Assembly (NCBI GenBank): GCA_035358955.1
Contig: DAORXN010000003.1
Location: forward strand, 845 to 64,844
Source of the DNA: Syntrophales bacterium
GTDB taxonomy: Bacteria > Desulfobacterota > Syntrophia > Syntrophales > UBA8958
DNA length: 64,000 nucleotides
Direction of reading: 5' to 3'
Program-made: the position numbers and the translations under genes
In this document: positions 1 to 64,000 of the stretch, one piece after another
How the letters are laid out: every line of letters starts with the position of its first letter
Position numbering within the stretch: position 1 is the stretch's first letter
The notes under the pieces: generated by a model
Database searches by the model: none
Told to the model about the DNA's origin: nothing
The model's input: the letters and a program-made list of their open reading frames with translations, nothing else

Positions 1-188
1 AAGACTTGGGTATCGATTCTCACCCCATGGACGGTTTCGACCACGAGGCGGTCAGGCAAGCCTTCAACATTCCGGCGAATTTCTTCGTCCCCGTTTTGAT
101 TGCCCTGGGTTATTTCGACCAAAAGTACACCCTCATGCCTCCCAAATGGCGCAAGTCGTGGGATGAAATTGTATGGGGCATTAGTTAG
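1..188 (+). CDS. nitroreductase family protein, C-terminal fragment (5' end outside window)
   Basis: The frame is open to the window edge. The tail ...LGIDSHPMDGFDHEAVRQAFNIPANFFVPVLIALGY... resembles nitroreductase-fold C-termini. Stop is TAG at 186-188. Confidence 0.55.
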   Translation, partial: DLGIDSHPMDGFDHEAVRQAFNIPANFFVPVLIALGYFDQKYTLMPPKWRKSWDEIVWGIS

Positions 189-1183
189 TGGTCGTCAAAG
201 GTCATCTGAGAAAAACTTTCTGGTTAATAGCTATCCTTCTCATCGTTTGCACTCTTGCCCTTTACCTTCCGGCTACGGACTTTGATTTTGTAAACTTTGA
301 CGACAACATTTACGTCTATGACAATCCACGCCTCCATTCAGGGCTTACGTCTGGTAACTTGGCCTGGGCTTTCGGAGCCTTGGCAGCTGGCTTCTGGCAA
401 CCCCTCACCTGGATAAGCCCTTTTGTCGATTACGAGATTTATGGGCTAAGAGCCGGCGGTTTTCACCTGACGAACGTCGTACTTCACGTTTTGGCGAGCG
501 TTTTCTTGTTTCTGGCCCTCGCTTGCATGACGAATAATTTGTGGAGAAGTGGTTTTGTGGCTGCCGTCTTTGCCCTTCACCCTCTTCATGTTGAGCCGGT
601 AGCCTGGATTTCTTCCCGTAAAGACGTATTGAGTGGTGTTTTCTTCTCTTTGACCCTTTTTCCCTATGTGATTTACATTCGGAGAAACCGATTGGGATCC
701 TTTTTACTTTGCCTTTTTGTTTTCCTTTTGGGGCTTATGTCCAAGCCCTCTTTGCTGGCGCTGCCCTTGCTTCTGCTCACCCTCGATTACTGGCCTTTAA
801 ACCGTTTCGAAAGGGGTCGTCTCTTTTTTATTGTGATGGAGAAGATTCCCTTTTTGATCCTCTCTCTTGGCGTAGCCATGCTCACTTTCCATGCCGAATT
901 CGAAGCAGGCGCACTGGCGGATTTGAAAACGCACCCTTTTTCGTCAAGACTTGTAACCACGATCGTTTCTTATGCCACATATCTCGTCAAAAGTTTCTTT
1001 CCCTTTTCCCTTACCGTTTACTATCCGTGGCATTACCCTGATGCCGTCTTTTTTGTCGGCTCTCTTGTCTTGCTTCTCTTCGTAACCTTGGCAGCCTTAC
1101 TTCTGCGTCAGAGATCGCCTTGGTTTCTTGTGGGTTGGTTGTGGTTCCTCATCATGGTTTTCCCAATGAGTGGCCTGGCGTAG
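188..1183 (+). CDS. GT-C membrane glycosyltransferase, TMTC/DUF1736-like, N-terminal membrane part; ends at in-frame TAG 1181-1183
   Basis: Polytopic membrane protein with an FVNFDDN acidic loop motif. It is collinear with the first ~330 aa of the paralog at 5689-7596. The frame continues into 1184-1843. Confidence 0.7.
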   Translation: MVVKGHLRKTFWLIAILLIVCTLALYLPATDFDFVNFDDNIYVYDNPRLHSGLTSGNLAWAFGALAAGFWQPLTWISPFVDYEIYGLRAGGFHLTNVVLHVLASVFLFLALACMTNNLWRSGFVAAVFALHPLHVEPVAWISSRKDVLSGVFFSLTLFPYVIYIRRNRLGSFLLCLFVFLLGLMSKPSLLALPLLLLTLDYWPLNRFERGRLFFIVMEKIPFLILSLGVAMLTFHAEFEAGALADLKTHPFSSRLVTTIVSYATYLVKSFFPFSLTVYYPWHYPDAVFFVGSLVLLLFVTLAALLLRQRSPWFLVGWLWFLIMVFPMSGLA

Positions 1184-1843
1184 GTGGGTGATCACATGGG
1201 GGCCGATCGCTATACCTATTTGGGGCAATCGGAGATTTTCTTGGCTGTGGCCTGGCTTGTGCCGCAGGTGATTAAGTTCGCCAAGATTTTGATGGCCCTT
1301 AGTTTGTCTTTTGTGGCTTTTCTTTTTGTAGTATCCTCTATCCAGCTCGTTTACGGGTCGGATAGCATTTCCCTCTTTACCCGCAACCTGAAAGTCGCGG
1401 GAGAGAACTATAAAGGCCACTACAATCTCGGCCTCGCCTTAAAGGACAAGGGGGACTTTGATCTGGCCGAGGTAAATCTGAAAAGGGCCGTTTACTTTGC
1501 GCCTCATAAAGCGGAGGCTTACAATAGTTTGGGATTGATCTACAGCCGGCGGAAGGAGCACGGCAAGGCTCTTTATTGGTACTTACAGGCCTACGAGCGT
1601 GATCCAAAAGATCCTGGGATCTTGAATAATGTGGGGGTCAGTTTCTATTACCTCGGTAAATACAAAGAAGCCGGCGAATTTCTGAAAAAGGCCCTCGTGA
1701 TTGAGCCAAACTACGCAAACGCCCATTATTACCTGGGCCTTGCCCTGAAAAGGATGGGGGAGATGGTAGAGGGAGAAAGGCACATCCAGGAGGCTCAAAG
1801 GATAAACCCTGTCTTTAAGAAACTTCCTCTGGCTGCTCAATGA
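1184..1843 (+). CDS. TPR-repeat C-terminal part of the same TMTC-like protein (same frame as 188-1183)
   Basis: Begins VGDHMGADRYTY, which aligns to QVGPHAMADRYSY in the middle of the paralog. It has a TM segment and then about 4 TPR repeats (AYNSLGLIY..., ANAHYYLGLAL...). Confidence 0.65.
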   Translation: MGDHMGADRYTYLGQSEIFLAVAWLVPQVIKFAKILMALSLSFVAFLFVVSSIQLVYGSDSISLFTRNLKVAGENYKGHYNLGLALKDKGDFDLAEVNLKRAVYFAPHKAEAYNSLGLIYSRRKEHGKALYWYLQAYERDPKDPGILNNVGVSFYYLGKYKEAGEFLKKALVIEPNYANAHYYLGLALKRMGEMVEGERHIQEAQRINPVFKKLPLAAQ

Positions 1844-4146
1844 TAATGATTCGGACGGTAAACAAATATCTTTCTGCGTTGGGCGTCGTTTTCGTGGTAG
1901 TCCTCATGTTCGCTTTCGCGTTGTTGAATCACGGCGGGATGGTCCTTTCTTCTGCGGCGACGGACACGGCGAGTCAGTTTATCTATTTTCGTGATTTTGC
2001 CTTTGGAGAATTGAAGAAGGGGAATCTTCCCCTCTGGAACCCTTATCTTTTTTCCGGCGCCCCATTTTTGGGGGGGCTTCAGTCCGCCCTCCTTTACCCT
2101 CTTAATCTTATCTTTCTCTTCCTTCCCGTAGCTCAGGCTATCAATGTCAGTATCGTTATCCATGTCGCGCTCCTTGGTTTGTTCATGTATGGGTGGGCGC
2201 GAGGATGGGGATTGGGAGAGCTGCCGTCGTTTCTTTCGGCGATGCTCATCATGTTTTCCGGGGCTCATTTCCCCCATATCTATGCGGGTCACCTGCCCAA
2301 TCTTTGCACCATGACGTGGGTGCCGCTCGTCTTTATGTGCTGGGATAGGTTAATGGATAAGCCTCAGCCGAAGTGGGTCCTCATAGGGATTGCCGCTTTA
2401 TCCATGCTAATTCTTGCCGGTCACCCCCAATACGTCTATTACACGGCGATGGTTTCGGTCCTTTATGTCCTCGTGAAAATCATTTTTTCTCATAAAGAAT
2501 CGCGGCCGGTGCTTTCTCTAACTTCAATTTTAGTCGTCTCTTTAGGGGCCGCTTTGATCTGTGCGGTACAGATCTGGGCGGGGGTAGAGGCGGCCCGGGA
2601 AAGTGTCCGGGCAAAAGGGGTGCCCTATGCGTTTGCGGCCATGTTTTCCCTTCCGCCGGAAAACCTCCTCACCTTTTTGGTGCCCAACATTTTCGGCGAC
2701 CTCCTCTTTCATCCTTACTGGGGCAGGACCTATTACTGGGAAGCCAACCTATTTTTGGGTATCGGCGGGCTTACGCTGGCTCTTTATGCCTTCTTTAAGG
2801 GGGGCAAAAAAGCATTTCAGGTGGGAATTACCGCGTTGATATGCCTCATTTTGTCTCTCGGTTGCCATACCTTCCTCTTCGATCTTTTCTATTGTTATTT
2901 GCCCGGTTTCGGTCAGTTTCGGGGAACGGCCAAGTTTATTTTCTTTGTCGATCTGTTTCTCTCGCTTCTTGCCGGAGCGGGATTACAAACTCTTTTACAT
3001 GAGAAAGAAGGCCAGGCGGAGAGGGGTGTCGTTCTTTCTCTGTTAGGGTGTTCGCTTATGGCGGCATTGGCCGCGGGGGTTTTTTATGCCATGGCCGGAG
3101 GGCGGGTGCCTACTTACCTGTGGGAAGAATTCCTTCACTTCATTGCGAGAAGTGGGGAATCTTATCTCCCCCGGGAACTTTATTTTCAGGTGGCATGGGC
3201 GAAATACACGGCTGCCCTTGTGGCCTTCCAGTTACTCATGGGGGCGATAACCTTTCTCCTTACGGCCGGCGCCTGGTGGATTTTTTTGCGACGAAGGGGG
3301 CCTTTCATCTATTGGCTCGTTTTCCTCGCCGCCTTAGAAGTGATGGTCGTGGCGGGTATGACCATAACGTCTTTCGACGTAAAACAAAGCCTGCCCGAGG
3401 GGTTGGTCAAATTCCTGGCCGGGGTTAATAAGTCAGAGCGGGTGTTGAATCTGTGGCGGCCGAACATGGCCTTGTCGACGAGGGTGGGGGACATCTGGGG
3501 GTACGATCCCGGGGTGCCTAAAAGGTACGCCGAATTCATGAACTTCACCCAGGGGGGAGATGCCCGCGAATCAACCCAGTATGTAAACTTCCAGCGCTAT
3601 CATCCCTTGTGGAAGCTTACGCGCCTCAAATACATAATTTTGCCCACAAAAGAGGGGTTTACGGTGCACGAAATAAACGATTCCCTGCCCCATGTTTTGC
3701 TCGTCTATGAGGGGCGGTATGTAAAAGGTAAAGAAGCCGTGTTGGAAGAAATGGGAAAGCCCTCCTTCGATCCGCGAAGGGTGGTGATTCTTGAGGATAA
3801 ATGGCCCGTTTCTTCAGCATCCTGTTCTACTCCTGGGATGGCAAAGATCAAGGTAATTGATACGGACACGATGGAGATCGAAGCGGAGACTTATTGCCCT
3901 ACCTTTTTGCTTATCACGGATAGTTTCTCGACGGGCTGGCGGGCAAGGTCTCTGATTGCTAAAAATGTGGCCTATCCTATCCTTCGGGCCGACTATACCT
4001 TTATGGCCATTCCCGTAAGTGTGGGCCGGCATCACATCCGCCTCGAATACTTGCCCCGGGGTTATATGGTGGGGAGGTGGATTTCTTTCCTTGCGCTGGC
4101 CTTATATGCGTTATCTGTTGGCCTCTTTACGTGGAGAAAGATTTAG
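1840..4146 (+). CDS. YfhO-family polytopic membrane protein (putative GT-C glycosyltransferase)
   Basis: 768 aa with many TM helices. The N-terminal FRDFAFGELKKGNLPLWNPYLFSGAPFLGGLQSALLYPLN is a YfhO-like signature. The ATG overlaps the upstream TGA (ATGA). Confidence 0.6.
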   Translation: MIMIRTVNKYLSALGVVFVVVLMFAFALLNHGGMVLSSAATDTASQFIYFRDFAFGELKKGNLPLWNPYLFSGAPFLGGLQSALLYPLNLIFLFLPVAQAINVSIVIHVALLGLFMYGWARGWGLGELPSFLSAMLIMFSGAHFPHIYAGHLPNLCTMTWVPLVFMCWDRLMDKPQPKWVLIGIAALSMLILAGHPQYVYYTAMVSVLYVLVKIIFSHKESRPVLSLTSILVVSLGAALICAVQIWAGVEAARESVRAKGVPYAFAAMFSLPPENLLTFLVPNIFGDLLFHPYWGRTYYWEANLFLGIGGLTLALYAFFKGGKKAFQVGITALICLILSLGCHTFLFDLFYCYLPGFGQFRGTAKFIFFVDLFLSLLAGAGLQTLLHEKEGQAERGVVLSLLGCSLMAALAAGVFYAMAGGRVPTYLWEEFLHFIARSGESYLPRELYFQVAWAKYTAALVAFQLLMGAITFLLTAGAWWIFLRRRGPFIYWLVFLAALEVMVVAGMTITSFDVKQSLPEGLVKFLAGVNKSERVLNLWRPNMALSTRVGDIWGYDPGVPKRYAEFMNFTQGGDARESTQYVNFQRYHPLWKLTRLKYIILPTKEGFTVHEINDSLPHVLLVYEGRYVKGKEAVLEEMGKPSFDPRRVVILEDKWPVSSASCSTPGMAKIKVIDTDTMEIEAETYCPTFLLITDSFSTGWRARSLIAKNVAYPILRADYTFMAIPVSVGRHHIRLEYLPRGYMVGRWISFLALALYALSVGLFTWRKI

Positions 4147-4171
4147 CACTGTGGACGAAGCAAAAAAGAAA

Positions 4172-5722
4172 ATGATGGTTGGTATAGTTACCTTGCTGCT
4201 CTCGCTGTTTTTTCTCTTTTACGGGCTTAACCACTATGCCCTATGGGACGATGAGGCGCTAACCGCTCTTGCCGCAAGGGGCATCATTAAGACGGGTGAC
4301 ACCACGGCTTTTCTCGATCACAATATCGTTGCCTACCGTAACGGGTCACTGCTCTACCAAGGTCATGATCGCTCGACCCCGCCTCTTTCTGCCTATATGT
4401 TGGCCCCCATCCTGTACTTGGGGGGTAGCCAAGCGTGGGTATGTCGCCTGCCGTTTGCCCTGCTGGGTTTTTTTACCATCTTTTTCATGTTTTATTGGTT
4501 GTGGGAGGTCAAGGTCGATCTTTGTGTATGGATAATGTTAGCTATTGCCATTCTCGGGAATGTTTCTCTATTTTTATACTTTCGTCAATGCCGCTATTAC
4601 AGCCCGGCTATATTTCTTTCCGTGCTTTCCGCTTACTTTTACCTTAATCTCAAAAAGAGGAGTGACTATCAGTGGTTTTTATTTCTCAGTATCACTTTGC
4701 TCTTTCTTGCCAGTAGCTTGAATTATGCGGCATTTATGATCGTACTTTTCGTAGATTTTTTCTTCTGGGGGAGAAAAGATGGTTGGTCGTTAAAAAAAAT
4801 CTTTCTCCCTTTAGCCTTGCATGGGATTCTTTTGCTGTTCTTCCTTGCCATTTTCAATCCTCTGAAAACGCCCAATGCAAGTTATTTTCTTTCCAACACC
4901 ATTGCCGATAAATGGAGATTACTATGGCTAAGTATTAGGGATATGAACCGAGGCGAATTTTTTCCCGCCTTGATTCTTCTTGGGTTTACGTGGTCGGTCG
5001 TATTCAGAAAAGACAGGTGGATTTTGCGGGGTGGGGTTGCTTTTCTTGTTTATATCGTCGGAATTGCATTCTTATCTCCTCAAAATGGAAAAACGGCAAG
5101 CTTTGCCGATATTAGGTACTTTGCCCCGGTTATTCCCCTCGCCCTGGTGCTTACGGTGTTTATCCTGTATCATTTGTTGCAAAGGCGGCGTTTATTGGCC
5201 GTTGCGTTTGCCTTCCTTGTGTTCTGGTCGAATGTATTCAACGAATTAGGCTTGGGGTATGCGGGTTTGCGTTCGACGATACTGGCTTATGTGGCGGAAC
5301 TTACATGCCCCCCTCCCGAGCCATATGCGCCGACGGTGAAGTGGATTGAAAGCAATGTTAGGCCAAAGGAGAGCGTGCTCGTCTTGCCCCCATTCAAAAC
5401 TTATCCGCTAATGTTCCATGCCCCCCAGGCCATTTATGCCTGGCAGTTCCGCGATCCCCCACCGAGAGATTTTGCCCACGTTGATCCTATTCATATCCAG
5501 GGCCGCATAAAACCCGACTACATCATAGCCTTTGGCCCCATCATCTTAGAACTGGCGAAATCTCCTTTGGCGCAGGACTATCATTTGGTCGAGGTTTTGC
5601 CCTATTACTGGCAGGACCTGTATCGGCCGGAGCTATTCTGGCGCACTTTTCGCCCCGTTCAATACGATAAACATGCCTGGCAGGAAATTTACATCTTAAA
5701 GCGCAAGCCGCCTATCCGGTAA
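4172..5722 (+). CDS. GT39/ArnT-like (PMT_2-type) membrane glycosyltransferase
   Basis: Start chosen at ATG 4172 (MMVGIVTLLL...). It has an LWDDEALTALAARG loop motif, about 11 TM helices and a soluble C-terminal domain. The upstream part of the ORF overlaps yfhO and is unlikely to be coding. Confidence 0.55.
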   Translation: MMVGIVTLLLSLFFLFYGLNHYALWDDEALTALAARGIIKTGDTTAFLDHNIVAYRNGSLLYQGHDRSTPPLSAYMLAPILYLGGSQAWVCRLPFALLGFFTIFFMFYWLWEVKVDLCVWIMLAIAILGNVSLFLYFRQCRYYSPAIFLSVLSAYFYLNLKKRSDYQWFLFLSITLLFLASSLNYAAFMIVLFVDFFFWGRKDGWSLKKIFLPLALHGILLLFFLAIFNPLKTPNASYFLSNTIADKWRLLWLSIRDMNRGEFFPALILLGFTWSVVFRKDRWILRGGVAFLVYIVGIAFLSPQNGKTASFADIRYFAPVIPLALVLTVFILYHLLQRRRLLAVAFAFLVFWSNVFNELGLGYAGLRSTILAYVAELTCPPPEPYAPTVKWIESNVRPKESVLVLPPFKTYPLMFHAPQAIYAWQFRDPPPRDFAHVDPIHIQGRIKPDYIIAFGPIILELAKSPLAQDYHLVEVLPYYWQDLYRPELFWRTFRPVQYDKHAWQEIYILKRKPPIR

Positions 5723-7596
5723 TGGGTATGGTCTTGTTTCCCCATGGGCTTTTTGGGGGCCGTTACGGGGGAAGAGGGCTCTGATAGCTTCAGGTAGTGT
5801 TCTGCCCGGGGTAGGTCGCCGCAGGCCCGGTAAGCCAAGCTGAGCATCCGGTAAAGCTCGTAATCGACCGCCTCTTTCTTTACCCCCTCTTCTCCCACGC
5901 CTATGGCCGCCTTGCAATTCCGATGGGTAAGGTAAATGTATAAGAGGCGTTTTCTCGCGTAAACGTCTCCCGGCGAGAGTGTTAACACCTCTTTCCACTC
6001 TTTTTCTGCTTCCACAGTTTTTCCCGTTACTTCCAGGGCAAAGGCGAGGGCGCTACGGCCGACCACACTGTCTTTCTCTTGCTCAAGTATTTTTCGGTAA
6101 GTTTCGAGGGCGTCAAGCCAGTTGCCCAGTTTCTCATACGCGAAACCGATTTGAAGAAGGGTTGATTCAGGTTTGAATCCCATCTTCAGGGCATTTTTTA
6201 GGTGGGGAAGGGCTTTTTTATGTTCCCCCTTGGCGTTTAAGGCATAGCCCATATTGTAGTGGATAATGCTATATTGAGGCTTGAGTTTTAGGGCTTTTTC
6301 GAGGCATTCGATACCCTCATCGTATCTTCCCTCGGAAGTATGAAACACGCCTAAGTTGGTATAGGCAATCCAGTTATTCGTCGTGACTTGGAGGGCCCTT
6401 TCCATGAGGGTTTTTGTATTTCGCCAGTAGCCCGTCTGCACCCAGGCAGCCCAAGAAAGGGCAAGGAGGGCGGCGAGCCAAACCGTGCCAAAAATGCACT
6501 TCCTCAAGGGTGTTGGGGTGAGCTCTGCCGTACCCCAGACGGCCATGATGAAAAGGCCGTTTATGGTCACGTACGAGTATCTATCGGCCATGGCATGCGG
6601 CCCCACCTGAATGAGGCCGCAGACGGGAAGCAGGGTAACGAGATACCAAAACCATCCTGCGGCAAGATAAGGGGACTTTTTAACGAACAGTATAACAAAA
6701 GCCGTAATAGCAAGGAGAAAAAGAAGGGCAGAAATCACTTTCCATAAGGGGATGGATTCTGGATAGGGATAGAAAAAGGCAAGCCCCTTGGGATAGAAGG
6801 TTAGAAAGACATATTTGGCGTAGGATACGATAGCATTTGAAATCCTGAGGCCCAAGCCGAGATCGGCCATTGAGGATAGGGCACCAACTTTTCTTTCCGT
6901 ATAGATAACGAGGAGGGAGGCAAAAAAAGCGAAAGATAAAAAGGGGATTTTCTCTCCTATGAGGCGCTTGAGCGAAGTTGTGGAAAAGCGCCCAAAAGGC
7001 CAGAAGTCAAGGATGAACATGAGCACGGGAAAGGTAACCACCATAGGTTTGGACATTAGGGCGAGGAGGAAGAGGGTGAGTACCAGAAGATAGGTGGCTA
7101 AACGGGGTTTCTGGGCGTAATAAGCGTAGGCAAGCAGAGAGGCAAAACCGAAGAGGGTGGAAAGTAAATCTTTTCTCTGCGATACCCAGGCGACCGATTC
7201 CACGTGGAGGGGATGGACGGCAAAGAGGAGGGCGCAGAGAAAGCTCAAGGTCTCTCGTTTGGTCGCTTTGTAAAGAAATAGAAAAAAGAGGAGGCTGGAA
7301 ATGATGTGGAGGATGACGTTGGTCCAGTGATATCCACCCGTGTTCAATCGGAATAGTTCGCTATCCACCATGAGAGAGAGCCACGTAAGGGGGTGCCAGA
7401 AGCCCGCTTCCGTGGCGCGAAAGGCCCATTTTACCCCTTCCCACGTAAGGCCCGCCAGGACAAGAGGCCTTTCTGTGATGTAACTATTGTCGTCGTAAAA
7501 GACGAATTTAAACCCCTGGACTTGCCAGTAGATGAGGAGAATGAAAAAGGCAATTGTGAGACACGCAAGGAGGGTTTTTTTACCACGTAGTTTCAT
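5689..7596 (-). CDS. TMTC/DUF1736-like GT-C glycosyltransferase with C-terminal TPR domain (intact paralog of 188-1843)
   Basis: 635 aa with an FVFYDDN loop motif, about 11 TM helices and then about 6 TPR repeats. It lies immediately downstream of pilA on the same strand. Confidence 0.7.
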   Translation of the reverse strand: MKLRGKKTLLACLTIAFFILLIYWQVQGFKFVFYDDNSYITERPLVLAGLTWEGVKWAFRATEAGFWHPLTWLSLMVDSELFRLNTGGYHWTNVILHIISSLLFFLFLYKATKRETLSFLCALLFAVHPLHVESVAWVSQRKDLLSTLFGFASLLAYAYYAQKPRLATYLLVLTLFLLALMSKPMVVTFPVLMFILDFWPFGRFSTTSLKRLIGEKIPFLSFAFFASLLVIYTERKVGALSSMADLGLGLRISNAIVSYAKYVFLTFYPKGLAFFYPYPESIPLWKVISALLFLLAITAFVILFVKKSPYLAAGWFWYLVTLLPVCGLIQVGPHAMADRYSYVTINGLFIMAVWGTAELTPTPLRKCIFGTVWLAALLALSWAAWVQTGYWRNTKTLMERALQVTTNNWIAYTNLGVFHTSEGRYDEGIECLEKALKLKPQYSIIHYNMGYALNAKGEHKKALPHLKNALKMGFKPESTLLQIGFAYEKLGNWLDALETYRKILEQEKDSVVGRSALAFALEVTGKTVEAEKEWKEVLTLSPGDVYARKRLLYIYLTHRNCKAAIGVGEEGVKKEAVDYELYRMLSLAYRACGDLPRAEHYLKLSEPSSPVTAPKKPMGKQDHTHYRIGGLRFKM

Positions 7597-7607
7597 GCAG
7601 GAAAGCT

Positions 7608-7638
7608 AAAAAAAGGGGTGAAGGCCTTTCACCCCTTT
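7608..7638 (-). terminator. rho-independent terminator/attenuator after pilA
   Basis: Minus-strand RNA reads GGGGUGAAAGG-CCUUCACCCC (about 10 bp stem, one bulge) followed by UUUUUUU. It ends 12 nt before the start of the downstream GT-C gene. Confidence 0.6.
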
Positions 7639-7660
7639 GAAAGAAAAGTTTGCAAATTCT

Positions 7661-8029
7661 TTATGGTGTTATAGCCCCGGTGCTATCAACGGTAAATTGA
7701 CGACCACCACTTGCATGCGAAGCCGTGATTGAGAGGTTCGACTGAGCTCCATTTACAATCGAGGTAACCACATTGGTTGTCGTTTTGAAGCCATAGCTCT
7801 GAAGGATGTCCAAAGTGACGGTCCCGCTGGGATTATCCGAGAAATAGGCTTGGGCTGCGGTATAGGCGTTCTTCACATCTGCCCGGGCCGCCGTTTCGTA
7901 ACCCCTCGTCCGGTATGCCGTAAACTGAGGGATGGCGATTGCCGCCAAAATGCCGATGATGGCAATCACGATCATGAGCTCGATTAAGGTAAAACCCTTT
8001 TCTCCGCGTTTTTTCCTCCACCTCATCAT
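7661..8029 (-). CDS. pilA: type IV pilin (prepilin with class III signal)
   Basis: [36 protein letters not shown] is a canonical G/FTLIE prepilin cleavage motif. A GGAG Shine-Dalgarno lies upstream of ATG 8029. Confidence 0.88.
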
Positions 8030-8063
8030 ATTATTTCTCCTTTCTTTTTGGTATTGTGGTTTT

Positions 8064-8092
8064 CTTATATAGCCCCGAAACATCGATGTCAA
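8064..8092 (-). promoter_or_regulatory. candidate sigma70 promoter of pilA
   Basis: Minus strand reads TTGACA (8092-8087), a 17-nt spacer, then TATAAG (8069-8064), about 35 nt upstream of the pilA ATG. Confidence 0.5.
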
Positions 8093-8333
8093 ATAATTAA
8101 TGCCTTGCCTTGCTCTCACCTCCCCGTCCGATTAAATTTTTTTCTCTTTTTGGATATTCACAATTCATGCCAAAAGAATGAGTAAGCCAAATGGGGGCCG
8201 CGGCGTGTTATTTCATTTCTGGGCCCTTATTATTTCGGGAAATTTCACCAGCCGACAGCCTTTTTCACCCGAAACTTTCCTTGATTATGCCTAAGTAGTT
8301 TGATAGAAAAAGGAAAACGGGCTGAGGCATGAC

Positions 8334-8687
8334 ATGTTCGAAGTTTCGGTGGTGGAAGAATTCTCGGCAAGGCACGCCCTTCAAGGGGAGGACCCTCACG
8401 GGCATAATTTCCGCGTCGAGATAACCGTGGGGGGCAGTCACTTACGAGCAGGCCATATCTTGGTGGATTTTCGGGATTTACGCGCCCGGCTCCGGGCCGT
8501 GCTTCGTTTTATTGATGGCCGAAATCTCCTCGAACTACCCCTTTGGGGGGAGGGGGTTCCTTCCACGGAGGCTATTGCGCGTTACCTTTTCCGGGAATTG
8601 GCGGGGGCCCTGGGGGCCGGAGGAATCAAGCTTTTACGCGTCACCGTTTGGGAGGACGAAAACGCGAGGGTAACGTACTATGAGTAA
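8334..8687 (+). CDS. 6-pyruvoyl-tetrahydropterin synthase family protein (QueD/PTPS-III-like, lacks any Cys)
   Basis: 117 aa with ...HGHNFRVEI... and ...ILVDFRDL... PTPS motifs. It contains no Cys, so the QueD CxxxHGH motif is absent. Confidence 0.75.
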   Translation: MFEVSVVEEFSARHALQGEDPHGHNFRVEITVGGSHLRAGHILVDFRDLRARLRAVLRFIDGRNLLELPLWGEGVPSTEAIARYLFRELAGALGAGGIKLLRVTVWEDENARVTYYE

Positions 8688-9462
8688 AGGTGCCCTGGTA
8701 GATATTCAAAACCAGCGGGATACGAGAAATATCGCTATCAACAAGGTGGGGGTAAAGGGGGTCAAGTATCCCATCACCGTCCTCGACCGGGCCCGGGGGA
8801 CCCAGGCCGTCAATGCGGAGATCAACATGTACGTGGATCTGCCCCACCACTTCAAGGGCACCCACATGAGCCGCTTCATCGAGGTGTTAAACGAGTTTCG
8901 CGGGCAGATAAACATCAAGACCTTCCATGTGGTGCTGCAAAAGATGCGGGAGCGCCTGCGGGCCCAGTCGGCCCACATGGAAATTTCTTTTCCCTACTTT
9001 ATCCAGAAGCGCGCCCCCGTTTCGCGGGCAAAGAGCATGATGGAGTATAGATGTTTTTTTTTCGGTTCCGATGACGGGCAGAAAACGGATTTCAAGGTGG
9101 GCGTCTGTGTCCCCGTGACCACCGTCTGCCCCTGCTCCAAGGAAATCAGTGTGGCCGGTGCTCACAATCAACGGGGTCTTGTTACCGTATTTGTTAGATT
9201 CAAGCGGTTTTTCTGGATTGAAGACCTCATCCGTTTGGTGGAGGCATCCGCAAGCGGCGAGGTTTACTCTCTCTTGAAGAGGCCAGATGAAAAATACGTA
9301 ACTGAAAAGGCATACCATAACCCCATGTTTGTGGAGGATGTAGTAAGAAACGTAGCCCTGAAGCTGAGCCGGGAAGAAAACTTTCCCTGGTACAGCGTGG
9401 AGGCAGAGAACTTTGAAAGTATTCACAATCACAGCGCCTATGCCTATGTGGAGTCGCCATGA
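8680..9462 (+). CDS. folE2: GTP cyclohydrolase I type 2 (FolE2/MptA family)
   Basis: 260 aa. [25 protein letters not shown] and the later CPCSKE region are typical of FolE2. It overlaps the upstream stop by 8 nt. Confidence 0.8.
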
Positions 9463-11528
9463 AAACATTTTTTAATCTTTACCACCACGGATTCATTCGG
9501 GTGGCCGTCGGGGTACCGGAAGTGAAGGTGGCGGATGTGGATTTCAACACGGAAAAAACAATCGAGCTCGCTCATCGCGCGGTGGAAGAAAAGGCCATGC
9601 TGGCCGTTTTCCCGGAATTGGGTCTCAGCGCTTACTCTAACGAAGACCTCTTCCACCAGGAGGCCTTGCTTTCCCGCGTCCGCCTGGGAATTGAAAAGAT
9701 CTGTGACTGGAGCCGCGATAAACCCATCATCCTCATCGTGGGGGCACCCCTCGCGGACGGGGGAAGACTTTTCAATTGCGCCGTGGTGATAGGCCAAGGG
9801 TCCGTTTGGGGGGTGGCGGTGAAGTCCTATCTTCCCAATTACCGTGAGTTTTACGAGGCCCGCCAGTTCAGGTCCGCGCGGGAAGCCATCTCACCTGTCA
9901 TTAAACTGGCCGGCAGGAAGGACGTTCCTTGCGGGGCCGATCTGATTTTCCAAGTGGAAGGAATGCCTCCCTTTAACTTTTACGTGGAACTTTGCGAGGA
10001 CCTCTGGGTGCCCATACCGCCTTCGAGCTACGCGTCCCTGGCGGGGGCCACGGTAATCGCCAACCTCTCCGCTTCCAACGTTACGGTGGGAAAAGCCGAC
10101 TACCGGCGAGAACTCGTGGCGAATCAGTCGGCGCGATGTGTGGCCGCTTACCTTTATACGGCGGCCGGGTCAGGTGAATCCACCACAGACCTGGCCTGGG
10201 ATGGCCAGGCCCTCGTGTACGAAAACGGCACATGCCTCGCCGAATCGGAAAGGTTTGCCTTCAAGAGCCAGATCATATTCGCCGATATCGACTTAGATCG
10301 CTTGATTCAGGATCGAATGCGCATGAACACCTTTAGCTTAAACGCCCTCGACTTACGGGATAGGATCAGGACTTTTCGTTTCATCCCCGTGGGTATGGAC
10401 ATGGAGGGGCCAAAATCATCCCATTACCTTCCCCTCTCGAGGGAGATTCCCCGGTTCCCCTATGTTCCCGCCGACCCGGCCTTGCGGGATCAGAGATGCT
10501 ACGAAGTTTACAATATCCAGGTGGCGGGCCTGGCGAAGAGAATCGAATCCTCAGGGGTGGAAAACGTTATCATTGGCATTTCTGGCGGGCTCGATTCCAC
10601 TCATGCCCTGCTGGTGGCGGCGCGGACGATGGACGTCTTAGGTCGCAAGCGTTCTTGCATCAAAGCCTTCACCATGCCTGGATTTGCCACTTCCGAAAAG
10701 ACCTATCGAAATGCCTGGCGGCTGATGGAGGCCTTGGAAGTGGAAGCGAAGGAACTGGATATCCGCCCCAGTTCCATGCAAATGCTGAAAGATATCGGGC
10801 ACCCCTACGCGGAGGGGGAGGCCATCTACGATGTGACGTTCGAAAATGTCCAAGCCGGCGAGCGCACCTCCCACCTCTTCCGTCTCGCCAATTTAAAAAA
10901 CGGCATTGTATTGGGGACAGGGGACTTAAGTGAGCTTGCCCTGGGCTGGTGCACTTACGGCGTGGGAGATCACATGTCTCACTACGCCATCAATGCGAGC
11001 GTGCCCAAGACCCTCATTCAACATCTCATTCGTTGGGTGGCGGACCGCAATATCTTCTCGCCCGAGGTTTCTCCCATCTTGAGGGATATCCTCGCCACGG
11101 AGATAAGCCCCGAGCTCGTACCGGGAGAAGGGAAAGACGAACCGGCGCAGAGGACGGAGGAGATCATCGGTCCCTATGAGCTTCACGATTTCTTCAATTA
11201 CTACATAACGCGCTACGGCTATCGTCCGGCCAAGGTTGCCTTTCTCGCCTGGATGGCGTGGAAGGATAAAGACAAAGGGTTATGGATTGACGTGCCATCA
11301 GAGCGGAGAAAAGGCTACTCCATTAGGGAAATAAAACACTGGCTTTCCGTTTATCTCTACCGCTTTTTCAAGTTAAGCCAGTTCAAGCGTTCTTGCATTC
11401 CCAACGGGCCGAAGGTCGGTTCCGGCGGCTCCCTTTCGCCCCGGGGCGACTATCGCGCCCCCAGCGACAGCGAAGCCCGCGTGTGGCTTGATGACCTTTC
11501 TCACATTCCGGACCACGAGGAGGCTTGA
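9459..11528 (+). CDS. nadE: glutamine-dependent NAD+ synthetase (long form)
   Basis: 689 aa with an N-terminal CN-hydrolase domain and a C-terminal synthetase domain carrying the SGGLDST P-loop. ATGA overlap with folE2. Confidence 0.9.
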
Positions 11529-11731
11529 TGAAAAGGGAACAGTACAGAGATTTTGACGCGACCGAACTCTTCTGCCCCCGTTGTCGAAGGGCGGTTCCCG
11601 TGCGCAAGAGGCTGCTTCTCGTCCTCCCGGAAGGTGACAAGTACGACTATTCCTGCGTTTTTTGCGGTACCTCCGTGGGGGATAAGATCGTGCGGGGTGC
11701 AAACGATACGGAGTTGATTATTGTACGTTGA
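11525..11731 (+). CDS. small zinc-ribbon protein (CPRC...CVFC), unknown function
   Basis: 68 aa with two CxxC pairs. The ATG overlaps the nadE stop. Confidence 0.5.
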
Positions 11732-12506
11732 CACCCTTGGGCGGTAGGAACTGAAGGGGGTTCAAGGGTTTCGTATTTTCACGGATTTCGAAGTGGATGA
11801 AGGCCCTTCCGTTTTTTCCCGTGGAGCGGGGGGTGCCGATCTTTTTCCCCTGCACAACCCGTTCCTCCACGCGAACCAGGCGGGAACCCAGATGGGTATA
11901 GATGGTCGTAAAGCCCCGGTCGTGTTTCAAAATTACCGTTTCGCCGAAATCCTTGAGGGAGGCGGAGAAAATGACGGTGCCGTCCGCCGCGGCGATCACG
12001 GGGTCGGATTCTTTCCCATCGATTCGGATGTGGTTGAAGAACATACCACCCGGTTGATGCCCGAAGTTATTCGTAACCTCACCCCGGTAAGGCCAAACGA
12101 AAAGCCGCTTTTCCCCCTTAGTTGTCTCCGGTAAAGGCTTCGGCTCTTCTTTGGGGGGGAGAGGTTTTTTCTCCACCGTTTCCTTGCGTGATGGGGGAGG
12201 AGGAGGTGGCGGTGATGATGAAGTCTTTTTGCCTTTGGTCTCCTTCTTCTGGGTGGCGCCGGGGATGAAAAGCACCGTGTCTTCCTCCAGGTGGGACGAA
12301 AGGTCTTTTATATTGTTTGCCCGGGCGATTTCGAGGACACTTACGTTGTATTGACGGGCTATTTTATGGAGCGTCTCCCCCCGCTCCACTTGGTGGTAGA
12401 TACCGGGCCGATGTCCTCCCCCGCAAGAGGTAAGGAGCATCAAACCGATGGCAAAAGAGAAAAGGCTTATTTTATGAGCGATATTTCGGTTGCGAACCGG
12501 TTTCAA
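11718..12506 (-). CDS. nlpD: LysM + M23 peptidase lipoprotein (NlpD-like)
   Basis: Lipobox LLTSC, a LysM motif ([19 protein letters not shown]), a Pro-rich linker and an M23 domain. Start chosen at TTG 12506, giving MKPVRNRN..., which overlaps the pcm stop. Confidence 0.8.
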
Positions 12507-13159
12507 TGTCGCCAACCATGCTCTCCGATCAAGTCTACAAAGCGGCATCCACCCAAGGCCTCCTTCTTCACCTCTTCCGGGTCGTCGGAAAGGCGGGTAA
12601 CCCGGTAGAGTTCCTGGGTGAACCTGCCCCCCACCGGGATGACCAAGCGGCCGCCGATGGCCAGTTGTTCAACGAGCGGTCGCGGAATATTGGGGGCACC
12701 GGCCGTGACGATGATGGCATCGAAAGGGGCTTGATCCCTCCATCCGAGGGAGCCGTCCCCCACGCGGATGGCCACGTTGAAGTACTTGAGGGCATCGAGG
12801 GTTTTTCTGGCCTGCGCCGCCAGGGTGGCGATGCGCTCGATGGAGAAAACCTGTTCAGCTATTTCCGCCAGGATGGCCGTCTGATAACCTGATCCCGTAC
12901 CGATTTCGAGCACCTTTTCCTTGCCCGAAAGTTTCAGGGCCTCGGTCATGATGGCCACCATATAGGGTTGCGAGATAGTCTGCCCTTCCCCGATGGGTAG
13001 CGGCGTATCGTTGTAAGCTTGATCTTCCAAGGCGGGTTCAACGAAGAGGTGGCGCGGAATCTTTTCCATCGCCTTGAGTACCCTTTCGTCTTTGATTCCC
13101 CGGGCCCTTATCTGGGCATCCACCATCTTTTTTCTCTGCCTTAAGAATCGGTCGATCAT
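12503..13159 (-). CDS. pcm: protein-L-isoaspartate O-methyltransferase
   Basis: 218 aa. ...[14 protein letters not shown]...[16 protein letters not shown]... is canonical Pcm. Confidence 0.9.
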
Positions 13160-13518
13160 AGATGATCCTTGATAAGCTTCATCCGGGGCGGGATCGCGTA
13201 AATTTCGGCCACACGCTGATGATGGCGTAGCCCCAGGGCCTCCCGGGTTACAATGAGATAGTAATACCTAAGGTCGGCGTGCTTACGCAACTCATTGTAA
13301 TGGCGGATTGATTCGTTGATGGTATTGACCAGATGCTGGCGCATATGGGGAGAGTCGGGAGGAAGATGGGAAAGCTCCCTTTTCAGGCACTCAATGTGCT
13401 CTGCGAGGGCCCTCAAGCGGCCCAAGGCCTCGTCCACCCTGTTGCCGGCCCGGGTCAGGGCTTCCGCCCTTTCCCGCATGATTTCTTGCTGGATGATTTC
13501 ATCCGGCGTCTGGTCCAT
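13156..13518 (-). CDS. hypothetical helical protein (occupies the position surE holds in surE-pcm-nlpD operons)
   Basis: 120-aa ORF, translationally coupled to pcm. I recognise no motif. Confidence 0.5.
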
Positions 13519-13636
13519 GAGCTTACTTTAACATCATCACCGGCTAAGTTCAAGACGCAACGGGGAAAATACCGGCCCTTTACAGGAAGGGGATACTTCC
13601 GTATAAGGGGGCAAGACTGGCGAAGGATTAAAGCAT

Positions 13637-15208
13637 ATGCCGAAGAAACCCAATCATACCATGTCCCAGGCGGTAAAGGCCGCTTACCTCCGGGGAGAAG
13701 ATGACGAAACCATGCTTCCCCTGGTGAGGGTTGAGGCGGACGGAAGGCCCCTCGGGCGGATTAAACCATTGGACGGGGTGATTTTCTATAACATTCGAGG
13801 AGAAAGGGAAGTGGAGCTCACCCGGGCCTTGGTAGAAGATGATTTTGCCGAGTTTCCCGTCCGGAGGGATCTGAACCTCGCCTTTGCCACGATGGTGGAG
13901 TACGATCCTCGCCTTCGCGTACCCTGTGCCTTTCCCCCCGACGGGGAGATCCGCGATACCCTCGGGGAGGTCATTGCCCGGGCAGGGCTGACCCAGGTAA
14001 AGATTACGGAAGCAGAGAAGGCGATGCATGTGAGTTATTTCCTGAACGGTAAGCGCGTGGAGCCCTTTCCCAAGGAGGAGAGGATAGTCGTCCCGACGCG
14101 CAAGGACGTAACCCTCTTCGATGAGGCGCCGCGCATGTCCATTGACGGAATCGTGGAGGCGGCCATCGAGGCGATAAGAAATTCCCGTTACGACTTCGTG
14201 GTGGTAAATTTCCCCAACGTGGATGTGGTGGGGCACATCGAGAATGAAAGGGCCGTCATGGAAGCGGTATCGGCCGTGGATGAAGCGGCGGGCAAGGTTA
14301 TAGGCGCGGCCCAAGAGGCGGGTGTATCTGTGATCGTGACGGCCGATCACGGGACGGTGGAAAAGTGGCTCTATCCCGACGGGAAAGTGGACACGGGTCA
14401 TACTATGAGCCCCGTTCCGTTTGTGATAGTGAACCCTGTGGAGGGGTTGCAGCTAAGAAAGGGGGGATCCCTTATCGATGTGGCGCCTACGATCCTCGAT
14501 CTTTTCGGCCTGGAAGTCCCCGAAGCCATGACGGGGAAGTCGCTTATTACGGGCGGGCTTTCACGCCGGGCATGTCGGATTGCCCTCGTCATCCTCGATG
14601 GCTGGGGCGAAGCTCCGGCGGGGCCGGGTAATCTCATTTCCCGCACCGAGACACCGGTCATGGACCGCCTAAAGTTGGAATACCCCTTCACCTTGCTCGA
14701 AGCGGCAGGAAACGCGGTGGGTCTTCCCGCGGACACGGTGGGAAATTCCGAGGCCGGGCATTTGCATATCGGCGCCGGTCGCGTGGTGGCAGCCGAAAGG
14801 GTGAAAATCGATGAGGCGATCAGGGAGGGGCATTTTTTCGTCAACCCCGTCTTTAAAGCGGTGATGGCGAAGGTACGCCGGAGAAAAAAGGCCCTCCACC
14901 TGATGGGGATTGTATCTTTTTTCAGCTCCCACGGTTCGCTTCATCACCTGTATGCCCTTTTGGAGATGGCGAAAAGGGAGGGTCTTTCGGAGGTTTATAT
15001 CCATGCCATGTTGGGCCGGAGGGGGGAGAAGCCGGAAAGCGGGGCCCGCTACGTGGGCGAAATCGAGGATAAATGTGCTGAGTTGGGCATAGGCCGGGTA
15101 GTTTCCGTAATCGGCCGCTATTGGTCGATGGATCGAGAGGAAAATTGGGATCGCATCGAGAAGACTTACCGAATGCTGGTCTTCGGCGAAGGAAGGCCGG
15201 TATCTTAG
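13637..15208 (+). CDS. gpmI: 2,3-bisphosphoglycerate-independent phosphoglycerate mutase, circularly permuted domain order
   Basis: All iPGM motifs are present once each. However, the canonical C-terminal ~285 aa precede the canonical N-terminal ~225 aa (see findings). Confidence 0.85.
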   Translation: MPKKPNHTMSQAVKAAYLRGEDDETMLPLVRVEADGRPLGRIKPLDGVIFYNIRGEREVELTRALVEDDFAEFPVRRDLNLAFATMVEYDPRLRVPCAFPPDGEIRDTLGEVIARAGLTQVKITEAEKAMHVSYFLNGKRVEPFPKEERIVVPTRKDVTLFDEAPRMSIDGIVEAAIEAIRNSRYDFVVVNFPNVDVVGHIENERAVMEAVSAVDEAAGKVIGAAQEAGVSVIVTADHGTVEKWLYPDGKVDTGHTMSPVPFVIVNPVEGLQLRKGGSLIDVAPTILDLFGLEVPEAMTGKSLITGGLSRRACRIALVILDGWGEAPAGPGNLISRTETPVMDRLKLEYPFTLLEAAGNAVGLPADTVGNSEAGHLHIGAGRVVAAERVKIDEAIREGHFFVNPVFKAVMAKVRRRKKALHLMGIVSFFSSHGSLHHLYALLEMAKREGLSEVYIHAMLGRRGEKPESGARYVGEIEDKCAELGIGRVVSVIGRYWSMDREENWDRIEKTYRMLVFGEGRPVS

Positions 15209-15229
15209 CCTGCAAAGGAGGTGAATACA

Positions 15230-15772
15230 ATGGAAGTAATGGTGAATAAAGCGCGTCTTGTCTTGGTCAAAGGGGACATCACAGAAGAGGAAACCGATGC
15301 CATTGTAAATGCCGCCAATTCGAGGCTGGCCGGCGGTGGTGGCGTGGACGGTGCCATCCATCGGGCAGGGGGGCCCTCCATCATGGAAGAGTGCCGCCGC
15401 ATAGGGGGATGCCCCACGGGTAAGGCCGTGATCACCGGGGCGGGCAACCTCAAGGCTAAATATGTAATTCATGCCGTGGGTCCCATCTACCAAGGAGGGA
15501 CGCGGGGGGAAGAGAAACTACTGAAGGGGGCCTACGAGGAAAGCTTGAAGATAGCGACGAAAAAAGGCCTCAAAAGCATTTCTTTCCCCGCCATCAGCGC
15601 GGGAGCCTACGGGTATCCGCTTAATGAGGCAGCGCGGATTGCCCTTCAGACGGTGATCGACTATCTCAAATCTACGGAGGGGCTCGAACTCGTGCGTTTT
15701 GTCCTCTTCGATGAAAGAACGCTCGATGCCTTTCGGCGGCAGCTTACAGCTTTGAAGCCCGCCCTTGGTTGA
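15230..15772 (+). CDS. macro domain protein (O-acetyl-ADP-ribose deacetylase, YmdB-like)
   Basis: VKGDITEEETDAIVNAANSRLAGGGGVDGAIHRAGG is canonical macro. AGGAGG lies 8 nt upstream of ATG 15230. Confidence 0.85.
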   Translation: MEVMVNKARLVLVKGDITEEETDAIVNAANSRLAGGGGVDGAIHRAGGPSIMEECRRIGGCPTGKAVITGAGNLKAKYVIHAVGPIYQGGTRGEEKLLKGAYEESLKIATKKGLKSISFPAISAGAYGYPLNEAARIALQTVIDYLKSTEGLELVRFVLFDERTLDAFRRQLTALKPALG

Positions 15773-16284
15773 TTACCATGCCGCGACGTCCGGCTCTCAA
15801 CGCACCGGTCACCATTGGGGAGATCATCGAAAAGGTGATGAAAAGGAAAAAACTCCCCTTTTCGCGGGAGGATCGCGCTTTGAAAAACATCTGGGGGCAG
15901 GTGGTGGGAGAGACGGTGGCCCTCCAAACCTCTCCGGAAAGATTGGAGCGGGGGGTGCTCTACGTGCGGGTGGCCTCCTCCGCCTGGCTTCAGCAGCTCA
16001 ACTTTCTGAAGGAGGAGATCATCTCTCGGTTCAACGAAGTATCTGGCCTTGCCCCGATTGGGGAGATTCGATTTCGTCTGGGTAACATTAAGCAAGAAAG
16101 ATGGGAAGAGGGCGGGATCGACCCCCTTTACTCCCTAAAGGCGCTGCTTACGCCCCGGGATCGCCGGGTGGTGGAGGCAAGCCTCGCCGAGATAAAGGAC
16201 CTGGAACTCAGGGAAATTCTTCGTCGCGTCATGGAAAAGGAAATTGGCCGCCGGCGCCTCATGGCAAAAAGGTCAGGGCGCTGA
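15769..16284 (+). CDS. DUF721 (DciA-like) domain protein
   Basis: The pattern ...IWGQVVGETVALQTSPERLERGVLYVRVASSAWLQQLNFLKEEI... is typical of DUF721. The start could alternatively be ATG 15778. Confidence 0.55.
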   Translation: MITMPRRPALNAPVTIGEIIEKVMKRKKLPFSREDRALKNIWGQVVGETVALQTSPERLERGVLYVRVASSAWLQQLNFLKEEIISRFNEVSGLAPIGEIRFRLGNIKQERWEEGGIDPLYSLKALLTPRDRRVVEASLAEIKDLELREILRRVMEKEIGRRRLMAKRSGR

Positions 16285-16999
16285 GGAAGTTATTTATCTC
16301 CTCGGTGTAGCGGTTGTCCTGATCGTAGATGGTCAGGGGAGGTTCCACATAGAGCTCTTCACCTCCCCCAAGTAAGCCTTCGGTCAGGGCAAACTCTGCC
16401 CTCCCGCCACTTTTCGAGTAAACGAGGCGCAGGCGTTTGGGCTCTATCTTGTAGGTGCGCATCTGATAGAGGAGTTCCACCATCCGGCGGGCCGGGTAGA
16501 TGACAAATACCCTCCCCTTCGGCTTTAGGACAAAGAAGGCACAGGCGAGGAAATCCTTCAGCGTGCCGTGGATTTCATGCCTGGCGACGGCCTTCTCCCC
16601 CAAGGGATTGACCCGTCCGGATTTGAGTTTTCGGTAAGGAGGGTTCATAAGACACGCATCAAAAGACCGAGGGGGAAGAAATTCCTTGTATTTCCTCACA
16701 TCTCCCTCGATTACCTTCACACGGTCTGTAAGACGGTTGAGTTGCACACTGCGCCTGGCCATCTCCACCAATTCCCTCTGGATTTCCACGCCGGTCACCT
16801 GCGTTTTGGTTTTTAGGGCCGCAATGATGATGGCCATCACCCCGCTACCCGTACCCAAATCTATCACCGTGTCTCCCACCTGCGGGAGGGCAAAGGCGGA
16901 AAGTAAAAGGGTGTCGAGAGAGAAGCGGTAGCCTTTTTTCTTCTGGAGAATTTGCACTCTCCCTTCGAGAAGCACATTCAGAGTTTCGTCCGCCTTCAT
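16259..16999 (-). CDS. SAM-dependent N6-adenine methyltransferase, tRNA1(Val) m6A37 (YfiC/TrmN6)-like
   Basis: DLGTGSGV SAM motif and NPPY catalytic motif. Length and layout resemble YfiC. Confidence 0.7.
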   Translation of the reverse strand: MKADETLNVLLEGRVQILQKKKGYRFSLDTLLLSAFALPQVGDTVIDLGTGSGVMAIIIAALKTKTQVTGVEIQRELVEMARRSVQLNRLTDRVKVIEGDVRKYKEFLPPRSFDACLMNPPYRKLKSGRVNPLGEKAVARHEIHGTLKDFLACAFFVLKPKGRVFVIYPARRMVELLYQMRTYKIEPKRLRLVYSKSGGRAEFALTEGLLGGGEELYVEPPLTIYDQDNRYTEEINNFLSALTFLP

Positions 17000-17007
17000 G
17001 GCCCTGT

Positions 17008-18228
17008 TTAATCGAGAAGATGCACGAAGAGGCCGCTTAAAAGTTTGGGTTCAAACCAGGTGGACTTGGGGGGCATGACGAAACCGCGGTCGGCGATGGC
17101 CATGAGGTCTTCGACGTTGACGGGATAAAGCGAGAAGGCGATGCTGAACTCACCGCTATCCACGAGTTTTTCCAGCATTTCGGGACCGCGGATGCCGCCT
17201 ATGAAGTCAATTCTCTTATCCGTCCTCGGATCCGAAATACCTAAGATGGGGGCCAAAATTCTCTCTTGGAGGATGGAGACGTCGAGGGAGCGAATGAGGT
17301 CGCTATCGTCAATAATATGTGCTTTTGCCCGGAGGCGAAACCAGCGGCTCTTTAGGTAAAGACCGAACTCGTGCTTTTCTTGAGGAATTCGCGCGTTATA
17401 GTCTCGTACGACAGAGAAGTTTTCCCTTATTTTTTCGAGCAACCCTTCTTCCGTAAGGCCATTTAAATCTCTGACCGCCCGATTGTACGCCATGATGTTG
17501 AGCTGGTTATGGGGAAAAAGGGCGGCAAGGAAGTAGGCGGCTTCTTTATTTTCGGGATACTTGCGGGCTACGGCGGCCGCCGCCGCGGCCCGATGGTGAC
17601 CATCGGCAATGTAAAGGCCATCGAGACGGGCGAAAAAGCGCGTTACTCCTTCCACATCGCCTGTTTTTTCTATTTTCCAGACGCGGTGTACCACCCGATC
17701 CGGCGTGGTGAACGTGTATTCCGGAGGTTCCTTGATGACGCGAAGAAAAAGTTTGTCCAGCGTGCCTTCGTTCTTATAGATGAGAAAGACGGGGCCGGTA
17801 TGGGCACCCACAGCCTCGACGTGCCTGATGCGCTCTTCTTCTTTATCTTGCCGGGTAAATTCGTGACGTTTGATCAACCCTTCTTCGTATGCCCGGACGC
17901 TGGCTAAGGCCATGATGCCGAATTGCCGGTGATCTTGTGTCTGCTGGCCGTAAACATAGTAGCAAGGGGCCTCGTCCTGAAAGAGGATCCCCTCTTCTCG
18001 GAGACGCTGGAGATTTTCTCTTGCCCGCTCGAAGATGGCCTCGTCGCTATGGGTTACCCCGGGAGGTAGATCTATTTCCGACTTTTCCACGCGCAAGAAA
18101 CAGAGGGGATTTCCACGGGCGAAAGCGCGGGCCTCTTCTTCCGTAAGGACATCGTAAGGTGGGGCCGCCACGAGGGCCGCATATGCCGGCTGAGGCCGCA
18201 GGGCGCGGAAGGGTTTTATGAGGTCCAT
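17008..18228 (-). CDS. DUF1015 family protein
   Basis: 406 aa. The N-terminus IKPFRALRP...APPYDV is characteristic of DUF1015. Confidence 0.75.
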   Translation of the reverse strand: MDLIKPFRALRPQPAYAALVAAPPYDVLTEEEARAFARGNPLCFLRVEKSEIDLPPGVTHSDEAIFERARENLQRLREEGILFQDEAPCYYVYGQQTQDHRQFGIMALASVRAYEEGLIKRHEFTRQDKEEERIRHVEAVGAHTGPVFLIYKNEGTLDKLFLRVIKEPPEYTFTTPDRVVHRVWKIEKTGDVEGVTRFFARLDGLYIADGHHRAAAAAAVARKYPENKEAAYFLAALFPHNQLNIMAYNRAVRDLNGLTEEGLLEKIRENFSVVRDYNARIPQEKHEFGLYLKSRWFRLRAKAHIIDDSDLIRSLDVSILQERILAPILGISDPRTDKRIDFIGGIRGPEMLEKLVDSGEFSIAFSLYPVNVEDLMAIADRGFVMPPKSTWFEPKLLSGLFVHLLD

Positions 18229-18251
18229 TAAAATACCTTTGGGCGTCTCTC

Positions 18252-19688
18252 CTAATCTGCTGCCGGCGGGCGGCGATTTGTCCAGGGTTGGGCCTGTTCT
18301 AACTGGGCGGCGAGGCGGAAGAGCAACCCCTCTTCTCCATAGCGCCCTACAAAGTGGAGGCCGATAGGCAGACCTTCACCATTCCAGTAAAGGGGCACGG
18401 ACATGGCAGGCTGACCAGTAGCATTAAAAATGGGGGTGAAAGGCACGAATTCCGCCGATCTCCTCCATCCCCTCAAAGGGTCGTCCGGTGGGGAATCGAA
18501 GGCTCCCAGCTTCACCGGAGGTTCCCCTAAGGTGGGGGTGAGGAGCACGTCGTATTGGGCATACAGTTTTGCCAGGTCCCTGGTCATTCTCTGGAGGGTC
18601 TGAACGGCCAGAAGATAGTCCGCCCCGCTTACCTTCTGGCCCATCTCGTACATGGCCCAGGTGAGGGGCTCGTACTGATCGCGAGCCGGAGGTTGCTTGG
18701 TGATAAAAGCGATGCCTTTGATCGTGGCGGCACATCCTGCCACCCAGATAGTTGTAAAGGCCCGGGCGATGAGCTCGGCCGGGAGCTTGGGATTTATCTC
18801 CTCTAACTCGTGTCCCAGGGACTCGAGGAGTTTTATTCCCGCCTCGAGCGCCGCTTGACAGTCGGGATGGATGTTGATGCCTTCCCTCATGGTGGAGGTA
18901 AGGTAGGCGATGCGTAAGCGCCCCGGGTCCCGGCCTATCTCTTCCCGGAATGGGCGAGTGGGAGGAGGGGCCACGTACGGATCACCGGGGTCATAACCAG
19001 ATGTAACGTCGAGGATGGCCGCGGAATCCCTGACAGACCTTGTCAGAACGTGTTCCGCCACCAGGCCGCTCATGATGTCGCCGAAGTCGGGCCCCAGGGT
19101 GTTTCTCCCGCGCGAAGGCTTGAGGCCGAACACGCCACAGCAGGAGGCGGGGATGCGAATCGACCCGCCGCCGTCGTTGCCGTGGGCAACGGGGATGAGG
19201 CCGGCCGCCACGGCGGCAGCAGATCCCCCGCTGGATCCGCCGGTGGTTCTGGTCAGGTCCCAGGGGTTTCGGCAGGGGCCGAAAAGGGCGGATTCCGTAG
19301 TCGGCAGGAGACCTAATTCGGGTAAATTGGTTTTCCCCAGCACGATGAAACCGGCTTGCTTGTAGCGACGGACGATTTCGCTATCGTGGTCGGCGATGAA
19401 CTGGGCGAGGTTTTTGGTGCCGAAGGTATGTCTCACCCCTCGATAGGCAGCCAGGAGGTCTTTTAGAAGCATGGGCACCCCTTTGAAAGGTCCGTCAGGG
19501 ATGGGCCCTTGGGCTATGCTTCTCGCTTCATCAAACATGGGGGTGACAACGGCGTTGAGGCGGGGATTGATGCGCTCTATGCGGTCGATGAAGAAATCAA
19601 CCAGTTCCAGGGGGGTTACCTCTTTTTGCCTGACGAGCCCGGCGAGGGCCGTGGCATCCATGTACGTAAGTGCCTCGAAGCCGTTCAT
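18252..19688 (-). CDS. amidase (amidase-signature family)
   Basis: [14 protein letters not shown] signature; 478 aa. Confidence 0.85.
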
Positions 19689-19760
19689 AGATCCTCCCTT
19701 TCAGCTGAAGGTTAGCCGGGTAAGGGGCCCTCGTAAAGGGCCCCTACCCTTTCCCATTGC

Positions 19761-21431
19761 CTATTGCCCTGCCTTTTGCTTTTTTTCCTCTTCCTCCCTT
19801 AGGACCTTGCGGAGAATCTTCCCTACCGCCGACTTGGGCAGGGAGTCACGGAACTCGATTATCTTGGGCACTTTGTAGGGGGCGAGCTTCTCCTTACAGA
19901 ATTTGATAATTTCATCTTCCGTAGCCGTTTCACCCGGTTTGAGCACCACGTATGCCTTCACCGTTTCACCCCGGTAAGGGTCTTTGACCCCCAGGGATAC
20001 CGCTTCGGCTACTTTGGGATGCTGGAAGAGGACCTCGTCGATTTCTCGGGGATAGATGTTGAAACCGCCCGCAATGATCATGTCCTTTTTCCGATCCACG
20101 ATGAAGAGGTAACCGTCTTCGTCGCGCACGGCGATATCCCCCGTGTAGAGCCATCCGTCTTTGAGCTGGTTGGCCGTCTCTTCTGGGTTGTTCCAGTAAC
20201 CTTTCATGATGACGGGGCCCTTCATGATGATTTCCCCCGGCGTACCATCCGGTACTTCCGTTACCCCGTCCTCGACGTCTACGAGCTTCACGTCGTTGTC
20301 CGGGATGGGAATGCCGATGCTCCCCACCTTTTTCATGCCTAAAACGGGGTTGGAGATGCCGACCGAGGTGGATTCCGAAAGGCCGTATCCTTCACTGAAG
20401 TAAATACCCATGTCCTTCACCTTCTCGATGAGTTCCACGGGCATGGGGGCTGCACCGGAATTGAGAAGGCCAATCTTCTTGTCCAACTGGAGCTCCCCGG
20501 CCCTTGGGTGATTGACCAAGGCCGTGATCAGCGTGGGCACCGTGGGGAAGAAGGTAAGCGTTTCCACCTTGGCGAGCATGTCCATCATTTCGTCGATGTT
20601 GAAGCGCGGCACCTGAATCTGGGTGGCACAGGCGAGCATGGACCAGTTCATGACCACGATGTTCCCGTAAACGTGGAAGTAAGGCAAAACGGCCATGACC
20701 GTTCTCCTCTCCGGGGGGGTCAAGGGAATGGTGGGACTCCCCCACAGGTAGCAGAAAAAGGCCGCCGCAATCACGTTGCGGTGAGTAAGGACGGCCCCTT
20801 TGGGGATGCCGGTCGTACCGCCGGTGAACTGAATGAGCGCAGGATCATCCGGTTTTATCTCCACCTTGGGCAGCTTGGTGGAGGTCGTTTTTTCCATCAG
20901 TTCGCCAAAATGAAGCCATCCTTCTTCCAAATCCAGGCTCTTGGCCGTACTGGTCGGGAATCCCTTGATGTAGTCCGTCACGGCTGTAACTATGACGCGG
21001 GGAATGTGGACTTCCTTACAGAGCGTCCTGATATTGGGAAGGGCCATATCGAAGGTGATGAGGGTCTCGACCCCCGCGGTCGTAATCATGAGCTTGAGCT
21101 CATCGGGGGTGTAAAGGGGGTTGAGATTTACCACGATGGCCCCTAAGGACTGTAGGGCATAGTAGGCAATGGGATACTGGGGGCAGTTGGGCAGATGAAG
21201 CCCCACCCGGTCCCCCTTCTTTATCCCCAAAGCGCCTAGGGCATTGGCGAACTTCAGGGTCATCATGCGGAGTTCGTAGAACGTAATTTCCGTACCGAAG
21301 AAGTTTAATGCCGGTTTGTCCGGATAGGTGTTCGCCGGTAGCCCCAAGAGCTCGTGCACTGCCAGTCGGGGATAACGAATGGTGGTCGGTACGTTATAAT
21401 CGTAATGCTGATGCCAAGGCCTGGTTTCCAT
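19761..21431 (-). CDS. long-chain fatty acid-CoA ligase (AMP-binding family)
   Basis: FTGGTTGIPKGAVLTHRN AMP-binding motif; 556 aa. Confidence 0.85.
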   Translation of the reverse strand: METRPWHQHYDYNVPTTIRYPRLAVHELLGLPANTYPDKPALNFFGTEITFYELRMMTLKFANALGALGIKKGDRVGLHLPNCPQYPIAYYALQSLGAIVVNLNPLYTPDELKLMITTAGVETLITFDMALPNIRTLCKEVHIPRVIVTAVTDYIKGFPTSTAKSLDLEEGWLHFGELMEKTTSTKLPKVEIKPDDPALIQFTGGTTGIPKGAVLTHRNVIAAAFFCYLWGSPTIPLTPPERRTVMAVLPYFHVYGNIVVMNWSMLACATQIQVPRFNIDEMMDMLAKVETLTFFPTVPTLITALVNHPRAGELQLDKKIGLLNSGAAPMPVELIEKVKDMGIYFSEGYGLSESTSVGISNPVLGMKKVGSIGIPIPDNDVKLVDVEDGVTEVPDGTPGEIIMKGPVIMKGYWNNPEETANQLKDGWLYTGDIAVRDEDGYLFIVDRKKDMIIAGGFNIYPREIDEVLFQHPKVAEAVSLGVKDPYRGETVKAYVVLKPGETATEDEIIKFCKEKLAPYKVPKIIEFRDSLPKSAVGKILRKVLREEEEKKQKAGQ

Positions 21432-21492
21432 GTTTCCCTCCTATTTAAAGATATAGACTTGTGCTCACTTATAGATAAACGATGGTTCTATG

Positions 21493-22728
21493 TCAAACGG
21501 ATTTTCCCTGTGACTCACTTATGGCGCAGGCCACCGCCGCCCCGATACCGGAAGCCTCCCTTATCGGATGGAGCTCAATCAAGTCTTTTTGCCCCGACAG
21601 GAGCTCGCGGATGGTTGTTTCGACGGTTTGCCTGTATCCTGGATAGCCGGTGAAAAGGGCACCGTCTACGGCTACTCGGTGTTTTTCCTTTAAGGTGGGA
21701 TCCCGCCAGGTAATGACGGCCACGATGGCCGCCGCGACGATCCTTGCCGATCGAGTAAGAACGAGGGTAGCCACTTCCCTTACCTTTTCCGTGCCCGGTT
21801 TCGGTCTCAAGGTAAGATCGGCCAGGTACCGTGTGGTGAGACCGTAGGGCTTTTGGGAAATGGGATCTACGTCGAGCAGGACGAGTCGGACCAGCTCGCC
21901 GGTGTAAAGACCGGAGACCATCTTTTCCATTCTCTGTTCTCCTCGATGGGGGGTGCTTTCATCGAGGAGGCAATCGTAAGCGTTGACTGGCAGGCAGTTA
22001 AAATTACCCCATTCGAGATTGATGATGACTTCGTCACCTAAAACTTTATCGCCGGGCCACTTCAACCTATGCGGGGATTCGGGGTAGCAGGCGTTCGTCC
22101 CCGTTCCCAAGATGACGGCCATGTCAAAATTGGGGTCCTGGTAGGAAGCGGCAAGGAGGGTGGCCACTGTATCGTTTACCAGGGCTTGAAGGTGTAGATG
22201 GGCCAGGCCGTTTCGTCGCAGGGCCTCCCGCAGAAGGGCGGCCACGTCCTCTCCCTCCACCCCGGGGACACTAAAGCCTTTGGTCCAGCGAATCAGCACG
22301 CCCGAAGAAATGGACTTCTGCTCTACGGGGTAAGAAAAGGTAAAGGCGACAGAGCTGGCGTGAAACTGATTCTCCGAGATGAAATTCCCGATGCACTGGA
22401 CAAGGAAGTCAAAGAGGGCTTCCCTCATTCCTCTCCGCAAGGCGGTAGGGATCTTATGCCTTAGGTAGGCCTCTATTTTTGCCCCCCTTTTGCCATCGAG
22501 GCGAACGGAAAGCACGCGGCAGTTCGTTCCCCCCATATCGAGGACGAAAAAAGTTCCCTTTTCCGTGCCCCGAGGTCGTCCCACGTAGGTGGGTAGCATC
22601 TTGAGGGAACTTTTTTCGCCCCGGAGGCCGCCAGCCATCTCCGCTTGGAACTCTTTTACTATTTGCCGCAGGGAGGGCGTATCCACCTCGAAGAGACGCC
22701 TGGCCTGGGCGAGGGCATCTTCCATCAT
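21493..22728 (-). CDS. hexokinase-family sugar kinase (eukaryote-type)
   Basis: LKMLPTYV, FFVLDMGGTNCRV, LVNDTVATL, LGTGTNACY and NLEWGNF are hexokinase_1/2 motifs. Confidence 0.8.
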   Translation of the reverse strand: MMEDALAQARRLFEVDTPSLRQIVKEFQAEMAGGLRGEKSSLKMLPTYVGRPRGTEKGTFFVLDMGGTNCRVLSVRLDGKRGAKIEAYLRHKIPTALRRGMREALFDFLVQCIGNFISENQFHASSVAFTFSYPVEQKSISSGVLIRWTKGFSVPGVEGEDVAALLREALRRNGLAHLHLQALVNDTVATLLAASYQDPNFDMAVILGTGTNACYPESPHRLKWPGDKVLGDEVIINLEWGNFNCLPVNAYDCLLDESTPHRGEQRMEKMVSGLYTGELVRLVLLDVDPISQKPYGLTTRYLADLTLRPKPGTEKVREVATLVLTRSARIVAAAIVAVITWRDPTLKEKHRVAVDGALFTGYPGYRQTVETTIRELLSGQKDLIELHPIREASGIGAAVACAISESQGKSV

Positions 22729-22970
22729 TTAAGATATCCCTTCCTTTTTGTACAAGACGGCTTTTTCTGCGGGCTCTCCCTTCTCAAGGAGAGCAAAATT
22801 TTCACCCTTTCCCTACCCGACCGTCTTTCATGGCGAGAATGGTTAACTTTTTTATCAATATCACATTTTGCCTTCTGCCGTTCATAAAAATTTGACTGAA
22901 TACTTGACTACGCTGAATAATTCATTTATTCAATAGTTGCTTGACCAAAAAATCTAACAAGGGGGGTTTT

Positions 22971-24197
22971 ATGAAAGGAGGGAATTTTTTTAAAAGCATC
23001 TTCTTGTGGTTAATTTTTCTCGTTTTAGGGATAGTCTTCTTTACGGGTGGTGTGGCTTTCTGCGCAAAGTGGGATGGGACCATTTACTTCGGTTACACGG
23101 GGCCTTTGAGTGGAGGTGCGGCAAAGTACGGAAATAATTGTTTGACGGGAATGAAGGTCGCCGTGGATGATGTAAACGCGGCGGGGGGGATCAATATAGG
23201 TGGTAAGAAATATGAACTCAAGCTCGTCTATTACGACGACATGTACAAGCCTGCCAATACGGTGGCCAATGCCCGTCGCATGGTCATGGCAGAGAAGCCC
23301 ATCCTGATAGCTTGTCCCCATGCGGGGGGTATCCTTGCATTGGAAAAGATCAATGAAAAAGAGGGTTTCCTTATAAGCGGATACACCACCAACGTGGCCA
23401 TCATCAGTCAGGGAAACAAACTCGTTTTCTCCGTGCCACCCCGAGCGGATCTGGCCTACGGCGTTGAGATGTTAAAGAAGGCCTTCTCTTTTGGGCCCAA
23501 ACTTGCCCACCTAACAGGGAGTCATGAAGCAGGTGTTGCTTGGAAAGAGCTTTCCGAGGCCAACTGGAAAAAGATGGGAGGCCAGGTGGTGGCAAGTGAC
23601 AGTGTCAATTACAGTGCAGTTACCGATTTTTTCCCCTATCTTACGAAAATCATTCAGGCTAAACCAGATGTTATAAATCTATATGGACCTTCTGAACCCT
23701 CAGCGATGATAGTTAACCAAGCTCGGCAATTAGGTTATAAGGGTGGATTTCTCATGGGTGATCAGTGCAAGTTAGATGAAATGGCGAAAGTGGCCAGTAT
23801 GGCCAATCTCAACAATTCTGTAGGCGTCTGTCCTTTTGAACTGCGGCCTCTCCCTATAGCAAAGGCCTTTGGTAAGAGGCTTCATCAAATGTTTGGAAAA
23901 GATTATGTTCCCACCTTCGAAGCGGCAGCACATTACGAGGTGGTCTGGATTGTGGTCAAGGCCATGGAAAAAGCTCAGATAAAGGATGATCCCTATGCTA
24001 TATTTAAAAAGTTCAACGACGTGCTGCCCGTGGGACAATATGCCAATACTCTCCGTGACGGACTGGGGCCAAACGGAGAACTCCTGGGAGTAACTTTTGC
24101 CATCATGGTTAAAGATAACCAATTTTCCAAGCCCATACCGTTAATCTGGGGTCAGGATCTCTATCCTCCGGGAAAGAAGTCGGCCTGGAAAGATTAA
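22971..24197 (+). CDS. ABC transporter substrate-binding protein (branched-chain amino acid/LivK-like)
   Basis: Signal/TM segment followed by a ...GYTGPLSGGAAKYG...DDVNAAGGI... type I periplasmic binding fold. Start chosen at ATG 22971, after a GGGGGG Shine-Dalgarno. Confidence 0.8.
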   Translation: MKGGNFFKSIFLWLIFLVLGIVFFTGGVAFCAKWDGTIYFGYTGPLSGGAAKYGNNCLTGMKVAVDDVNAAGGINIGGKKYELKLVYYDDMYKPANTVANARRMVMAEKPILIACPHAGGILALEKINEKEGFLISGYTTNVAIISQGNKLVFSVPPRADLAYGVEMLKKAFSFGPKLAHLTGSHEAGVAWKELSEANWKKMGGQVVASDSVNYSAVTDFFPYLTKIIQAKPDVINLYGPSEPSAMIVNQARQLGYKGGFLMGDQCKLDEMAKVASMANLNNSVGVCPFELRPLPIAKAFGKRLHQMFGKDYVPTFEAAAHYEVVWIVVKAMEKAQIKDDPYAIFKKFNDVLPVGQYANTLRDGLGPNGELLGVTFAIMVKDNQFSKPIPLIWGQDLYPPGKKSAWKD

Positions 24198-24274
24198 TAT
24201 CGTCCTTGAAGTTTAATGTTGGCCGGGGGCTCTAAAGAAGAGCTCCCGGGCATATGCTTAAAAGGAGGGGTTCT

Positions 24275-25138
24275 GTGGATCTTCTGTTTCAACAAACTCT
24301 GAATGGGATAATGGTGGGTAGCGTCTACGCCTTGGTGGCCCTGGGCCTTACCTTGGAGTATGGAATTCTCAATATCCCCAATTTTGCCCATGGCGTCTTA
24401 TATACGCTGGGTGCCTATTTGACTTTTCTAACCGTAACTGCCTTGGGCTACAATTACTGGGTGGCTATTGGCTGTGCCATGCTGGCCTTGGCCATCATGG
24501 GCATCATCATCGACCGCCTGGTTTTCCACCCTTTGGTCAATGCACCGCACTTAAATTCATTTATTGCTGCTATTGGCCTCATTTACATTTTTAAGGCCGG
24601 TATGCTCATTATCTGGGGGCCAGATTTCAAGAGATTTCCCCCCATAAATGAAGAGGTAATAAATTTTTTAGGAGCCACTATTACGACGCAAAGAATTATT
24701 ATCGTCGTCGTGACAGCCCTGCTAATCGTTTTACTTAACCTTTTTATAAAAAAGACCATGGCGGGTATGTCCATAGAAGCCTTGGCCCAAGACCGAGAAG
24801 GGGCGTTATTGGCGGGGATTAATGTAAAAAAAGTGGAAACAATAGTCTTCGCTGTAGGATCCGCCATGGCTGCGGTGGCTGCGGCGCTAATATCCCCTAT
24901 TTTCCTTGTGTACAACACCATGGGGGATGCAGTTATTCTTAAGGCTTTCGTCATAATTATTTTGGGAGGAATGGGAAGCATCCCTGGAGCCGTCATAGGC
25001 GGTTATATCATCGGTTTAGTTGAAAGTTTGGGCGGTGCATACTTGAGCACCGACTACAATGAAATAGTCGCCTTTGCCATTCTCATCGGGGTTTTGGCGG
25101 TAAAACCCACAGGATTATTTGGAACGAGGTCACACTGA
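24275..25138 (+). CDS. livH: branched-chain amino acid ABC permease (LivH-like)
   Basis: VDLLFQQTLNGIMVGSVYALVALG is a typical LivH N-terminus. The GTG start follows AGGAGG. Confidence 0.8.
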   Translation: MDLLFQQTLNGIMVGSVYALVALGLTLEYGILNIPNFAHGVLYTLGAYLTFLTVTALGYNYWVAIGCAMLALAIMGIIIDRLVFHPLVNAPHLNSFIAAIGLIYIFKAGMLIIWGPDFKRFPPINEEVINFLGATITTQRIIIVVVTALLIVLLNLFIKKTMAGMSIEALAQDREGALLAGINVKKVETIVFAVGSAMAAVAAALISPIFLVYNTMGDAVILKAFVIIILGGMGSIPGAVIGGYIIGLVESLGGAYLSTDYNEIVAFAILIGVLAVKPTGLFGTRSH

Positions 25139-26118
25139 TGAAGGCTATAAAATCAATAATAACCAATAAGTATTTCCTCGGCCTGGTCTTGATTTTGCTC
25201 ATATGTCTTGTCCCCGTTTTCATTACAAGCAAGTACCTGATGCACATTTTTATCCTCATGCTTATCTGGTCAATTGCTGCCCTCGCCCTTAATTTAATTA
25301 TGGGATACACTGGCCAGGCCAATTTGGCACATGGTGGGTTTTTCGGGATCGGGGCTTATGCTACAGCCCTCTTAATGTTAAAATTGGGATTTGGTTTCTG
25401 GCCTGCCCTTATAATCGCGGCTATTATTACTTCTATCATAGGCTTTCTCATCGGTCTGCCTACCTTGAGAACAAAGGGTTCGTACTTTGCCATTGGAACG
25501 CTTTGTTTCAACGTCATAGTTTTTATAGCTGCCGAACGCTGGGAATCCCTAACAGGTGGGGCAAGGGGCGTAATTGGGATTCCTCAGCCAGCGCCCATTT
25601 CTTTTTTGGGTGTAACCTTCACCTTTTCCTCCCTGGCAGGTATGTTCTACTTATGTTTTTTCCTGTTCCTCATCACTTTAATCATTAAGTATCGCATCGT
25701 TCATTCTTTAGTAGGTCGGAGCTTGATCGCCGTTAGGGAAAATGAAGATTTGACCAGTTCTATTGGACTCGATACGATGAGGACGAAGATTATATCTTTT
25801 GTAACGAGTGTATTTCTCGCAAGTCTTGCGGGTAGTCTTTATGCCGTTTACATAGGGTTTCTCGATCCTGAAATAGCAAGTCATCACGTAACTTTTGAAG
25901 TTCTCCTCTTTGTAGTTCTGGGCGGTATCGGGACGATTTCGGGTCCCATAGTTGGAACCATAATTGTTACTCTTCTCGGAGAGATATTACATTTTTTGGA
26001 TGCTTATCGATTGGTTGCCTACGGTTTGGTGTTGGTTTTAGTCATTATTTTCATGCCTCAGGGTATTGTGGGTGGAATAAGGGCTCTTAGGCAAAGAATG
26101 GGGGAGAGAAATTCATAG
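25138..26118 (+). CDS. livM: branched-chain amino acid ABC permease (LivM-like)
   Basis: 326-aa polytopic protein with the ...GYTGQANLAHGGFFGIGAY... motif. Its ATG overlaps the livH stop by 1 nt. Confidence 0.8.
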   Translation: MKAIKSIITNKYFLGLVLILLICLVPVFITSKYLMHIFILMLIWSIAALALNLIMGYTGQANLAHGGFFGIGAYATALLMLKLGFGFWPALIIAAIITSIIGFLIGLPTLRTKGSYFAIGTLCFNVIVFIAAERWESLTGGARGVIGIPQPAPISFLGVTFTFSSLAGMFYLCFFLFLITLIIKYRIVHSLVGRSLIAVRENEDLTSSIGLDTMRTKIISFVTSVFLASLAGSLYAVYIGFLDPEIASHHVTFEVLLFVVLGGIGTISGPIVGTIIVTLLGEILHFLDAYRLVAYGLVLVLVIIFMPQGIVGGIRALRQRMGERNS

Positions 26119-26123
26119 AAGGT

Positions 26124-26891
26124 ATGCCTATGCTTGAAGTGAGAAATCTATCGAAATTTTTTGGCGGCCTACGGGCGGTGAATGATCTTTCTTTTAGAAT
26201 TGAAAAAGGAGAAATCTTGAGCATCATTGGCCCTAACGGTTCTGGTAAATCGACGGTGTTCAATCTTATTACGGGTTTTTACGAACCCACATATGGCCAG
26301 GTGCTTTACACGGGTGAAGATATTACGGGGTTGAAACCTCATGTCATTGCGAGAAAGGGCATTGCCCGCACCTTCCAGCATACTACCATTTACCTGCAGA
26401 ATACCGTTCAGGGAAATCTCGTCATAGCCCATCGTTTGAGAACAAAATCCGGCATATTCGGTGCTATTTTGCGCACCGCCCGAAGTCGCCGGGATGAAAA
26501 GATATGCCTGGAGAAAGCCGATGAGGTGGCAGAGTTGATAGGACTCTACGGGAAGCGTTTCCTGCCCGCGTCGGTCCTTTCTCAGGAAGAACAGAAAAGA
26601 TTGGCCATCGGCATTGCCATGGCCACAGACCCGCAGCTTTTGCTCCTTGACGAACCCATGGGGGGTGTGACGGACAGGGAAATGGGACCACTGGTCAAGC
26701 TGATTCAAAAAATAAATGAGCAAGGTGTTACCATCGGTTTGATCGAACACAAGATGGGGGTCGTGATGAGCATCTCCAATCGCGTTGTTGTTCTCAATTA
26801 CGGACAGAAAATTGCCGAAGGCATACCTGCCGAGGTATCGAAGAGTAAGGAGGTCATCGAGGCATATCTGGGAGAGGATTATCATGCTTAA
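26124..26891 (+). CDS. livG: ABC ATP-binding protein (LivG-like)
   Basis: Walker A GPNGSGKST, a signature motif and the LivG-type C-terminus. Confidence 0.85.
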   Translation: MPMLEVRNLSKFFGGLRAVNDLSFRIEKGEILSIIGPNGSGKSTVFNLITGFYEPTYGQVLYTGEDITGLKPHVIARKGIARTFQHTTIYLQNTVQGNLVIAHRLRTKSGIFGAILRTARSRRDEKICLEKADEVAELIGLYGKRFLPASVLSQEEQKRLAIGIAMATDPQLLLLDEPMGGVTDREMGPLVKLIQKINEQGVTIGLIEHKMGVVMSISNRVVVLNYGQKIAEGIPAEVSKSKEVIEAYLGEDYHA

Positions 26892-27591
26892 GATAAACAG
26901 CTTGGACGTCTTTTACGGCACGGCCCACGTTCTGGAAGATATTTTCATTCACGTCGAGGAACAAGAAATGGTGGCCATTTTGGGGGCCAACGGGGCAGGA
27001 AAAAGCACTCTTCTCAGGACCATTTCCGGTCTGGTCCGCCCGCGGTCAGGAAACATTGAATTCCAGGGACGGAATATTACTGGTCTAAGCCCGGATGAGA
27101 TTGTGGCGCTGGGCATCACTCAATGTCCAGAGGGCAGACGATTGTTTCCTGATATGTCGGTCTACAAAAATTTGCTGGTCGGAGCCTACGTTTTTCGCCG
27201 GGACAAAGCAAGGATTAATCGTCTTTTAGAGACGGTCTTCCAGATTTTCCCCATCTTACAGGAGAGGAAGGAACAGATGGCGGGCACCTTAAGCGGAGGA
27301 GAGCAACAGATGCTGGCCATCGGTCGCGCCCTCATGTCGGAGCCAAAATTACTTATGCTTGATGAAATGTCTTTGGGTCTTGCCCCCAAGGTGGTGGAAA
27401 ACCTGTTTCGAACCATCAAAAAGATAAAGGAGCGGGGTATTACCATCATCCTCGTAGAGCAGAACGCCGCCAAGGCCCTTGCCACCTCCGATCGGGTGTA
27501 TGTGATGGAGTCGGGTAAGATAGCGGTTGCGGGCCTAAGCCGTGATTTACTGAAGGACCCGAAGATCAGATCGGCATATTTGGGTATTTGA
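26884..27591 (+). CDS. livF: ABC ATP-binding protein (LivF-like)
   Basis: MLKINSLDVFYG..., GANGAGKST and LSGGEQQMLAIGRAL. Start at ATG 26884 overlaps the livG end. Confidence 0.85.
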   Translation: MLKINSLDVFYGTAHVLEDIFIHVEEQEMVAILGANGAGKSTLLRTISGLVRPRSGNIEFQGRNITGLSPDEIVALGITQCPEGRRLFPDMSVYKNLLVGAYVFRRDKARINRLLETVFQIFPILQERKEQMAGTLSGGEQQMLAIGRALMSEPKLLMLDEMSLGLAPKVVENLFRTIKKIKERGITIILVEQNAAKALATSDRVYVMESGKIAVAGLSRDLLKDPKIRSAYLGI

Positions 27592-27603
27592 TTTTTAGAT
27601 TGC

Positions 27604-27643
27604 GGCCGCAGATGGTTTTATCCATCCGCGGCCACAGTTTTTT
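27604..27643 (+). terminator. rho-independent terminator of the liv operon
   Basis: GGCCGCAGATGG / CCATCCGCGGCC forms a 12-bp stem with 1 mismatch and a 6-nt loop. ACAG plus TTTTTT follow. Confidence 0.65.
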
Positions 27644-29371
27644 CTATCGCCGCATACGATAGCGGCAAGTATCCCAGAAGGGCTGGATTTCCTTCTGTCG
27701 AGGTTCTTTTTTCAGGGACGCTTCGATCATCTCTTCCGTAAGCTCGCTTGATGACATGTTTATCGCGGCCTTCTCCAGGGTGGCATCGAGGAGAATCGTT
27801 TTTGGCCCCCCCGCTTCGTTGGACCAGGGCATCCAGACGGGCAAATCGGAGCTGGGTCGATTAGGATTTCCCGTTCGGGCAAAGGTAGACCAGTAGTCCA
27901 TCATGGCCCGGGACAGGGCCGTGCGTCCCGGCCTATTCTTTTCGTTGAATACCAGCGCTCCTAAGGCCGCCTTTTCCGTGCCGAAGACAAAATCTATCTC
28001 CATGGCGTGACAGGCACCCAAGATGACGTTGAGGGGAGGTGGAATGACGTTATTTTTGGCCCCTCCCGCCCCCCACAGAAATTCGTAGGCGTAAATGGGG
28101 GGTTGATCGGAGTGGCTTCGGAAGGTCCGTGCCAGGTAATCCACCGCCATCACCTTCCAGCCGGCGCTCTGGTATTTAGCCACAAGCTCGAAAAGCTCCG
28201 TCTTGGCAGGGTCCGTAAGTAGCGAGTTGTCTGTACGCCAGACGACAAATGGCTTTTCGGACCGCAGGAATACTTTGGCCTCTTCCCTGTTGGAACCCAG
28301 GATCATGGGAACTTTACTGTAATTTCCCTTTTCCAGGGCTCCGTAAAAATCCTTCGGCAACACATAGCCGTCGGAAAAGCACTGGGGAAACCTAATCATG
28401 CCCGCCATCTTACCTTCAGGATGCCATTCGAGGAAATCCCTGGCGGCTTTGGAGCGGAGATAGGCCTCCACCTCTTTAAATGACATGGCCTTGAGCACTT
28501 CGGCAGACTCTTTCTCATCCTTTGCCTTTCCATCCTTTACTAGCATTTTTACAAGAAGACCGTTGACATAAGCGGTCCCTTCTTCCGGGCGGGCAATACG
28601 TACCACGCCGCTCTGGGATACGGCCCGCTGGAAGAGCCCTCGCGCCAGAGGCGATGCGATAAGCTTTAGAACATCCTGCCCACCAGCCGATTCTCCAGCG
28701 ATGGTAATATTGTTGGGGTCGCCTCCGAATTTACTGATATTGGCCTTTACCCACTTAAGGGCGGCTATCTGATCCAGAAGGGTGAAGTTTCCCGAATCGT
28801 TTTCGGGATGGCCGTTCTTTAAGGCCGGGTGATTCATGAACCCCAGGGGCCCCAGTCGATAGTTAAAGGTAACCACGACCATTTTCCCTTTGCTGGCCAG
28901 GTATGAACCGGGCAAGACGGATAAAGGCGGCCACTGGATGCTGTTTCCTCCACCATGTATCCAGAAGAACACGGGCAGATCTCCCGTGGCACCCTTGGGT
29001 GCCCAGATGTTCAAGTACAGGCAATCTTCATTTCCTGTGATGATCTGGGGGGTGGCGGGGTTACGGTCGTGATCCACGTATTGGGGACAGAGAGAACAGA
29101 AGGAGTCGGCTTTGAAGACAGAGGAGCGTTTTTCCGGCGCCTGGGGCACTCTCCAGCGCAGTTCTCCCACGGGGGGACGGGCGTAGGGAATGCCCTTCCA
29201 GACGATGGTACTGGTGGCAGGATCTTCCGCACCCATTAACGGACCTTCCGTAGTTTCCACGAGGGGGGTTACCTCTACCTTCTTTACGGTGGCCTTTTGC
29301 AGACCCTCGCAGCCGATGAACAAGGCAAGAAAAGCCGTCAATAGGATCCCAAAGGTAATTTTCTTCACCAT
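27644..29371 (-). CDS. type B carboxylesterase/lipase family lipoprotein
   Basis: EDCLYLNIWAP and GESAGG motifs. Start chosen at ATG 29371 (MVKKITFGILLTAFLALFIGC, a lipobox) with AAGGAGG upstream. Confidence 0.8.
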   Translation of the reverse strand: MVKKITFGILLTAFLALFIGCEGLQKATVKKVEVTPLVETTEGPLMGAEDPATSTIVWKGIPYARPPVGELRWRVPQAPEKRSSVFKADSFCSLCPQYVDHDRNPATPQIITGNEDCLYLNIWAPKGATGDLPVFFWIHGGGNSIQWPPLSVLPGSYLASKGKMVVVTFNYRLGPLGFMNHPALKNGHPENDSGNFTLLDQIAALKWVKANISKFGGDPNNITIAGESAGGQDVLKLIASPLARGLFQRAVSQSGVVRIARPEEGTAYVNGLLVKMLVKDGKAKDEKESAEVLKAMSFKEVEAYLRSKAARDFLEWHPEGKMAGMIRFPQCFSDGYVLPKDFYGALEKGNYSKVPMILGSNREEAKVFLRSEKPFVVWRTDNSLLTDPAKTELFELVAKYQSAGWKVMAVDYLARTFRSHSDQPPIYAYEFLWGAGGAKNNVIPPPLNVILGACHAMEIDFVFGTEKAALGALVFNEKNRPGRTALSRAMMDYWSTFARTGNPNRPSSDLPVWMPWSNEAGGPKTILLDATLEKAAINMSSSELTEEMIEASLKKEPRQKEIQPFWDTCRYRMRR

Positions 29372-29624
29372 GTCGTCCTCCTTAAAGTTAGTTTGGCCAT
29401 CTGCCACGACCGGTTCTTCCGATGTACCTGGGGAAAAATTTTTGTCTCGAAAGGTTCCTTTTAAGGGCTTAATCGTGGCTCTGGCGTTATATACCTCAAA
29501 GTTATCCTTCCGGCAAAAGATACTTTTTTGCCCCAGCGTGTGAACCTTAACTTTTCTTGATTTTGAAAGAAATCTCGGGTACGTGCAATCAATTCTAAAT
29601 GAAAGGTTGAGGAGGGCGGACTGG

Positions 29625-31070
29625 ATGGGGAAAATAGGGAAAATAACCGGTTTCCTGTTAATGCTTTCGATCGTTTGCCCCCTATTGGCGAGAGCCTCAA
29701 GCGGGCCGGCAAAGATAGGCGAAGTGCTTCCCTTGTGGTCGGTCTTGCCGTTTGTCGGCATCCTCCTGTCCATCGCCCTTTGTCCCTTGCTCGTTCCGAG
29801 GTTTTGGCATGAACACTTCGGGAAGGTGGCCGCCTTCTGGGCGCTCGCCTTTGCCCTTCCCTTCCTTTACTTTTTTGGGCCAACGGCGTTTCACGAAATA
29901 GCCCATATTATCATCGTGGATTACATCCCGTTCATCATTCTTCTGTGGAGCCTTTTTACCATTGGTGGCGGGATCGTTGTGAGTGGAACCCTGCGGGGAA
30001 CTCCCCGGGGAAATGTGATCATGCTCCTCATAGGCACCTTCCTTGCTTCCTGGGTGGGAACGACGGGTGCCTCCATGATAATGATCAGGCCAATCTTGCG
30101 TGCGAATAGGGATCGGACCCGGCGCGCGCATATAGTTTGTTTCTTTATTTTCCTCGTCGCCAACATCGGTGGATCTTTGACGCCTTTGGGGGACCCTCCC
30201 CTCTTTCTCGGTTTTTTGCACAACGTGCCCTTTTTCTGGGTGACCGTTCATCTGTTGCCTCAACTCCTCTTTACTTCCGCTATCCTCCTTTTCATATTTT
30301 TCGTTTTGGACACTTACCATTATCGAAAAGAAGAAAGGTCGCAAGTTTCTGAGGAAAGAGAGCGCCTGCGCATAAAAGGTGCTTACAATTTTCTCTTTTT
30401 GGCGGGCGTGGTGGGCGCTATTATCTTGAGTGGCTATTGGCAGACCGGGGCGATCAACGTCTTGGGGGTTCCGGTGTACGTAAGCGATCTGGTGCGCGAA
30501 CTGATTATCATCGTTCTTGGGTTACTTTCATGGTACCTGACCCCAAAGCCACTGCGTGAGGCAAACGACTTCAGCTGGGGGCCAATTCTCGAGGTGGCGA
30601 AACTTTTTGCCGGGATCTTCATCACCATTATCCCGGCTCTCGCCATCCTTCGGGCGGGGATGCATGGCGCCATGTCCGGTTTGATTTCTGTCATCCAAAC
30701 GCCCGCCCACTACTTCTGGGCTACGGGCATATTATCCTCTTTTCTCGACAATGCCCCGACGTATCTTACCTTTTTCAACATGTCCCTCGGTCGCTTGGGC
30801 TTGACGGAAGCCGTTATTCCAGCAGCGCTGGCGGCGGGAGCGGCCACGGCCAATCCACAGTTCATCCTCGATCTGCAGGCCATATCTTTGGGTGCCGTAT
30901 ATATGGGGGCGAATACCTACATCGGAAATGCCCCAAATTTCATGGTAAAGTCCATTGCCGAGGAAGCGGGTGTAAAGATGCCCAGTTTCTTTGGCTACAT
31001 CCTCAAATACTCGTTACCCATTCTCATCCCGGTCTTCTTCCTTGTAGATTTCATCTTTTTTGTGCGATAG
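29625..31070 (+). CDS. ArsB/NhaD-superfamily ion transporter (putative sodium:proton antiporter)
   Basis: About 480-aa polytopic membrane protein. GAGGAGG lies 9 nt upstream of ATG 29625. The family call is from overall resemblance only. Confidence 0.5.
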   Translation: MGKIGKITGFLLMLSIVCPLLARASSGPAKIGEVLPLWSVLPFVGILLSIALCPLLVPRFWHEHFGKVAAFWALAFALPFLYFFGPTAFHEIAHIIIVDYIPFIILLWSLFTIGGGIVVSGTLRGTPRGNVIMLLIGTFLASWVGTTGASMIMIRPILRANRDRTRRAHIVCFFIFLVANIGGSLTPLGDPPLFLGFLHNVPFFWVTVHLLPQLLFTSAILLFIFFVLDTYHYRKEERSQVSEERERLRIKGAYNFLFLAGVVGAIILSGYWQTGAINVLGVPVYVSDLVRELIIIVLGLLSWYLTPKPLREANDFSWGPILEVAKLFAGIFITIIPALAILRAGMHGAMSGLISVIQTPAHYFWATGILSSFLDNAPTYLTFFNMSLGRLGLTEAVIPAALAAGAATANPQFILDLQAISLGAVYMGANTYIGNAPNFMVKSIAEEAGVKMPSFFGYILKYSLPILIPVFFLVDFIFFVR

Positions 31071-31091
31071 TGAAAAGGAGGGTACGGAAGC

Positions 31092-31664
31092 ATGGAAAAG
31101 AAATATTACGAGATCGTCATTTCTGGCCCTCATGAGTATGTGAGAGGGTTTGTCACCGGCATTTTGGTCGGTCGGCACCTGGTGGGAGAGGCATTTTGGG
31201 GCGAGGAGTTTAATCTGGAAAAGGAGAATCCCCTTTCCATGTTGGGTCGCCTCTTGAGCCACCGGAAGGAACAGACGGTAGTCATTGTGGACGCCCGTTC
31301 CTTGGGGGTCTTGGAAGAGGCGATCAGAAAATGGCCCGAACACCTCGATTTGGAGATTATTTCCCGGCTTCCCATTAGCGAGGGCTCTTTTCGCTTTTCT
31401 GTGGAAACCTTTTCTCGTGAAGTTGCCCAGGAGTTGAAAAGCATCTTTTCTTCCCTGCCACCGGGAGTGAAGATGGAGCCCCCTTATCAACCCCGGGAAG
31501 TGGAAATGCCTGAAGGGAAGGGAACGGAGGTTTATGCCCCCCTTCACGATTATGTCTTCCGGATAGCGGGCACTTTAATGGGCCGTATTCCGGCAATCCT
31601 TGCACTGTATGCGAAGCTAAAGCGATACGAGGTAGTGGAGCTTTCCACCATTGAATTCAAGTAG
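31092..31664 (+). CDS. hypothetical cytoplasmic protein
   Basis: 190 aa with a strong AGGAGG Shine-Dalgarno. I recognise no motif. Confidence 0.5.
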   Translation: MEKKYYEIVISGPHEYVRGFVTGILVGRHLVGEAFWGEEFNLEKENPLSMLGRLLSHRKEQTVVIVDARSLGVLEEAIRKWPEHLDLEIISRLPISEGSFRFSVETFSREVAQELKSIFSSLPPGVKMEPPYQPREVEMPEGKGTEVYAPLHDYVFRIAGTLMGRIPAILALYAKLKRYEVVELSTIEFK

Positions 31665-31719
31665 AATGCTTAACTTTAAGAGGCGAAGCCATGCATCGGC
31701 AAAGTAAGGAGGGAAGTAA

Positions 31720-33273
31720 ATGACAGCAGCCGAGCTCATGCTCCTTGTGGCCAAGGCAAACGGCGTGGAAATATGTTTCGCCAACGCCGGGACGACGGAG
31801 TTGCCCATCGTTGCCGCCCTCGATAAGTTAAGTGGAATAAGACCTGTTTTGGGATTGTTCGAGGGCGTCTGCACCGGGGCGGCGGACGGCTACGCGAGAA
31901 TTACGGGACAACCGGCCATGACCCTCCTGCATCTGGGACCCGGCTTGGGAAACGGCATCGCCAACCTTCACAACGCGCGGAGGGCGCGGATGCCCGTCTT
32001 GAACATCGTGGGAGAACATGCCTCCTGGCATGTTCCGTTTGATGCCCCCCTCACGATGGATATCGAGAAACTGGCACAGACCGTCTCCCGCTGGGTGGGA
32101 AAGGTTAAGAAACCGGGAGAGACGGCGGAAAAGACGGTAAAGGCCATTCTGGAGGCAAAGAAAGGGGGAGTGGCGACCCTCATCTGCCCTGCCGATCACA
32201 TGGGGGCTGAGGTGGAAGATGGCGAAATTCCTGACCTTGTCTTTCCATCCTCACCGGTAAATGAAGACCTGATCGAAGAAGCGGCCCGGCTTTTGACCAC
32301 CGGGCGAAAAATGGCCCTCCTGTTGGGAGGAGATGCCTTAAGGGAAAGGGGCCTGAAGGCAGCCGCCCGGATAAGGGCGAAGACGAACTGTGACCTCCTC
32401 TCCGTTACCTTCCCCGCCGTCATGGATCGAGGCGCCCATCTGCCGGAGCTGGTGCGGATACCCTACTTCCCCCGCCACGCGCGCAAGGCGCTGGCACCCT
32501 ATGATGCGTTCCTGCTCGTCGGCACCGATGCGCCGGTGACCTTTTTCGGCTATCCGGGAGAGGAGAGCATGCTTTTAAGGAAAGATCAGGATTTCCTCCG
32601 GATCGATGACCCCGAGGTACATGCGGCGGCCGTCGCGCTGGAGGCCTTAGCCGACGCTATCGCGGCACCCGGCGAGAAGAGCGCCTTGGAAAGCCTTTCC
32701 CGTCCCGTTTCTATCCCCGCTCCGCCCAGGGGCGAACTCAACGTGCAGAGCATGTCGGAGGCTATCGCCGCCCTGCAACCCGAAGGGGTGGTGGTAGTCG
32801 AGGAAGGGCTCATGTCCGGTTACTACTATCATTTGCTTTCTCCTTCCCTTCCTCCCCACACGGTCATGACCTTGACGGGGGGATCCATCGGTTGGGGCCT
32901 CCCGTGTGCCCTGGGGGTGGCCCTCGGTTGCCCTGACCGGCCGGTAATTCTCCTCGAAGCGGACGGAAGCGCCATGTATACCGTCCAGGCCCTCTGGAGC
33001 ATGGCCCGGGAGGACGTGCATGTGATAACCATTATTTGTAACAATAACCGGTATTCCACCATCGGCTACGAGTACAAGGTGGCTTACGGTACCCGCCCAG
33101 GAGCGGCCGGCCAGGCCTTGATCGACCTTGCACCGCCTGCCATCGATTGGGTCGGCCTCGGTCGATCCCTCGGGGTGAAGGCCTCTTATGCCAAAGAGGC
33201 GGAGGAGTTTGCATTCGCCTTGAAGCGCGCCCTTAATGAGCCGGGACCTCACGTGATAGAAGTGAGGCTGTGA
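31720..33273 (+). CDS. thiamine pyrophosphate-dependent enzyme (acetolactate synthase large-subunit-like)
   Basis: The N-terminal TPP-Pyr domain (...FEGVCTGAADGYARITG...) and the C-terminal GGSIGWGLP...EADGSAMYT...NN TPP-binding motif. Confidence 0.75.
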   Translation: MTAAELMLLVAKANGVEICFANAGTTELPIVAALDKLSGIRPVLGLFEGVCTGAADGYARITGQPAMTLLHLGPGLGNGIANLHNARRARMPVLNIVGEHASWHVPFDAPLTMDIEKLAQTVSRWVGKVKKPGETAEKTVKAILEAKKGGVATLICPADHMGAEVEDGEIPDLVFPSSPVNEDLIEEAARLLTTGRKMALLLGGDALRERGLKAAARIRAKTNCDLLSVTFPAVMDRGAHLPELVRIPYFPRHARKALAPYDAFLLVGTDAPVTFFGYPGEESMLLRKDQDFLRIDDPEVHAAAVALEALADAIAAPGEKSALESLSRPVSIPAPPRGELNVQSMSEAIAALQPEGVVVVEEGLMSGYYYHLLSPSLPPHTVMTLTGGSIGWGLPCALGVALGCPDRPVILLEADGSAMYTVQALWSMAREDVHVITIICNNNRYSTIGYEYKVAYGTRPGAAGQALIDLAPPAIDWVGLGRSLGVKASYAKEAEEFAFALKRALNEPGPHVIEVRL

Positions 33274-33342
33274 AAAAATTTGACAGAAAAACTAAAAGGT
33301 AGCATAGTTTTGCCATTCGACAATTTCAGCAGGGGGTGGGCT

Positions 33343-33663
33343 ATGGCAAGAGGCAGGGTGGCGATTTTATCCTTGGCGTGTCTTTTTATATTCCTCTTTT
33401 CTCCCTACTTAATGGCCCAGAATGCACCGGATTTAGAGCGGGGCATTAGGGAATATCAGGCCGACAATTACGAGGAGGCGATCGAGATTCTTTCGCAGGT
33501 GAGGGCCAAGGAACCGACCTCGTCGATGGCCGCATTCTTCCTTGGCATGGCTTACAAGCAGGTGGGTGATTATCCCAAGGCCATAAGGCACCTGGAAGAC
33601 GCCTCCACCCTCAAGCCGCCCGTCAGGGAAGCCCCGGTGGAGCTCATCGATTGCCTTGTCTAG
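33343..33663 (+). CDS. signal peptide + TPR segment of a Slam/DUF560-like outer-membrane protein; ends at in-frame TAG 33661-33663
   Basis: MARGRVAILSLACLFIFLFSPYLMA/QN signal peptide, then TPR repeats (YEEAIEIL..., AAFFLGMAYKQVGDYPKAI...). The frame continues into 33664-34857. Confidence 0.6.
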   Translation: MARGRVAILSLACLFIFLFSPYLMAQNAPDLERGIREYQADNYEEAIEILSQVRAKEPTSSMAAFFLGMAYKQVGDYPKAIRHLEDASTLKPPVREAPVELIDCLV

Positions 33664-34857
33664 ATGAAGAACTACCCGGAAGCAAAGAAATGGGTGGCCG
33701 AGGCAGAGAAATACGCCCTCTTTCCGGCTAAGACGGCTTTTCTCAAGGGCATTATTCTCGCGGCGGAAGGGAAGGCCGAGGAAGCGGTGGCGAGTTTTGA
33801 GAAGGCCAAGAGCCTCGACAAATCCTATGCCCAGGCGGCGGATCTGCAAATCGGCCTCACCTATATAGGGGCCAGGAAGTACGACCAGGCCAGAGAAAGA
33901 TTGCAAGCGGCCATTACCCAGGACCCCGTCTCCGACCTCGCCACCTTTGCACGCAGGTATCAGGACCTGGTGGAACAGAGGAGCTTCCTGGAGCGCCCGC
34001 TCCGATTCACTATAAGTTTACTTGGGCAGTACGATACAAACATGCTCCAGGAACCTTACGCGTGGCCCATGTTAGGGGATATGGGAGAGGAGAAGAGCTA
34101 CGCCATGACCAATACGTTCCGCGTGGACTTCGTGCCCCGCCTCTCCGGTCCCTGGCTATTCAACGCGACCTATGCCCTGGTGAGCAACATCCATCAGAAA
34201 AACGCAACGAGTCACGATCTTTTGGCCAACACCCTCTCCGTGAGCCCCGGCTACAGCTTCGGCCGGGTGGCCTTGAACCTCTTAGCCACCTATACTCATG
34301 TGCTCAGGCGCAATCCGAGCTATGAACGCTACGTGGAGATGTCGGAAGTGGGGCCCCTGCTTCGTTTCATCGTGTCGGAAAATCAACTGGCCGAACTCTT
34401 CAGCGGTTATACGAAGAAGAATTATTTCACCACCCCCTTGGCGCCGGAAGAAGACCAGAGCTCCCACGGTGGAAGCGGATATGTAAGTTACACGTTTTTC
34501 TTCCGCGGTGGGGCCCTGGCCAATGTAAAGTACCGTTACGCCGATGAGCGGGCAGAAGGAGACAACTGGGCCAACGAAGCCCATACCTTCACATTAAATA
34601 CCATCTTTCCCTTGTTCAAGTCCCTCCGCGCCCAGCTGGGAGGCGAGGTGACCATTCAGGATTATAAAAATACCCATACCTTCTTCGGGGAAAAGAGGCG
34701 AGACCGCCTTTATACGGCCATGTTAGGTCTCGTTTACGATATAAACAGGTATGTGAGCCTGACGGCCCAGTATCAGTATACGCGAGGTTACTCCAACATC
34801 TTCCTCTACGATTACAACCGCAACCTATGGTCGGCGGGCGTGGAATTCAGGTTTTAA
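33664..34857 (+). CDS. TPR + ~14-strand beta-barrel part of the same outer-membrane protein (Slam/T11SS-like architecture)
   Basis: More TPR repeats, then about 300 aa of alternating-hydrophobicity strands ending ...NLWSAGVEFRF (the terminal-Phe OMP signature). It has no signal peptide of its own. Confidence 0.55.
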   Translation: MKNYPEAKKWVAEAEKYALFPAKTAFLKGIILAAEGKAEEAVASFEKAKSLDKSYAQAADLQIGLTYIGARKYDQARERLQAAITQDPVSDLATFARRYQDLVEQRSFLERPLRFTISLLGQYDTNMLQEPYAWPMLGDMGEEKSYAMTNTFRVDFVPRLSGPWLFNATYALVSNIHQKNATSHDLLANTLSVSPGYSFGRVALNLLATYTHVLRRNPSYERYVEMSEVGPLLRFIVSENQLAELFSGYTKKNYFTTPLAPEEDQSSHGGSGYVSYTFFFRGGALANVKYRYADERAEGDNWANEAHTFTLNTIFPLFKSLRAQLGGEVTIQDYKNTHTFFGEKRRDRLYTAMLGLVYDINRYVSLTAQYQYTRGYSNIFLYDYNRNLWSAGVEFRF

Positions 34858-34888
34858 ACCTTAAGGCGCTTTGGCGGAGGGTTGATTT

Positions 34889-37800
34889 ATGAAAGCGAAA
34901 AGAAGTGTAACCATTTCGGTTCTGTTGATAATGCTCATGTTAATGCCCTTAACCGTTCTGGCTGCCCCCGTTGGGAAGGTAACTCACCTGGAGGGGCAGG
35001 CGGATGTAACCGTTCAGGGGGTGACGACGCCGTGCAGGCAGGGGATGGAGGTAAACGCGGGAGACATTGTGCGCACGAAGAAACAGTCCCGCGTGGGGAT
35101 TACCCTGGTGGACGGGAATATGATCTGGGTGGCCCCCCTTTCTCGCCTGCGCGTTACCCAGTACAGCCCGGAAGAGGGGAAACAGAACTACTGCGACCTT
35201 TTCCGCGGCAAAACCAGGGTGGTGGTGAACGCCATTGCCAAGGGGTCCTCCTTGGAAGTGCATACACCCACCGCAGTGGCGGGTGTGAGGGGGACGATCT
35301 TTATCGGCTTCTTCGAGCGCGGCCAGAGTGGGTTCATCTTTGAGCGGGGCTCCGGGTACGGTTACAACCGGCAGATGCCCTCCAAGGTGGTTACCATCGA
35401 GGCCGGGCATATCATGGTCGTGCCTAAGACGGATCAGGAACCGGTCGTGCGGCCGGCGACGAGGCAGGAAATAGACCGCCATATACAGGATACGACGGGA
35501 GGGGAGGAAAAGAAGGCAGAGCAGGAGAAACCGACGGAGAAGGCCGCCGAGGGAGCGAAGGAAGAGAAGAAAGAGGCGGAAGCAAAGCAGGCGACGGAGG
35601 CGAAACCGGAGCCGACCACGACGACGGATGCCTCGGTGACCACGCAAGTAGCAGAAACAGAGACAACTACGGTACAGGGCACTACTCCTTCGCCACCGCC
35701 TGTAGAAACGCCGACCGTTCTGCCGGAACCACCTCCACCGGTACCAGTACCCACTGCCACCACGACGGACTTAAAGCCCGTTGACGTTTCCATTGACGGC
35801 ATTTCCGGCCAGTTGACGGGTTCGGTGGACGATAAGACGAATAAAGGCACGTTGAAGTTTGCCGCCGCAGGTGCCCTGCCGAATTTCTCGAAGGTGATAA
35901 GCGGTACTCTCTCCGATGGCAGTAGCCTCGATGCCTATCTCGCCGGGGTGACGGGCTCCTGGAGCGGTCTTTTCTATGGCCTGGCAAAGAAGGGTGAATC
36001 AATCTCGCTTTTTTCTGCCGTCCTGGAAGATAAAAGTTACACCGGTAGCGGCACGCTTTCCGCCTCGGGTACACTGGAGAGAACGTCGGTCTGGAAATCA
36101 ACATCTGGTTTGGCTGAGTATGAGTTTTACGCCCCCTATTTTAGTGGAGTATCTGCCCAGGGGCTGGCGATGGGAATGTCGAACGGTACACTTTACGGTT
36201 ACGAAGGTGCGGCAGGTAAAATATACGGCATCTGGGGCTCCGAGGTGGTCGGTGGCGCTTACGAGGGCGTCCCTGTCTCGGCGACCGTTCCTTTTGGTTA
36301 TGTGCACTATGCAGAGGATGTCCTGGCGGCGGTGGTCGTCGGGACGGGCACTTTAAATGACGATGGCGCGGGGCACGTGCAGATTGGGGTTGATCATGCC
36401 TATTACATGGATGGAGATTACTATGGCGAAGTAGGCATGTCCCATCGCGGCGTCTACGCGGGAACGGACTACCGCGGGATCACGGCCGGTGCCGGGCTGT
36501 TTACCCCCCTGTCGTATAGCGGTTTTGCGTGGGGGTCTTTGTTCGATATCGAGGAGTCGACCCAGGGGTATATTGATGGGCTCGTGGGGGGGACCTCTGG
36601 CCTTCCCTGGTCGGGCAGTGCCGATATAAAAATGCTCGGATGGTATTACACTTATCCGGGAGCAGCGGAAAAAAGGTTGCTCTGGCACGGATTAATCGGG
36701 GACCATGGCTATGGGACGGATGGCAGCTATGTCTATACCGGATACGCTCTGGGTATCTGGGGGGCGGAGATCCCTGGTTCCTATCGAGGAGTCTATTTCA
36801 CCGAGGGGGCGGGCGGCTTTCTGGAAAGCGACGACTTGACTTTTACTTCTTATCCCATCGCCAACCTGCCCCAGGGCTTCGATGGGGTATGGATGGCCCA
36901 GGGGAGCCTTGCCGCGCGGGCCATGTCGGTCCCGCCCGGCTTTGCGATGGCAGGGTTTGCTTACCTCTTTAGCCCCCTTAACCTCACGGGGACTTCCCAG
37001 TCGCCCTCGGTTTTCGGTCAGGGGGAGTTCTGGGCTTCTTTACCTAAAGGCTCGGACGGTCAGATTCTTCCGTGGGGCTTATATGAAGCAGGGACTTCCG
37101 GCGTGGGGCTGCAGGGAGGCATAACGAACTGGGAAGTCATCATGGGCGGGGTGGAAAGCGATTCTTCTTTTTTCGCCTTTTTAGGCGAGTCCCAGGGGAC
37201 GAGGTCCGAGCCGGGGATCATTAGAGGTGAGGCGAGGGGCGATTTTGTAACCCCCACCCTGGTGGGCACCTTTGAGGGCCCCGTTTACGGGGCAGATGAC
37301 GGAAGTGGCAACTGGGGGACGTCCAGTATCGGCACGATGGAAGGAAAACCCAGCCTGTTTGGGGGAGAGTGGACGCATAGCACCATCTATAACGATTCCG
37401 GTACCTGGGCGTGGAACGGCGATTTCGACCGCGCATACTTCGGTCTTACGGAAAGAACGGATGGGAAACTGGATTTTCTCGCGATCGGGGGATTCTGGGA
37501 TAAAGGGTACGGCGCGGCCGGCTACGGCGGGCCTTATATCTTGAGCGGGGCCCTTTATGATTCCCCATCCGGGAGCCGTACCTTGTTCGAAGGTTTCACG
37601 GGTGGAATCATGACTAAGGCGGCGGCGGATTTGTCGGGAACCATCACGGACTACCTGACATCCCTCTATGGCCGGTACGAGGGTGGCAGCTGGCAGGTGG
37701 GGCTCATCCGGGGCGATCTGAGCGGGCACTTCTACGAGATGTTCCGCAATGAACCCGAAGAGAAGCTTTACGACATGTTCCGCCTGAAGGGCACCACGGC

Positions 37801-40800
37801 CGGTCTGGAAGTGAAGGAAAAGACCGCCTTGCTGCCACCTGGACTGGGAGAAAATGATGTATGGATTTATTTCGGTGGATTTTCCAACGTTCGTTTCGCG
37901 GGGAGTTTCGACGGTACGGGGGAGATAATAGGTGATTATTATTGGGGTAAGACGAAGTTCCTCGGATATTCGCAAGGCGATAAAACGATAAGCTTGCCCT
38001 TCGGCATTTACAATCTAAAAATCGGCGCGGGCAATAGTTATTACGAAGATAAGCCGGCGGGAAGTGAGGTTTCTTTCCGCGCCCGAGTGGGGGGTATGGG
38101 AGCATTCGGATACGAGGGTGATGGTTACTGGCTTGCCTCAGTGAACGGTAACTCGTGGATGCCATACGCTGACGGGGCAGATCACGGAACGATCACGGGC
38201 ACCTTGAGCGGCCGCTATCTAACACCGACGCAGATGGGAACCATGACGGGGCCCTTCTACGGGCTCTACCAGGGCTCAGGCGAGGGGACGTGGATAGGCC
38301 TTGCCGTGGGGACCTATGAAGGCGAGAGCCTCGCCATGAGTGCCTCCCTTTCCGGGCATCTGGCCTCCGTCGTGCCGGGATCTTTCAGGGTGCGGGAGTT
38401 CTTGCGCCCCTATTATCGTACCGCGGCGGCACAATCATGGTTCGATCCTCTCCAATATGAGGCCATTTACTTCGTACCCCAAGGGGGAGGGCCGGATATT
38501 ATGCGTACCTTCTCCCACGAGAAAGTAGAAATACCGGGCTCGGATGGATCATATTACGATAAGGGGGTCCCGTACTTCCCGACGGGGAAATGGATGGCCC
38601 TTGAGAAGGGTAACGGCATTACGCAGGTGATCGGGGGCGGTGATACTGATCCAAACTGGTCTCTTGCGGGGGATACTCCGTCGGCCGTAATCAGTCAGAA
38701 CCTATCGTTTTTCGCGAATCCCGATCCCGGCACATCTACCTTTACGTATGGTGTGTTCGTGCCCGCCTACGATGTGATGTGGGAAGGCGTAAACGGCATC
38801 ATGGTGGGAAACGAGATTGAAGGGCGGCTCGGGGTGCTGGCAGGACAAGACCTCTGGACTTCCGCGCCGTCAAACAAGGCTTCCATGGTCATGATGGGCA
38901 CTCACGGTGAATATAGCGGGCATGAGCTCGTATTTATGAGCGGTTATTCCGACTTCGGTAAGGGGGCCTTCTTTGCCGATGTGTTAGGGATCATCCGCAA
39001 GACGGATGCCGCAAGTGGGAATCCCATGGACGGGCTTTTGATCGGTCTTTACGCCGATGGCGAGGGTAAGGTAGGCGTCCTGAAAGGTGAATGGACGGGT
39101 TCCTCCTATCCGGAAATAGGCATGTGGGAGGCGGGGGGAGGTGCCACGGCGGCGATCTACCGGGATGGGACGCTCAAGGATTTTACGGGTAGTTCCGTGA
39201 CCCCAGACGACCTAATAAGTTCCCGCGTTTTAATGGGGGCTTTCGGCCTCGGCACCAACAGTACCCTTTACGGGACCTTTGACGGAAGCGGGTATGTGAG
39301 GACCCCGGTGGGCATCATAGGCCGGACCTATTCTCTCGATGATCAGCCTGATTGGGGCATCTTTCGCCTCACGGCGGGGTTGGTAAATGAATACGACAAA
39401 CCTGCCGGTACGGGGACAGGCTGGAGCGGCACCCTCTTCGGTGACGGGACTTTCGGGCGCTATCCTGGAAGTTCCCCATATAACGATTTGGGTATGTGGT
39501 ACGCGGACCTTACTTCCGGCACGTGGGAAAACGGGAAGATCACGGGCAACTTTGCGGGTGAGTTCGTCACCCTCTTGAAGAAAGGGGCTATCGAAGGCCG
39601 ACTCTTGGGCACCTATGATGGAAATGGTACGTCTTGGCAGGCGGTCGGGGCCGGGACGTGGTCGAAAAGCGAGGAGGTGTACTTTGGAAGCGAGATCTGG
39701 GGAAAGAGCTACGTCCTTACCCACCAAAAATACGGGGGGTTGGTCAAGTACAACTATTCCTACTCCTTTCAGTTTAACGATCAGGGTTACTACCGCTACG
39801 GGAGCGGGGTGCTCACCGAGTGGACAAATCCGTCCTCGCCCGAGAAATATACTTACTATTGGTACGGCATGGAGGGGCCGGAAGGTGCGCCGCAGCGCCA
39901 CATCTGGACCCACACGACGGCGAATGATATCTTCACGTATCAGATAGAGGATTATGAAGACTTAGATGCGTACTACGCTGCCCTGGAAAATCTCGCCCGG
40001 GATCCTAAAACAGGATCACCCATCACCCTCAAGGAAGCGGCAGCTTTTCTGAAGAGTGACTTTAGCGGCGTCTTTGCCGGGCTGGATAACCTCTGGGCGA
40101 ACATCGGCGTGAAAGGCACCCCCGTCTATCTCCTCGGAGATACGAACATGATGGATGCAAAGGGACCCTTCGACCTCTTCCGGGCCGAGGTGGTGAGTGT
40201 GGATCCCTTGGAAAGTTCGGATCCTTATGCAAACTCCAAGAGCCGTGTTTGGGAGGGAAAGTACGGTGCCTACTTCGGCTTCCTGGGTGGTAGAAACGAC
40301 GCCTCGGCACATGCAGATGGTCTTTCCGTCATGTTCAAGGGCTTTTACCTGGATCAGGCTGGGAACTTTGGCCTCCTATATACGGATCCCACGGGCCCCT
40401 TGACCGGTACGGTAAACGAAGAGGTGGGTATGTGGAAAGCGTTAGGAGAGATCTTTGGCTATGCGCTGGGTACGGGTGGCATTTCCGGCGTCACGGCCGA
40501 GAACTTTGCCTCGAAACTTAGTATGGAAGGTTACTATTCTCCTATTTCGCTTTCAGCCGATAACGTGGTGGGTTCGGGCAGTCTTACCATGGAAGTCGTG
40601 GAAAGTACGAATGTCTACCTGCCGGAGCCTTACTTCAATACTTACCGTATTGGCCAGCAGATTTCTGCCGGTACTTACAACGGCACGAGTATCCCCACGG
40701 CCTGGACGTGGACGATGGAGGCAGGAACGGATACCTCTTGGATTCTGACGGAGGTGACGGCAACTAGAAATAACACCTTTGACGCTACCTCTGTCGAAGC

Positions 40801-41422
40801 CCACGTAAACTGGCAGGATGCCCGCACTTATGTAGCGGGGGGAGAAGTGAAGGGTATCTTCAATCCCAGTAATTCCACCTGGAAAGCGGTAGCGAACTCG
40901 TTCCAGATGGAGACGGGGGCCTTGATAAGTAAACTGAACTCGCTTACTTCTGATGAGGCCAGGCAGGCCTTCCAGCAGGCGACACGTATTCCCGCCTTCG
41001 AAATCGGGAGAGCGAATTTAACAGGAATGTATTCGGATGGTCATCTTACCATAGACATGCAGAGTGCTTCCTACGGGATGCGGGACGTCGTTTTCCTTGC
41101 CCCATCCAACGATGCTCGTCCTCAGATTTGGGCGACCGGATCAGTCTCCGGTCATACAACCGGACAGGCCGTTACCCCGGGGACGACGGTTTCGCTTTCT
41201 GATGCGGCAAAGAACATCTCCGCGGATTTCACCTTCAAAGCTTATATGCCTTGCGAGAGCAAGTGGAGTGCCACGGTGAGTGGTAATGCTCCCTCTGGTC
41301 TCGGTAACTATACCAGTGCCTTTACATTCCAGGGTGGGGCTGCCGGTACGATTCAGGGTACCGTCGGAAGTGGTGATTTTACCTTCAGTGGCACGGCGGC
41401 GGGGATCGTACCACCCAAGTGA
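34889..41422 (+). CDS. giant secreted protein: signal peptide, FecR domain, KEA/PT-rich linker, ~1,880-aa Gly/Tyr/Trp/Thr-rich repeat region of unknown fold
   Basis: Uninterrupted 2,177-aa ORF. GGAGGG Shine-Dalgarno, SPI-type signal (TVLA/AP), and the FecR-like GKVTHLEGQADV...GDIVRT...SRVGITLVDGNMIWV...VRGT. Confidence 0.8.
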   Translation: MKAKRSVTISVLLIMLMLMPLTVLAAPVGKVTHLEGQADVTVQGVTTPCRQGMEVNAGDIVRTKKQSRVGITLVDGNMIWVAPLSRLRVTQYSPEEGKQNYCDLFRGKTRVVVNAIAKGSSLEVHTPTAVAGVRGTIFIGFFERGQSGFIFERGSGYGYNRQMPSKVVTIEAGHIMVVPKTDQEPVVRPATRQEIDRHIQDTTGGEEKKAEQEKPTEKAAEGAKEEKKEAEAKQATEAKPEPTTTTDASVTTQVAETETTTVQGTTPSPPPVETPTVLPEPPPPVPVPTATTTDLKPVDVSIDGISGQLTGSVDDKTNKGTLKFAAAGALPNFSKVISGTLSDGSSLDAYLAGVTGSWSGLFYGLAKKGESISLFSAVLEDKSYTGSGTLSASGTLERTSVWKSTSGLAEYEFYAPYFSGVSAQGLAMGMSNGTLYGYEGAAGKIYGIWGSEVVGGAYEGVPVSATVPFGYVHYAEDVLAAVVVGTGTLNDDGAGHVQIGVDHAYYMDGDYYGEVGMSHRGVYAGTDYRGITAGAGLFTPLSYSGFAWGSLFDIEESTQGYIDGLVGGTSGLPWSGSADIKMLGWYYTYPGAAEKRLLWHGLIGDHGYGTDGSYVYTGYALGIWGAEIPGSYRGVYFTEGAGGFLESDDLTFTSYPIANLPQGFDGVWMAQGSLAARAMSVPPGFAMAGFAYLFSPLNLTGTSQSPSVFGQGEFWASLPKGSDGQILPWGLYEAGTSGVGLQGGITNWEVIMGGVESDSSFFAFLGESQGTRSEPGIIRGEARGDFVTPTLVGTFEGPVYGADDGSGNWGTSSIGTMEGKPSLFGGEWTHSTIYNDSGTWAWNGDFDRAYFGLTERTDGKLDFLAIGGFWDKGYGAAGYGGPYILSGALYDSPSGSRTLFEGFTGGIMTKAAADLSGTITDYLTSLYGRYEGGSWQVGLIRGDLSGHFYEMFRNEPEEKLYDMFRLKGTTAGLEVKEKTALLPPGLGENDVWIYFGGFSNVRFAGSFDGTGEIIGDYYWGKTKFLGYSQGDKTISLPFGIYNLKIGAGNSYYEDKPAGSEVSFRARVGGMGAFGYEGDGYWLASVNGNSWMPYADGADHGTITGTLSGRYLTPTQMGTMTGPFYGLYQGSGEGTWIGLAVGTYEGESLAMSASLSGHLASVVPGSFRVREFLRPYYRTAAAQSWFDPLQYEAIYFVPQGGGPDIMRTFSHEKVEIPGSDGSYYDKGVPYFPTGKWMALEKGNGITQVIGGGDTDPNWSLAGDTPSAVISQNLSFFANPDPGTSTFTYGVFVPAYDVMWEGVNGIMVGNEIEGRLGVLAGQDLWTSAPSNKASMVMMGTHGEYSGHELVFMSGYSDFGKGAFFADVLGIIRKTDAASGNPMDGLLIGLYADGEGKVGVLKGEWTGSSYPEIGMWEAGGGATAAIYRDGTLKDFTGSSVTPDDLISSRVLMGAFGLGTNSTLYGTFDGSGYVRTPVGIIGRTYSLDDQPDWGIFRLTAGLVNEYDKPAGTGTGWSGTLFGDGTFGRYPGSSPYNDLGMWYADLTSGTWENGKITGNFAGEFVTLLKKGAIEGRLLGTYDGNGTSWQAVGAGTWSKSEEVYFGSEIWGKSYVLTHQKYGGLVKYNYSYSFQFNDQGYYRYGSGVLTEWTNPSSPEKYTYYWYGMEGPEGAPQRHIWTHTTANDIFTYQIEDYEDLDAYYAALENLARDPKTGSPITLKEAAAFLKSDFSGVFAGLDNLWANIGVKGTPVYLLGDTNMMDAKGPFDLFRAEVVSVDPLESSDPYANSKSRVWEGKYGAYFGFLGGRNDASAHADGLSVMFKGFYLDQAGNFGLLYTDPTGPLTGTVNEEVGMWKALGEIFGYALGTGGISGVTAENFASKLSMEGYYSPISLSADNVVGSGSLTMEVVESTNVYLPEPYFNTYRIGQQISAGTYNGTSIPTAWTWTMEAGTDTSWILTEVTATRNNTFDATSVEAHVNWQDARTYVAGGEVKGIFNPSNSTWKAVANSFQMETGALISKLNSLTSDEARQAFQQATRIPAFEIGRANLTGMYSDGHLTIDMQSASYGMRDVVFLAPSNDARPQIWATGSVSGHTTGQAVTPGTTVSLSDAAKNISADFTFKAYMPCESKWSATVSGNAPSGLGNYTSAFTFQGGAAGTIQGTVGSGDFTFSGTAAGIVPPK

Positions 41423-41437
41423 GGAGAGGTCACGGTT

Positions 41438-41953
41438 TTAACGGCGGGCCGGGGGCTTTACTTCCGGCCCGTTTTTTTTGTCCTGAATGAGGGCGTAAAA
41501 GAGAAGCCCCGCTCCCAACGTGATGGCCGAATCAGCCACGTTAAAGGCAGGCCAGTGGGCGCTACCTAAGAAGAAGTCGAGGAAGTCTATCACCTCCCCT
41601 AACCGGATGCGGTCGATCATGTTGCCCACGGCCCCGGCGAAGATGAGCGATAGGGCGTAAGTAAAAACGGGCGGGCGCTCCGGGTAGCGGCGTAAATAAT
41701 AGAGAATGAGGATCACGGCCAAGATAGCCACGGTCAGGAAAAAAAACGACCTCCAACCCGGGGGGGCCTGGGCGAGAAAACCGAAGGCGGCCCCGGGGTT
41801 TCGAACGTACGTGATGTGAAAGAATCCGGGAATTACGCAAATCGTCGAATGCAAGGAAAGGGTGGAGGCAATCCACCACTTCGAAACCTGGTCGAGGGTA
41901 ACTACGAAAGCGGCGATGAGTAAAAAGGCAAGGTCCCTCTTCCAAAGCTGCAT
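41438..41953 (-). CDS. lspA: lipoprotein signal peptidase II
   Basis: ...DQVSKWWI...ITYVRNPGAAFGF...GNMIDR...FNVAD... are canonical LspA motifs. Start at ATG 41953. Confidence 0.9.
   Translation of the reverse strand: MQLWKRDLAFLLIAAFVVTLDQVSKWWIASTLSLHSTICVIPGFFHITYVRNPGAAFGFLAQAPPGWRSFFFLTVAILAVILILYYLRRYPERPPVFTYALSLIFAGAVGNMIDRIRLGEVIDFLDFFLGSAHWPAFNVADSAITLGAGLLFYALIQDKKNGPEVKPPARR
41446..41479 (+). terminator. rho-independent terminator of the giant gene (embedded in the 3' coding tail of lspA on the other strand)
   Basis: CGGGCCGG...CCGGCCCG stem followed by TTTTTTTT, 24 nt after the TGA at 41420-41422. Confidence 0.6.
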
Positions 41954-41957
41954 GTGT

Positions 41958-44753
41958 TTAGACCCTCGGGGCACATCGTTCGCAGATGTGGGGGTGATTC
42001 GGATTTATGCCCAGATGTTCGCTGTAAATCCAGCAGCGCTGACACTTTTCTCCCGGCGCCTTGCCTACACGGATGATGAGCCCGGGGAGTTCTTCGCTCT
42101 TGAGGGAGACAGGAAAACCTTCCTCCGGCCCGTTAAGCAGGACGCGGGAAACGATTAAGAGGGCCCGCAAATCCTCTTCCCTGCCCGAGAGAACCTCCCT
42201 AATCCTCTCCGGCGCTTGGATGTACACGGCGGCATCCAGGGAGTGGCCGATGATTTTCCTTTGGCGGGCGGCTTCTATGGCCCGCGCGACCTCGGCGCGT
42301 ACGTCGAGGAGGAGCTTCCATCGGGCGGCGAGTTTTTCGTCGAGAAAATTGCTGTTTACCTCCGGGAAGGAAGCGAGATGTACGCTTTCCGTCTTCCCCG
42401 CCCAGTCAGGCAGGTGGGACCATATCTCCTCGGCAGTGAAGGAGAGGATGGGGGCGATAAGGCGGCTCATGGCATCGACGATGAGCCACATGGCCGTCTG
42501 GGCCGAGCGCCGCCCTTTTTCGTCGGGTTTCGAGGTGTAAAGGCGGTCTTTCAAGACGTCGAGATAAAGGGCGCTTAAGTCCACCGTGCAGTAATTGTAC
42601 AGGGTGTAATAGACGATGTGGAATTGATAGCGCTCGTAGGCACCCCTCACGCGGCCGATGACCTCCTGGAGGCGGTGGAGGGCAAAGCGGTCCATCTCCG
42701 TCATCTCTTCGTAAGGGACACGGTCCCTTGCCGGGTTGAAGTCATAGAGGTTTCCCAGGATGAAGCGATTCGTGTTTCTTATGCGCCGGTAGGCTTCGAT
42801 TAAGCGGCTTATGATTTCCTCGGAGATGCGGATATCCACCGTGTAATCCTCGGCGGCCACCCACAGGCGAAGGATCTCTGCCCCATAGCGGTCGATGATC
42901 TCCTGCGGTTCGACCACGTTTCCCAGGGATTTGGACATCTTCTTCCCCTCGCCGTCCACGACGAAACCGTGCGTAAGGACCGTTCGATAAGGGGCGCGAC
43001 CGCGGGTGCCGATGGATTCCAACAAGGAAGAGTGAAACCAGCCCCGATGCTGGTCGCTTCCCTCCAGGTACATATCGGCCGGCGAACGAAGATCGGCCCT
43101 CGTCTCCAGGACGGCAGCGTGGCTGACGCCGGAGTCAAACCAGACATCGAGGATGTTCGTCTCCTTCCTGAAGGGGCCCGGACTGCCGCAGTGGGGACAC
43201 GTGCTTCCGGGAGGCAGGAGCCCCTCCGCCTCACGTTCGAACCAGACGTCGGCGCCGTGATGGCGGACAAGGTCCACGACGTGGTTCAGGATTTCTTCCG
43301 TAAGGAAATCCCCGCCACACTTGCGGCAGTAAAATACGGTAATCGGCACGCCCCAGAGCCTCTGGCGCGAAATACACCAGTCGGGGCGGTTTTCTATCAT
43401 GGCATAGATGCGGTCCTCTCCCCAGGCGGGTATCCAGGTCACGCCCCGGATGGCCTCCAGGGCCTTTTTCCTCAGGTCGTTCTTCTCCATAGAGATGAAC
43501 CACTGCTCCGTGGAACGGAAGATGATGGGCTCCTTGCAGCGCCAGCAGTGGGGATAGGAGTGTTCCATCTCCAGATAGCCCAGGAGATTTCCCGCTGCCT
43601 TCAGGCGCTCGATGACATGCGCATTGGCAGCAAAGACGAATTCCCCGGCAAAGTACTCTACGTCGGGGGTAAATTTACCTTCTTCATCGACGGGGGCGTA
43701 ATTTTCCAGGCCGTAGGCCATGCCTATTTCATAGTCTTCCTGACCGTGGCCGGGGGCGATATGAACAAGCCCCGTCCCCGCATCCAGGGTGACGAAGGGG
43801 GCCAGGATGAGGACGCTCTCCCTCTCGTAGAGGGGATGGTGGGCCTTTTCCCCTTCCAGTACCTTGCCGGGGAACTCCGCGATGACCTCGTAGGGCAGAT
43901 TTCTGAAGCCAAAGGCCTCCCGGCAGTAATCCACGAGCTCCGCCGCCACGATGTACACTTCGCCTGCGACCTTGAGGGCGGCATAGGAAAAGTCCTCGTG
44001 CACGGCAATGGCAAGGTTCGCGGGAATCGTCCAGGGGGTCGTGGTCCAGATGACGTAGCTTACCCGTTCCCCCTTCAGGGCGGGTATCTTTTCTCCCAGA
44101 TCCGTGATGGCGGGAAACTTCACATAGATGGAGGGGGTTATGTGGCTGTCGTATTCCACCTCCGCCTCGGCGAGGGCGGTCTTGCAGGAGGCACACCAGT
44201 AAACGGGCTTTTTCCCCTTGTACACGGAACCCGCCAGGTAGAGCCGGCCAAATTCACGGACCGTGATGGCCTCGTATTCGTAAGACATGGTGAGATAGGG
44301 ATTTTGCCAGTCCCCGAAGGCGCCCAGGCGCTTGAACTGGTCGCGCTGGATGGCGACGTACTTTTCCGCGTAAGCGCGACAGGCCCTTCTCTTCTCCGCC
44401 TGAGAAATGGAAAGCCTCTTTTCTCCTAACTCCTTGTCCACCTGGTGTTCGATGGGCAGGCCGTGGCAATCCCAGCCCGGCACGAAGACGGTATCGAAAC
44501 CGCTCATGTTCTTCGACTTTATAACGATGTCCTTTATTATCTTGTTCAGGGCCGTGCCCAGATGGATGTTACCGTTGGCGTAAGGGGGGCCGTCGTGCAG
44601 GATGAAGGGCGGTCTGCCCTTCGATGCCTCCCTAATTTTTCGATAGATGTCCCATTCTTCCCAGCGAGCAAGTATCTCCGGTTCCCGGGTGGTGAGATTG
44701 GCCTTCATGGGAAATGAGGTCTGCGGGAGGTTCAAGGTGTCTTTATAGTCCAT
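41958..44753 (-). CDS. ileS: isoleucyl-tRNA synthetase
   Basis: [12 protein letters not shown]..., a HIGH-type motif ([11 protein letters not shown]), KMSKS and C-terminal Zn-finger Cys pairs. 931 aa from ATG 44753. Confidence 0.95.
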
Positions 44754-44910
44754 TTGTCTATACCTCACGAAATAAAAGGGTTTTCAAGCCCCCTCTCTAT
44801 AGAGGAGATTCCGTGAAATGTAAAGACCTTTGCCTTTCTTCGCGAAAGGATTCCGGAAATGTAGCGGCATTTAAAGTTTATCAACGGGGGCCGGGGGCTT
44901 TACTCCCAAG

Positions 44911-44938
44911 AAAAAAGGCCCCACCGTGAGGCGGGACC
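44911..44938 (-). terminator. rho-independent terminator after groEL
   Basis: Minus-strand RNA reads GGUCCCGCC-UCAC-GGUGGGGCC (9 bp including 2 G-U pairs) followed by UUUUUU. Confidence 0.6.
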
Positions 44939-44964
44939 TTTTTCTTGGTTACGGATGAGTCACA

Positions 44965-46608
<1,644 letters not shown>

Positions 46609-46899
46609 TTATTTTTCAACGATGCCGAGAATGTCGTCTTCTCGCATGATCAGATATTCCTGGCCTTCGATTTTCACTTCCGTCCCTGCGTACTTGCTGA
46701 AGAGAATGGTGTCGCCGGCTTTCACGGTGAGGGGTAACACTTTGCCATCTTCCGTAACCCGGCCCTTGCCTACGGCGATGACCTTGCCCTGCATGGGCTT
46801 CTCCTTGGCGGTATCGGGAATGATGATGCCTCCCTTGGTCTTCTCTTCTTCCGCCAGTCTCTCTACGATAACCCTGTCCTGTAATGGCCTTATCTTCAT
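46609..46899 (-). CDS. groES: co-chaperonin GroES
   Basis: 96 aa. [12 protein letters not shown]...[13 protein letters not shown]... Confidence 0.97.
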
Positions 46900-46985
46900 A
46901 TCCGTAACCTCTCCTTTCTTCTGGAATTAATGAATGCAATTCGAGCAAGGGGTAACTTAAACACGAATTCTCTCGTGTCAAGGTG

Positions 46986-47987
46986 TTAATTAATGAGCAT
47001 AATGATGGCCATGTAGAGGATGGCCGAAATGGCCGCCGAGAGAGGAATGGTTAGCACCCAGGCCCACACGATGTTGCTCGCCACTCCCCAGCGGACGGCG
47101 GTCAGCCTCTTTACGGCCCCCACCCCCACGATGGCGCCCGTGATGGTGTGGGTAGTGCTCACGGGTATGCCGAACAACGTTGCCCCGATGATGGAACAGG
47201 CGGCAGCCGTCTCGGCGCTGAAGCCACCGATGGGTTGCAGTTTGGTTATCTTCGTGCCCATCGTCTTTACGATGCGCCAGCCACCCGTCATGGTGCCCAG
47301 GGCGATGAAAAGGTAGCAAAGGAACTCCACCCAGAAAGGGATATGAAACGTCCCCCCCAAAAGGCCCCGACTGTAGAGGACGACGGCGATGATGCCCATG
47401 GTTTTCTGGGCATCGTTCATGCCGTGTCCCAGGCTGAATATGGCGGCGGATAAAAGCTGCAATTTGCGGAATAATTTTTGGGTGCGGGCAATGTTGGAGT
47501 GGCGGCTTAAGTTGAGGACCGAGGCCATGAAGAAGAGGCCCAATCCCAGGCCGATTAAAGGAGAAATGAAGATGAAGGCCGTGGTCTTGATAATGCCGTT
47601 CCAAATGAGGGTCTCGGTTCCCGCTTTGACGACGCCTGCCCCGATGAGGCCCCCGATCAAGGCGTGAGAGGAACTGCTGGGAAGGCCTAAGTACCAGGTG
47701 ATGAGGTTCCAGGTGATGGCTCCCCCCAGGGTCGCGATGATTATGTAGTCATCTACAATGTCTGGGTGGATGATGCCCGTGCCGATCGTCTTCGCCACGG
47801 GGGTACCCACGAAGAAAATGGCGGCAAAGTTGAAAAAAGCCGCCCAGAGGACGGCTATCTTGGGGGAAAGAACGCGGGTAGATACGACGGTCGAGATGGA
47901 GTTGGCGGAGTCATGGAAGCCATTGATAAAATCGAAAATCAGGGCCGCCGCCACAATGATGAGGACGAAAAGGGGGATATTAAGCAT
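46986..47987 (-). CDS. inorganic phosphate transporter (PiT family)
   Basis: FDFINGFHDSANSI and a second GMNDAQK repeat motif; 333 aa. Confidence 0.88.
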   Translation of the reverse strand: MLNIPLFVLIIVAAALIFDFINGFHDSANSISTVVSTRVLSPKIAVLWAAFFNFAAIFFVGTPVAKTIGTGIIHPDIVDDYIIIATLGGAITWNLITWYLGLPSSSSHALIGGLIGAGVVKAGTETLIWNGIIKTTAFIFISPLIGLGLGLFFMASVLNLSRHSNIARTQKLFRKLQLLSAAIFSLGHGMNDAQKTMGIIAVVLYSRGLLGGTFHIPFWVEFLCYLFIALGTMTGGWRIVKTMGTKITKLQPIGGFSAETAAACSIIGATLFGIPVSTTHTITGAIVGVGAVKRLTAVRWGVASNIVWAWVLTIPLSAAISAILYMAIIMLIN

Positions 47988-48600
47988 TTTTCAAAACGAT
48001 GCCTTCGACGATGTTCGAGACGTCTTCACAGGTATCCAACGTTTCCTCGAAGCGCTCGAATATCTCCTTCCACTTGATGAGTTCGAAGGGGTCTTTTTCC
48101 CGTTCGAACAGGTCGGCCATGCATGTCCTTAAGATGTTATCGCCGGCATTTTCGAGGGTGTTGATTTCGATGCACGCCTGAAGGATCCGTGGGGCATTTT
48201 TCATGTCCCGCAAGGCCTGAACGATCTCCATGACCTTCGTCGTGGCATTCGTGAGGAGTTTTGCCTGTTCAATGAGTTCGGGGTAAGTCTCCTTGACCTT
48301 GTAAATGCCCATCCGAACGGCGGTGGCTTCGGTCATATCGAGGATGCTGTCCATCTTGTTTACCAGGGCGTAGATATCTTCTCGATCCAGGGGGGTGAGG
48401 AAGGTTTTGTGCATCTTTTCATAGGTGCGATGGGTAATCATGTCCGCTTCGTGCTCTATTTCCTTGAGTTTCGTGAGTTTGGACTGAAAATCCTCGTTGG
48501 TGGTCACCATATCGAGGAAGAGCAAGGCCCCCTCATGAATCTTGGCGGCAAGCTCCTCAAACAAGTCAAAAAATTTTTCCTCCCGGGGAATGATGCGCAT
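47980..48600 (-). CDS. DUF47 (PhoU-like) protein associated with PiT transporters
   Basis: 206 aa, helical, MRIIPREEKFFDLFEE.... It overlaps the pit start by 8 nt, which is the classic DUF47-pit pair. Confidence 0.8.
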   Translation of the reverse strand: MRIIPREEKFFDLFEELAAKIHEGALLFLDMVTTNEDFQSKLTKLKEIEHEADMITHRTYEKMHKTFLTPLDREDIYALVNKMDSILDMTEATAVRMGIYKVKETYPELIEQAKLLTNATTKVMEIVQALRDMKNAPRILQACIEINTLENAGDNILRTCMADLFEREKDPFELIKWKEIFERFEETLDTCEDVSNIVEGIVLKNA

Positions 48601-48712
48601 GAAGACCTCTCCTTCCTAACCGGTTTTCCCCTCTGTCAGGGCCGGGCGTCATCTACCGGATTACGGAGCAAAATGCAATAATTTTCCCCTAATCTATGGA
48701 TATCGTTCACTA

Positions 48713-49018
48713 TTACGGGTCGCGGCGAAAGAGTGCTTCCCATTTTGCCCGGGCGTCCGGTTTGGTTTCTCTTTCTCCCACCGCGCCTGTTCCAAAGGAA
48801 AAAAATTCGCAAAAGTTGGCCTTTTCCTTATCCAACACCCTTTCCGCCTGGGTTTCCCGGCAGTCGTTGTAAGCCCCCGGTTCGTAGAATCGGCAGTTTT
48901 TACACACGTGAAGATCGGCACCGCATTGTGGGCAGAGTTCTTTTCTCCCCACACGACCCTCGATCGTTAAGGTCTGACCGCAACGGAAACATCGCCTTTC
49001 CGGGATGGGTGCGTTCAT
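48713..49018 (-). CDS. small multi-CxxC zinc-ribbon protein, unknown function
   Basis: 101 aa from ATG 49018 (MNAPIPERRCFRCGQ...CPQCG...CKNC...). ATGA overlap with the nitroreductase stop. Confidence 0.5.
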   Translation of the reverse strand: MNAPIPERRCFRCGQTLTIEGRVGRKELCPQCGADLHVCKNCRFYEPGAYNDCRETQAERVLDKEKANFCEFFSFGTGAVGERETKPDARAKWEALFRRDP

Positions 49019-49587
49019 GCCTGCTCCAAGATTTTTAAAATGATAGGGTCGTGCCGTTCCGAAGGAGCCGGGATCTCCCGTGGATAGCCCAAGATGATGG
49101 GAGCGGCGAGGCGGTAATCCGCCGGGATGCCCAACTCCTTGAGGGTGGCAGGGTCTTCGATGTGAGACCCCAAACCTATCCAGCAGGTCCCGAGGCCGCG
49201 GCTGGTGGCGGCAAACATGAGATAAGCGGCCGTCAGGGCAGTGTCGTAATCGCCGGAGGCAAGGTCCCGGGGAACACAGATAAGGATGAGGCAAGGGGCA
49301 TTGTAGAATACGTTGAAGTGCTCGTTACCCAGTACATCGAGGTAATTGGCCAGTGGGGAGGAGGGGTTAGCTTCGATTTCTTTGAGGAGCGCTTTTTTGC
49401 TTTCTCGGGAGAGGCGCCAAATCCAATCCCGGTCTCGGACGATTACGAATTTGCAGGGTTGCCCGTTTCTCGCCGTGGGGGCAAAGCGGGTATCGGCGAG
49501 GATTTCGTGGATGAGGGAAAGGGGCACTTCCTTGGGTAGAAAATCGCGCACGGCCCGCCTTTTTAAGAGTAGTTCTGTAAAATCCAT
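49015..49587 (-). CDS. nitroreductase family protein
   Basis: 190 aa. ...LLKRRAVRDF...APTARNGQP... is a nitroreductase fold signature. Confidence 0.8.
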   Translation of the reverse strand: MDFTELLLKRRAVRDFLPKEVPLSLIHEILADTRFAPTARNGQPCKFVIVRDRDWIWRLSRESKKALLKEIEANPSSPLANYLDVLGNEHFNVFYNAPCLILICVPRDLASGDYDTALTAAYLMFAATSRGLGTCWIGLGSHIEDPATLKELGIPADYRLAAPIILGYPREIPAPSERHDPIILKILEQA

Positions 49588-49642
49588 TGCATGCCTCCGT
49601 CCTGAAAGGTGGGCTTGATTATAATGCCCCCTTCCTTTAAAT

Positions 49643-50671
49643 TCAACGCGTTCTTCTTCCCCCGGGGCCTACGCCCGGCGGGCGACCCAGACGAGTCAGT
49701 TGGGCCTTGAGGTTATTTACGGCGCCCACGGTATCGTCCCCCACGCTTACCTTCCCCGGATAAATTTCGTACAGACGCCGGTATTTTCCCGGCGTCAAAT
49801 CGGGCATGATGACGTTGGCCCCTTTCATCAGGCCGCTAAAGAAACCTTGCTCGGCACTTACCGTCGCCAGGGCCGTCGTGCTCGGGATGTTTGCCTCCGG
49901 ACATACGAGGCGGGTTATGGCCACTACCTTCAGGGCCATGAGCTCCGTGTTGGGGGCCTGATCGGGGTACCCTTCTCCCGTTTCCTTGGCCAGAGGGGTT
50001 TGGGGGTGGGGGATGTAGGGACCCACACCAATCATGTCGAGATCAAGCTCGCGAAAAAGGAGTATGTCCCGGGCGAGATCGGAATAGGTCTGACCTGGAA
50101 GGCCTATCATAATGCCACTTCCCGTCTCATAACCTATCTTTTTCAATGCGTAGAGGAGGGCGACCCGATCGGAGATTTTGCCCGGAAGCGAAGGATGAAT
50201 GCGTTCGAACAGAGCCCGATTGGATGTTTCGAAGCGGAGAAAATACCTATCTGCCCCCGCCTCCTGCCAGCATGTAAGCTCATCGAGCCTTCGCTCTCCT
50301 AGGCTCAAGGTAACGGCGAGAGAGGTTTCTTCTTTGATGCGCCTGATGATGCGTACCATGGCATCCTTGGTAAAACCGTAATCCTCTCCCGATTGGAGGA
50401 CGACGGTCCCCAGCTTTAAGTCCCGGGCCAGTCGGGCGGCGGTGAGGATTTCCTCTTCCGTCATGCGGTAGCGGGGGAGATTTTTGTTTCCCGCGTTGAT
50501 GCCGCAATAGGCACAGTGTCGGATGCAGTAGTTAGATATTTCTATGAGGCCTCTTAAGTGCACCTCATCTCCTACTGTTTCCTTCCGGATGCGGTCGGCC
50601 TCCCGCCAGAGGGTCTCAAGTCTTAAGGGGTCTTCCTCTTTGAGCCAGGAGAGAATATCCTTTTCATCCAT
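49643..50671 (-). CDS. hydE: [FeFe]-hydrogenase maturase HydE-type radical SAM protein
   Basis: IEISNYCIRHCAYCGINAGNKNLPRYRMT..., VLQSGED, GADRYFLRFET and GIMIGLPGQT are collinear with HydE. The start could be ATG 50671 or 50689. Confidence 0.7.
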   Translation of the reverse strand: MDEKDILSWLKEEDPLRLETLWREADRIRKETVGDEVHLRGLIEISNYCIRHCAYCGINAGNKNLPRYRMTEEEILTAARLARDLKLGTVVLQSGEDYGFTKDAMVRIIRRIKEETSLAVTLSLGERRLDELTCWQEAGADRYFLRFETSNRALFERIHPSLPGKISDRVALLYALKKIGYETGSGIMIGLPGQTYSDLARDILLFRELDLDMIGVGPYIPHPQTPLAKETGEGYPDQAPNTELMALKVVAITRLVCPEANIPSTTALATVSAEQGFFSGLMKGANVIMPDLTPGKYRRLYEIYPGKVSVGDDTVGAVNNLKAQLTRLGRPPGVGPGGRRTR

Positions 50672-51056
50672 GAGGTGCTTTTCCCACAATGGCGATTGCC
50701 TCTATTTCGACCGGCACGCCCCGCGGTAGAGAAAAAACGGCGACGGTCGATCGGGCGGGTGGCGCGTCGGGAAAGTAACGGGCATAAACTTCATTCATGG
50801 CCGAGAAATGTTTCATATCCGTGAGGTAGACGGTCGTCTTGACTACGTCTTTAAGGCTGCTTCCGCAAGAGGCCAGGACAAGCGAGAGGTTTTTTAGGCA
50901 GCGATCGGTGGCGAGGGCCACCTGCTCCGTTATGACCTCCCCCGTTTCGGGATCGATGGGTATCTGCCCGGAGCAGAAGATGAACTCCCCCGCGACGACC
51001 ACCTGCGAATAAGGCCCGACGGACGGAATCGGTGTGGCAGGGATCGCTTTTTCCAT
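50664..51056 (-). CDS. ridA: RidA/YjgF family reactive-intermediate deaminase
   Basis: 130 aa. ...PYSQVVVAGEFIFCSGQIPIDPETGE... Confidence 0.85.
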   Translation of the reverse strand: MEKAIPATPIPSVGPYSQVVVAGEFIFCSGQIPIDPETGEVITEQVALATDRCLKNLSLVLASCGSSLKDVVKTTVYLTDMKHFSAMNEVYARYFPDAPPARSTVAVFSLPRGVPVEIEAIAIVGKAPHG

Positions 51057-51071
51057 TGCCCATGCCTCCTC

Positions 51072-51980
51072 TTATTTTGAATGAGCAATCATGCCTTCTA
51101 TAGCTTGACGGGCCCGGACGGAAATCTCGTCAGGCACCGTGATTTCGTGGCTCCCTTCTGTTAGGGCGCGCCATACGCTCATCAGGTTAGTTTTCTTCAT
51201 GTCTGGGCAAATGACGGGGGGGTCGAGGGCATAAAAAACCTTATCGGGATTTTCTTTCTTCATCCGGTAGCAGATGCCCTCTTCGGTACCGATGATGAAT
51301 TCCCGTGCCTGTAAGTCGTGTACCAACCGACACATGCCTTCCGTGGAGGCGACGTAATCGGAAAGGGCAATGATCTCCGGTGGGCATTCGGGATGCACGA
51401 TTACCGGGGCCTCCGGATGAAGGGCTTTTTGCCTCTCAATGTGCTCCGGTCGAATGCTTGCGTGAATGGGGCAAAAGCCCTCCCAACAGATGAACCTGCG
51501 ACCCGTCTTTTTCGACGTGTAATCGGCCAGGTATTTATCGGGGACGAAAATGATTTCGTCTTTATCGGCCAAGGCCTCTTGTACCATCTGGACGGCATTG
51601 GCGGAGGTGCAGCAAAGATGGCTTTCCGCCTTCACTTCCGCCGATGTGTTCACGTAACATAGGACGGAAGCCTGTGGATGGTCTTCTTTCAATTTTCGGA
51701 GCATCTCGCCCGTAATCATGTCCGCCATGGGGCAGCCGGCCTCTTTTTCCGGGAGGAGAACGGTTTTTCCCGGCGATAAAATCTTGGCCGTTTCGGCCAT
51801 GAACAAAACCCCGCAAAACACGATGATATCGGCCTTCGTTTTTGCCGCTTCCATGCTCAGATTTAGTGAGTCTCCTACGAAATCGGCGATGTCCTGAATT
51901 TCCGGCCGTTGATAGTTATGGGCCAGGATGACCGCATTTTTTTCTGCTTTTAGGCGTCTTATTTCCCCTCTTAGATCCAT
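51072..51980 (-). CDS. nadA: quinolinate synthase
   Basis: 302 aa. ...ILAHNYQRPEIQDIADFVGDSL... Confidence 0.9.
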   Translation of the reverse strand: MDLRGEIRRLKAEKNAVILAHNYQRPEIQDIADFVGDSLNLSMEAAKTKADIIVFCGVLFMAETAKILSPGKTVLLPEKEAGCPMADMITGEMLRKLKEDHPQASVLCYVNTSAEVKAESHLCCTSANAVQMVQEALADKDEIIFVPDKYLADYTSKKTGRRFICWEGFCPIHASIRPEHIERQKALHPEAPVIVHPECPPEIIALSDYVASTEGMCRLVHDLQAREFIIGTEEGICYRMKKENPDKVFYALDPPVICPDMKKTNLMSVWRALTEGSHEITVPDEISVRARQAIEGMIAHSK

Positions 51981-52155
51981 GGCTCACCTCGAAATGGTGA
52001 CGATCATCATAACGCATAAGCGGCCCATTTTCCAGCGTGGTTTTGTTTGCGAGGAGAGGGATATTGACAAAGATTTCAAGATAGATTAAAAAAAACACGA
52101 TGTTAGTGCCTGCACGGTTTTTCTTGAGGCTATAAAAAAATAAGGAGGTTGCAAG

Positions 52156-53373
52156 ATGCCACAGTTGAGAGAAGCCGTCATCGTTGATTACCTCAGGTCT
52201 GCCTTTTCCCGGTCTCGACCGCGGGAGCCGGAAAGGGATGTGTTCAACAGCCTCCGGATGGATCAGGTGGGAGGGATGCTGGTGAAGGAGATGTTGAAGA
52301 GGACCAACGTGAAACCGGAAGAGGTGAACCATGTCCTCGTCGGCACGGCGAATCCTGTGGGCGAGCAATGGACCTATGGGGGCAGGAGCCTGGTATTCGA
52401 AGCGGAGATGCCTTTCGAGGTAGCGGCCGAGCAATTCGATAAGCAGTGCGGTTCTACCCTCGCCACGGTGAACCGGGGGGCCATGGAGATCATGCTGGGG
52501 TATTCGGATATCGTCATCTCCGTGGGGATCGAGCACATGACCCATATACCCATGGGAGTGGATCCGAAGGACCCCCGGGCGATACTCCGGCAGCCGGATA
52601 TGGCCTTCTTTACGGAGGAACGCTTTAAAAAGTACGATATGTTTACTTCCCTCAACATGGGCCTTACGGCGGAGAAGTTGTTTGCCGAATCGGGACTGAC
52701 GAGGGAAGATATGGACCGTTGGGCTTTGAGGAGCCATCAGCTCGCGGCCAAAGCCGTGGAAGAAGGTTACTTCAAGGGAGAAATCATGCCGGTGGAAGTG
52801 ACCTTGCCGGATGGGAAGAAACAGGTCATCGATGTGGACCAGTCCATCCGCGGCGACACGACCCTGGAGGGCTTGGCCCAGCTCAAACCGTCTTTCAAAC
52901 CGGACGGGCAGATTACGGCGGGCAATTCGTCACCATTGAACGCCGGGGCCACGGCCATTATGCTCATGTCGAAGGAAAGGGCAAAGGCGATGGGTCTCAA
53001 ACCTCTCGCCACGATTGTATCCATGGGTTGGGCCGGCGTAGATCCTACGGTGATGGGCAAAGGCCCCGTGCCTGCAAGCAGAATGGCCCTCGAGAAGGCC
53101 GGGCTCACGGTAAAAGACATAGACTACTGGGAAATCAACGAGGCCTTCGCCATCGTTACCCTCTACGCCATAAAACAGTTGGGCATCGATCCCGAAAAGG
53201 TCAATATCAAGGGCGGTGCCATTGCCATCGGCCATCCCCTGGGGGCAAGCGGCAACCGTTTGGTGGGTACCCTCGCCCGCATATTGAACCTCAAGAAGGG
53301 CACTTTCGGGATTGCCACGGCGTGCATAGGCGGTGGCCAGGGGGCTGCTACCCTGCTTAAGAGAGAAGAGTAA
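52156..53373 (+). CDS. acetyl-CoA C-acyltransferase (thiolase)
   Basis: 405 aa with the active-site Cys context DKQCGSTLATV and the C-terminal ...ACIGGGQGAA... Confidence 0.88.
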   Translation: MPQLREAVIVDYLRSAFSRSRPREPERDVFNSLRMDQVGGMLVKEMLKRTNVKPEEVNHVLVGTANPVGEQWTYGGRSLVFEAEMPFEVAAEQFDKQCGSTLATVNRGAMEIMLGYSDIVISVGIEHMTHIPMGVDPKDPRAILRQPDMAFFTEERFKKYDMFTSLNMGLTAEKLFAESGLTREDMDRWALRSHQLAAKAVEEGYFKGEIMPVEVTLPDGKKQVIDVDQSIRGDTTLEGLAQLKPSFKPDGQITAGNSSPLNAGATAIMLMSKERAKAMGLKPLATIVSMGWAGVDPTVMGKGPVPASRMALEKAGLTVKDIDYWEINEAFAIVTLYAIKQLGIDPEKVNIKGGAIAIGHPLGASGNRLVGTLARILNLKKGTFGIATACIGGGQGAATLLKREE

Positions 53374-53381
53374 AAAAGGGT

Positions 53382-53418
53382 AAGGGAGGGCAGGAAAGAG
53401 CGTGCCCTCCCTTATTTT
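53382..53418. terminator. bidirectional rho-independent terminator between thiolase and hisC
   Basis: Perfect 11-bp stem AAGGGAGGGCA/TGCCCTCCCTT with a 10-nt loop and T-runs on both strands. The right arm overlaps the hisC stop. Confidence 0.65.
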
Positions 53419-54464
53419 CCGAGAATACGGGAAAAGACGTCAAAAAACCTTTCCATCTGTTCCCTGGTGCCGATGGTGAGGCGAAAGCTCCCGTCGATCA
53501 AGGGTTTTCCCCTCATACTCCGGACGAGAATGCCTTCTTTCTTTAGTTTGGAAACCACTTCCTCGCAGTCTCCGGGAGGCCAGACGAGGAGGTAATTTCC
53601 TCCCTCAGAGAAGAATTTGAGCCCCATGTCTTTTAGCCGCCCTAAGGACCAAGACTTGGCGGCGAGGACCTCCCCGACGTACCATTCGATGTAAGCGCGA
53701 TCAGACAGGGCAGCCTTCCCGGCAGCTACGGCCAAGGCGTTGATGTCGTAAGGGCCCGTAACTCGGGTCATGAGTTCTACCAACCGGGGAGGGCCGATGG
53801 CAAACCCGAGGCGCAGGCCGGCGATACCCGCCGCCTTGGAGAGGGACTGGAGGGCAATGACGTTTTCGCAATCGAGGGCCTTAGGTAGGACAGACTTCCC
53901 CGTAAAGGCCACGTAGAGCTCGTCCACCACGATGAGCGTCTCTGGGGATAGAAGGGCGAGCTCAAGGATCATGTCCGGTTCGATGAGGGTGCCCGTGGGA
54001 TTGTTGGGGTTGCAGATGAAAAAAAGTCGGGGGTTATCTTTTAACTTTGTCTTTACCGCTTCGAGAGGGTAGCCCAAATCGGGCAAGTATGACACCTCGT
54101 CGATGACCATGCCCTGTTGCAGGGCGCATGGCCGGTAATAGCCAAAGGTGGGGGTCGTGGTGAGAAACACGGTACCCTTTTCCCCGAAGGCGTCGAAAAC
54201 GGCATGGATCGCCCCGTCTACCCCGTTGAAGGCGGCGACGAACTCGGGGGGTACCCCGATGAAAGAGGCGTATGCCTCCACCAGACCCGCGTATTCAGGG
54301 TAAGTGGCGTACTCGTGAGGTGGGAGGTTACGGACGGCTTCTATCACCCGGGGACTCGGTCCCACGGTATTTTCGTTAAAATCCAGGCGCAGCATAGGCC
54401 GCCTGCCCTCAAGGGGCGCCACGTAGCGCGTGAGGTTTTCGACTTCCCTTTTGGCTCTGATCAT
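53412..54464 (-). CDS. hisC: histidinol-phosphate aminotransferase
   Basis: 350 aa. LDFNENT..., a FICNPNNPTG-type motif, and the PLP-Lys context SLSKAAGIAGLRLGF. Confidence 0.85.
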   Translation of the reverse strand: MIRAKREVENLTRYVAPLEGRRPMLRLDFNENTVGPSPRVIEAVRNLPPHEYATYPEYAGLVEAYASFIGVPPEFVAAFNGVDGAIHAVFDAFGEKGTVFLTTTPTFGYYRPCALQQGMVIDEVSYLPDLGYPLEAVKTKLKDNPRLFFICNPNNPTGTLIEPDMILELALLSPETLIVVDELYVAFTGKSVLPKALDCENVIALQSLSKAAGIAGLRLGFAIGPPRLVELMTRVTGPYDINALAVAAGKAALSDRAYIEWYVGEVLAAKSWSLGRLKDMGLKFFSEGGNYLLVWPPGDCEEVVSKLKKEGILVRSMRGKPLIDGSFRLTIGTREQMERFFDVFSRILGK

Positions 54465-54584
54465 CTTCCCATCCCGTTTTTGCGCTTATCTTATCATTTT
54501 TGCCCGTAATTACAACGATTCTTTGTCGTTGAAAATAAAGGGTCGATAATGTATCTCACATTGAGCATCGATTTAGGGGGGAAG

Positions 54585-55832
54585 ATGGAAAGATTTCCCG
54601 TGATCATCGTGGGGGCGGGGCTCGCGGGCCTGGCATGTGCTTACACACTCGCAAAGGCCGGAACGGAATGCCTCGTCCTGGAGCGGGGAGACTACGCGGG
54701 GGCAAAAAGTGTTACGGGCGGTCGGCTTTATCTTGAGCCGGTGCGTACCCTATTTTCCGATTTATGGGGGGAAGATTGCCCCTTGGAGCGGAAGATAGTG
54801 AAAGAAGGCCTTACCCTGATGGGCAAGGAAGGTGCCCTTTCCCTGGAGCTTGCCGGGGGAGTGAAGGCGGCAAGCTACAGTATCCTCCGGGCGAGATTCG
54901 ATCGTTGGTTGGCGGAGAAGGCCGAAGAGGCGGGGGCCATGATCATGACCAAGGCCTTCGTTTCGTGTCTCGTAAAGGAAGGGGAAAAGATCGTCGGCGT
55001 CCAGGTGGGGAATGAGATCCTGAAGGCCGATTGCGTCGTGGTGGCCGACGGGGCCCTTTCTCTCCTCACGGAAGGGGTGGGTTTGCATCCCCCCGTGTCG
55101 GCTACGAATCTGGCCCTGGGTGTAAAGGAAGTGATTGCCCTTTCGCGGGAAAGGATTGAAGAACGGTTCCAGCTTGCGCCGGGGGAGGGTGCGGCGCGCC
55201 TGTACGTGGGAGAAGTAACGGCCGGAAATTTCGGTGGAGGTTTTCTTTATACCAACAGCGAAAGTATCAGCTTAGGCTTGGTGGTGGCCTGTGAGATGCA
55301 CGCCCATTGGCAGGCACCGGCAATCCCATCGCTGCTCGATCGCTTCAAGTCGCGTCCGGAGGTGGAAATCCTCCTTCGGGGAGGAGAAACGGTGGAGTAT
55401 GCCGCCCATCTCATTCCGGAAGGGGGCCGGAAGGGCATGCTTCCCCTTTCTGCCCCGGGGCTTTTGGTGGTGGGAGATGCAGCCGGCTTGGCCCTTAATT
55501 TGGGTTATACGGTCCGCGGTATGGACTACGCCCTCGCCTCCGGCTATTATGCGGCCCGGGCAATCGAGGAAGGGCTACCCCACCGATATCCGGAGATGGT
55601 AGCCGCATGCTTTATAGGGAAGGATTTGGAAAACTACCGGGCCATGAGGGAATTTCTCGGCCAAAGGCGCTTGTACAACCATTATCCACAAAAGGTAGTT
55701 GATTTTCTCGCCGATCTGTATACGATTCCCGCCGGGGAAAAGGAGCGCCTTTTTACCATTTGGCGTCGGCATTTCCCCTGGCGGGAGGTGTGGAGAGTAT
55801 GGCGGGATTTTAAAGAGTTGAGGCGCACGTGA
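54585..55832 (+). CDS. fixC: FAD-dependent oxidoreductase FixC (ETF-quinone oxidoreductase-like)
   Basis: MERFPVIIVGAGLAGLACAY dinucleotide-binding motif; 415 aa. It is followed by fixX with a GTGA overlap. Confidence 0.8.
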   Translation: MERFPVIIVGAGLAGLACAYTLAKAGTECLVLERGDYAGAKSVTGGRLYLEPVRTLFSDLWGEDCPLERKIVKEGLTLMGKEGALSLELAGGVKAASYSILRARFDRWLAEKAEEAGAMIMTKAFVSCLVKEGEKIVGVQVGNEILKADCVVVADGALSLLTEGVGLHPPVSATNLALGVKEVIALSRERIEERFQLAPGEGAARLYVGEVTAGNFGGGFLYTNSESISLGLVVACEMHAHWQAPAIPSLLDRFKSRPEVEILLRGGETVEYAAHLIPEGGRKGMLPLSAPGLLVVGDAAGLALNLGYTVRGMDYALASGYYAARAIEEGLPHRYPEMVAACFIGKDLENYRAMREFLGQRRLYNHYPQKVVDFLADLYTIPAGEKERLFTIWRRHFPWREVWRVWRDFKELRRT

Positions 55833-56098
55833 TAGAGGAGAAGCTCGCGAAAAACGTCTTTAAGGTAAGTGAACATCCTCATCTCCGCATAAAGCCCGGA
55901 TTCGAGAAGGATGTGCGCCTGAGGATGATGGTCATGTTTTGCCCGGCGGGCCTGTATCGAGAGGCAGAAGACGGAAAGGTGACCGTTTCCACGGATGGTT
56001 GCCTCGAATGCGGTACGTGTCGAGTTATCTGCGGCACGGAAATTCTCGATTGGCAGTACCCGGAAGGAGGTTTGGGGGTACAGTACCGCTTCGGGTGA
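55829..56098 (+). CDS. fixX: ferredoxin-like protein FixX
   Basis: 89 aa. ...CPAGLY...CLECGTCRVIC...WQYPEGGLGVQYRFG is canonical FixX. Confidence 0.8.
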   Translation: MIEEKLAKNVFKVSEHPHLRIKPGFEKDVRLRMMVMFCPAGLYREAEDGKVTVSTDGCLECGTCRVICGTEILDWQYPEGGLGVQYRFG

Positions 56099-56130
56099 AA
56101 GATAAGAAATACGGAAAGGAGTGGAATGTC

Positions 56131-57270
56131 ATGGAATTCAAGCTTACGGAAGAACAGGAACTCATCAGGAAAAACATGAGGGAATTTTGCGAGAAGTACG
56201 TCGATCCCATCGCGGCGGAGATAGACGAAAAGGCGCGCTTTCCCCAGGAAGTGTTCGAGAAATTGGCGGCGAGCGATTGGATGGGCATCCCGGTTCCTAT
56301 CCAGTACGGTGGCGCCGGTTCCAGCTACCTTACCCATATTGTAGCCGTGGAAGAGCTTTCCCGCTCTTGCGCGGCCTCCGGGTTTACCCTTTCCATCCAT
56401 GTGGGTATTGTAGAAATGCTCATCCTCCTCTTCGGAACGGAAGAGCAAAAGCAAAAATACTTGACCCCCCTAGCCCGGGGTGAACATTTAGGGGCTTTCG
56501 TCCTGACGGAACCGGGGGCGGGCACGGATGTCATGGCCGCCCAGACGCAGGTAACGCGGGATGGCGATTATTACGTCATCAACGGGACCAAGACGTTTAC
56601 CTCCAACGGCCCCATTGCGGGGGTATACATCGTTTTCGGGTGGACGGACAAATCCGCCGGCCGGAAGGGGATGAGCGCTTTTATCGTACCCCGAGGCACA
56701 CCCGGCATGAAGGTCGGCGAGCATTTTCAAAAGATGGGCATCCGCGCCTCCCAGACATCGGAAATGATCTTCGAGGACTGCCGGGTTCCCAAAGAAAACC
56801 TCTTGGGCAAGGAGGGAGATGGCCTTGCAATTGCCATGGCGGGTCTCGATCACGGCCGGGTGGGGATCGCCGCCCAAAGTGTGGGTATTCTTCAGGCGGC
56901 ATTGGACGAATCCATCAAGTATTCGAAACAGAGGGTGCAGTTTGGCGCTCCTATTTCAAGGAATCAGGCCATTTCATGGATGATTGCCGATATGGCGACC
57001 GACCTTACGGCGGCGAGGTTTCTCACCTATTATGCTGCGTGGCTAAAGGATGAGGGGCGGCCTTTTTCCCGGGAAGCTGCGATGGCGAAGCTTTTTGCCG
57101 CCGAGGCGGCGATGAAACATACGATCAAGGCCGTGCAGATTCAGGGTGGATATGGATACTGCAAGGGGGCCAAGGTGGAACGCCTCATGAGAGATGCCAA
57201 GATCACGGAAATCTACGAAGGCACTTCCGAAGCCCAGCGGATGGTTATTTCCGGTGCGCTCCTTAGGTGA
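56131..57270 (+). CDS. acyl-CoA dehydrogenase
   Basis: MEFKLTEEQELIRKNMREF... and C-terminal ...IYEGTSEAQRMVI.... Start chosen at ATG 56131 after AAAGGAG. Confidence 0.9.
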   Translation: MEFKLTEEQELIRKNMREFCEKYVDPIAAEIDEKARFPQEVFEKLAASDWMGIPVPIQYGGAGSSYLTHIVAVEELSRSCAASGFTLSIHVGIVEMLILLFGTEEQKQKYLTPLARGEHLGAFVLTEPGAGTDVMAAQTQVTRDGDYYVINGTKTFTSNGPIAGVYIVFGWTDKSAGRKGMSAFIVPRGTPGMKVGEHFQKMGIRASQTSEMIFEDCRVPKENLLGKEGDGLAIAMAGLDHGRVGIAAQSVGILQAALDESIKYSKQRVQFGAPISRNQAISWMIADMATDLTAARFLTYYAAWLKDEGRPFSREAAMAKLFAAEAAMKHTIKAVQIQGGYGYCKGAKVERLMRDAKITEIYEGTSEAQRMVISGALLR

Positions 57271-57278
57271 TAGCGGAC

Positions 57279-58046
57279 ATGCTCCATATTGTAGCCTGTT
57301 GCAAATGGGTGATTGACGAAGCTTATATCAGGCGGGGGGCAGGTGAGGAAGTGGATCTCTCCGCCGTCGACTGGAAGATAAGCGATTACGATCGCCATGC
57401 CCTCGAAGAGGCGGTACGCCTGAAGGAGAGTCAGGGGGCAAAGGTGACCGTGCTTACCGTGGGAGATGAGAAAACGGCCAAAGGGATGAAAGACATGCTC
57501 TCGCGGGGAGCGGACGAAGGGTGTCTCGTGGCGGATAAGGCTTTTGGCGATCTCGATTCCGCCACTACGGCAGACCTAATGGTGTCGGCCATCGAAAAGC
57601 ACCTGTCACCTTACGACCTAATCCTCTTCGGGGAGGGGTCGTCGGATCTCTATGCAAGGCAGGTCGGGCCCCGGGTGGCGGCGGGGCTCAAAATCCCGTG
57701 CCTTACGGGTGTGCGAAGAATTGCCGTCGGAGAGGGCTACGTAGAAGCAGAAAGGTCCTTGGAAGGGGAGATCGAGCTGGTGAGGGCTCCTCTTCCCGCC
57801 GCCCTCACGGTGTTGCCGGAAATAAATGCCCCTCGGATTCCCGGGGTAAAGGAGACGCTCGCCGCCTCAAGAAAGCCCGTCATGCATCTGAAATCGTCAG
57901 ATCTCCCTGCTTTGAAGGCACCATCCATAAGGACGGTGAAAATAAAGGCAGCCCAGCTTAAGCGAGATTGTCTGTTTTTGGACAACACCCCCGAAGGGGT
58001 AAGGATCCTCGTTGAGGAGCTGAAAAAGAAGGGACTCAACTTTTAG
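57279..58046 (+). CDS. etfB: electron transfer flavoprotein beta subunit, FixA/YdiQ type
   Basis: MLHIVACCKWV... and GEGSSDLYARQVGP, which resembles the E. coli FixA/YdiQ GSSDLYAQQVG motif as I recall it. Confidence 0.8.
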   Translation: MLHIVACCKWVIDEAYIRRGAGEEVDLSAVDWKISDYDRHALEEAVRLKESQGAKVTVLTVGDEKTAKGMKDMLSRGADEGCLVADKAFGDLDSATTADLMVSAIEKHLSPYDLILFGEGSSDLYARQVGPRVAAGLKIPCLTGVRRIAVGEGYVEAERSLEGEIELVRAPLPAALTVLPEINAPRIPGVKETLAASRKPVMHLKSSDLPALKAPSIRTVKIKAAQLKRDCLFLDNTPEGVRILVEELKKKGLNF

Positions 58047-58061
58047 GGAGGAAGCAGGTTT

Positions 58062-58916
58062 ATGGCAGGCATCTGGGTGGGCGCCGACGAACTTTTAAGC
58101 GTGGGGAAAGAAATAGCAGGGGCAAGAAGGGAACCCCTTATCCGGCTAGTCTGGACGCAAGAGGGAGCCCTCCCCTCCCAAAATCTTCCTGCCCTCGTCC
58201 AGCTGGCACAGGAGGAGGGGCCATCGGTCATCCTTTTTCCTTCCACTGTAAATATGAACGAAATGGCGGCGCGGCTGGCCTATGCCCTCAATTGCCCTTT
58301 TATCAGCGGGTGTATCAAGGTGGGCTATGTGGTGGAGGAGGACTGCCTCGAGGTGGAGCGCTTGCTTTACGGAGGGGCGGCTGTTCAGGTGGTGCGCAAC
58401 GAATCCTGGCCGGTGATTCTATCCGTTTCGGGAGGAGAGAAGGTGGAGGTAGAGGGGGTAAAGATAAAGGAGGTCATCCCCGCCCTGGAGGAAAGGGAGA
58501 GGTTGCTGGAAAGGAGAGAGAAGGCACATACCGGCCGCTCCATTACCGAGGCGAAGGTCGTTGTTTCCGTGGGCAGGGGACTAAAGAGCCGGGAAGATTT
58601 GAGCCTGATCAAGGACCTGGCCGTGGCGGTGGGGGGCGAAATAGGTTGCACCCGCCCCCTTGCTTCGGAGCTAAACTGGCTTCCCGAAAGCGCCTGTATA
58701 GGGCTTTCGGGCGTTCAGGTGAACCCGGATGTGTATATCGCCCTGGGCATTTCCGGTCAGATTCAACATGTCGTCGGGATGAGGGGCGCCCGGGTGGTGG
58801 TGGCCGTCAACAAAGACGAAAAGGCCCCCATCTTTGGCGTGGCCGATTTCGGCATCGTGGGAGACCTTTACAGTTTCATCCCCCTTTTCCTGATGGCCTT
58901 GAATGAGAAGAGGTGA
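58062..58916 (+). CDS. etfA: electron transfer flavoprotein alpha subunit, FixB/YdiR type (short, 284 aa)
   Basis: C-terminal FAD domain ...VVSVGRGL...YIALGISGQIQHVVGM...VVAVNKDEKAPIF... Confidence 0.8.
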   Translation: MAGIWVGADELLSVGKEIAGARREPLIRLVWTQEGALPSQNLPALVQLAQEEGPSVILFPSTVNMNEMAARLAYALNCPFISGCIKVGYVVEEDCLEVERLLYGGAAVQVVRNESWPVILSVSGGEKVEVEGVKIKEVIPALEERERLLERREKAHTGRSITEAKVVVSVGRGLKSREDLSLIKDLAVAVGGEIGCTRPLASELNWLPESACIGLSGVQVNPDVYIALGISGQIQHVVGMRGARVVVAVNKDEKAPIFGVADFGIVGDLYSFIPLFLMALNEKR

Positions 58917-59721
58917 CGGTTCTGAATCCCTCGTCGAGGATTTGTTCTACCTCCCTGTCCCGAATACGGTAGGTCCGTGCCCCGAGGACGACGGCGATGA
59001 GCCTCGTGTTGCCCCTTTTTGCCGTGGCACTGATGTTGTATCCGGACTCGCAGATGAAACCCGTTTTTATCCCGTCCGCACCCGGATAATGGCCGAGCAG
59101 GTGGTTCCTGTTGCGCAGGATTCTCCCCCGATAGGTAAAGTGAGATTGGGAATGAAGGGCGAGCGAGGCGGGGAATCTGCTCACGTAGGCTTTGGAGAGG
59201 ATCATGATGTCTCTGGCCGTCGTTACCTGCCCCGGTTCCGGCAAGCCATGGGGATTTTTGAATACGGTATTCTTCATGCCGAGCTCGCGGGCCTTTCTGT
59301 TCATCATGCCGACAAATGTTTCAACGTCTCCCCCGATGTGCTCGGCTATTGCCCAGGCGGCGTCGTTGGCCGAGGCGATCGCCGTGCCCAGGGCGAGATC
59401 GCTCAGGGTCACGCGTAAATTAGGCCTAAGGAACATGCGGGTGCCGCCTAAGCGGCAAGCGCGTGGGCTCACGACAACTTCATCGGACCAGTGCACCTTG
59501 CCCGCCTCTACCGCTTCGTAGGTGAGATAGAGGGTCATGATCTTCGTAATGGAGGCCGGGGCGATGGGTAAATCGGGATGGTGGGCATAGATGATGCGAC
59601 CCGTTTGCATGTCCACGCAAATGGCGGCGCGTGATTTTTGCCCATTTAAAGCAAAGGCCTCAGACGGACATGTAAGAAGCCCGACCAGGAGAAAGGTGAG
59701 GAACGTTTTTTGCCAGCTCAT
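58876..59721 (-). CDS. serine-type D-Ala-D-Ala carboxypeptidase (S11, PBP5/6-like)
   Basis: Signal peptide, SITK (SxxK), SAND (SxN) and KTGF (KTG) motifs. Confidence 0.85.
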   Translation of the reverse strand: MSWQKTFLTFLLVGLLTCPSEAFALNGQKSRAAICVDMQTGRIIYAHHPDLPIAPASITKIMTLYLTYEAVEAGKVHWSDEVVVSPRACRLGGTRMFLRPNLRVTLSDLALGTAIASANDAAWAIAEHIGGDVETFVGMMNRKARELGMKNTVFKNPHGLPEPGQVTTARDIMILSKAYVSRFPASLALHSQSHFTYRGRILRNRNHLLGHYPGADGIKTGFICESGYNISATAKRGNTRLIAVVLGARTYRIRDREVEQILDEGFRTVTSSHSRPSGKGG

Positions 59722-59727
59722 GGTTTT

Positions 59728-60339
59728 TTATTTCGACTTTAAGTATTCTCTTGCCAGAGTGGTATTGACGTGGAGGACCCCTTTATTGAGGGACTTTAGT
59801 GGATAGTCTTCCGTGATCATAGGGAGCCTGTCCGCCGCTTCCTGGTTGGTGACGACGGACCCGGCCGGTACGTATCGTCGGGCGGCGACCCTGACCCCTA
59901 CCAAGATGCAGCCCGGTTCCACCACGCAGTTTTCCTCTACGATGGAGCGAAAAACGAGGGATTTCATCCCGATGAAGGTTCCGTCCAGGACGGCCGCCGG
60001 TCCGTGGATTTGGGCTTGGTGGGCACAAGAGACGTTCTTTCCCACGTACACGGCGTATTTTTCCCCGTCTATGGTGATTAAGTTTTGTTCGATGGGGTTA
60101 CCCTCCTTTTCCGTCTCCAAGGCATGAATGACGACGCCATCCTGGATGTTGGAATTGTCTCCCACGAAGATGGGATGCCCCTCATCACCTCGCACGGCGG
60201 CAAAGGGGGCGACCATGATGTTCTTCCCTAAGATGACGTGCCCGATTACGGCAGCGAGGGGATGGACATACGTAGAAGGGTCGATGACGGGTTCGTAAAC
60301 GGCAGAGACGAAGTCTGTTTTTACGTTTTTTTCGATCAT
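59728..60339 (-). CDS. gamma-class carbonic anhydrase, Cam type
   Basis: Left-handed beta-helix repeats. QDGVVIHALETEKEG and CAHQAQIHGPA retain the three Cam His ligands and the acidic residues. Confidence 0.75.
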   Translation of the reverse strand: MIEKNVKTDFVSAVYEPVIDPSTYVHPLAAVIGHVILGKNIMVAPFAAVRGDEGHPIFVGDNSNIQDGVVIHALETEKEGNPIEQNLITIDGEKYAVYVGKNVSCAHQAQIHGPAAVLDGTFIGMKSLVFRSIVEENCVVEPGCILVGVRVAARRYVPAGSVVTNQEAADRLPMITEDYPLKSLNKGVLHVNTTLAREYLKSK

Positions 60340-60971
60340 GGGGAAATTCTCCTTTTTAGGTGTATTTCTCTTTGCCGCTGGGTAAGTTCATCCCAGAGGG
60401 TATCCACCCGACTTTTCGTTTCCTCGAGGGGTAGGCTGTTATCGAAAACCATGTCCGCGAGGGGAATCTTTTCTTCGATGGGCATCTGGTTGGCGATGCG
60501 GAGCCTAGCCTCTTCTTCGGTAAATCCATTTCGCTCCATAAGCCTCTTTACCTGTATGTCCGGTGGCGTGTACACGACAATGGTGAAGTCGAATAGATCC
60601 TTTAGCCCGGCCTCGAAGAGCAGCGGGACGTCGCCCAAGACGATCGCGTTTTTGTCCCTAACTTCGATCTCCCTTAGGCGTTTCTTCCATTCCTCGATGA
60701 CGGCGGGGTGCACGATCCGGTTGAGCAATTTTAGCTTATCCGGGTTCGTAAACACGATCTCGGCCAGCTTACGGCGATTGATGGCCCCGCCCGCTTCAAG
60801 GATAGAGGAGCCGAAGTTTTTTACAATTTCCGACCAGACCGAAGAACCCTTTTTTTCCACTTCATGGGCCAGTTGGTCGAAATCGATGTGATAGGCCCCT
60901 TTTTCAACGAGGAGACGGGTAACGGTCGTCTTTCCCGAAGCAATGCCCCCCGTGAGGCCCACCTTCAGCAT
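60336..60971 (-). CDS. coaE: dephospho-CoA kinase
   Basis: [17 protein letters not shown]-loop. Start at ATG 60971 overlaps the coaX end. Confidence 0.88.
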
Positions 60972-61744
60972 CGGGCCTCCGAACGATTGCGCTGGTATAT
61001 AAGGTAAAGCCCTTTCAAAGTGAGCATGTCGTCTATTTCTTCTATCGACTTCGTTTCGGGGGCAACAACCCGGGCCAGTCCACCGGTTGCAATGACCTTC
61101 GGGTTGCCCTTCACCTCCGTTTTTATGCGCTCCACGATACCGTCCACCAGCCCGGCGTAGCCGTAGATGATGCCGGCTTGCATACTGCTTACCGTATCCT
61201 TTGCTACCACCACCTTCGGTTTTACGAGTTCCACCCGTGGAAGTTTGGCGGCGCGCTCGAAGAGGGCCTCGCTGGAAATCATGAGCCCCGGCGCAATGCA
61301 TCCTCCCATGTATTCCCCGCGGGGGGAAATGTAGTCGAAGGTCGTGGCGGTGCCGAAATCAACCACAATCAGATCGCGCCGGTATTTCTCGTATGCAGCC
61401 ACGGCGTTTACGATTCTATCTGCCCCTACTTCCCGTGGGTTGTCATAGAAAATCGGCATGCCCGTTTTAATCCCCGGCCCCACGATGAGGGGCTTTAAGT
61501 GAAAGTACTTTTCGCACAGGGGCTCGAGGATGTTGAGCATGGGGGGGACGACGCAGGAGATGATGATGTCCGTGATGTGTTGGGAATTGATTTGGCTGGA
61601 TTTGTAGAGCATGTAAATGAGCATTCCATATTCGTCCACCGTATGATCCGTGACCGTACGAATACGCCAGTCATGGACGAGTTTGTCCCCGTCAAAGATA
61701 CCGAGAACCGTGTTGGTATTGCCTACATCAATGACAAGTAGCAT
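60965..61744 (-). CDS. coaX: type III pantothenate kinase
   Basis: [17 protein letters not shown]... is canonical CoaX. ATG 61744 follows a GAGGGG Shine-Dalgarno. Confidence 0.88.
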
Positions 61745-61752
61745 GTTGCCCC

Positions 61753-62496
61753 TCAATTCTTAACCAATTCAATATCACCGGCCATAATCCGGTGTATCTG
61801 ACCCCTTTCGTCCCTTACCAGCAAGGCCCCCTGCTCGTCTATCTCTACGACCACTCCCTCCCAAACCTCCTGCCGAAAAGTGACGCGGACGCGCTTCCCC
61901 TCCATGGGGGAGAAAGCCAAGAAGGCATCCCTTATCCCCTCGAAGCCCTGCCTAAGGAAGGTTTCATACCATTTATCCCACGCCAAGAAAAGCTCGTTGA
62001 GCAGGTGGAGGCGGCAGAAGTTTTTTTTCGCCTCGATCAGGAAAGAAGTGGCTGTTTCCTGTAATTCCTTAGGAAAATCGTGTATTTCCATGTTTACGTT
62101 GATGCCGATACCGACGATGATAAACTCCACGCCTTCTGCCGAGGCTTTTGCTTCCGTAAGGATACCGGAAATTTTTCGCCCCCCCACCTGGACATCGTTC
62201 GGCCATTTGATTTGAACCCGGCCCGGACAATGTCGAGCGATCACCTCGGCCACGGCTATACCTGCCACCAGGGTAAGTTGCGGGGCAGTGGTGATAGGTA
62301 GGGAGGGCCGTAGGATGAGGGATACGTAGAGGTTTTTGCCGGGTGGGGAGTGCCACGATCGCTCCAGGCGCCCTCGCCCGCGCGATTGGGCCTCGGCCAT
62401 TACCACTTCCCCTTCTGGGGCCCCCGCCAGGGCGAGTTCATAGGCCGTCGTATTGGTTGAGGGGAGTTCGTCGTAAAAGTGCAGGCGCTTTAACAT
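61753..62496 (-). CDS. birA: biotin-[acetyl-CoA-carboxylase] ligase (group I, no HTH domain)
   Basis: [20 protein letters not shown] motif; 247 aa. Confidence 0.88.
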
Positions 62497-63335
62497 GGTG
62501 GCGTTTTGATTTTAAGGGAGATGTCTGCCGCCCGAACGGAATGGGTAAGGCATCCGGCCGAGATGAAATCCACTCCCGTTTCGGCCACTTCTCGCACACG
62601 CTCGAGGGTGATGTTTCCCGAGGCCTCCAGTTTTACCCGGCCCGCGGTCAGCTTTACGGCTATGATCATTTCTTCGGTGGGCATGTTGTCCAGCATGACG
62701 ATGTCGGCTCCCGCCTCGATGGCCAGGGATAATTCATCTAAGTTCTTCGCTTCAACTTCCACCTTCATGCCCAGCGGGGCCTGAAGGCGGGCCCGGGTAA
62801 CGGCTTCTTTAATGCCCCCCGCGGCGGCGAGGTGGTTATCCTTGATGAGAATGCCGTCGAAGAGGGCGAAGCGATGATTGTAACCGCCGCCCATGCGAAC
62901 GGCATACTTATCGAAGGCCCGCAAACCGGGCGCCGTTTTTCGCGTATCGAGGATGCGGGCGCGGGTACCTGCCACGGCTTGGACGAAAGACTTCGTCAAG
63001 CTGGCAATGCCGCTCATCCGCTGGAGAAAGTTGAGGGCCGTTCTTTCTCCCGCGAGAATAGGGGCAAGTGGCCCGGAAACTTCTGCGATGACCGTGCCGG
63101 GGAAAACGGTTTCTCCGTCTTTATAAAGAAAATTAACGTTTATGCCGGGATGAAGGGTAATAAAGACCTCTCGAAAGACGTAAAGTCCCGCCAAAGTTAC
63201 CTCTTCTTTGGCCAGGGCTTGGGCAGATCCTTCTTCATGACCCTTGAGCACCGCCTGGGTGGTTAGATCTCCGGGACCGAGGTCTTCGGCCAGGGCCCGC
63301 CTGATTGCCTCCCTTATTTCGGGGGTAATAATCAT
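62490..63335 (-). CDS. nadC: nicotinate-nucleotide pyrophosphorylase (carboxylating)
   Basis: 281 aa. ...ERTALNFLQRMSGIA...RKTAPGLR... Confidence 0.9.
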   Translation of the reverse strand: MIITPEIREAIRRALAEDLGPGDLTTQAVLKGHEEGSAQALAKEEVTLAGLYVFREVFITLHPGINVNFLYKDGETVFPGTVIAEVSGPLAPILAGERTALNFLQRMSGIASLTKSFVQAVAGTRARILDTRKTAPGLRAFDKYAVRMGGGYNHRFALFDGILIKDNHLAAAGGIKEAVTRARLQAPLGMKVEVEAKNLDELSLAIEAGADIVMLDNMPTEEMIIAVKLTAGRVKLEASGNITLERVREVAETGVDFISAGCLTHSVRAADISLKIKTPPC

Positions 63336-64000
63336 CCCGGGATGAGTTCCTCCACCTTTTTCAGCGCTGCCTCGATGAGGGATTGGCGGTGAGAGAGTCT
63401 CTCCTGTTTTTCCCTTTCCTGAGATACCACCTCTGGTGAGGCCTTGGCATGAAACTGAGGGTTGGACAGTTTGTTCGTGACGATGGCCAAATCTTTTTTG
63501 ATTTTGACCAGTTCTTTCTCGAGGCGTGCCTTTTCTGCCAGGGGATCGATGGCCCCCTCGAGGAGGACGAATATTTTTATGTTTCCCGCCACGGTCGTCG
63601 CGGCCCCGCGCGGTTCGGTCTCATCGGCGGTGATGGTAAGGGAGGTAAGGTTGGCGAGATTGGTAATATAGTCCATGCCCCGCGTAATGATTTCTTTTTC
63701 CGCGGCAGGCGGGTTGGGGATGAGGACCGAGAGTTTTTTGGAAGGGGCGATGCCCATTTCTCCCCGCACGTTCCTTATCCGGGTGATCACCTCCATAAGT
63801 AAGCCCATCTCGGCTTCCGCTTGCCCGTCCTCGGGAAAGTTTTTCGCCTCGGGATAAGGGGTGATCATCACAGAAGATGTATCGCCCACGAGTCTCTGCC
63901 AGATTTCTTCCGTTACGAAGGGCATGAAGGGGTGAAGGAGTTCGAGGGATGCCTTCATGACCTGATACAACGTCTGTTGGGCCGCACGCCGATGGGTGGC
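63332..64000 (-). CDS. valS: valyl-tRNA synthetase, C-terminal part (5' end outside window)
   Basis: ...LELLHPFMPFVTEEIWQ... plus the C-terminal coiled coil. The frame is open to the window edge. Confidence 0.88.
   Translation of the reverse strand, partial: ATHRRAAQQTLYQVMKASLELLHPFMPFVTEEIWQRLVGDTSSVMITPYPEAKNFPEDGQAEAEMGLLMEVITRIRNVRGEMGIAPSKKLSVLIPNPPAAEKEIITRGMDYITNLANLTSLTITADETEPRGAATTVAGNIKIFVLLEGAIDPLAEKARLEKELVKIKKDLAIVTNKLSNPQFHAKASPEVVSQEREKQERLSHRQSLIEAALKKVEELIPG

Follow-up and report, generated by a model that had tools for sequence, protein, structure and literature searches.

Bacterial-type cofactor-independent phosphoglycerate mutases (iPGMs; GpmI/GpmM, e.g. 1EJJ, 1O98 and 5KGN) are built of two domains, which together carry a binuclear metal site with a serine nucleophile and an arginine-rich substrate surface, in a closed bi-domain fold. 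In the canonical chain the transferase domain is an insertion in the phosphatase domain, and its surface binds the substrate electrostatically (PMC8113725). Archaeal-type iPGMs (ApgM; TIGR00306/NF003104) are likewise members of the alkaline-phosphatase-like metalloenzyme superfamily, with the same chemistry, but they have another cap domain and are not permuted relative to their own family. The phosphopentomutase DeoB (NF003766/TIGR01696) also combines the core metalloenzyme domain and an inserted cap with a phospho-enzyme mutase mechanism, although its cap domain and substrate differ. Natural circular permutants, whose two sequence blocks have traded places without loss of the fold or active site, are known among DNA methyltransferases, swaposins/saposins, transaldolases and concanavalin A; the usual explanation is a duplication followed by fusion and truncation.

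The stretch of Syntrophales DNA analysed here (64 kb in length; the window) carries a complete ORF of 523 aa plus stop codon at positions 13637..15208 of the forward strand, and this ORF is a true circular permutant of bacterial-type iPGM. The permutants listed above belong to unrelated families; in this two-domain enzyme, which works by hinge bending, the cut falls within one of the domains and the domain nesting is inverted. Public gene callers begin the protein at the in-frame ATG 13661 (Met9), which gives 515 aa (P0001); a putative ribosome-binding site, AAGGA, recognised by eye at 13623..13627 (+) and lying 9 nt 5' of the ATG at 13637, would favour the longer start. A scan for promoters and terminators around the gene gave none above shuffled expectation.

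Homology to bacterial-type iPGMs extends over the full length of the protein (approximately 39-45% identity) and covers both domains (Metalloenzyme and iPGM_N). In phmmer searches against the PDB, residues 11-305 were aligned with 1EJJ_A 218-510 (221 bits, i-Evalue 2.5e-64) and residues 315-520 with 1EJJ_A 6-211 (197 bits, i-Evalue 3.7e-57), with an overall E-value of 1.5e-123 for 1EJJ, the iPGM of G. stearothermophilus. The two blocks do not overlap, their order is exchanged, they span both proteins with each motif present once, and no collinear alignment with 1EJJ was obtained. Family profiles behaved in the same way: TIGR01307 (488 bits, cutoff 330.65), PF01676 (E 1.4e-58) and PF06415 (E 1e-55) were each matched in two stretches, positions 1-130 of the iPGM_N profile falling at residues 391-520 and positions 62-251 of the Metalloenzyme profile at residues 99-293, while the stricter equivalog NF003897 scored 417 against its cutoff of 862. 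Self-BLAST detected no internal repeat within the 523 aa, and no PDB chain was matched over its full length. The first-pass annotation, which had proposed the exchanged order with blocks at residues ~10-310 and ~320-523, was right to within a few residues, and all twelve motifs that it quoted occur exactly once, where it had placed them. Similarity to the other two families is local: archaeal-type iPGMs are weakly matched at residues 170-267 (E 1e-10), and with DeoB (E 1e-7) the phosphatase core alone aligns.

Along the chain (all features on the forward strand), the second half of the transferase domain comes first, at residues 11-101 (nt 13667..13939, equivalent to 1EJJ 218-310 by phmmer and residue mapping); in the AlphaFold2 model a helix at residues 8-18 opens the new N-terminus, and in this part Arg54 and Arg57 correspond to Arg261 and Arg264. 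Delimited by the same means, residues 102-305 (nt 13940..14551, 1EJJ 311-510) form the C-terminal portion of the phosphatase domain; here lie Lys128 (Lys336) and five of the metal ligands, Asp196, His200, Asp237, His238 and His255, and MTGKSLI, the canonical C-terminal motif, closes the segment. The linker GGLSRRACR (residues 306-314, nt 14552..14578), defined from the alignment and from homologs, then bridges the two old termini; the TGGLSRRACR reported initially corresponds to residues 305-314 (nt 14549-14578). Next are the N-terminal part of the phosphatase domain at residues 315-385 (nt 14579..14791, 1EJJ 6-76; phmmer and residue mapping), with Asp321 (Asp12) and, as nucleophile, Ser371 (Ser62; nt 14747-14749), and the first half of the transferase domain at residues 386-523 (nt 14792..15205, 1EJJ 77-211; profiles, phmmer and model), with His432, Arg462, Arg494 and Arg500 and the new C-terminus ...MLVFGEGRPVS. 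The domain limits used, 76/77 and 310/311 in 1EJJ, are presumably those of Jedrzejas et al. 2000 and fit the boundaries of the Pfam matches. The old termini are fused within the phosphatase domain and the new ones cut the transferase domain at ~1EJJ 211-218, as had been suggested. The canonical nesting is thereby turned inside out: the phosphatase domain (residues ~102-385), its old termini joined by the 9-residue linker, is the continuous, inserted one, and the transferase domain falls into two parts, one at the new N-terminus (~9-101) and one at the new C-terminus (~386-523).

Structure prediction agrees with a two-domain iPGM-like fold. The AlphaFold2 model has a pLDDT of 84.9 and a pTM of 0.85; pLDDT is 83-92 across the linker, and the linker and new termini together range from ~73 (first ten residues) to 95. 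A point against the model as evidence of activity is that several active-site segments (156-164, 197-201, 244-253, 462-466 and 496-501) are loops of low confidence. The top 22 Foldseek matches in the PDB are all iPGMs, the best being the closed, substrate-bound structures 1EJJ, 1O98 and 1O99 (rmsd 3.1 A over ~297-300 columns, probability 1.00). The TM-score of 0.50 refers to the larger block only (~300 columns) because the aligner is sequential, as expected for a permutant.

As the window is of metagenomic origin, an assembly or gene-calling artefact, such as the collapse of a tandem duplicate or chimeric joining at nt ~14550-14580, was plausible beforehand, but this was its sole basis and no support for it was found. 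The gene with 300 nt on each side is 100% identical at the DNA level in three independent assemblies (the stretch of identity is shorter in contig L005, which ends ~20 nt past the stop codon). The swapped order is found in 120 of the 120 top protein clusters (more than 120 overall), in at least 80 Syntrophales species genomes and other lineages, and in the isolate chromosomes of S. aciditrophicus SB and S. buswellii DM-2. Closed genomes with the gene include S. aciditrophicus CP000252 (at 2054715-2056313), S. buswellii NZ_CP175563.1, the Smithellaceae chromosomes OY82xxxx and a Limnochordia contig of 2.5 Mb. Among the best 80 of 302 relatives, which represent Syntrophales species loci, all 80 have intact collinear ORFs without internal stops. 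Moreover, the junction varies in sequence and length between species (linkers of 7-12 residues with no conserved sequence) while the flanking blocks remain in frame; P0111 has ~100 extra residues at the linker site. A mis-assembly is thus rejected, and the chance that an artefact of any such kind lies behind the order is negligible. A pseudogene is rejected on the same grounds.

Permuted iPGMs are present in hundreds of anaerobe genomes from several phyla, and the break point is identical in Limnochordia, Ca. Desulfofervidus and other lineages; homologs number roughly 12,000. In the Syntrophales, synteny is conserved across the 80 species loci (PCMT, a small ORF and a Macro gene), the Macro-domain gene being paired operon-like with the permuted iPGM in 74 of them; this neighbourhood (PCMT, Macro, DciA) is without glycolytic genes, which counts against a PGM role. 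Elsewhere the surroundings favour such a role: in another permuted lineage the gene overlaps an upstream pgi by 8 nt, and the Limnochordia copy adjoins a phosphoglucomutase gene.

The catalytic centre is retained. D12, S62, D403, H407, D444, H445 and H462 of 1EJJ correspond to D321, S371, D196, H200, D237, H238 and H255, i.e. 7/7 metal ligands and nucleophile are kept, and H66, H123, R153, R185, R191, R261, R264 and K336 (1EJJ numbering) are conserved as well. All of these residues are invariant in 20 homologs. The list of metal ligands agrees with that in the paper on the C. elegans iPGM structure (PMC5382265). An inactive relic or pseudoenzyme with a non-catalytic role, to which the alteration of some canonical motifs might point, would be expected to lose the metal ligands and the serine nucleophile; these are invariant across orthologs at 59-77% identity, and none of the 80 loci has an internal stop, so that this reading is very improbable.

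Retention is less complete on the substrate side. The contacts, which we take from Jedrzejas et al. 2000 to be His123, Arg153, Asp154, Arg185, Arg191, Arg261, Arg264 and Lys336, are kept in 7 of 8 cases, Asp154 being replaced by Gly463. The role of Asp154 as a substrate residue is our assumption, and literature searches on the substrate residue names, including Asp154, returned nothing relevant. The change lies in a D-G-R-D motif, conserved at 99% or more across 147 canonical sequences, which reads G-R-R-G here: LGRRG (residues 459-463, nt 15011..15025 (+)) stands in place of canonical L-D-G-R-D, with Asp151 and Asp154 changed to Gly, Gly152 to Arg, and Arg153 kept. A second clade-specific replacement revealed by the alignments, SFFSSHGS for canonical S-D-G-G-V-H-S-H (residues 427-434, nt 14915..14938 (+)), converts S-D-G-G-V-H-S to S-F-F-S-S-H-G but retains His123 as His432. 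D263E, G409E and N447T also adjoin catalytic residues in the clade of the window protein, where, in all, 57 of the 67 positions that are near-invariant in canonical enzymes persist and 10 are changed. The arginine cluster of the transferase surface is kept. The earlier statement that metal- and substrate-binding residues are retained therefore holds in full for the metal site and nucleophile but only mostly for the substrate, given the Asp154 to Gly change and the 10/67 altered positions. Since both aspartates of DGRD are lost, phosphoglycerate mutase (PGM) activity of the window protein is, as judged from its sequence, probable but not certain.

These changes raise the question of whether the protein is a permuted iPGM-derived paralog that has kept the binuclear-metal and phospho-Ser chemistry but acts, as mutase or phosphatase, on another small phospho-acid or sugar phosphate, glycolysis being served by ApgM homologs. 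Several observations are in line with a changed substrate: the loss of Asp151 and Asp154, the location of the 10 altered positions mostly in the transferase pocket, the long branch of the clade, and the preserved pairing with the Macro-domain gene. Further from the window protein, the gene closes an ABC-transporter operon in the P0162 lineage and lies beside a glycerophosphodiesterase gene in the P0290 lineage; transporter operons among the deep relatives of the clade hint at functional drift. On the other hand, the residues by which the phosphate and carboxylate groups of phosphoglycerate are held (arginines, a lysine and a histidine) are all retained and invariant, and the TIGR01307 cutoff is passed. 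The gene inventory of S. aciditrophicus can be read both ways. A published census of strain SB gives no dPGM, one bacterial-type iPGM and three archaeal-type iPGMs, and we take the sole bacterial-type iPGM to be the permuted ortholog P0057, which leaves the organism with neither a dPGM nor a canonical iPGM. The three archaeal-type homologs, which co-occur with the permuted gene in Syntrophus, could supply mutase activity, and this counts against a PGM role of the permuted protein; bacterial homologs of archaeal-type iPGMs are, however, often not PGMs (e.g. TIGR02535, a proposed homoserine kinase). The main text of the S. aciditrophicus acyl-proteome paper contains no mention of PGM (PMC11356508 cites that paper, with nothing further). 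A separate normal gpmI, which together with inactivity of this copy had been named at the outset as refuting the claim, was searched for with tblastn, and no second iPGM-like gene was found in the 64-kb window. On balance we consider a changed substrate rather unlikely, and 3PG/2PG mutase activity is what we infer for the protein.

Comparison of the permuted sequences revealed two groups. Group 2, the derived clade of the window protein, includes all Syntrophales, Limnochordia and Desulfofervidus copies, is long-branched, was monophyletic in 199 of 200 neighbour-joining (NJ) bootstraps and no longer possesses the near-invariant DGRD. Group 1 (the P0132/P0317/P0319 lineage, P0134, P0137 and P0261) agrees with it in break point and inverted nesting, and its linkers likewise measure 7-12 residues, but it keeps 67 of 67 canonical near-invariant positions and thus a fully canonical active site; its members share ~50% identity with canonical enzymes and with each other and ~40% with the window protein, and one of them is translationally coupled to pgi. 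In trees the group 1 lineages are placed among canonical enzymes, which, together with their canonical active site, suggests that the permutation may have arisen more than once. Groups 1 and 2 have only 3 derived columns in common, and a single origin was recovered in 0 of 200 NJ bootstraps, with 2-6 changes needed (two in one tree); deep nodes in these trees are weak. A scenario in which the surface loop at 1EJJ ~211-218 was opened, and the termini joined, independently several times, group 2 then remodelling its pocket through loss of Asp151 and Asp154 with perhaps altered kinetics, regulation or phospho-substrate, is possible but doubtful. If true, the recurrent permutation would form a natural series on the constraints of chain connectivity in a hinge-bending enzyme.

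The most plausible origin of the gene is a tandem duplication whose copies fused in frame and then lost their outer halves. No fusion intermediates (BAB, ABA or tandem BABA) were found among 270 sequences. The over-length proteins P0123, P0130, P0136, P0156 and P0176 have canonical order with unrelated extensions, and apparent 'BAA' cases are insertions splitting block A; both were rejected as intermediates. The DNA flanking the window gene holds no duplication relics, as there is no room for them: 118 nt separate the gene from its upstream neighbour, and the Macro gene begins 12 nt past the stop codon.

Taken together, the reading we favour, and regard as likely, is that of a real circular permutant of bacterial-type iPGM, kept under selection, with a remodelled transferase pocket and, presumably, PGM activity. 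In such an enzyme phosphoglycerate would bind to the arginine-rich transferase surface and the domains would close; the metal-activated Ser371 would take the phosphate, the glycerate would reorient, and the phosphate would be returned to the other hydroxyl. As the two inter-domain hinges are retained, the open/closed mechanism should still apply.

Orthologs are labelled iPGM, 'alkaline phosphatase family protein' or, in Limnochordia, 'hypothetical protein', and the gene is therefore not new to databases. The first-pass annotation knew of no described permuted iPGM, and neither full-text literature searches nor Foster et al. 2010 provided a description of a natural one; it is the permutation itself that appears to be undescribed. 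Owing to the inconsistent names, the PGM step can look missing or uncertain, which affects metabolic reconstructions of syntrophic fatty-acid and aromatic degraders and of abundant anaerobic-digester bacteria. An enzyme of central metabolism is permuted here with conservation at the level of an order and occurrence in several phyla, its domain nesting inverted, maybe recurrently at one site. The loss of the near-universal DGRD in the derived clade raises a question of specificity. Catalysis by iPGM depends on two domains, connected by two joining peptides, closing about their hinges; a natural variant that differs in connectivity but has the same hinges offers a probe of this mechanism, and also of the hinge pocket at which ipglycermide inhibitors act.

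The 523-aa ORF at positions 13637-15208 (+ strand) of the window was compared with the PDB. This analysis revealed a match (E = 1.5e-123) to 1EJJ, the canonical cofactor-independent phosphoglycerate mutase (iPGM) of G. stearothermophilus, in two blocks of exchanged order: residues 11-305 correspond to 1EJJ 218-510 and residues 315-520 to 1EJJ 6-211 (independent E-value of <1e-56 for each). Profile searches gave the same picture, as the iPGM equivalog model TIGR01307 (488 bits; cutoff of 330.65) was split into two stretches, and so were both Pfam families, Metalloenzyme and iPGM_N, with iPGM_N positions 1-130 falling at the C-terminus of the protein and Metalloenzyme positions 62-251 at residues 99-293. 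The swapped order proposed by the first-pass annotation, which had expected two exchanged blocks against the G. stearothermophilus enzyme, is therefore borne out, and a collinear reading does not hold. All 12 motifs that it listed are present, each once and in the positions named, and the linker TGGLSRRACR lies, as described, at residues 305-314 (nt 14549-14578, +); both its observation and its main interpretation are correct. No internal repeat was found in the protein and no second iPGM-like gene within the 64 kb window. The gene has two candidate starts, 13637 (Met1) versus 13661 (Met9). The sequence AAGGA is located 9 nt upstream of Met1, public gene calls start at Met9 (515 aa), and in most homologs a short, variable extension of ~8 residues precedes the conserved MSxAV. 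Elsewhere in the window there is a very long ORF (34889-41422, +; 2177 aa).

Numbered as in 1EJJ, the chain reads 218-510, linker, 6-211. The phosphatase domain of iPGM reportedly (Jedrzejas et al. 2000) comprises residues 1-76 and 311-511, and the transferase domain residues 77-310. These limits agree at 76/77 and 310/311 with the Pfam boundaries on the window protein, and the following layout is based on them: second half of the transferase domain (residues ~9-101), C-terminal part of the phosphatase domain (102-305), linker (306-314), N-terminal part of the phosphatase domain (315-385) and first half of the transferase domain (386-523). In the permutant both hinges are kept and the domain nesting is inverted, with the phosphatase domain being a continuous inserted unit. 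The cut site is a loop between two helices of 1EJJ. In the AlphaFold2 model (pLDDT 84.9, pTM 0.85), in which the linker is modelled confidently, the new N-terminus forms a helix (8-18) and the new C-terminus a helix (500-516) followed by a short strand. All of the top 22 Foldseek matches of this model in the PDB were iPGMs, the best being the closed substrate complexes 1EJJ, 1O98 and 1O99 (rmsd of 3.1 A over ~300 columns, a limited length because the aligner is sequential). The predicted fold is iPGM-like. No PDB chain was matched over the full length, and therefore no solved structure has the permuted topology.

The junction is not a product of mis-assembly. Contigs from two JGI metagenomes and one SRA run encode the protein. 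Each matches the window DNA at 100% identity throughout the gene, at the junction and in whatever flanks it covers (300 nt on each side in two contigs, while the third stops ~20 nt past the stop codon). The best 120 protein clusters of a 5.8-billion-protein search (all of 515-616 aa) are collinear with the window protein, with 59-77% identity and 97-100% coverage. The exception is the representative protein P0111, the coverage of which is only 62% because ~100 additional residues of low complexity are inserted precisely where the old C- and N-termini join. In other species the linker has 7-12 residues of unconserved sequence, and the junction therefore behaves as expected of a fusion linker. 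When one genome per species was scanned, 302 relatives emerged, of which the best 80 match residues ~1-523 in one piece and are all Syntrophales (Syntrophus, Smithella, Smithellaceae). Among them are several closed MAG chromosomes and that of Syntrophus buswellii DM-2, which is complete. S. aciditrophicus SB has the gene as well (CP000252 2054715-2056313). None of the 80 loci contains an internal stop; the gene is under purifying selection across the entire order. The permutation is an order-wide feature, and it also occurs in several phyla.

The retention of metal- and substrate-binding residues, also proposed earlier, holds for the former and for most of the latter. None of the seven metal and nucleophile residues is missing (D321, S371, D196, H200, D237, H238 and H255, equivalent to D12, S62, D403, H407, D444, H445 and H462 of 1EJJ), and they are the same set as the ligands reported for the C. 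elegans enzyme (PMC5382265). Also kept are H375, H432, R462, R494, R500, R54, R57 and K128 (H66, H123, R153, R185, R191, R261, R264 and K336), and none of these residues varies among 20 aligned permuted homologs. The sole exception among the substrate residues is Asp154, replaced by Gly463. Of 67 columns conserved in at least 95% of 147 canonical iPGMs, 57 are retained in the Syntrophales clade; its substitutions include D151G, G152R and D154G (canonical L-D-G-R-D to L-G-R-R-G), D263E, S362T, A400P, G409E and N447T, and the canonical S-D-G-G-V-H-S-H reads S-F-F-S-S-H-G-S. The window protein is a member of a derived subclade in which the substrate pocket is remodelled.

Homologs numbered 11,882 in an exhaustive HMMER search that covered 1.84 billion cluster representatives. 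The best 150 comprise 131 of canonical order and 12 full-length permutants with an identical break point, among others. Permutants with a named source are those of Ca. Desulfofervidus auxilii, Limnochordia (Bacillota) and a Pseudomonadota MAG. The assembly index lists the Limnochordia protein in 324 blocks; it is found on a contig of 2.5 Mb and is mostly annotated as 'hypothetical protein'. The permutants fall into two groups. Group 1 (the P0132/P0317/P0319 lineage, P0134, P0137, P0261 and P0212) keeps 67/67 near-invariant positions and is ~50% identical to canonical enzymes but only ~40% to the window protein; it forms a second set of permutants, with a fully canonical active site. Its member P0212 is a 5027-aa Ala/Leu-rich protein with the permuted iPGM-like module in its C-terminal quarter (residues 3859-4371). 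Group 2 (the window protein, all Syntrophales, P0121, P0181, and the Desulfofervidus, Limnochordia, P0135, P0159 and P0162 lineages) has several derived motifs in common: SSHG for GVHS, RGERE for RxDRAR and the loss of Asp154. In NJ trees of sequences un-permuted in silico (with simple distances and weak deep nodes), group 2 was monophyletic in 199/200 bootstraps, over which Fitch parsimony required 2-6 architecture changes, never just one. The full-data tree placed P0137 and P0212 as sister to group 2, and the P0132 lineage, P0134 and P0261 among canonical enzymes. Only three columns have states that the two permuted groups share and that canonical enzymes rarely show. Permutation may have recurred at this one loop.

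Natural circular permutation is a known phenomenon, and it usually comes about when a gene is duplicated in tandem, the copies fuse in frame and the outer halves are lost. We infer that the permuted iPGM gene would have arisen through these three steps, which would give a short, unconserved linker at the former stop and start codons and termini in a surface loop. No intermediate architecture was present among the first 270 sequences retrieved, and the flanks of the window gene leave no room for relics of a duplication.

The neighbourhood of the gene in Syntrophales is non-glycolytic. Counted over all 80 loci (some with truncated flanks), a PCMT gene (12503-13159, - strand in the window) lies upstream and divergent in 73, a 120-aa ORF without a family match in 71, and a Macro-domain gene directly downstream in 74. 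In the window the 120-aa ORF (13156-13518, -; no Pfam match) shares 4 nt with the start of the PCMT gene and points away from the iPGM gene, and the Macro-domain gene (15221-15772, +; PF01661, E = 1.7e-45) starts 12 nt past the iPGM stop. The iPGM and Macro-domain genes overlap in S. aciditrophicus and are probably co-transcribed operon partners. An ADP-ribose-binding or -processing domain is found beside a phosphomutase. Other contexts vary. In a group 1 lineage (locus L009, 6620-9626; GCA_040960375.1), pgi (glucose-6-phosphate isomerase) and the permuted gene have 8 nt in common, an indication that they are translationally coupled within a glycolytic operon. In Limnochordia (L006-L008, 8001-11395), RapZ-like and cold-shock genes precede it and a 570-aa phosphoglucomutase/phosphomannomutase gene follows 110 nt downstream. 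One group 2 lineage has an adjoining glycerophosphodiesterase gene, and in Ca. Desulfofervidus auxilii (L091, 5001-6572) the upstream ORF, which encodes a 2401-aa protein with a PPDK_N (pyruvate phosphate dikinase N-terminal) domain, runs 44 nt into the permuted gene. In the P0162 lineage (L094, 5001-6572), in which N-R-H-G replaces D-G-R-D, it comes last in an ABC-transporter operon (LysR, SBP_bac_1/11, fused permease, ABC/TOBE_2), starting 15 nt after the ATPase gene, which suggests a role in the use of imported phospho-compounds and not in glycolysis.

The window enzyme is likely a true 3PG/2PG mutase. It keeps the whole catalytic apparatus and the entire arginine cluster, and the substrate of PGM is held electrostatically on the transferase domain surface (PMC8113725). 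S. aciditrophicus SB has no dPGM and one bacterial-type iPGM (Foster et al. 2010), taken to be the permuted ortholog; this count, the purifying selection, the pgi overlap and the phosphoglucomutase adjacency argue in the same direction. Three archaeal-type iPGM homologs in S. aciditrophicus (Foster et al. 2010), the remodelled pocket, and the non-glycolytic neighbourhood and varied contexts call for caution, and a paralog with a changed substrate is an unlikely alternative to the mutase.

The first-pass annotation knew of no described permuted iPGM, and a literature scan agrees: no description was found in full-text searches over about 8.3 million papers and preprints available without subscription. 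The terms 'permut' and 'domain order' are absent from Foster et al. 2010, a comparative PGM paper covering Syntrophus, in which the order is unremarked. Neither NCBIfam 20.0 nor Pfam holds a model specific to the permuted form, and the proteins are present in public databases under inconsistent names. As far as could be found, natural permutation of iPGM is undescribed, and the finding is useful for annotation of this family and for the study of its enzyme mechanism.

Follow-up and report, generated by a model that had tools for sequence, protein, structure and literature searches.

A barrel gene with marginal Slam similarity and its FecR-headed giant neighbor: a candidate outer-membrane partner system

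What does an outer-membrane protein with a TPR domain and a beta-barrel have to do with the giant secreted protein encoded immediately behind it? The question comes from a locus in the window, by which we mean the whole 64,000-nucleotide stretch of Syntrophales DNA that was analysed. The original prediction named a Slam/DUF560 translocator of type XI secretion (T11SS) coupled to a giant TbpB-like cargo with a FecR domain; as a whole, it is partly supported. The features of the locus are these.

33280..33308, + strand: promoter-like site TTGACA-17 nt-CATAGT, upstream of the barrel gene (consensus match alone)
33343..34857, + strand: outer-membrane protein gene (barrel gene), 504 codons with an in-frame TAG inside; signal peptide, TPR domain, 14-strand beta-barrel
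33343..33417, + strand: signal peptide of the barrel protein, residues 1-25, MARGRVAILSLACLFIFLFSPYLMA|Q, read off the translation; putative cleavage site
33427..33990, + strand: periplasmic TPR domain, residues ~29-216 (Pfam TPRs; 11 helices in homolog model)
33661..33663, + strand: in-frame TAG, codon 107, with ATG immediately after (..LIDCLV*MKNYPEAKKW.. in translation)
33985..34854, + strand: 14-strand beta-barrel domain, last 290 residues (Pfam and homolog model)
34858..34888, + strand: spacer of 31 nt between the two genes, with a GGAGG ribosome-binding site 8 nt 5' of the ATG
34889..41422, + strand: giant secreted protein gene, 2,177 aa (ORF), starting 31 nt past the barrel gene
34889..34963, + strand: SPI-type signal peptide of the giant protein, residues 1-25, ..MPLTVLA|AP, read off the translation; putative cleavage site
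34964..35473, + strand: FecR-type N-terminal domain, residues ~26-195, present in every partner protein
35276..35299, + strand: motif A-V-A-G-V-R-G|T, residues 130-137, at least 90% conserved
35477..35788, + strand: low-complexity Glu/Lys/Pro/Thr-rich linker, residues ~197-300 (composition)
35789..40585, + strand: variable Gly- and aromatic-rich body, residues ~301-1899, apparently very divergent beta-module copies
40586..41419, + strand: conserved C-terminal domain, ~270 aa, residues 1900-2177 (alignment A4; model)
41443..41473, + strand: intrinsic terminator 21 nt past the stop codon, a 13-bp stem (9 of its pairs G-C) and a T run behind it

The two genes read as one operon, judging from the 31-nt gap, the GGAGG, a single promoter-like site and a single strong terminator. 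The promoter-like site agrees at 10/12 positions and is the sole sigma-70-like match across 33000-42100, the spacer holds no terminator, and the pair has the terminator of its own that was predicted. Its expected position between a metabolic gene and lspA-ileS is also correct, with a TPP enzyme gene (31720-33273) on one side and lspA/ileS, on the opposite strand, on the other.

The barrel protein and its interrupted gene

As anticipated, the barrel gene is one reading frame across a single TAG; 339 homologs of ~505 aa have no such interruption. The N-terminus looks like a signal-peptidase-I leader and is a single N-terminal helix in a homolog model, and the TPR repeats noticed originally are matched by Pfam TPR_19, TPR_2 and TPR_16 at 50-58 bits within residues 30-200. 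TPR_Slam scores 20.1 bits, under its cut-off of 35.2. The translation ends in the predicted ..WSAGVEFRF, with ..GVEFRF as the beta-signal. Roughly 14 beta-strands had been counted by eye, and the AlphaFold2 model, computed for the uninterrupted homolog P0001 that is 84% identical to the window's protein, has 11 helices (29-216) followed by 14 beta-strands (220-503) with a pLDDT of 90.3. Among PDB barrels, OmpG, CymA and FadL, each with 14 strands, overlay it best. Foldseek ranks BcsC first by E-value, yet with a poor overlay (TM 0.3), and a solved Slam structure to compare it with was not found.

The proposed Slam/DUF560 identity is favored by this architecture and by a score of 24.9 bits for the barrel domain alone against Pfam SlipAM/DUF560 (cut-off 22), aligned over profile positions 77-278 of 288. 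The full-length protein scores 21.2 bits, slightly under the cut-off. Relatives reach 31.6 (L136, the highest), 26.4 (L143) and 23.3 bits (L134), but just 8/37 family barrels match SlipAM at E<=1. A different outer-membrane family had been named as the competing identity, and BBP2_2 (37.3 bits, last 60 aa only) and DUF2860 (25.9 bits) do match as well, both in the C-terminal part only; BBP2_2 and EpsL matches are restricted to the last 60-90 residues. SlipAM is the sole Pfam family aligning across most of the barrel. We take the DUF560 similarity as genuine yet marginal, at threshold level.

The TAG is not a read error of the window, since contigs of JGI, ENA and Logan assemblies, at least 21 in all, carry the split gene, and the seven contigs with this allele that were fetched have 100% identical DNA, so the TAG contigs represent one clone. 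Since 9/43 long ORFs of the window end with TAG, it is an ordinary stop codon there. The closest relatives have Gln at codon 107 (CAA in L001), and more distant ones Arg. A second lineage (L013) carries TGA at the identical aligned codon, and 76/78 species loci have no stop at that codon. Both alleles are clonal, each with close intact relatives, which is what one would expect to see after recent mutations. In the source strain the barrel gene is most likely disabled by the TAG, probably through a recent event; with the signal peptide and the barrel on opposite sides of the stop, a working protein is probably not produced.

An interrupted barrel gene thus stands beside an intact giant gene in the same genome, which is easy to explain only by a recent mutation, a paralogous barrel elsewhere, or read-through. 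If the TAG were decoded, by pyrrolysine, a suppressor tRNA or programmed read-through, a full-length barrel would be made and the stop would act as a regulatory valve. The intact giant gene would fit that, as would the coincidence of the TGA in L013 (chance 0.005-0.02) and the dN/dS of that lineage, equally low downstream of the stop (0.14) and upstream (0.12). We consider decoding extremely unlikely given the normal use of TAG in the window, the rarity and clonality of the two alleles, and the different stop codons in the two lineages, which argue against Pyl or Sec.

The giant partner and the conservation of the pairing

The giant ORF was described correctly in its spacing, length, SPI leader, lack of a lipobox in the translation and FecR domain. 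FecR is its only Pfam match, at residues 60-140 with 40-45 bits (45.3 for the head), and a family profile scores 315 bits on the head. The best NCBIfam matches of the head are Leptospira Lsa33, LipL45 and Lsa19, weak at 35-40 bits against family cut-offs of 250-420. G134-T135 aligns with the site G181|T182 at which E. coli FecR self-cleaves (PMC12036975). In 103/106 family heads a G with T, S or C after it is kept, and we infer that the giant protein may likewise cleave itself at the Gly|Thr motif. Most relatives have a comparable linker behind their FecR domain.

The body has no Pfam match, and self-BLAST shows no repeat in it. The profile of the C-terminal domain matches it weakly at 424-468, 1078-1121 and 1536-1592, and homologs cross-match several of its regions, which suggests that a beta-module recurs there in strongly diverged form; some relatives carry Ig-like domains instead of this body. 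Cysteine is ~10-fold depleted (0.10% vs 1.1%); the giant protein has three, at 49, 102 and 2122, and none in the body. Such scarcity is typical for proteins that cross the outer membrane unfolded.

The C-terminal domain occurs in 638 representative proteins, nearly always at the very end of the chain; Desulfobacterota have it, as does at least one locus from Nitrospirota (L130). The model of the domain has 7 strands, 2 helices and 9 strands (pLDDT 93.9, pTM 0.90). With no match in Pfam, PDB sequences, PDB folds or viral folds, it appears to be a new domain; in the PDB fold search TbpB comes second (E 0.016, probability 0.08, TM 0.11), and nothing is significant. Known T11SS cargo is marked by an 8-strand barrel at the C-terminus, and the giant protein has none. 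Short motifs had been read as traces of TbpB, fHbp or hemophilin modules. They do exceed chance (GP[FV]YG 2 observed vs 0.01 expected, G.[FY].G 19 vs 4.8, GT[WY] 7 vs 2.2), but no such module is present, and with no TbpB_B_D match and the TbpB fold at TM 0.11, a cargo identity of this type is not supported.

Is the pair an accident of this window? The neighborhood check suggested at the outset finds it tightly syntenic. Starting from the barrel gene, a same-strand FecR gene lies downstream in 64/71 Desulfobacterota species loci, within 400 nt in 51; starting from the FecR gene, a barrel gene lies upstream in 51/63 loci from six phyla. The pairing is found in six or more bacterial phyla, the groups being Desulfobacterota, Nitrospirota, Planctomycetota, Omnitrophota, Binatia and WOR-3, and the pair moves as a unit, since the flanking genes vary from locus to locus. 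Genes between the two encode a VpsT/CsgD-like regulator and a PilZ protein (biofilm and c-di-GMP control) in some lineages, and Skp and a lytic transglycosylase in others; Slam-dependent translocation requires Skp (PMC9090332). Short partners of 283-435 aa are FecR head and linker and nothing more, the linker making up the entire tail in other phyla. Pairing is kept where the C-terminal domain is missing, as in 10/45 complete partners and in all short partners of other phyla. The truly conserved partner elements are the FecR head and linker, not a C-terminal cargo barrel.

Our literature search found no paper describing this pairing and, in agreement with the original prediction, no class of T11SS cargo headed by a FecR domain. 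FecR appears in the T11SS literature solely among sigma/TonB regulators near cluster-1 genes, and cluster 7 of the published DUF560 similarity network includes Deltaproteobacteria TPR proteins with unknown cargo.

What the pair may do

We propose, believing it about as readily as we doubt it, that the two-gene operon encodes a dedicated outer-membrane partner system, with the barrel as the dock for the FecR head and as the means by which the body is displayed or exported. The first protein would be a distant Slam-like DUF560 relative, with its TPR domain in the periplasm and its 14-strand barrel in the outer membrane. The second would be exported via Sec and dock through its head on the first, with the TPR domain as the most likely contact; the linker and cysteine-poor body would reach the cell surface by way of the barrel, threading it or moving along it, and there the variable body may serve as an adhesin or matrix protein, probably an adhesin. 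Because the head retains the Gly|Thr motif, one may speculate that the surface part is non-covalently held and releasable. We know of no precedent for a 2,000-aa chain passing through a 14-strand barrel, and since the short partners have no passenger, cargo export is not the universal role of the pair.

In a strict T11SS, a Slam-ortholog barrel would recognise the C-terminal domain as a targeting signal and release or flip the whole giant, with the FecR head as part of the cargo. The barrel-protein architecture is the same, SlipAM is at or above its cut-off in several members, skp lies inside some loci, and in giant proteins from Desulfobacterota and from at least one Nitrospirota locus a variable region leads into a conserved beta-rich C-terminal domain, resembling a T11SS cargo layout (PMC8406197, PMC12282271). 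This is unlikely, however, when that domain has no sequence or fold likeness to the TbpB, fHbp and hemophilin barrels and is dispensable for pairing, the always-conserved element being the N-terminal head. We are rather doubtful, too, that the FecR protein never leaves the periplasm, where the TPR domain of the barrel protein would tether it and it would act either as a scaffold for the envelope or as a FecR/FecA-style signalling partner of an outer-membrane channel. FecR domains from characterised systems do sit in the periplasm, attach to the periplasmic part of an outer-membrane protein and cleave themselves at Gly|Thr, the short partners with their FecR domain and Pro-rich tail resemble periplasm-spanning tethers, and some loci include a lytic transglycosylase gene; but anti-sigma domain and transmembrane segment are lacking, no ECF sigma factor or TonB-dependent receptor is nearby, and bodies of 1,000-3,000 aa, Ig-like adhesin domains and strong cysteine depletion suit surface proteins better. 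NCBIfam, moreover, names Leptospira Lsa33 and Lsa19 as adhesins or surface adhesins and LipL45 as a lipoprotein.

That the genes are mere neighbors, the barrel being a TPR-porin of BcsC/PgaA/EpsL type for a polysaccharide or solute and the giant exported otherwise, we judge very unlikely. The BcsC hit and the BBP2_2 and EpsL matches to the C-terminal strands point that way, but the first overlays poorly, BcsC-type porins have 16 strands rather than 14, and the others stop at the last 60-90 residues. Polysaccharide synthase genes were not found in the window's neighborhood, and pairing across six phyla amid changing neighborhoods is hard to explain without a functional link.

Comparison with known systems

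The exopolysaccharide porins (BcsC, PgaA, EpsL/BBP2_2) share the order of TPR domain then barrel and the last strands with the barrel protein, and differ in strand number, overlay, the confinement of matches to the C-terminal beta-signal region and the synthase operon, absent near the pair. Leptospira LipL45, Lsa33 and Lsa19 likewise carry a FecR domain in envelope or surface proteins outside anti-sigma signalling, but they are small, LipL45 is a lipoprotein, and the head scores far under their family cut-offs; to our knowledge, they have no paired TPR-barrel gene. The anti-sigma factors FecR, FoxR and PupR with their FecA-type transducers share the Pfam FecR domain, its conserved Gly|Thr dipeptide and a partner made of an outer-membrane barrel plus a periplasmic domain, whereas the giant has a cleavable Sec signal and no cytoplasmic anti-sigma domain (DUF4880), membrane anchor or FecR_C/STN-like domain.

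In proposed logic, the pair resembles LapA-type RTX adhesins (LapE, LapG/LapD, c-di-GMP), with a folded N-terminal retention module kept on the periplasmic side, a linker spanning the pore, and a giant adhesin that is exposed outside and set free by a cut close to the N-terminus; c-di-GMP-type regulators (a PilZ protein, VpsT-like) stand in some loci. The NCBIfam retention_LapA match to residues 30-134 is weak and not significant (E 0.028), and LapA uses type I secretion, without a signal peptide, through a TolC-like trimeric pore with ABC and MFP genes, none of which is seen here. Two-partner secretion (type Vb, TpsB/TpsA, FhaC/FHA) also joins an outer-membrane transporter to a very large, Sec-dependent, cysteine-poor, adhesin-like protein in which the only region conserved throughout is an N-terminal recognition domain. 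Here, however, the barrel is not Omp85, has no POTRA domains and has 14 strands, not 16, the N-terminal domain is FecR-type rather than a TPS beta-helix, and the transporter gene comes first.

Slam/T11SS (DUF560, PF04575 SlipAM; Neisseria Slam1, Xenorhabdus NilB/HrpB) differs in that the similarity is at Pfam threshold and missing from most family members, that the partner is neither a lipoprotein nor equipped with a TbpB-type 8-strand barrel, being defined instead by its FecR head and linker and sometimes exceeding 3,000 aa, and that the hosts are the groups listed above rather than host-associated Proteobacteria. It is like the pair in its signal peptide, periplasmic TPR domain, 14-strand barrel and adjacent partner gene, in the skp found within some loci, in SlipAM, which alone among Pfam models covers the greater part of the barrel and scores 23-32 bits in several members, and in the uncharacterised Deltaproteobacteria TPR proteins that cluster 7 of its network already holds.

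The two-gene unit and its barrel protein

The operon encodes a Slam-like TPR-barrel protein followed by a Sec-exported giant protein, in the following order.

33280-33308, forward strand: promoter-like sigma-70 site, TTGACA-17 nt-CATAGT, the sole such match in 33000-42100
33343-34857, forward strand: barrel gene, from ATG at 33343 to TAA ending at 34857, 504 sense positions including one TAG (33661-33663)
31-nt spacer after the barrel gene: without a terminator, with GGAGG 8 nt before the start codon of the giant gene
34889-41422, forward strand: giant gene, 2,177 aa
41443-41473, forward strand: intrinsic terminator, a 13-bp stem and a T run

A thiamine-diphosphate (TPP) enzyme gene lies upstream of the unit, and lspA and ileS lie downstream on the opposite strand. 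The ORFs, TAG, spacer, terminator and flanks were re-examined, and all that the original prediction had stated as fact about them was borne out. Other genes in the window encode acyl-CoA dehydrogenase, ETF-QO, thiolase, acyl-CoA ligase and similar proteins, the nearest relatives of the window are metagenome-assembled Syntrophales genomes, and Rfam gives 0 matches across the whole window. A 190-aa ORF at 31092-31664, between the citrate-transporter-like and TPP enzyme genes, has no Pfam or NCBIfam match and is annotated as a gene in matching public contigs. An uncharacterised envelope-type gene cluster occupies 188-7596. It encodes two TPR proteins, one of 219 aa (1184-1843) and one of 635 aa on the reverse strand (5689-7596), and a membrane protein of 768 aa whose C-terminus is YfhO-like (1840-4146); its ORFs 188-1183 and 4019-5722 lack a Pfam match.

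Slam/T11SS proteins are 14-stranded DUF560 barrels whose N-terminal part is a periplasmic TPR domain (PMC8406197). The barrel protein shares this architecture of signal peptide, periplasmic TPR and, in the model, a 14-strand barrel. Pfam TPR families score 50-58 bits over residues 30-200, after the signal peptide. The AlphaFold2 model was made not of the window protein but of P0001, an uninterrupted homolog 84% identical to it, from a 51-sequence alignment (pLDDT 90.3); it is predicted to have a signal helix, 11 TPR-type helices (29-216) and 14 strands (220-503), in agreement with the barrel of about 14 strands claimed in the original prediction. The best PDB barrel overlays of this model are with the 14-stranded OmpG, CymA and FadL (TM 0.5-0.63 on the target), and Foldseek lists no solved Slam structure among its PDB matches. 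In PDB sequence searches the full profile matched nothing but TPR proteins, and the barrel-only profile gave no match.

The sequence relationship to Slam is less clear. With TAG read as Gln, the full-length protein scores 21.2 bits against SlipAM (PF04575, DUF560) over residues 291-494, where the gathering score is 22 bits, while the window's 290-residue barrel alone scores 24.9 bits over 77-278 of 288 model positions. TPR_Slam scores 20.1 bits against a cut-off of 35.2. The full-length protein also matches BBP2_2 at 35.9 bits, over the last 60 residues only, and DUF2860 at 24.3. Among 37 family barrels, BBP2_2 matches 37, OMP_b-brl 20, DUF2860 17 and SlipAM 8 (SlipAM at E ≤ 1). SlipAM scores in more distant FecR-paired barrels are 31.6 bits for L136, a Nitrospirae locus (39-278 of 288), 26.4 for the L143 locus and 23.3 for the L134 locus. 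The Slam-like reading is reasonable, and what stands of it is the architecture, that is, the TPR domain, the 14 modelled strands and the adjacent partner; the support from sequence is only marginal, and the barrel protein would be a distinct family at the edge of the DUF560 superfamily, its membership by sequence being marginal. Known cargo is limited to cluster 1 of the ten DUF560 network clusters, and Table S1 of the same study assigns TPR proteins of Deltaproteobacteria (Candidatus Magnetomorum, Syntrophorhabdus) to cluster 7, which is uncharacterised (PMC8406197).

The FecR-headed partner and its distribution

The giant protein starts with a signal-peptidase-I leader without a lipobox, followed by a FecR-type domain at residues 60-140 (PF04773, 40.1-45.3 bits, gathering score 24), a Glu/Lys/Pro/Thr-rich linker of about 100 residues, a Gly- and aromatic-rich body of about 1,600 residues, and a C-terminal domain. 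Gly makes up 14.7% of the whole protein. There are three cysteines in all, at positions 49, 102 and 2122, and cysteine in the body is depleted about tenfold (0.10% versus 1.1%). FecR is found in 41/41 homologs of the giant protein, and what these have in common is the first ~200 and the last ~230 residues, even where Ig-like domains (Big_13, PKD, Y_Y_Y) replace the middle. The body is variable, cysteine-depleted and, in relatives, adhesin-like, and the constant elements are the FecR head and a flexible linker, in a pairing kept over large evolutionary distances.

The C-terminal domain has motifs KGxFDP..TW, NIPxxxVG, VTFFAxSTGxxPxIWAT and FxGGAAG...GTFSGTAAG in alignment A4 of 28 sequences, and its model (pLDDT 93.9, pTM 0.90) runs as 7 strands, 2 helices and 9 strands. 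It has no match of significance in Pfam, PDB sequences, PDB folds by Foldseek, or the viral folds of BFVD, and PDB sequence searches with the giant protein and with this domain gave nothing meaningful. Foldseek against PDB has a best E of 0.014, with TbpB at E = 0.016, probability 0.08 and TM 0.11. The C-terminal 8-stranded barrel of T11SS cargo (TbpBBD, lipoprotein C or hemophilin type) was not found by Pfam, PDB sequence or Foldseek. The original prediction had likened repeated motifs of the giant protein to modules of TbpB/fHbp/hemophilin-type cargo, and that reading was wrong; the protein has a different C-terminal domain instead. An autotransporter is also rejected, with no autotransporter Pfam match, a terminal ..AAGIVPPK, and predicted strands that are polar (T, S, Q, G rich); by its sequence the domain is probably a soluble fold.

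Self-BLAST found no internal repeats in the giant protein. The C-domain profile weakly matches three internal segments, and these matches together with cross-matches among homologs suggest that the body may be composed of very divergent copies of a module related to the C-terminal domain. Such copies, and not likeness to TbpB, would explain the enriched motifs from which the cargo reading had been drawn. A profile search of 1.84 billion representatives found the C-terminal domain in 638 proteins (475 below 1e-30), nearly always at the extreme C-terminus. A FecR head is present in all 65 of the apparently N-terminally complete proteins among the 106 new representatives of 550 aa or more, and the other 41 look truncated at the N-terminus.

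The pairing was assessed from both sides. Starting from the barrel gene there are 78 species-representative loci, all in Desulfobacterota (Syntrophales, Smithella, Desulfobacterales, Desulfatiglandales). Of these, 71 extend far enough downstream to be judged, and 64 have a FecR-head gene there on the same strand; a further three give weak matches. The gap in those 64 is within 400 nt in 51 and 0.4-3 kb in 13, and the partner ORFs range from ~200 to 3,200 aa. Starting from the FecR head, by the pattern TPTAV[CAV]GVRG, the barrel gene is upstream in 51 of 63 loci, 41 of these within 400 nt. The loci with a barrel gene include Nitrospirota, Planctomycetota, Omnitrophota, Binatia and WOR-3, and FecR-head loci in Spirochaetia and Bdellovibrionota are generally without one. 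An adjacent, co-occurring partner, as originally predicted, is thus found in both directions, and the two genes are very probably functionally linked. Neighborhoods vary from locus to locus, so the two genes travel together. In phyla other than Desulfobacterota the partner is often just 283-435 aa and made up of a signal peptide, the FecR domain and a tail rich in Pro and Thr, so that a FecR head with its linker is what all partners conserve. Examples from Binatia, WOR-3, Planctomycetota and one unclassified genome are L152:3920-4774, L155:1113-2363, L165:1934-2782 and L166:3812-5116. Literature searches for a FecR-domain protein encoded together with a TPR protein of the outer membrane did not turn up any description of the pair. 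The picture is of an undescribed partner system, spread over several phyla and made up of a Slam-like barrel and a FecR-headed protein; in Desulfobacterota the partner is enlarged to giant proteins that bear a new C-terminal domain.

Genes inserted between the pair fall into a few types. Desulfobacterales-type loci (L024:11513-12802, L026, L036, L038, L043, L077, L081, L083, L087) have a VpsT/CsgD-like LuxR regulator (215-230 aa, GerE 75.8 bits) and a PilZ protein (110-135 aa), which hints at c-di-GMP-dependent or biofilm-type regulation of the module. Desulfatiglans-type loci (L060:7085-9124, L063:11621-13655, L050:15191-17251) have Skp/OmpH and an SLT lytic transglycosylase (~470 aa); Slam-dependent TbpB translocation requires the chaperone Skp (PMC9090332). 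L050 has one barrel gene and then two FecR-headed proteins. A Crp/Fnr regulator is inserted in one locus. In Desulfobacteraceae Eth-SRB1 an IS200-type Y1 transposase (L002:11740-12282) lies between the barrel gene and a 2,495-aa FecR giant gene, and that locus is flanked by further giant Ig-like and invasin-like proteins.

The stop codon at position 107

The in-frame TAG splits the barrel protein into an N-terminal 106 aa, with the signal peptide and three pairs of TPR helices, and the remaining 397 aa. The ATG after the TAG is a native Met or Leu position, and a restarted 397-aa product would be without an export signal. Codon 107 is Gln in the closest relatives (CAA in the L001 locus) and Arg in more distant ones. 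Genome-wide reassignment of TAG is rejected, as TAG is the normal stop of 9/43 long ORFs in the window. At least 21 contigs, drawn from several assemblies, carry the allele; the seven that were fetched (L005-L011; JGI, ENA, Logan) match window 30664-37857 at 100% identity for up to 7.2 kb and so point to one clone recovered repeatedly. The window's species is absent among the barrel-gene matches in the collection of species-representative genomes, the best match there being 81% identical.

Against the nearest relative, where synonymous sites are saturated, non-synonymous divergence is 0.125 for the barrel part versus 0.19 for the neighboring TPP enzyme. Any inactivation is recent by that measure, and the local copy has probably been disabled recently. 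The alternative is programmed read-through, for which one might point to L013 (uncultured Syntrophaceae SRP098346_co1_212), a locus with a barrel protein 55% identical to the window's and an in-frame TGA (L013:1159-1161) at the same aligned codon. The closely related L168, which is intact, has CGC (Arg) at this position, and dN/dS is similarly low on either side of the stop, 0.12 upstream and 0.14 downstream. The chance of two independent nonsense mutations at the same codon is 0.005-0.02, and a split barrel gene is found in only 2 of ~80 species, namely those of the window and L013. Read-through is unlikely, and the simplest reading of the shared stop would be that loss was selected more than once, in a gene with few codons open to such mutation.

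Paralogous pairs are present in several genomes, and therefore a paralog could replace the interrupted barrel gene of the window strain. Two such pairs, arranged back to back with about 5 kb between them, are present in the Syntrophus/Syntrophales loci L023 and L025, at 2310-4689 on the reverse strand and 9995-12224 on the forward strand, and pairs are also found on separate contigs of one genome (for example L019 with L034, L021 with L035, and L024 with L053).

A possible docking mechanism and its relation to known systems

The most conserved stretch of the head is EVHTPTAVxGVRGTxF. G[VIL][RK]GT is found in 96/106 heads, the exceptions including GVRGS and ARGC, and a nucleophile (T, S or C) directly follows the Gly in 103/106. 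Self-cleavage of E. coli FecR occurs between Gly181 and Thr182, and FoxR also cleaves itself, via an N-O acyl shift (PMC12036975). Profile alignment puts the family GVRG↓T on E. coli FecR ALG↓TEF, and the Pfam model coordinates of both proteins agree. The site is thus conserved, and the family heads may self-cleave at Gly↓Thr.

The FecR head would dock on the barrel protein, because known FecR domains are periplasmic modules that bind the periplasmic domain of an outer-membrane protein. Linker and body would then reach the surface via the barrel, where the body would be displayed or released. Since there are short partners without a passenger, docking or tethering is favored as the core function, with export of large bodies as an elaboration. 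Self-cleavage at Gly↓Thr could, speculatively, make the tether a non-covalent, releasable joint. Taken to its full extent, this would be an unrecognised Sec-dependent envelope system of at least 6 phyla in which a Slam-like 14-strand barrel holds surface proteins by a self-cleaving FecR head, a proposal that we put forward tentatively and consider doubtful as a whole. The head would be docked to the periplasmic TPR, the linker would pass through the barrel, and the body, of up to >3,000 aa, would be outside. The fragments would stay non-covalently held after autoproteolysis, and force or a signal could free the adhesin, which would make the system functionally analogous to the LapA/LapG tether, although composed of wholly different parts. 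The recurrent codon-107 nonsense mutation would then be repeated selection to turn display off.

Other arrangements were weighed against the docking and display reading. In a strict T11SS, the C-terminal domain would be read as the signal; the domain is present in 35 of 45 complete partner ORFs, those 35 being 612-3,195 aa, and the short partners end in the Pro/Thr-rich tail, and we consider this arrangement unlikely. A purely periplasmic scaffold or signalling pair would fit where known FecR domains reside, and the bodies in relatives are adhesin-like; we regard it as improbable. That the two genes are unrelated neighbors is very improbable: the two keep together in differing neighborhoods, and the partner recurs from either starting gene.

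To our knowledge, the roles and cargo of Slam/DUF560-like barrels, many of them environmental, are known only for a handful of host-associated Proteobacteria, and the pair offers one branch of Slam relatives a specific candidate class of partners, and a strongly conserved one. If true, syntrophic and sulfate-reducing Desulfobacterota would have a way to surface giant adhesin-like proteins without type I or type V machinery, and such export bears on aggregation in methanogenic consortia. Widespread non-regulatory FecR domains would gain a testable job in docking, possibly as a self-cleaving tether. The minimal pairs, a 500-aa barrel protein and a 285-aa partner, are small enough to reconstitute directly and well suited to experiments.

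Two-partner secretion (T5bSS) uses an Omp85-type TpsB with POTRA and a TPS domain in the cargo, whereas the modelled barrel here has 14 strands and Pfam gives no POTRA, ShlB, Bac_surface_Ag or TPS (Haemagg_act) match. BcsC/PgaA-type exopolysaccharide porins have a 16-strand barrel and a long TPR domain and are encoded inside a synthase operon. BcsC has the lowest Foldseek E-value against PDB for the P0001 model, yet overlays poorly (TM 0.30-0.32), and with 14 modelled strands versus 16 and no synthase genes nearby, this identity is rejected. FecR of cell-surface signalling differs in having a cytoplasmic anti-sigma domain, a membrane anchor, FecR_C, and a nearby ECF sigma factor and TonB-dependent transducer. 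DUF4880, FecR and FecR_C were all detected in the E. coli FecR control; the giant protein has the FecR domain only, and its neighbors are the TPP enzyme and lspA, so that an anti-sigma factor is rejected. FecR (PF04773) is listed 201 times near cluster-1 T11SS genes in a supplement (file 2 of PMC12282271), where it accompanies Sigma70_r2/r4 and TonB_C, that is, iron-uptake sigma/anti-sigma regulators and not cargo. As for T11SS itself, the FecR-headed partner breaks the current rule that its cargo has a C-terminal 8-strand barrel.
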